A DNA stretch of 16,380 bases from an uncultured delta proteobacterium (GTDB lineage Bacteria > Desulfobacterota > Binatia > UBA9968), in the NCBI GenBank assembly GCA_963755715.1, contig CAVWLW010000015.1, positions 1-16,380 on the forward strand. The letters are read 5' to 3'. A program made the translations under genes and the position numbers. Position 1 is the stretch's first letter. The number at the start of each line of letters is the position of its first letter. The notes under the pieces are model-generated. The model did no database searches and was not told the DNA's origin. It saw nothing but the letters and a program-made list of their open reading frames with translations. Below are positions 1-16,380 of this stretch, piece by piece.

Positions 1-145
1 AGATCGGCGCGAAGTCCAGACCGGCGGTCGACGTCGCCAATCTAATTTTGGTGAGCGGCTTCGCTTGTCCCATCACCGGCGTTGAAGCACTACTTAAAAG
101 GAAGAGATACGCGAGCAAGACCAAGCCGAGTTGTTTACTTTTCAC
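1..145 (-). CDS. ABC-type substrate-binding protein (NMT1/SsuA/TauA-like), N-terminal part; runs off the window edge
   Basis: Not in the ORF track. GTG at 145 is preceded by GGAGG. It translates as MKSKQLGLVLLAYLFLLSSASTPVMGQAKPLTKIRLATSTAGLDFAPI, a signal peptide followed by the 'KIRLA...P' start shared with the other SBPs here. Confidence 0.7.
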   Translation of the reverse strand, partial: MKSKQLGLVLLAYLFLLSSASTPVMGQAKPLTKIRLATSTAGLDFAPI

Positions 146-174
146 TAAGAGTTCCTCCCAAGGAATCACTTTCG

Positions 175-1018
175 CTAGTTTGAAGAAAGCAAATAATTGA
201 TCGGCAATTTTTCGGCGCGATAGTATTCCTGCAAAAATTCATCCTGATTCGCATAGCGGCGCTTGGCTATGAGCCGGCCCTGAAACGAGACGATCAACGG
301 ATCGACATCGAACGGGTAAGGCGATGACCGCGGCGCGGCTTTCGTCTTTGATCGTGAAAGTTAGAATCGTGTCCTCTTTGCCGGGTCGGGTGGGCACAGG
401 CACATTGCTCATCGTATTGCTCGGGCCATTCTTTCGCTGCGCGCTGTTGAACGGATAGCGATTGCAAACGAACTGGCCCATCTGATCGTAGACTTCCATC
501 AGTTTAAAGTTCGTCCACAATTGCTCATTGGATACGTGGCCGCAGTATTCCTGGGAACTTTTTAATTTTTCCATGAGCTCGGCGCGATAGCTTTCCTGTT
601 CGGTGAGAAATTCTTTGACCTCGGGATAAACCGCGTAATCCGGCATGTATGGGAGCAACCCCCGGCCTTGAGTGAGCAGACCGTCGGAGTGGAGAGAAAC
701 GATATAGCCCGCATAGGGATCTTGCTCAGCGAGGCGATGGATGCCATGGCGGTAAAAATCCAGCCAGACTTTGCCGCCGAGATGTTTGATGCTGCCGATA
801 TAATCCGGCGGCAATCCTTCGTCGTTGACCTGCGGCTTGATCTCCCAGTCCCACCAGCCGGTGTCGTGCTCCTGAGCGGCTAAGACCATCGCGGCGTAAG
901 GAGAAGGTCGCGCGAAAGTGTCATTGCCCCAATGGGCCGCGAACCAGCCGGTGACTCTCGAGTGATCGACCTGGAGGATCAGCAACAATCGGTTCTCATC
1001 ATAGGGGCAAACCATCAT
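175..1018 (-). CDS. DUF3891-family protein (putative HD-like metal-binding protein), ~280 aa, one frameshift near 325
   Basis: ATG at 1018 follows GAGGAGG; the ORF-track extension to 1225 overlaps the upstream gene. Motifs are QVDH, AAHWGN, EHDTGWWDWE, SLH and EVYDQ. Removing one base near 325 restores SPYPFDVDPLIVSFQGRL...EYYRAEKLPINYLLSSN* (stop at 175), collinear with the paralog at 7583-8429. Confidence 0.75.
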
Positions 1019-1043
1019 AAGATGTGTCCTCCTCAAATCGCGC

Positions 1044-2009
1044 TTAAGCCAGCAGCCGTCGAACGGTGCCGCCGAAGATGCCGTCGAGCTCGGCGTTCGA
1101 CCAGGATCTCGCTTGCAGCGCGGCAACCGTGTCTTTCTCGGCGTTCGGCACATGCGGCACATCCGTGCCGAAAACCAGTGTGTCGACGCCCCAAGTCGCG
1201 CGAGCGCATTCCAATGCCGGACCATGAGTACACGCCGTGTCGAAGTAACAGCGGCGTAAATAATAACTGGGCGGGTGCGGGCAATTCGAATAACGTTGGT
1301 AGCCGCGATCGATGCGGTCCAAGATCATCGGCAAACCGCCGCCGAGGTGCGACCAAACGATCTTTACGTCGGGGCACTCTTCGAGAGTCCCGGAGAGAGC
1401 GAGCTTCGTTGCCGCCATCGCCGTTTCACCCGGATATCCGACGGAAAGAAAGGTTCCGGGATCGTTCTGCGGCGCATCGCAGGGGCAGGTCGGATGCACG
1501 AGCACCATGAGCTTGCGGCGGCTCATCTCGCGCCAAAAGTTTCGGAGCTCGGGCGCCTGCAATTGAAAGTCGCCGACATTAGTTGCGATGCCGACGCCGG
1601 CCGCGCCCATACCGAGAGCGCGATCCAACTCGTGCACCATCTCGTTATGCTTCGTGCACGGCAGTACCGCGACAAAGCGAAACCGACTTGGATATTGCCG
1701 GCAAACCGCGGCAAGCCCGTCGTTGACAAAGCGCGCTGCCGCCGCGTCGCCGGAGCCGGCCCAGCCAATATTTAGCGCGCCCACGGAAAGTATCGCCATG
1801 CCAATTCCCGCTTGGTCCATCGACGCTAGTCGCTCAGGCAAATCGTCCTGCTCCGCGGGCATCGACATGACGTGGCTGCCACGATAGAGGAGCGACTGGC
1901 CGCGCGGATTATCGATGAGCTTGAAGTCGGCGCGGCTCTTGATCACTTCGGTGAAACAGCCCGCGGGATAGATATGGGCATGAACGTCGATCATTTGCTG
2001 AACGGTCAT
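1044..2009 (-). CDS. Amidohydrolase family 2 protein (ACMSD/LigW-like metal-dependent decarboxylase or hydrolase)
   Basis: 321-aa ORF with DVHAH (HxH), 'ARFVNDGLA', VLVHP, SHLGG, YFDT and FGTD motifs typical of Amidohydro_2. Confidence 0.85.
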   Translation of the reverse strand: MTVQQMIDVHAHIYPAGCFTEVIKSRADFKLIDNPRGQSLLYRGSHVMSMPAEQDDLPERLASMDQAGIGMAILSVGALNIGWAGSGDAAAARFVNDGLAAVCRQYPSRFRFVAVLPCTKHNEMVHELDRALGMGAAGVGIATNVGDFQLQAPELRNFWREMSRRKLMVLVHPTCPCDAPQNDPGTFLSVGYPGETAMAATKLALSGTLEECPDVKIVWSHLGGGLPMILDRIDRGYQRYSNCPHPPSYYLRRCYFDTACTHGPALECARATWGVDTLVFGTDVPHVPNAEKDTVAALQARSWSNAELDGIFGGTVRRLLA

Positions 2010-2022
2010 CGGGATTTACTCA

Positions 2023-4352
2023 TCATAAATTAGCATCCGAAGTTTCTCCGGCAGCTTCGCGGTCTTTTAGCAGCTGCAAAATGTAGTCCGGTTTGAGCGG
2101 CAATTTTTTGACTTCGACACCCAACGCATTGGATACGGCGTTTGCCAACGCCGCACCCGCCGCGGTGATGCCGCCTTCGCCCGCTCCCTTCACGCCGAGG
2201 GGATTATGCGGGCTCGGAAAATCCTCCGTGGAGATAAGCTGCGCTTTGGGCATCTCCATCGCCGTCGGCAGCAAATAGTCCATGAAGTTCGTCGACAACG
2301 GTTGCCCGTCTTCATCGTAGACAAACTCTTCCAGCAGCGCGCCACCGATTCCTTGTGCCAGACCGCCGGCCATTTGGCCTTCGATGATCATGGGATTGAT
2401 TTTTCGGCCGACGTCTTCAGTCACGAGATAATCGAGGATCTTGATTTTGCCGGTTTCCTTGTCGACTTCCACCGCTGCTACGTGCACGCCGTAAGGAAAC
2501 GGCCGCTTATCAGTGGCGAAAAAATCTTCTTCGGAAATCCCGGGCGTCATGCCGCTTTTGAGCGCCGGACCGGGCAACGCCAAGCGCGCGAGCTCGGCGA
2601 AGCCGAGAGACCGTTCCGGCGCGCCGCGGGCAATGACGCGGCCATCGCTAAGAATCAGGTCAGCGGTATCGATTTCCAACTTAGCCGATGCCAGCCGCAA
2701 GAGTTTGTCTTTGACTTTACGCGACGCGCCGACCGCGGCGCTGCCCGCCATCACCGTGGAACGGCTGGCGTTGCTGCCGTTGCCGTAAGGAACTTTCGCC
2801 GTGTCGCCGTGCACGACGCGGACATTCTCTATGGCAACTTGCAGCTCATCGGCAACGATCTGGCTCAGCGCCGTCGCGATGCCCTGGCCGACCGAGTTGC
2901 AGCCGGAGTAAAGGACGACCTGGCCGGCATTGTCGACTTCGATCCGAGCATACTCCCATGGGCCGATGCCACTGGTTTCGACGAAGCAGCCGATGCCGAC
3001 GCCGACAGCGCGGCCTTCGAGCTTTGCCGCGGCGCAGGTAGCCTTGAGATCTTCATAGCCGAAGCGCTCCAGCGCGCGCTCGAACTGGCCGGGCAAGTCG
3101 CCGGTGTCATAAACCATGTAATGAAATGGATGCTTGCCGAGATCGTAAGGCATTTCTTCATGGCGGATCAGGTTGCGTCTTCTTACGTCGGCGGGATCGA
3201 GCTTGAGACGATGCGCGATGATATCTATTAACCGTTCGCGGACGAAATTCGCTTCGTAGCGTCCCGGGCTCCGGTAGGTGCCTACGGGCGTCTTGTTGGT
3301 CAGAACGCAGAAAACGTTGCAGCGATAGTTTTTTACTCGAAACGGTCCGCGCAGCATGGCCGAAGCGGCGATGGCGGGGACGCCGCCATGGGTGCTGCGT
3401 ATAGCCGCCCATGTCGAACAGAATCTCGGCGTCCATCGCCATGATCGTGCCGTCTTTCTTCACGCCGATTTTTACCCGGTGATTTTGCTGGCGCGACTGG
3501 TTCATGGCTTTGAGATTTTCCGAGCGGTCTTCGATCCAGCAAATCGGTTTCCGAAAATGCCTGGCGGCGAAGGGAATCAGAAAATCTTCCGGATAGAATT
3601 CGCCGCGCGCGCCAAAGCCGCCGCCGACTTCCGGCTCTATAAAGTGAATACAGCTCTGCGGCAGACCGATGAGGTCGGAAAGAATGCGCCAATTGGTATG
3701 GGTCATCTTGGTTGGACCCCACATGGTCAGAAGCCCGCGTCCCTCGTCCCACTCCGCTACCAGGCCGCGATTCTCCAGCGGAACGGCGGAATGACGCTGG
3801 GTCGAAAATTCCTCCTCGACGATTAAGTCGGAATCGCGGAAAGCGGCGTCGACATCGCCGACGTTAACTTGAAAATTGGCCGCGATGTTGTTCGGCACCG
3901 CGTCATGGAGCTGCGGCGCGCCCGGTTTCATGCTCTCGCTAGCGTCGATGACGGCGCCCAGCGCGGCGTATTCAACGTCGATCAATTCGAGCGCGTCCTC
4001 AGCGATATAACGATTCTCCGCGACGACCACGGCGATGGGGTCGCCGACGTAGCGGACTTTCGTGGTCGCAATCGGCGTTTGTTGCGAGCGCTCCAAGCCG
4101 GGAATGACTCCGGTGCGCATGGGAATAGTTTTCAGCTCCCGGCATGTCGGCGGCCGTCAGGACGCCGACGACGCCGGGGAATTTCAGCGCAGCCGCCGCA
4201 TCGATTTTGACGATGCGCGCATGCGCGTGCGTGCTGCGCAGAATCGCGGCATGCACCATGCCGGCGCGGTGAATATCGCCGACATATTTGCCGATGCCGC
4301 GCAAAAGCCGCACGTCTTCTTTCCGCTTAACTCTTGAGCCGATGTAGGGCAT
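2023..4352 (-). CDS. Xanthine dehydrogenase family molybdopterin-binding large subunit (CoxL/CutL-like), ~775 aa, two frameshifts (~4136 and ~3396)
   Basis: ORF pieces 3999-4352, 3158-4120 and 2023-3357 join on removal of two single bases, giving DMPGLKTIPMRTG and DMGGYTRTHGGVPAIAASAMLRGP. Motifs are RKEDVRLLRG, ILRSTHAHARI, VRYVGDPIAVVVA, VGGGFGARG, GQG, DVGRKINPMIIEGQMAGG and KGAGEGG (catalytic Glu). Confidence 0.9.
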
Positions 4353-4425
4353 TGAGGTTCTCGTTCCTTGTATCTTCAGACGCGCTGCTGTCGAGTCACT
4401 TTGTCGCCTGGAAAGTCACTCTCCA

Positions 4426-4577
4426 TCCGTCATTCCGGCGGAAGCCGAGCCTTATCGTCACCCCGGTGAAAACCGGGGTCCATCCCGTCCTCTTTAAACT
4501 GGATACCGTTTTCCAACGGTATGACGAGATCCTTCGGTCTATCACCTCAGGATGCCGGCATTCGCCGGCATGACGGA
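4426..4577. repeat. Nested REP/BIME-like palindromic elements in the intergenic region between the S and L subunit genes
   Basis: Outer inverted termini TCCGTCAT (4426) and ATGACGGA (4577); inner termini TCGTCA (4455) and TGACGA (4527). Perfect hairpins: CCCCGGT-GAAA-ACCGGGG (4461-4478), ATACCGTT-TTCC-AACGGTAT (4503-4522) and ATGCCGGC-ATTC-GCCGGCAT (4552-4571). Confidence 0.7.
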
Positions 4578-4584
4578 CTTCACT

Positions 4585-5106
4585 TCACGGGCAAAGGGAT
4601 TTCAACCATCCCAAAATGAAATTAAGATTTGGCGTTATTGACTGATTCGCCGCTTCCTGGATCGCGGTGACGATATTTTGATAGCCGGTGCACCTGCACA
4701 GGTTGCCGCTGAGCCATTCACGAATCTCCAGTTCGCTTGGATTCGGTATCTCTTTTAATAATGCTTCCGCGGTGAGCAAGATTCCCGGCGTGCAAAAGCC
4801 GCACTGCAGGCCGTGCAGTTCCCAGAACTTTTCTTGCAGCGGGTGCAGCTCGGTTGCGTTCGGCGCGATGCCTTCCACGGTTTTTAGATCAGCGCCGTTC
4901 ATTTGAACGGCGAAAAGCAGGCAGGAGCGCACCGGCTCGCCGTTGAACAGGATCGTGCAAGCGCCGCAAACGCCGTGCTCGCAACCGACGTGGGTGCCCG
5001 TGAGTCCGAGATCGTCACGCAAGAAATCGGTGAGAAGCTTGCGCGGTTCTACTTCGCCGGCATATTCGTGGCCGTTGATTGTTAGGCGTACCTGACGGGT
5101 GCTCAT
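4585..5106 (-). CDS. Molybdenum hydroxylase small subunit, 2x[2Fe-2S] (CoxS/CutS-like)
   Basis: [11 protein letters not shown]...SC and QCGFCTPG...GNLCRCTGY motifs. The start overlaps the stop of the M subunit gene (ATGA). The last ~20 residues look non-conserved. Confidence 0.93.
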
Positions 5107-5987
5107 TGCGGCTTTCCTTTCATCTGCTCGGCTGCCCGCTGTGCCGCTTGAGTCAGCGCGCGTCGCGCCAGGGCTGCGCAGGCGTCGCGGCGGTACTCAG
5201 CGCTGGCGTGAATATCTGAATCCTGTTCCAAGTTCTCAGTTGCGCGTCGCGCGGCGTCGCGAAACAGCGCTTCCGACGGCCTTTGCCCGAGCAAACACTC
5301 TTCCGCTTTACGCACCCGCATCGGCGTTGTGCCGGTGAGCGTAAGCCGGGCATGATGGATGCAGCCGTTTACATCGAGAGCGAGGACCGACGCTGCTCCC
5401 GCCAGGGCAAAATCGCCATGTCGACGGCTGACTTCTTGGTACGACCAACCGGCATTCGCCGGCAACACCGTGACGGCTATTTCCAACAACAGCTCGTCCG
5501 GCTGCAGCGCGGTGGTCATGTAGGAAAGAAAAAAATCTTCAGCGCCCACGGAGCGCCGGGTCGTCTTCGCCGCCAGGACCATCGACGCGTCCAGCGTTAC
5601 CATGGCGACGGGCAATTCCGCCGAAGGAAAGGCGTGCGCCAAACTGCCGCCGACCGTGCCGCGGTTGCGTATTTGAATATGGCCGATAAAAGCAGCGGCG
5701 TCGCGCAGCAGCGGCCAACGCTTGGCAACCTCAGGCGAACGCTCGAGCTCGCGCTGGCGGGTCGTCGCGCCGATGTGCAACGCATGATCGTCCGCTCTCA
5801 AATAGCTCAGCTCATTGACGCCATTCAGATCGATCAGATGCGCCGGCCGGATGAGACGAAAATTCATCAGCGGCACGAGACTCTGGCCGCCGGCAAGCGG
5901 GCGCGCTTGATCGCCGAACTGCGCCATCAAGCCCAGCGCTTCGTCAACGGTGGTTGGATCGTGGTAATCAAATTTTGCCGGTTTCAT
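5103..5987 (-). CDS. Molybdenum hydroxylase medium subunit, FAD-binding (CoxM/CutM-like)
   Basis: MKPAKFDYHDP start with LAGGQSLVPLMNFRL, QIRNRGTVGGSLAHA, RRHGDFALAG and DIHASAEYR motifs. Confidence 0.93.
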   Translation of the reverse strand: MKPAKFDYHDPTTVDEALGLMAQFGDQARPLAGGQSLVPLMNFRLIRPAHLIDLNGVNELSYLRADDHALHIGATTRQRELERSPEVAKRWPLLRDAAAFIGHIQIRNRGTVGGSLAHAFPSAELPVAMVTLDASMVLAAKTTRRSVGAEDFFLSYMTTALQPDELLLEIAVTVLPANAGWSYQEVSRRHGDFALAGAASVLALDVNGCIHHARLTLTGTTPMRVRKAEECLLGQRPSEALFRDAARRATENLEQDSDIHASAEYRRDACAALARRALTQAAQRAAEQMKGKPQ

Positions 5988-6081
5988 ATTCGATTCGTTT
6001 GCATCGACTTCATATCGGAATGATGAATCGCTAAAATAATTGCTTTACGTGCGCGGATCAATCGCAACCGCGAGGCGGCTT

Positions 6082-6846
6082 TTACCACATCACCTGGCCG
6101 CCATTGGGTTGAATCAGCTGGCCGGTAATAAAGCTGGCGCGGTCGCTCAGCAAAAAATCCACCACAGCCGCGACTTCCTCGGGCCGCCCGAGCCGCTTGA
6201 TCGGCAGCCGGCTTTCGAAGACGTTGCGGGCATTGGCGTATTCTTCCGGAGTCCTTCCCGCGCGAAGCAGTGGTGTATCGATAGGGCCAGGACCAATGGC
6301 ATTGACGCGGATGCCGTGGCTTGCGAATTCGAGCGCCAACGATTTCGTGAGGGAATACAACGCCGTCTTTGCCGCGCAATAATTCGCCGCGTTAGGAACG
6401 CCGACGATCGCGAAGTCGGATGATGTAATCACGATCGATCCGGATTTTTGTTCGACCATATGCCGCAGTACCGCCTGGCAAAAGTTGAAGGTTCCGGTGA
6501 CATGCGTGTCGATCAGCAAAGACCATTGCGCGAGAGTCATGTCGGCAACGGTTGCACGGGCGTTGAGTCCGGCGTTGCTGAACAGACAATCGATCTTGCC
6601 AAATTTTCCGATGACTTCAGCGATCCAAGCTTGCACTTGGGCCTGATTGCGCACGTCGACGATGCCAGTGTAAGCCGTATGGCCGGCCGAGCGAATCAGT
6701 TCGGCGCTCTCATTGATTCCGTCTTCTTTGAGATCGCAGATGCACACCGAATCGCCGCGCTGCGCCAAACGGACCGCCGTGGCTCGCCCCATGCCGCTGC
6801 CGCCGCCGGTGATGACGGTGACGCGGGAATCCCGCGCCGCTACCAC
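6082..6846 (-). CDS. Short-chain dehydrogenase/reductase (classical SDR, FabG-like)
   Basis: TGGGSGMG Rossmann motif, SNAG, catalytic YCAAK, IRVNAIGPGPIDT and FITGQ. GTG start with GGAGG upstream, overlapping the end of the preceding SDR. Confidence 0.9.
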   Translation of the reverse strand: MVAARDSRVTVITGGGSGMGRATAVRLAQRGDSVCICDLKEDGINESAELIRSAGHTAYTGIVDVRNQAQVQAWIAEVIGKFGKIDCLFSNAGLNARATVADMTLAQWSLLIDTHVTGTFNFCQAVLRHMVEQKSGSIVITSSDFAIVGVPNAANYCAAKTALYSLTKSLALEFASHGIRVNAIGPGPIDTPLLRAGRTPEEYANARNVFESRLPIKRLGRPEEVAAVVDFLLSDRASFITGQLIQPNGGQVMW

Positions 6847-7565
6847 AGTGTGGAACCTCCGTTGACGCGCACGTCTTGGCCGACGAGGTAGGAACTGTCG
6901 TCGCTCAACAAAAACATGCAGGCTTCGGTCATATCCTTTACGTCGCCGATGCGACCCAACGGGATTCGGGATTTTCTCGACTCCATGATTTCATCGGACA
7001 GTACAGCGCGCGGCATCGGCGTGTCGGTAATCACCGGCGAGATCGTGTTCACCCGGATGTTTTCAGCGGCGGATTCGACGGCGAGAGAGCGCGCCAATCC
7101 GAGGATACCGCCTTTGGATGCCGCGTAATGCGCGACATTGACTCCGCCGGTGCGCGCGGCCATCGACGAGAACATGACGATGCGGCCGAATTTTCGCGGC
7201 CGCATGAAACGCAGCGCGGCGCGACAGCAAAGGAAATAGCCCGTCAAATTGATTTGCAGTGTGCGCTGCCAATCTTCATACGAAAGCTCCAAAAAAGGCC
7301 GCGGACGATAGATCCCCGCGCAGCAGACCAGATAATCGATGTTGCCGGCAGTCTTGCCGATGGCGTCGAATGTCGTGTCGACCGCCGCTTCATTGGCGAC
7401 ATCGACGGTGTGAAAGCTCCATTCCGACGCATGCGCTGGTTTCAAATCGAGCACATGCACGATAGCGCCTTCATCGTGCAGCCGCCGCGCGATCGCGCCG
7501 CCAATCCCGCCACTGCCGCCGGTAATGACCGCAACGCGGCCGTGGTGTTCATTTGCTTGAGGCAC
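6840..7565 (-). CDS. Short-chain dehydrogenase/reductase (classical SDR, FabG-like)
   Basis: TGGSGGIG, CCAG in place of NNAG, FSS, catalytic YAASK, IRVNTISP and YLVGQ..VNGG. Confidence 0.9.
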   Translation of the reverse strand: MPQANEHHGRVAVITGGSGGIGGAIARRLHDEGAIVHVLDLKPAHASEWSFHTVDVANEAAVDTTFDAIGKTAGNIDYLVCCAGIYRPRPFLELSYEDWQRTLQINLTGYFLCCRAALRFMRPRKFGRIVMFSSMAARTGGVNVAHYAASKGGILGLARSLAVESAAENIRVNTISPVITDTPMPRAVLSDEIMESRKSRIPLGRIGDVKDMTEACMFLLSDDSSYLVGQDVRVNGGSTLW

Positions 7566-7582
7566 TGTTTTTCCAATTCGCC

Positions 7583-8429
7583 TTATGCCGACGCCAGCGT
7601 GTGATTCACGGTAATGCGCTCGGCGCGATAAAACTCGCCGAGAAAGTCTTCGCCGTCTTTGTACGTCCGGTTCGGTACCAAGCGCGCGCTGAACGAGACT
7701 GGTAGCGGATCGATGTCAAAAGGATACGGTCGCAGCAGCGCCTTGTTTTCACCGATCGTATCGATATTGATTTTCACCGCCGGCTGGCCGTGTTTCGTCG
7801 GTATATCGACATTATTCAGCGAATTTGTCGGGCCGAGCTTGCGCGCCTTGCTGTTCAACGGATAACGATTGCAGACAAACTGCGCCAATTGATCGAAGAC
7901 CTCCATGTATTCGTAGTTGGTCCATATCTGCTCCTCTGAACAATGTTGCTTGAACTGTTCGGATTGGCGCAGCTCTTCGAGTAGCTTTAGCCGCAGCGTC
8001 TTCCTGGTGATCGACGTACGCCTTCACTCGCGGGTCTGAAGTGCGGTCAGGTGGATAGGCATATTTCCCATAGCCGGCGTTCATCAGCGCGACGCCGTGC
8101 ATCGCCATCAACATGGCCGAGTAAGGGTCGCGGTTGAGCACGCGGTCCACCGAGTTTTTATAGAAATCGAGCCGGAGTTGCCCGAGATATTTGAGGCTGC
8201 CGTCGTGATAGTCGAGAGGGAACCCCTTGTCGTTGAGCGCCGACGGTTTCATCTCCCACTCCCACCAGCCGATGTCATGCTCGGTGGCGGCCAATACGAC
8301 GGAGGAATAAGGCTCGGGTCGATCGAAGTGTGGGTTGCCCCAATGAGCGGCGAAGTAGCCCGCCACCCGCGAGTGGTCGATCTGCAGCGCCAAGATGATC
8401 CGCGCATCGTCGTATGGATAGGCCATCAT
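7583..8429 (-). CDS. DUF3891-family protein (second paralog), ~281 aa, one frameshift near 8000
   Basis: GGAGG before the ATG at 8429. Motifs are QIDH, AAHWGN, EHDIGWWEWE, AMH and EVFDQ. ORFs 7812-8429 and 7583-7906 join on removing one base near 8000 (DHQETLRLKLLEELRQSEQFKQHCSEEQIWTNYEYMEVFDQ). Confidence 0.75.
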
Positions 8430-8484
8430 AATTTTTCTACCTCCTCGAAATTAACTTGCCCCGATTCCGAACCGGACGGGCTGC

Positions 8485-9462
8485 TTACGGTTTCTTCCCT
8501 GATAGCTCGTTCCGCGCTTCTTTGACAAACTGGAAATCGACGACGCGAGACAAGGCAACACGGTTTTTGATCGCTCCGGTCTGTCGGGCAATTTCCAGAT
8601 CCTTCTCGATCACTTCATCCGCGACGACGCCGTTCGGCGGATACGCCTCAACCATTTGGCCATAAGCCTCCTCCGCTTGTTCGATCCGAATCTTGAACCA
8701 CTCGACCATGATGCCGGCGACTTCTTTCTTATTTTTTGCGTCTCGGAGGAAGTCGATGCCTCTGAGAGTTGCGCGTACCGCCCGGCGCAAGAGATCCGGT
8801 TTTTTAGCGATATTCTCGTCTGAAGCGCCCAGCCCGGCCATGGGCAATCGCATAACATCGCCGAAGTACGCCAGCTTTCGCAAGCCGGCTTTCTCGGCTA
8901 CCGTTTGCCATGGCACCGAAATTACCGCCGCGTCGACGTGGCCATTTTGCATCGCTTGAATGCTCGTATTGTGATCTCCGGTCACGACCAAAGCGACGTT
9001 CTTATCGGCATCCAAATTATTCTGCGCCATGAATTCCTTGGTCATGAGGTGAACAGAGCCGCCGAGCGAAGCGATGCCTACGGATCTGCCTCTGAGCGCG
9101 CTGACACTATTCACGCTGGGTTTCGCGACGAGATAGTACGCGGGCCGATCGGCAACGACCATGAGACTCTTCACCGGCATACCCTGCGCGGCTGCGCGCA
9201 CGATGGAGCCATGAGCCGTGGCGAATTCAACCTGTCCCGTCACCACCGCCGTCACGCTGATATTCGGTCGCATGAGTATCAGCTCAGGCCGCAAGCCTTC
9301 CTGTTGATAGAAGCCGAACTTGCTCGCTGCCAACATCGGCATTGTGGTGAAACTCGTCGATGGATAGGCGATTCTGATGTTATCGACCGCCGCCACCCGC
9401 CATGGGTGGCAAACTATCGCGAGTAAGATCAGCGCAAACAGCAATGCCGGACAAGTGCTCAT
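8485..9462 (-). CDS. ABC-type substrate-binding protein (NMT1/SsuA/TauA-like), ~325 aa
   Basis: Likely start is the ATG at 9462 (MSTCPALLFALILLAIV... signal peptide); the ORF-track start at 9657 overlaps the upstream gene. Family-like segments are IRIAYP, GFYQQEGL, LRGRSVGIASLGGS and GHVDAA. Confidence 0.85.
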   Translation of the reverse strand: MSTCPALLFALILLAIVCHPWRVAAVDNIRIAYPSTSFTTMPMLAASKFGFYQQEGLRPELILMRPNISVTAVVTGQVEFATAHGSIVRAAAQGMPVKSLMVVADRPAYYLVAKPSVNSVSALRGRSVGIASLGGSVHLMTKEFMAQNNLDADKNVALVVTGDHNTSIQAMQNGHVDAAVISVPWQTVAEKAGLRKLAYFGDVMRLPMAGLGASDENIAKKPDLLRRAVRATLRGIDFLRDAKNKKEVAGIMVEWFKIRIEQAEEAYGQMVEAYPPNGVVADEVIEKDLEIARQTGAIKNRVALSRVVDFQFVKEARNELSGKKP

Positions 9463-9500
9463 CTGAAGAAATTGATTTTGCGCTCTCGCCACGGAAAATC

Positions 9501-10001
9501 TCAAAACAAGATCTCCCCGGCAAATAAGATGGCGACAGGCGCTTGCATCGAATTCATCGACTTGACTGCGTTGCTGATAGCGCCGCGAACATCTTCGGTT
9601 TTTTCCACAGACCGATGCGTGATGCGCATGCTGTCGAGCAACGGCTTGGTGGCCCAACCGAACGGCACCGAAAACCAGCGTTCGTCGCCCAGCTCCCCCC
9701 GATGGCTGATCAACAGCAGCATAGGAACGCCAAACGCCATCGGTCCGCGCAAGAGAGCGTAGGTGCCTAACGTAAATCCGGTATTTTCCACCAGGAGCGC
9801 CGGTTTCATTCCGCCCAACCAGGCTCCCATGCAGACTCCGACACCGTCATTCTCGCTGGCCACTTGAACGTAGGTGATCTTGGGATCTGCTGAGAGCGGC
9901 AAGTAGAGCTCTTGGAATGCCGAGTCGGGCAGACAGGCGACGAAATTGACCCCGGATTTGACTAATGTTTCATGGGCTGCTTTGGCAGCATCGACGTTCA
10001 T
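9501..10001 (-). CDS. TPP-dependent decarboxylase alpha subunit (sulfopyruvate decarboxylase ComD / phosphonopyruvate decarboxylase N-domain-like), 166 aa
   Basis: ATG at 10001 with GGAGG upstream. GVNFVACLPDS, SENDGVGVCMGAWLGGMKPALL and LLISHRGELGD match the ComD-like pattern. Confidence 0.8.
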   Translation of the reverse strand: MNVDAAKAAHETLVKSGVNFVACLPDSAFQELYLPLSADPKITYVQVASENDGVGVCMGAWLGGMKPALLVENTGFTLGTYALLRGPMAFGVPMLLLISHRGELGDERWFSVPFGWATKPLLDSMRITHRSVEKTEDVRGAISNAVKSMNSMQAPVAILFAGEILF

Positions 10002-10047
10002 CCGATTTCTTCCTCCGAATGTTACAGCCGATTGAAGCGCATCCGAT

Positions 10048-10671
10048 TTATGCTTTGGGTGCGCCGAGAATTTCAATCTGCGCGATGCGCTCGACATGCC
10101 GGACGAATTTGTATTTGTTCTCTTGTCCATCCATTTTTGGTCCCGCGCCGCGGCCAAGGGCCTGGATCTTGGCGACGAGCATTGACGGTCCCTCGCTAGC
10201 CAAAAAAGCTTCAACTTCCGCGCGCAGCAGAGTTTTGTCGCGCAAGGTGCGCACGCTCTCGATACCGGATGCTTTGGCAATCCCGGCAATGTTCGTTCCG
10301 GTCGCGGTTTGACTCTTGGGACCGCCGCGGCTGCCGAAAAGCTGCTCGTTGTCGAAGACCACAATGTAAAGATTTTTCGGCTGACGCGTTCCAATCACCG
10401 GCAAGATGCTCGGCGCCAGCAACATACTGCCATCGGTATCCAAGGCGAAAACTCGACAATTGGGTAAAGCCGTCGCCAGACCCAAAGCCACCTGACTGAC
10501 CATCCCCATGCCGACGAGATACAGGTTTCCCGGCCGGTCGATCACTTGATAGGTGTCCGCGGTGGTGCCCGCGAGCGCGCTGACGATGAGATCCGTCTCC
10601 TTCAAAGCGGGTTTAAGTGCTGCCAAAATTTCTTGTCTTTGCGGTTTCGAATCGTCGTTGCTCATACGCAC
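10048..10671 (-). CDS. TPP-dependent decarboxylase beta subunit (ComE-like, TPP/Mg-binding domain)
   Basis: DRPGNLYLVGMGMVSQVALGLA, a TPP motif variant DTDGSMLL...VVFDN, GGPKSQT, GPSMLVAKI and KYKFVR. The start could be 10665. Confidence 0.8.
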   Translation of the reverse strand: MRMSNDDSKPQRQEILAALKPALKETDLIVSALAGTTADTYQVIDRPGNLYLVGMGMVSQVALGLATALPNCRVFALDTDGSMLLAPSILPVIGTRQPKNLYIVVFDNEQLFGSRGGPKSQTATGTNIAGIAKASGIESVRTLRDKTLLRAEVEAFLASEGPSMLVAKIQALGRGAGPKMDGQENKYKFVRHVERIAQIEILGAPKA

Positions 10672-10719
10672 TACCTTTCTTTGCTTCGCCCCAGCATGAC
10701 CAGCATTCGCCGGCTAATT

Positions 10720-11672
10720 CTACTTTCCGTCCGCGATTTCGCGCGCGACGGAGAAATCGGTAAGCTTGTCAAAGTTTGTTAGCTTGCCTTCGAAGGGCGT
10801 TCCCAAAAGCGTGTTCTCGATCGCTTTCTGTGAAGGAATGCCATTACGCGTGGCATATTTCGTTACCAGGCCATAGATATAATCCACTATACCCGTTTCG
10901 GATACGCCGAGTCGTCTCTGGATCAAGGCTTTTACTTCAACCGGTTGAGTCTGCATGAAGTCGAGCGAGCGCAGCAGTGCACGAATGCATCGTTTCACTT
11001 CATCGCGGTTTTGTTCCAGCTTTTTCTGGCTGACACCGGCGCCTGCCAGCAGGGTCTCCATATACTCACCCAAAGGAAGAAGCGTATGGCCGCCGACTTT
11101 GTGCGCGAAAAAATTCGCCGGTACCTGTGACACGATGGCGGCCAGTGTACCATTTTGCAGTCCGGCTATTCGGGCGGCATCTTCGCCGACTGCCAGCATC
11201 TTGATCTGCTTGTCGGGATCGATGCCGTTGGCCTTGAGGCCGAATCGTAGCGCGTACTCGGTAGAGGCGCCGTAACGACTGATGCCGACCGTCTTACCTT
11301 TCAGTTCGGCGAGGGATTTAATATCGTGCCGGGCAATCAATTCGAAGAAAGTGCGGTTATAAATTCCGGCGACGGTGATTAAAGGCGCGCCGGCAACGCC
11401 GGCACGGAGAACGCTCGATACGCTTTGATTGTAGTCAACGTCGCCGGTGATCAATCCTTTCACGGCGAGATCCGAGCGCATCACGACGTATTGCGCCGCG
11501 AGTCCTTCCTTTTCAAAGAATTTTTTTTCAATTGCGACGAGATAAGGGATGCTGGTCAAAGTCATCGACGACGTCGCGATGACGATGTCCTTAGCTTGAA
11601 GCGGTGTTACGCGGCCAAAACCACAAGAAGCGAGATCATACTGAAATAAGGAATCCTTAAATGAATCATCAT
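10720..11672 (-). CDS. ABC-type substrate-binding protein (NMT1/SsuA/TauA-like), one frameshift near 11610
   Basis: The 281-aa ORF 10720-11565 (AIEKKFFEKEGL, LKGKTVGISRYGAST, GIDPDK) lacks a signal peptide. Adding one base near 11610 joins MMIHLRIPYFSMISLLVVLAA to VTPLQAKDIVIATSSMTLTS. Confidence 0.8.
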
Positions 11673-11741
11673 GCTCTTAAAAATTCGCGCTAGACACAAC
11701 CATGAAAGAAATCCGCCAACGCGCCGACATCGGCATTGCGT

Positions 11742-13679
11742 GCTTCACTTCACGCCTTCTCTCTGCAGGCGATCGGTAAATTGGGTGGTGATGAAGGATT
11801 CGAGATTCATTTTCTTCACCTCCGGATCGGTCTGGGCCAAGAAATCTCTGACGACCCGGATGCCGGCCAGTGGCGGAGAAGGGATATCCTTGAGCACCTT
11901 GGCATTCATGCGCCATGTCTCTTCCAACGCCTCGCGGTCATCAAGTCGCATAAAGCGAGCGATAGCGCCGAGCGCCTGTTCTTTGTCCGTCTTGTATAGG
12001 CGGATCGCTTTGACGAAGGCGCGGAGTACGCCGTAAATCTCTTTAGGATTTTTCTCGACGCTCGATTGCATGACGACGAAGGCTCCCGACGACGAGGGAA
12101 ACCCTAGTTCGCCGAGGTCAGCGAGTTCGCGCAGCCCGGCCTTTCTTGCGACCAGCGTAAGAGGCGGGACGACAAAGGTCGATTGGACGTGACCGTTTCT
12201 GAGCGCCGCGAACCGCGCGGTCTGGGCGCCAATCTGTAAGAGCGTCACGTCCTTTTGCGCCTGCAGGCCAAACATCTCTAGAACTTTGCGCGCGCGAAAA
12301 TCGCTATAGTCGCCGAGCCGATCGATGGCCAAGCGCGTGCCTTTTAGCTCCGCGGGAGTCTTGATACTTGACTCCGCAACGAACGAAGCCACTTCCTTGT
12401 CCGTCACCCCGCCGACGAAACGTAGGTCCGCGCCGTGCGCGGCGGCGCGAATCGGGCTCGCGGCGGCGACGATGGCCATCCGAATATCCCCCGAGACGAG
12501 CGCCTGCGAGACCTGCGGCCCGCCTATGTATACGAACGTCGGTCGAATGCCTTCTTGCTCGAGCAGTTTGTGCTGCTCGATTAAACTGATGAAGGCGTAG
12601 GTGCCGCCGCGCGATACATAGCCGATGGGAAAGTCGACTTGTGCTGTAGCCGGTCGAATGGAACCAAGAATAAAGACGATCAGTAACACGGAAATACCGG
12701 AGATTTTTTGCGCAATCATTTTTACAATGTTCTATCTATGTTTAAGGAATACTTTCATCCGTATAGGTATAGAGTACTGTCCCGCCATTTACCATTTAAT
12801 GGAGTCGAGCACTTCTGGAAAATAAATCGTTGGAACTTACTGGACCCTGTAGCTGCTAAATGTTTTGTCCACGAATCCGCTCTCCGAAAGCGTTCTGATC
12901 ACGCTATCGTCCACAAGGTCGGTCACTTTAACCTCGCCGACGCGAGGATTGTAGGCTTTCATGAATCGTTGCAAGTTTTGCAGCCCTTCCACGGGTGGAT
13001 AAAGCGTAATGTCCAGATCTCTCTGCAGATAGCGATAACCTTGCTCAGCGACCGCAGGATCGCTGATTTTTAAATGCTGCATGAGTGTTTTGACGACTGT
13101 CGACTTGTGCGTAGGAGACTTCACGAAGGCAAGTCCTTCGATCAGAGCTTGAAGCACGTTTGTCGTCAGGTCGAGATTTTTTTGTAGCAAGGCTTTTCTG
13201 ACAATTATCCCGGGAACTGAGAGTCTTAATATTCGCTGCGTACAGGTCTGTGAGAATACGAAAGCCTTTCGACCGCAATTCTTCGGCGATCGCGCCGTTG
13301 AAAAAAGCTGCTTCAATATTGCCCCCCTCGAGGGCGCCTCTCAACACCGACTGGTCGCCGATGGGGAGCAATCGAATATTGTCTCGCTGTTCGTCAATGC
13401 CCAAATTCTCCAGGCCCAGTTTCGTGGTAATCCATTGGGTTCCACCGATGCTGACGACGCCGATCCGTTTACCAGTCAAGTCTTTAGGTTTTTGAATTTC
13501 CGGTTTTGTAACTAACAAATGCGTCAGACGGCTGGCAAAAGACGCTACGAATCTGAGATCCACGCCGCTCCCCGCCACAGGCAAGATTCCCGATCCGCCG
13601 CCGTAACTCAGATCGATATGCCCGGAGAGCAGTCCGGCGATTTGAACCGAAGTGGTTCTTACAAAAATCAATTCCGGAT
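11742..13679. repeat. Left arm of a ~1.94 kb imperfect inverted duplication
   Basis: The reverse complement matches 13764-15699 throughout, from ATCC(G/C)GAATTGATTTT to GAAGGCGTGAAGTGAAGC, with scattered substitutions and single-base indels. Confidence 0.97.
11745..12719 (-). CDS. ABC-type substrate-binding protein (NMT1/SsuA/TauA-like), 324 aa, copy A
   Basis: Signal peptide, PIGYVS, EQEGIRP, ALVSGDI, ELKGTRLAIDRLG and ARFAALRNGHVQ. It differs from 14722-15696 at 6 of 324 residues. Confidence 0.88.
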   Translation of the reverse strand: MIAQKISGISVLLIVFILGSIRPATAQVDFPIGYVSRGGTYAFISLIEQHKLLEQEGIRPTFVYIGGPQVSQALVSGDIRMAIVAAASPIRAAAHGADLRFVGGVTDKEVASFVAESSIKTPAELKGTRLAIDRLGDYSDFRARKVLEMFGLQAQKDVTLLQIGAQTARFAALRNGHVQSTFVVPPLTLVARKAGLRELADLGELGFPSSSGAFVVMQSSVEKNPKEIYGVLRAFVKAIRLYKTDKEQALGAIARFMRLDDREALEETWRMNAKVLKDIPSPPLAGIRVVRDFLAQTDPEVKKMNLESFITTQFTDRLQREGVK

Positions 13680-13763
13680 CGATGCCATATTTGGCGAAAA
13701 ATCCTTGTTCCTGGGCGACCCAAAGTGGCGCTACCGAAGCTTGTATCGCCGAATAGCCGATAA
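12837..13763 (-). pseudogene. ABC-type substrate-binding protein (NMT1/SsuA/TauA-like), 5'-truncated at the inversion junction, frameshift near 13213
   Basis: Reads IGYSAIQASVAPLWVAQEQGFFAKYGIDPELIFVR...DKTFSSYRVQ*. No native start or signal peptide; the apparent start at 13791 is antisense sequence of the other arm. The truncation may be an assembly artefact. Confidence 0.75.
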
Positions 13764-14604
13764 ATCCCGAATTGATTTTCGTAAGAACCACTTCGGTTCA
13801 AATCGCCGGACTGCTCTCCGGGCATATCGATCTGAGTTACGGCGGCGGATCGGGAATCTTGCCTGTGGCGGGAGCGGCGTGGATCTCAGATTCGTAGCGT
13901 CTTTTACCAGCCGCCTGACCCATTTGTTAATTACAAAACCGGAGATTCAAAAACCTAAAGATTTAACGGGTAAACGGATCGGCGTCGTCAGCATCGGCGG
14001 AACCCAATGGATTACTACGAAACTAGGGCTGGAGAATTTGGGCGTTGACGAACAGCGAGACAATATTCGATTGCTCCCCATCGGCGACCAGACGGTTTTG
14101 GAGGCGCCCTCGAGGGTGGCAATATTGAAGCGGCTTTTTTCAACGGCGCGATCGCCGAAGAATTGCGGTCGAAAGGCTTTCGTATTCTCACAGACCTGTA
14201 CGCAGCGAATATTAAGACTCTCAGTTCCGGGATAATTGTCAGAAAAGCCTTGCTACAAAAAAATCTCGAACTGACGACAAACGTGCTTCAAGCTCTGATC
14301 GAAGGACTTGCCTTCGTGAAGTCTCCTGCGCACAAGTCCGACAGTCGTCAAAACGCTCATGCAGCGTTTGAAGATCAGCGATCCTGCGGTCGCTGAGCAA
14401 GGTTATCGCTATCTGCAGAGAGATTTGGACATCACCCTTTATCCGCCCGTGGAAGGATTGCAAAACTTGCAACGATTCATGAAAGCCTACAATCCTCGTG
14501 TCGGCGAGGTTCGAGTGACCGACCTTGTCGACGATAGCGTGATCAGGACGCTTTCGGAGAGCGGATTCGTGGACAAAACATTTAGCAGCTACAGGATCCA
14601 GTAA
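13764..14604 (+). pseudogene. ABC-type substrate-binding protein, second copy, 5'-truncated, frameshifts near 13871, 14100 and 14339
   Basis: Begins abruptly at PELIFVRTTSVQIAG and ends DKTFSSYRIQ*. Alignment to the left-arm copy shows three single-base indels. Confidence 0.75.
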
Positions 14605-14721
14605 GTTCCAACGATTTATTTTCCAGAAGTGCTCGACTCCATTATTGATAAATGGCGCGACAGTACACTATACCTATACCGGATGAAAGGATTTCTTAAA
14701 CATAGATAGAACATTACAAAA

Positions 14722-15696
14722 ATGATTGCGCAAAAAATCTCCCGTATTTCCGCGTTACTGATCGTCTCTATTCTCGGTTCCATTCGACCGGCTACAGCAC
14801 AAGTCGACTTTCCCATCGGCTATGTATCGCGCGGCGGCACCTACGCCTTCATCAGTTTAATCGAGCAGCACAAACTGCTCGAGCAAGAAGGCATTCGACC
14901 GACGTTCGTATACATAGGCGGGCCGCAGGTCTCGCAGGCGCTCGTCTCGGGGGATATTCGGATGGCGATCGTCGCCGCCGCGAGCCCGATCCGCGCCGCC
15001 GCGCACGGCGCGGATCTACGTTTCGTCGGCGGCGTGACGGACAAGGAAGTGGCGTCGTTCGTTGTGGAGTCAAGTATCAAGACTCCTGCAGAGCTAAAAG
15101 GCACGCGCCTGGCCATCGATCGGCTCGGCGACTATAGCGATTTCCGCGCGCGCAAAGTGTTAGAGATGTTTGGCCTGCAGGCGCAAAAGGACGTGACGCT
15201 CTTACAGATTGGCGCCCAGACGGCGCGGTTCGCGGCGCTCAGAAACGGTCACGTCCAATCGACCTTTGTCGTGCCGCCTCTTACCCTGGTAGCGAGAAAG
15301 GCCGGGCTGCGCGAACTCGCTGACCTCGGCGAGCTCGGGTTTCCCTCGTCGTCGGGAGCCTTCGTCGTCATGCAATCGAGCGTCGAGAAAAATTCTAAAG
15401 AGATTTACGGCGTACTCCGCGCATTCGTCAAAGCGATCCGCCTATACAAGGCGGACAAAGAACAGGCGCTCGGCGCTATCGCTCGCTTTATGCGACTTGA
15501 TGACCGCGAAGCGTTGGAAGAGACATGGCGCATGAATGCCAAGGTGCTCAAGGATATCCCTTCTCCGCCACTGGCCGGCATCCGGGTCGTTAGAGATTTC
15601 TTGGCCCAGACCGATCCGGAGGTTAAGAAGATGAATCTCGAATCCTTCATCACCACCCAGTTTACCGATCGCCTGCAGAGAGAAGGCGTGAAGTGA
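14722..15696 (+). CDS. ABC-type substrate-binding protein (NMT1/SsuA/TauA-like), 324 aa, copy B
   Basis: Intact ORF nearly identical to 11745-12719, with 6 substitutions, three of them in the signal peptide. Confidence 0.88.
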   Translation: MIAQKISRISALLIVSILGSIRPATAQVDFPIGYVSRGGTYAFISLIEQHKLLEQEGIRPTFVYIGGPQVSQALVSGDIRMAIVAAASPIRAAAHGADLRFVGGVTDKEVASFVVESSIKTPAELKGTRLAIDRLGDYSDFRARKVLEMFGLQAQKDVTLLQIGAQTARFAALRNGHVQSTFVVPPLTLVARKAGLRELADLGELGFPSSSGAFVVMQSSVEKNSKEIYGVLRAFVKAIRLYKADKEQALGAIARFMRLDDREALEETWRMNAKVLKDIPSPPLAGIRVVRDFLAQTDPEVKKMNLESFITTQFTDRLQREGVK

Positions 15697-16380
15697 AGCG
15701 AAGGAACAGTGTGGGCGGTGGGCGAAATTTTCTTTTGCTGCTCGCAATCCTATCGCTGCCACTCACGCCAAAGTCCGAATGCTACGCAGCCGATAAGCCG
15801 TTGCAGAAAGTGCGCGCCGGCTACGTTAGCCCGAGCACGGATAATGTCCTGCTGCCGATCGCGCAAAAACGCGGCTTTCTCGCTCAGCACGGAATCGAAG
15901 TCGAGATCATCGCTCTGCGCGGCGGCGTGCAGATGGCGCAGGCGTTGCTTAGCGATAGCCTACAGTTCGCGCAAATGGCAGGCTCAGTAGTGGTCCGCTC
16001 GGTTTTGGCCGGCGGCGATCTCGTCATGATTGCCGGTTTCGTTAACCGAATCAGTTATCTCATGGTCTCACGGCCTAACATCAACGGCATGAAAGATTTG
16101 ACCGGCAAGAAATCGCCACGGCATCTATCGGCGGTTCGGTGGATTCAGTGCTGCGGCTCGGCCTAAAGGCTTCGGGAATCGACCCGCAGCAAGCAACCCT
16201 ATTGCCGGCGGGACCGCCGAACGCACGCATTGCCGCTCTGGCCAGCGGCCAAATGGATGCGACGATCGTGTTGCCCGAAAATCTCGGTGTTGCTGAAAAA
16301 GCCGGACTCAAAATTCTCAAAGATCTCTCAGAGGTCGACCTACAGATTCAGCACACAGGTTTGGTGAGTGGCCGATGGTG
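15693..16380 (+). CDS. ABC-type substrate-binding protein (NMT1/SsuA/TauA-like), partial, frameshift near 16111; runs off the window edge
   Basis: GTG overlaps the upstream TGA. Signal peptide followed by KVRAGYVSPS and GFLAQHGIEVE. Adding one A near 16111 continues DLTGKKIATASIGGSVDSVLRLGLKASGIDP...ARIAALASGQMDAT, open to the window end. Confidence 0.82.

Follow-up and report, generated by a model that had tools for sequence, protein, structure and literature searches.

A co-inherited gene block of uncultured Binatia that joins a molybdenum hydroxylase, an Amidohydro_2 enzyme and a split TPP enzyme to DUF3891 proteins of predicted HD-type fold

The pic cluster of Alcaligenes faecalis JQ135 combines a three-subunit Mo hydroxylase, PicA, with an amidohydrolase-family decarboxylase, PicC, and the pathway, in the accessible part of its description, has neither a TPP step nor a DUF3891 protein (10.1101/530550). 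In lumazine cluster I of Cupriavidus sp. LA-1, a Mo dehydrogenase likewise precedes an Amidohydro_2 enzyme whose substrate is the dihydroxylated heterocycle; this enzyme is an isomerase and not a decarboxylase, and the cluster relies on an amidohydrolase of two subunits and on a prFMN decarboxylase, with no TPP pair or DUF3891 in the accessible part of the report (PMC12391406). Kdh of Arthrobacter nicotinovorans, the 6-hydroxypseudooxynicotine dehydrogenase, is described in the available text of PMC8305194 as a pyridine-ring hydroxylase. Among HD enzymes, few non-phosphatases are known, namely three oxygenases and one lyase according to the accessible part of PMC8177086. Here, we describe a locus that shares features with each of these systems.

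The window, that is, the whole 16,380-nt stretch of DNA analysed, comes from a soil bacterium of the Binatia that has not been cultured. Eleven genes, all co-oriented on the minus strand, occupy the span 175..10671 as first described; they are given below in transcription order, with one spacer and the upstream binding-protein genes.

10048..10665, minus: ComE-like (ComE/RhiF-like) beta subunit of the TPP enzyme (PF02775), diphosphate-binding domain with a TDG...DN variant TPP motif
9501..10001, minus: ComD-like (ComD/RhiE-like) alpha subunit of the TPP enzyme, pyrimidine-binding domain (TIGR03845; PDB 9U8Q_A, 9IZ3_A)
8485..9462, minus: NMT1/SsuA-type periplasmic binding protein (PF09084), optional member
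7583..8429, minus: DUF3891a (PF13030), predicted HD-superfamily metal-binding protein, extra base at ~7998
6840..7565, minus: SDR1 (PF13561), classical SDR, TGxxxGIG and YAASK, optional
6082..6846, minus: SDR2 (PF13561), classical SDR, TGxxxGMG and YCAAK, 7-nt overlap with SDR1, optional
5103..5987, minus: CoxM-type FAD subunit of the Mo-hydroxylase (PF00941, PF03450)
4585..5106, minus: CoxS-type 2x[2Fe-2S] subunit of the Mo-hydroxylase (PF01799, PF00111), 4-nt overlap with CoxM
4353..4584: 232-nt CoxS–CoxL spacer with a short REP-like repeated element (13 further blastn matches in the genome)
2023..4352, minus: CoxL-type molybdopterin subunit of the Mo-hydroxylase (PF01315, PF02738, PF20256), extra bases at ~3396 and ~4136
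1044..2009, minus: Amidohydro_2 enzyme (PF04909) of the ACMSD/PicC/IDCase type
175..1018, minus: DUF3891b (PF13030), second paralogue of predicted HD fold, extra base at ~325
10720..12719, minus: two NMT1-type binding-protein genes upstream of the block, often travelling with it

The intergenic gaps in transcription order are 46, 38, 55, 17, −7, 94, −4, 232, 13 and 25 nt, in line with the short gaps or overlaps between co-oriented genes reported by the sequence-only reading, the exception being the gap between CoxS and CoxL. The interleaving with binding-protein genes that it reported applies to the one such gene inside the span, but the remaining ones flank it. CoxL and both DUF3891 genes are frameshifted in the window by four single extra bases relative to their relatives, which the sequence-only reading did not mention. 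Since the extra base was missing at 4/4 places in short-read contigs of run X1 and at 3/4 in those of run X6, the frameshifts are errors of the assembly, or no more than a peculiarity of a single strain; on these contigs and the comparison with relatives, in which CoxL is intact at 767–777 aa, we reject pseudogene decay. No Rfam families were found in the window, and scans of it for promoters and terminators gave chance-level results. RNA run X17 yielded short scattered contigs that were insufficient to show co-transcription.

The combination had earlier been set down as matching no recognised pathway, and we also found no gene-for-gene map onto the pic or lumazine pathways. The block follows the Mo plus Amidohydro_2 logic of PicA/PicC, and some of its variants are joined by a NicX/PicD-like gene, whereas the block in the window lacks the four-component Rieske enzyme PicB and PicDEFG, a distinction drawn from the accessible description of the pic cluster. 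A literature search, in which subscription journals lay mostly outside the coverage, found nothing on the combination of TPP enzyme, Mo enzyme, amidohydrolase and pyridine or on the block itself, and the available text of PMC8262859 makes no mention of sulfopyruvate, xanthine dehydrogenase or decarboxylase.

The Mo-hydroxylase consists of M, S and L subunits, which supply FAD, 2Fe-2S and molybdopterin domains, and it keeps the catalytic Glu (GAGEGG), as members of the xanthine-oxidase family do. CoxL forms a clade of its own, with the active-site loop GTYRSPGRYE, and its best solved relative is KdhL (PDB 7DQX; 568 bits vs 490 for the next) at ~38% identity. Both proteins have the YRxPG(RYE) loop (AYRAPG in Kdh, TYRSPG in CoxL), and the equivalents of F269, R383 and E748 are kept. 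In contrast, the Kdh substrate residues W551 and E345 are replaced by N and G, respectively (in the CoxL orthologue from G012), and no nicotine-pathway neighbours were seen at the block. The top NCBIfam model for CoxL was glyceraldehyde dehydrogenase alpha, an aldehyde oxidoreductase (687 of 790 bits). An aerobic CO dehydrogenase (form I CoxL) was rejected on the basis of the loop, which in CODH reads AYRCSF (AYXCSFR), and of TIGR02416, against which the intact G011 orthologue scored 521 of 991 bits.

The Amidohydro_2 enzyme is nearest to ACMSD (E 2.2e-25). As in the ACMSD/IDCase/gamma-resorcylate decarboxylase family, the HxH, His, His, Arg, Asp site is retained; the metal, acid-base and barrel Arg residues (H10, H12, H172, H221, R232 and D283) were invariant in 6/6 aligned orthologues. 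It differs from ACMSD in its ~30% identity, in a Ser (S49) at the position of Arg47 and in a different invariant Arg (R36). In ACMSD, Arg47/51 lies in the insertion domain and has a substrate role. The TPP enzyme has separate pyrimidine- and diphosphate-binding subunits and the TPP motif, as expected for a split ComDE-type enzyme. Its PDB matches were 9IZ3_B (E 8.7e-16) and 9U8Q_G for the ComE-like subunit, and 9U8Q_A (E 7.8e-16) and 9IZ3_A for the ComD-like subunit; no paper was found on the 9U8Q pair. The split alpha/beta architecture and TPP motifs are shared with that pair and with the ComDE/RhiEF heterodimeric decarboxylases (PDB 9IZ3), but in the block beta precedes alpha and the neighbours are catabolic, unlike the coenzyme M or phosphonate biosynthesis described in the accessible part of PMC12141560. 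Furthermore, the pair missed all three curated cut-offs, with 102.9 bits for ComE-like against TIGR03846 (cut-off 221.5), 108.7 for ComD-like against TIGR03845 (147.95), and 61.7 and 96.3 against TIGR03297 (Ppd; 312.5), and by these scores it falls outside the curated ComDE sulfopyruvate and Ppd phosphonopyruvate decarboxylase families. SDR1 scored under all NCBIfam cut-offs shown. The binding proteins are SsuA-like at scores below cut-off, and the NMT1 type has ~350 paralogous loci in the genome.

The genome contains ~14 ComE, 34 CoxL-type, 37 Amidohydro_2, 52 SDR and 6 DUF3891 loci, and with families so heavily expanded, co-location by itself is weak evidence. The window's Mo-enzyme clade was present in 47/100 genomes of the order. 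Among these 47, the Amidohydro_2 orthologue occurred in 38 and was adjacent to the Mo enzyme in 35, while the window's ComE clade occurred in 31 and lay within 15 kb in 25; all three were linked in 24, which belong to families f1 and f3. The ComE clade was missing from 16 and Amidohydro_2 from 9, and Amidohydro_2 without a CoxL match was seen in five genomes, two of them with a frameshifted or missed CoxL. DUF3891a, with a cut of 58% that we set at a gap in the values, was found in 45 of the 47, even where unlinked, and 49/100 genomes had neither DUF3891a nor the Mo clade. The counted genomes are related by kinship and not independent, so Fisher values overstate these associations. The complete gene order was found again in G011, and linked orthologues kept the same order at 54–80% identity in two families, with a variant form in a third. 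In the ComE tree, from which we excluded matches shorter than 120 aa or containing stop codons (two paralogues of the window's genome), the window copy fell into one clade with all linked copies (27/50 rows, support 100/100), and 10 other own-genome paralogues fell outside it; the ComD and CoxL trees were quick trees, and long-branch warnings apply. The recurrence of the same orthologues together in other genomes places the block beyond chance, and the gene-neighbourhood check proposed earlier thus came out against a lineage-specific shuffle.

The core of the block is M-S-L, Amidohydro_2 and ComDE, with DUF3891a co-inherited; the SDRs, the binding proteins and DUF3891b are optional. The earlier idea of a single catabolic pathway made of all the named genes is upheld in that the unit is conserved, but not as one fixed pathway of eleven genes. 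In some genomes, the ComDE pair is replaced by another ComDE clade. A second copy in the same assembly (contig C58) retains only ComDE-SBP-DUF3891a-CoxS-DUF3891c, and in G071 the window's ComDE clade precedes two Mo genes of another clade. Sister Mo paralogues (42–48%) had no ComDE, Amidohydro_2 or DUF3891 match in the 13 loci examined. Among 130 genomes sampled from other orders of this class, none had a match that reached the CoxL clade (best two, ~45%), and plasmid searches returned no copy of the block (best identities: CoxL 45%, ComE 39%, Amidohydro_2 34%).

DUF3891a and DUF3891b share ~48% identity and carry the motif H..HD..H..D (H19, H51-D52, H111, D179). In 112 diverse DUF3891 sequences, H51 and D52 were conserved in all 112, and H19, H111 and D179 in 110 each; position 86 was His in 57/112, Arg in DUF3891a and Trp in DUF3891b. 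For comparison, the dimetal motif of the HD diiron oxygenases (PhnZ, TmpB and MIOX) reads H..HD..H..H..D. The H..HD..D core motif and the helical fold resemble the HD-domain superfamily, in which, according to the accessible part of PMC8177086, phosphohydrolases carry a conserved Arg approximately three residues before the first His. DUF3891 differs in having Gln at this place (110/112 sequences), in a single invariant extra His and in a beta-strand domain that the model adds from both ends. The model, made for the DUF3891a orthologue from G011, had a pLDDT of 96. In VIA-align, 50 of the 50 matches listed were entries that we take, partly from their titles, to be HD-type (Z 5.0–7.0, rmsd 3.4–5.8; none with Z ≥8), while Foldseek gave no match at E ≤0.001, its top row being PhnZ at a non-significant E of 0.11. 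An hhalign test of the HD relationship scored 32, compared with no more than 21 across 60 block shuffles. DUF3891 had no match in sequence searches of the PDB, Pfam HD matched 1/26 members at E 0.26, and a protein atlas search returned DUF3891 clusters only. Each line of evidence is moderate but they agree, and we assign DUF3891 with moderate confidence to an HD-superfamily metal-binding fold. DUF3891a and DUF3891b are probably HD-fold metal enzymes and not phosphatases, and the invariance of the metal site suggests a catalytic role.

The data show the gene families with their intact cofactor motifs, the co-inheritance of orthologues and, by prediction, the HD fold of DUF3891; the reaction steps we infer from the gene order. 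Our leading reading, to which we give slightly less than an even chance, is that the block serves one Binatia order in the breakdown of a (hetero)aromatic acid, an N-heteroaromatic acid of pyridine type being the best candidate, by way of 2-oxo-acid decarboxylation, hydroxylation by the Mo enzyme and decarboxylation of the ring. The substrate would be captured by the binding proteins, and the ComDE-like heterodimer would take CO2 off a 2-oxo-acid side chain to give an aldehyde, with the optional SDR pair supplying or interconverting an alcohol or hydroxy acid. The Kdh-like Mo enzyme would then place water-derived oxygen on the ring carbon next to nitrogen and/or on the aldehyde carbon, after which the zinc-type Amidohydro_2 enzyme would strip the ring carboxylate from the hydroxylated product. 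DUF3891a and DUF3891b may act in step with the Mo enzyme, the likeliest reaction being hydrolysis or hydration of its oxidised (lactam) product, and ring cleavage could fall to NicX-like, 3HAO-like or gentisate-type dioxygenases, whose genes are not always linked. A homologue of NicX (2,5-dihydroxypyridine dioxygenase, PDB 7CN3, E 1.7e-57) lies in the same operon in G008, G012, G019, L098 and L214, and 23/25 carriers have the Mo clade. The f3 block is flanked by an S/N-oxide reductase, a 3HAO-like cupin and a Rieske oxygenase; these all come from one genus and are not independent evidence. The linkage figures, the closeness to KdhL and its loop, the closeness to ACMSD, the NicX homologue and the PicA/PicC logic count for this reading, whereas the ~38% KdhL identity, the changed W551/E345, the aldehyde-oxidoreductase model, the Ser at Arg47, a NicX homologue not found in the window's own genome, the looseness of the module and the reduced C58 copy count against it.

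That DUF3891 might supply a missing step had been suggested before; the HD fold and the tightest co-occurrence with the Mo enzyme favour this, but an accessory role retains some probability. More speculatively, with what we would call a minority chance, DUF3891 could be a new catalytic HD class, a metal enzyme other than a phosphatase, be it a ring-opening hydrolase, a hydratase or an oxygenase, that obligately serves xanthine-oxidase-family hydroxylases, and would together with the ComDE-like pair define an undescribed N-heteroaromatic acid route in a widespread uncultured order. It is rather unlikely that DUF3891 is instead an accessory or maturation factor of these enzymes, whether it handles the cofactor, delivers metal or forms an additional subunit, a role compatible with ring and aldehyde chemistry alike. 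Such a role would fit the co-occurrence with CoxL, the tightest of all even where unlinked, the DUF3891 gene near each examined CoxL paralogue of the clade in f2, and the orphan CoxS beside DUF3891 on C58 and in G060. It would also fit the gene after DUF3891a in 57 metagenome contigs (from the best 80 of 555 loci by similarity): SDR1 in 19, CoxM in 16, CoxL of another clade in 9, SDR2 in 1 and others in 12. Against it, only 2/34 CoxL-type loci of the genome have DUF3891 nearby, six plasmid DUF3891 matches lie in other settings (the four annotated ones without a CoxL neighbour), a divergent paralogue present in most Binatia does not adjoin Mo genes, and the invariant metal site suggests catalysis.

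The same genes could serve a chemistry that requires no N ring, a reading we consider unlikely but well worth weighing: the TPP pair would decarboxylate a 2-oxo acid, either aryl or aliphatic, the Mo enzyme would be an aldehyde oxidoreductase, and Amidohydro_2 would decarboxylate a hydroxy-aryl acid, with no ring hydroxylation. This sequence is consistent with the gene order and with the glyceraldehyde dehydrogenase model of CoxL. In the window's genome, a CoxL-type gene is found within 8 kb of 8/14 ComE loci (5 islands), compared with an amidohydrolase or SDR near 1/14, and 5/34 CoxL loci are near ComE vs 2.7% of random positions. The Mo partners of ComE loci come from unrelated Mo clades, the arrangement in G071 is a further point in favour, and a Rhizobium plasmid carries ComDE, a Mo enzyme and an aldehyde dehydrogenase. 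However, this reading accounts neither for the Kdh-type loop and the NicX homologue within the operon nor for the absence of the ComDE clade from one third of Mo-positive genomes. Organosulfonate or phosphonate catabolism, with a sulfo- or phosphonopyruvate decarboxylase and DUF3891 as a PhnZ-like diiron oxygenase, draws on ComD, ComE and Ppd as the nearest families, on the SsuA-like binding proteins and on the top Foldseek row. We regard it as very improbable, and the earlier suggestion of a 2-oxo acid bearing such a group is not supported: besides the missed cut-offs, no PEP mutase, Xsc or sulfolactate enzyme occurs among the annotated recurring neighbours, DUF3891a and DUF3891b lack the His86 required for a diiron site, PhnZ, at Z 6.3, ranks level with other HD types, and with ~14 ComDE pairs per genome the family name is uninformative. 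It is hardly credible that unrelated catabolic paralogues were shuffled together in this lineage, or that the block is an aerobic CO dehydrogenase accompanied by passenger genes. The expansion of all families and the different gene content of two copies in one assembly would suit a shuffle, but such a chance mosaic is largely refuted by the ComE clade tree and the linkage counts across genomes, including the conserved order of orthologues, and the CO dehydrogenase by its loop and TIGR02416 score.

New in this analysis are the HD-superfamily fold and motif of DUF3891, without the phosphohydrolase Arg, and the co-occurrence of DUF3891a with the Mo enzyme. They give a testable job description to a family of ~3,000 representatives at 50% identity on which our literature search, with subscription journals mostly outside its coverage, found no paper. 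The block further hints at catabolic chemistry for the many split TPP enzymes that carry a ComDE/Ppd annotation. In addition, DNA of this lineage is frequent in soil metagenomes, with at least half of its words present in 14 runs.

The co-oriented genes claimed by the sequence-only reading, eleven in this count, were all found, mostly tightly spaced, on the minus strand within 175..10671: ComE-ComD-SBP-DUF3891a-SDR1-SDR2-CoxM-CoxS-CoxL-Amidohydro_2-DUF3891b, where ComDE is a split TPP enzyme pair, SBP an NMT1-type binding protein and CoxM, CoxS and CoxL (M-S-L) the subunits of a Mo hydroxylase. The window is the entire contig C15 of its own genome (G000; 7.4 Mb, 93.6% complete), whose close relatives are labelled Candidatus Binatia, and soil metagenome runs contain near-identical DNA, 14 of them with at least half of the window's words. 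Compared with relatives, CoxL and both DUF3891 genes were affected by extra single bases at about 325, 3396, 4136 and 7998. Because short-read contigs lack these bases (run X1 at four places, run X6 at three) and CoxL is intact in relatives (767-777 residues), all four were treated as assembly errors. A REP-like repeated element with 13 further matches in the genome lies between CoxS and CoxL (4353-4584). A fold-back of ~2 kb (11742-15699) has arms 94.9% alike, with substitutions, and its right arm runs on into a gene absent from the left; a third copy, 88% alike, lies on another contig (C58), and no contig bridging the fold-back was found among the short-read contigs listed. The fold-back probably arose where copies from two strains were joined into a chimera. 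The upstream binding-protein gene (12837-13791) appears frameshifted in both arms.

A chance assembly would fit the heavy paralogue numbers of the genome (14 ComE, 34 CoxL-type, 37 Amidohydro_2, 52 SDR, 6 DUF3891 and about 350 binding-protein loci) and a sibling of the block on C58 (L001, G000:C58:44000-58330; 92% identity) that keeps only ComDE-SBP-DUF3891a-CoxS-DUF3891c. In L001, the SDRs, CoxM, CoxL and the amidohydrolase are missing and an orphan CoxS lies between two DUF3891 genes; this suggests co-binning of a second strain, or a variant with a deletion. The sequence-only reading had named a shuffle of genes that do not co-occur elsewhere as one outcome that would count against it. When this was checked, however, the complete gene order recurred in genome G011, and the CoxL, amidohydrolase and ComE clades were linked in 24 of 100 genomes of the order (18 of family f3 and 6 of f1, own genome counted). 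In addition, the linked ComE copies formed one clade (27 of 50 rows, support 100/100) apart from 10 own-genome paralogues, and a quick ComD tree agreed. CoxL formed its own clade with the loop GTYRSPGRYE; 47 of the 100 genomes contain this clade, and no member of it turned up among 130 genomes sampled from other orders. When loci were collected with CoxL as the anchor, 51 came up, of which 49 had ≥65% identity. The amidohydrolase orthologue occurred in 43 genomes, 38 of them also with the CoxL clade (adjacent in 35), and the ComE clade in 34, 31 also with CoxL (≤15 kb apart in 25). Linkage counts are lower bounds since some assemblies are fragmented or frameshifted, and kinship among the genomes inflates any P value for co-occurrence. 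Many f1 genomes carry DUF3891a-[SDR1-SDR2]-M-S-L-amidohydrolase-[DUF3891b], and f3, where the block has no SDR, binding-protein or DUF3891 gene, carries ComE-ComD-M-S-L-amidohydrolase; in G003, G004, G037 and G041 a second ComDE clade stands in for the first beside the same CoxL. Recurrence, linkage, clades and this exchange therefore demonstrate that the block is a real unit, but a modular one. That the genes met by chance, or encode a CO dehydrogenase, is very improbable; the latter identity of CoxL was rejected on its loop. In f2 (L041, L042), there is a single M/S pair for three CoxL paralogues of the clade, whose genes alternate with those of DUF3891; an insertion element interrupts one copy in G037.

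With a-type orthologues defined at ≥58% identity, DUF3891a was present in 49 of 100 genomes (45 with the CoxL clade, four without); 49 had neither and two had CoxL alone. Re-examination of the four showed that G004 and G058 actually have CoxL, that the sequence of G072 ends within CoxM and that DUF3891a in G082 precedes a different Mo enzyme. In f3, DUF3891a is co-inherited with the CoxL clade though unlinked. Among the best 80 of 555 metagenome loci by similarity, 45 of 57 well-flanked DUF3891a copies were followed by an SDR or Mo subunit, nine of these by CoxL of another clade. At L230, L243, L245, L246, L256, L257, L261 and L177, DUF3891 lies immediately 5' of a different Mo enzyme, with the loop TQLRGLGVPE and about 31% identity to the window's CoxL. 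A divergent paralogue (about 30%; L003, L112-L126) occurs in most Binatia genomes away from Mo enzymes, often beside Ldh_2, alpha/beta hydrolase, glyoxalase-fold and DUF1989 genes.

Across 112 diverse DUF3891 members, H19, H51, D52, H111 and D179 were 98-100% conserved and H86 occurred in 57; position 16 is Gln. The predicted structure of the G011 protein (pLDDT 96, pTM 0.93) gave structural matches at Z 5-7, none ≥8. The 50 matches listed were all of HD type (PPX/GppA, HD-GYP, HDOD, PhnZ, YfbR, Cas3 and PDEs), and no subtype stood out; Foldseek with the same model returned nothing significant (top row PhnZ, E 0.11). Motif, profile comparison and predicted fold all point to a divergent HD domain that carries an extra beta domain. 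According to the available part of PMC8177086, HD phosphohydrolases carry an Arg three positions ahead of their first His, and HD oxygenases a six-ligand dimetal motif. Since DUF3891a and DUF3891b lack that Arg and one His of the oxygenase motif, their sequences favour a mononuclear non-phosphatase.

The closest solved structure to CoxL was KdhL, the large subunit of Kdh (PDB 7DQX; about 38% identity); of the Kdh residues given in the available part of PMC8305194, CoxL retains the loop and E748, not W551 or E345. Its top curated model was an aldehyde oxidoreductase, scoring below the cut-off. The amidohydrolase retains an ACMSD-type site, but with Ser in place of Arg47; in the lumazine pathway, as described in the part of PMC12391406 available, this family can isomerise a Mo enzyme's product. 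A NicX homologue with aligned His/His/Asp positions lies in the block's operon in G008, G012, G019, L098 and L214; a search of the own genome found none. The f3 neighbours include an S/N-oxide reductase, a 3HAO-like cupin and a Rieske oxygenase. Kdh kinship, the NicX homologue and these neighbours serve as pointers to a nitrogen ring. Gene families, motifs, linkage and fold stand as results, every reaction and the substrate are inferred, and we tentatively favour a pyridine-type acid: the TPP pair would decarboxylate its side chain, the Mo enzyme would hydroxylate, ring decarboxylation would follow, and DUF3891 would act on the Mo product.

A pure aldehyde relay is less probable, though it draws on the TPP genes of the own genome: 8 of 14 ComE loci (5 islands) have Mo enzymes nearby, and these belong to unrelated clades. 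A general relay from 2-oxo acid to aldehyde to acid fits this neighbourhood because ComE genes are close to Mo enzymes far more often than to amidohydrolases (1 of 14) or SDRs (1 of 14). Somewhat less probable again, DUF3891 would be an accessory of the Mo enzyme, compatible with either the pyridine-type acid or the relay. A sulfonate or phosphonate route is improbable; the pair is ComDE/RhiEF-like but falls under every curated cut-off. The alpha subunit best matched an unnamed split TPP enzyme (PDB 9U8Q/9U8R/9U8S), and a TDG motif is common to this enzyme and the window's pair. On a Rhizobium tumorigenes plasmid (L132), a ComDE-like pair also lies beside a xanthine-oxidase-family enzyme, and the two may form a general decarboxylase-aldehyde oxidoreductase module.

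As proposed, the block works like the pic cluster. The cluster, in the available part of its source (10.1101/530550), has PicB and PicE-G, which the block lacks, whereas the block adds the TPP pair and DUF3891. No description of this gene combination was found in the open literature searched, and the sequence-only reading, which recognised no described pathway, holds in that respect; the pic cluster is similar but differs. The block belongs to an already known sort of catabolic operon, in new form, and its most novel part is DUF3891 as a predicted HD-fold partner of Mo hydroxylases. A NicX-like dioxygenase also occurs with TenA/CADD-like (heme-oxygenase-fold) genes and an alpha/beta hydrolase at L035/L055, L040/L076, L046/L269, L098, L214 and L264-L268, a separate conserved uncharacterised module that in f3 adjoins gentisate-type and TauD-type dioxygenases.
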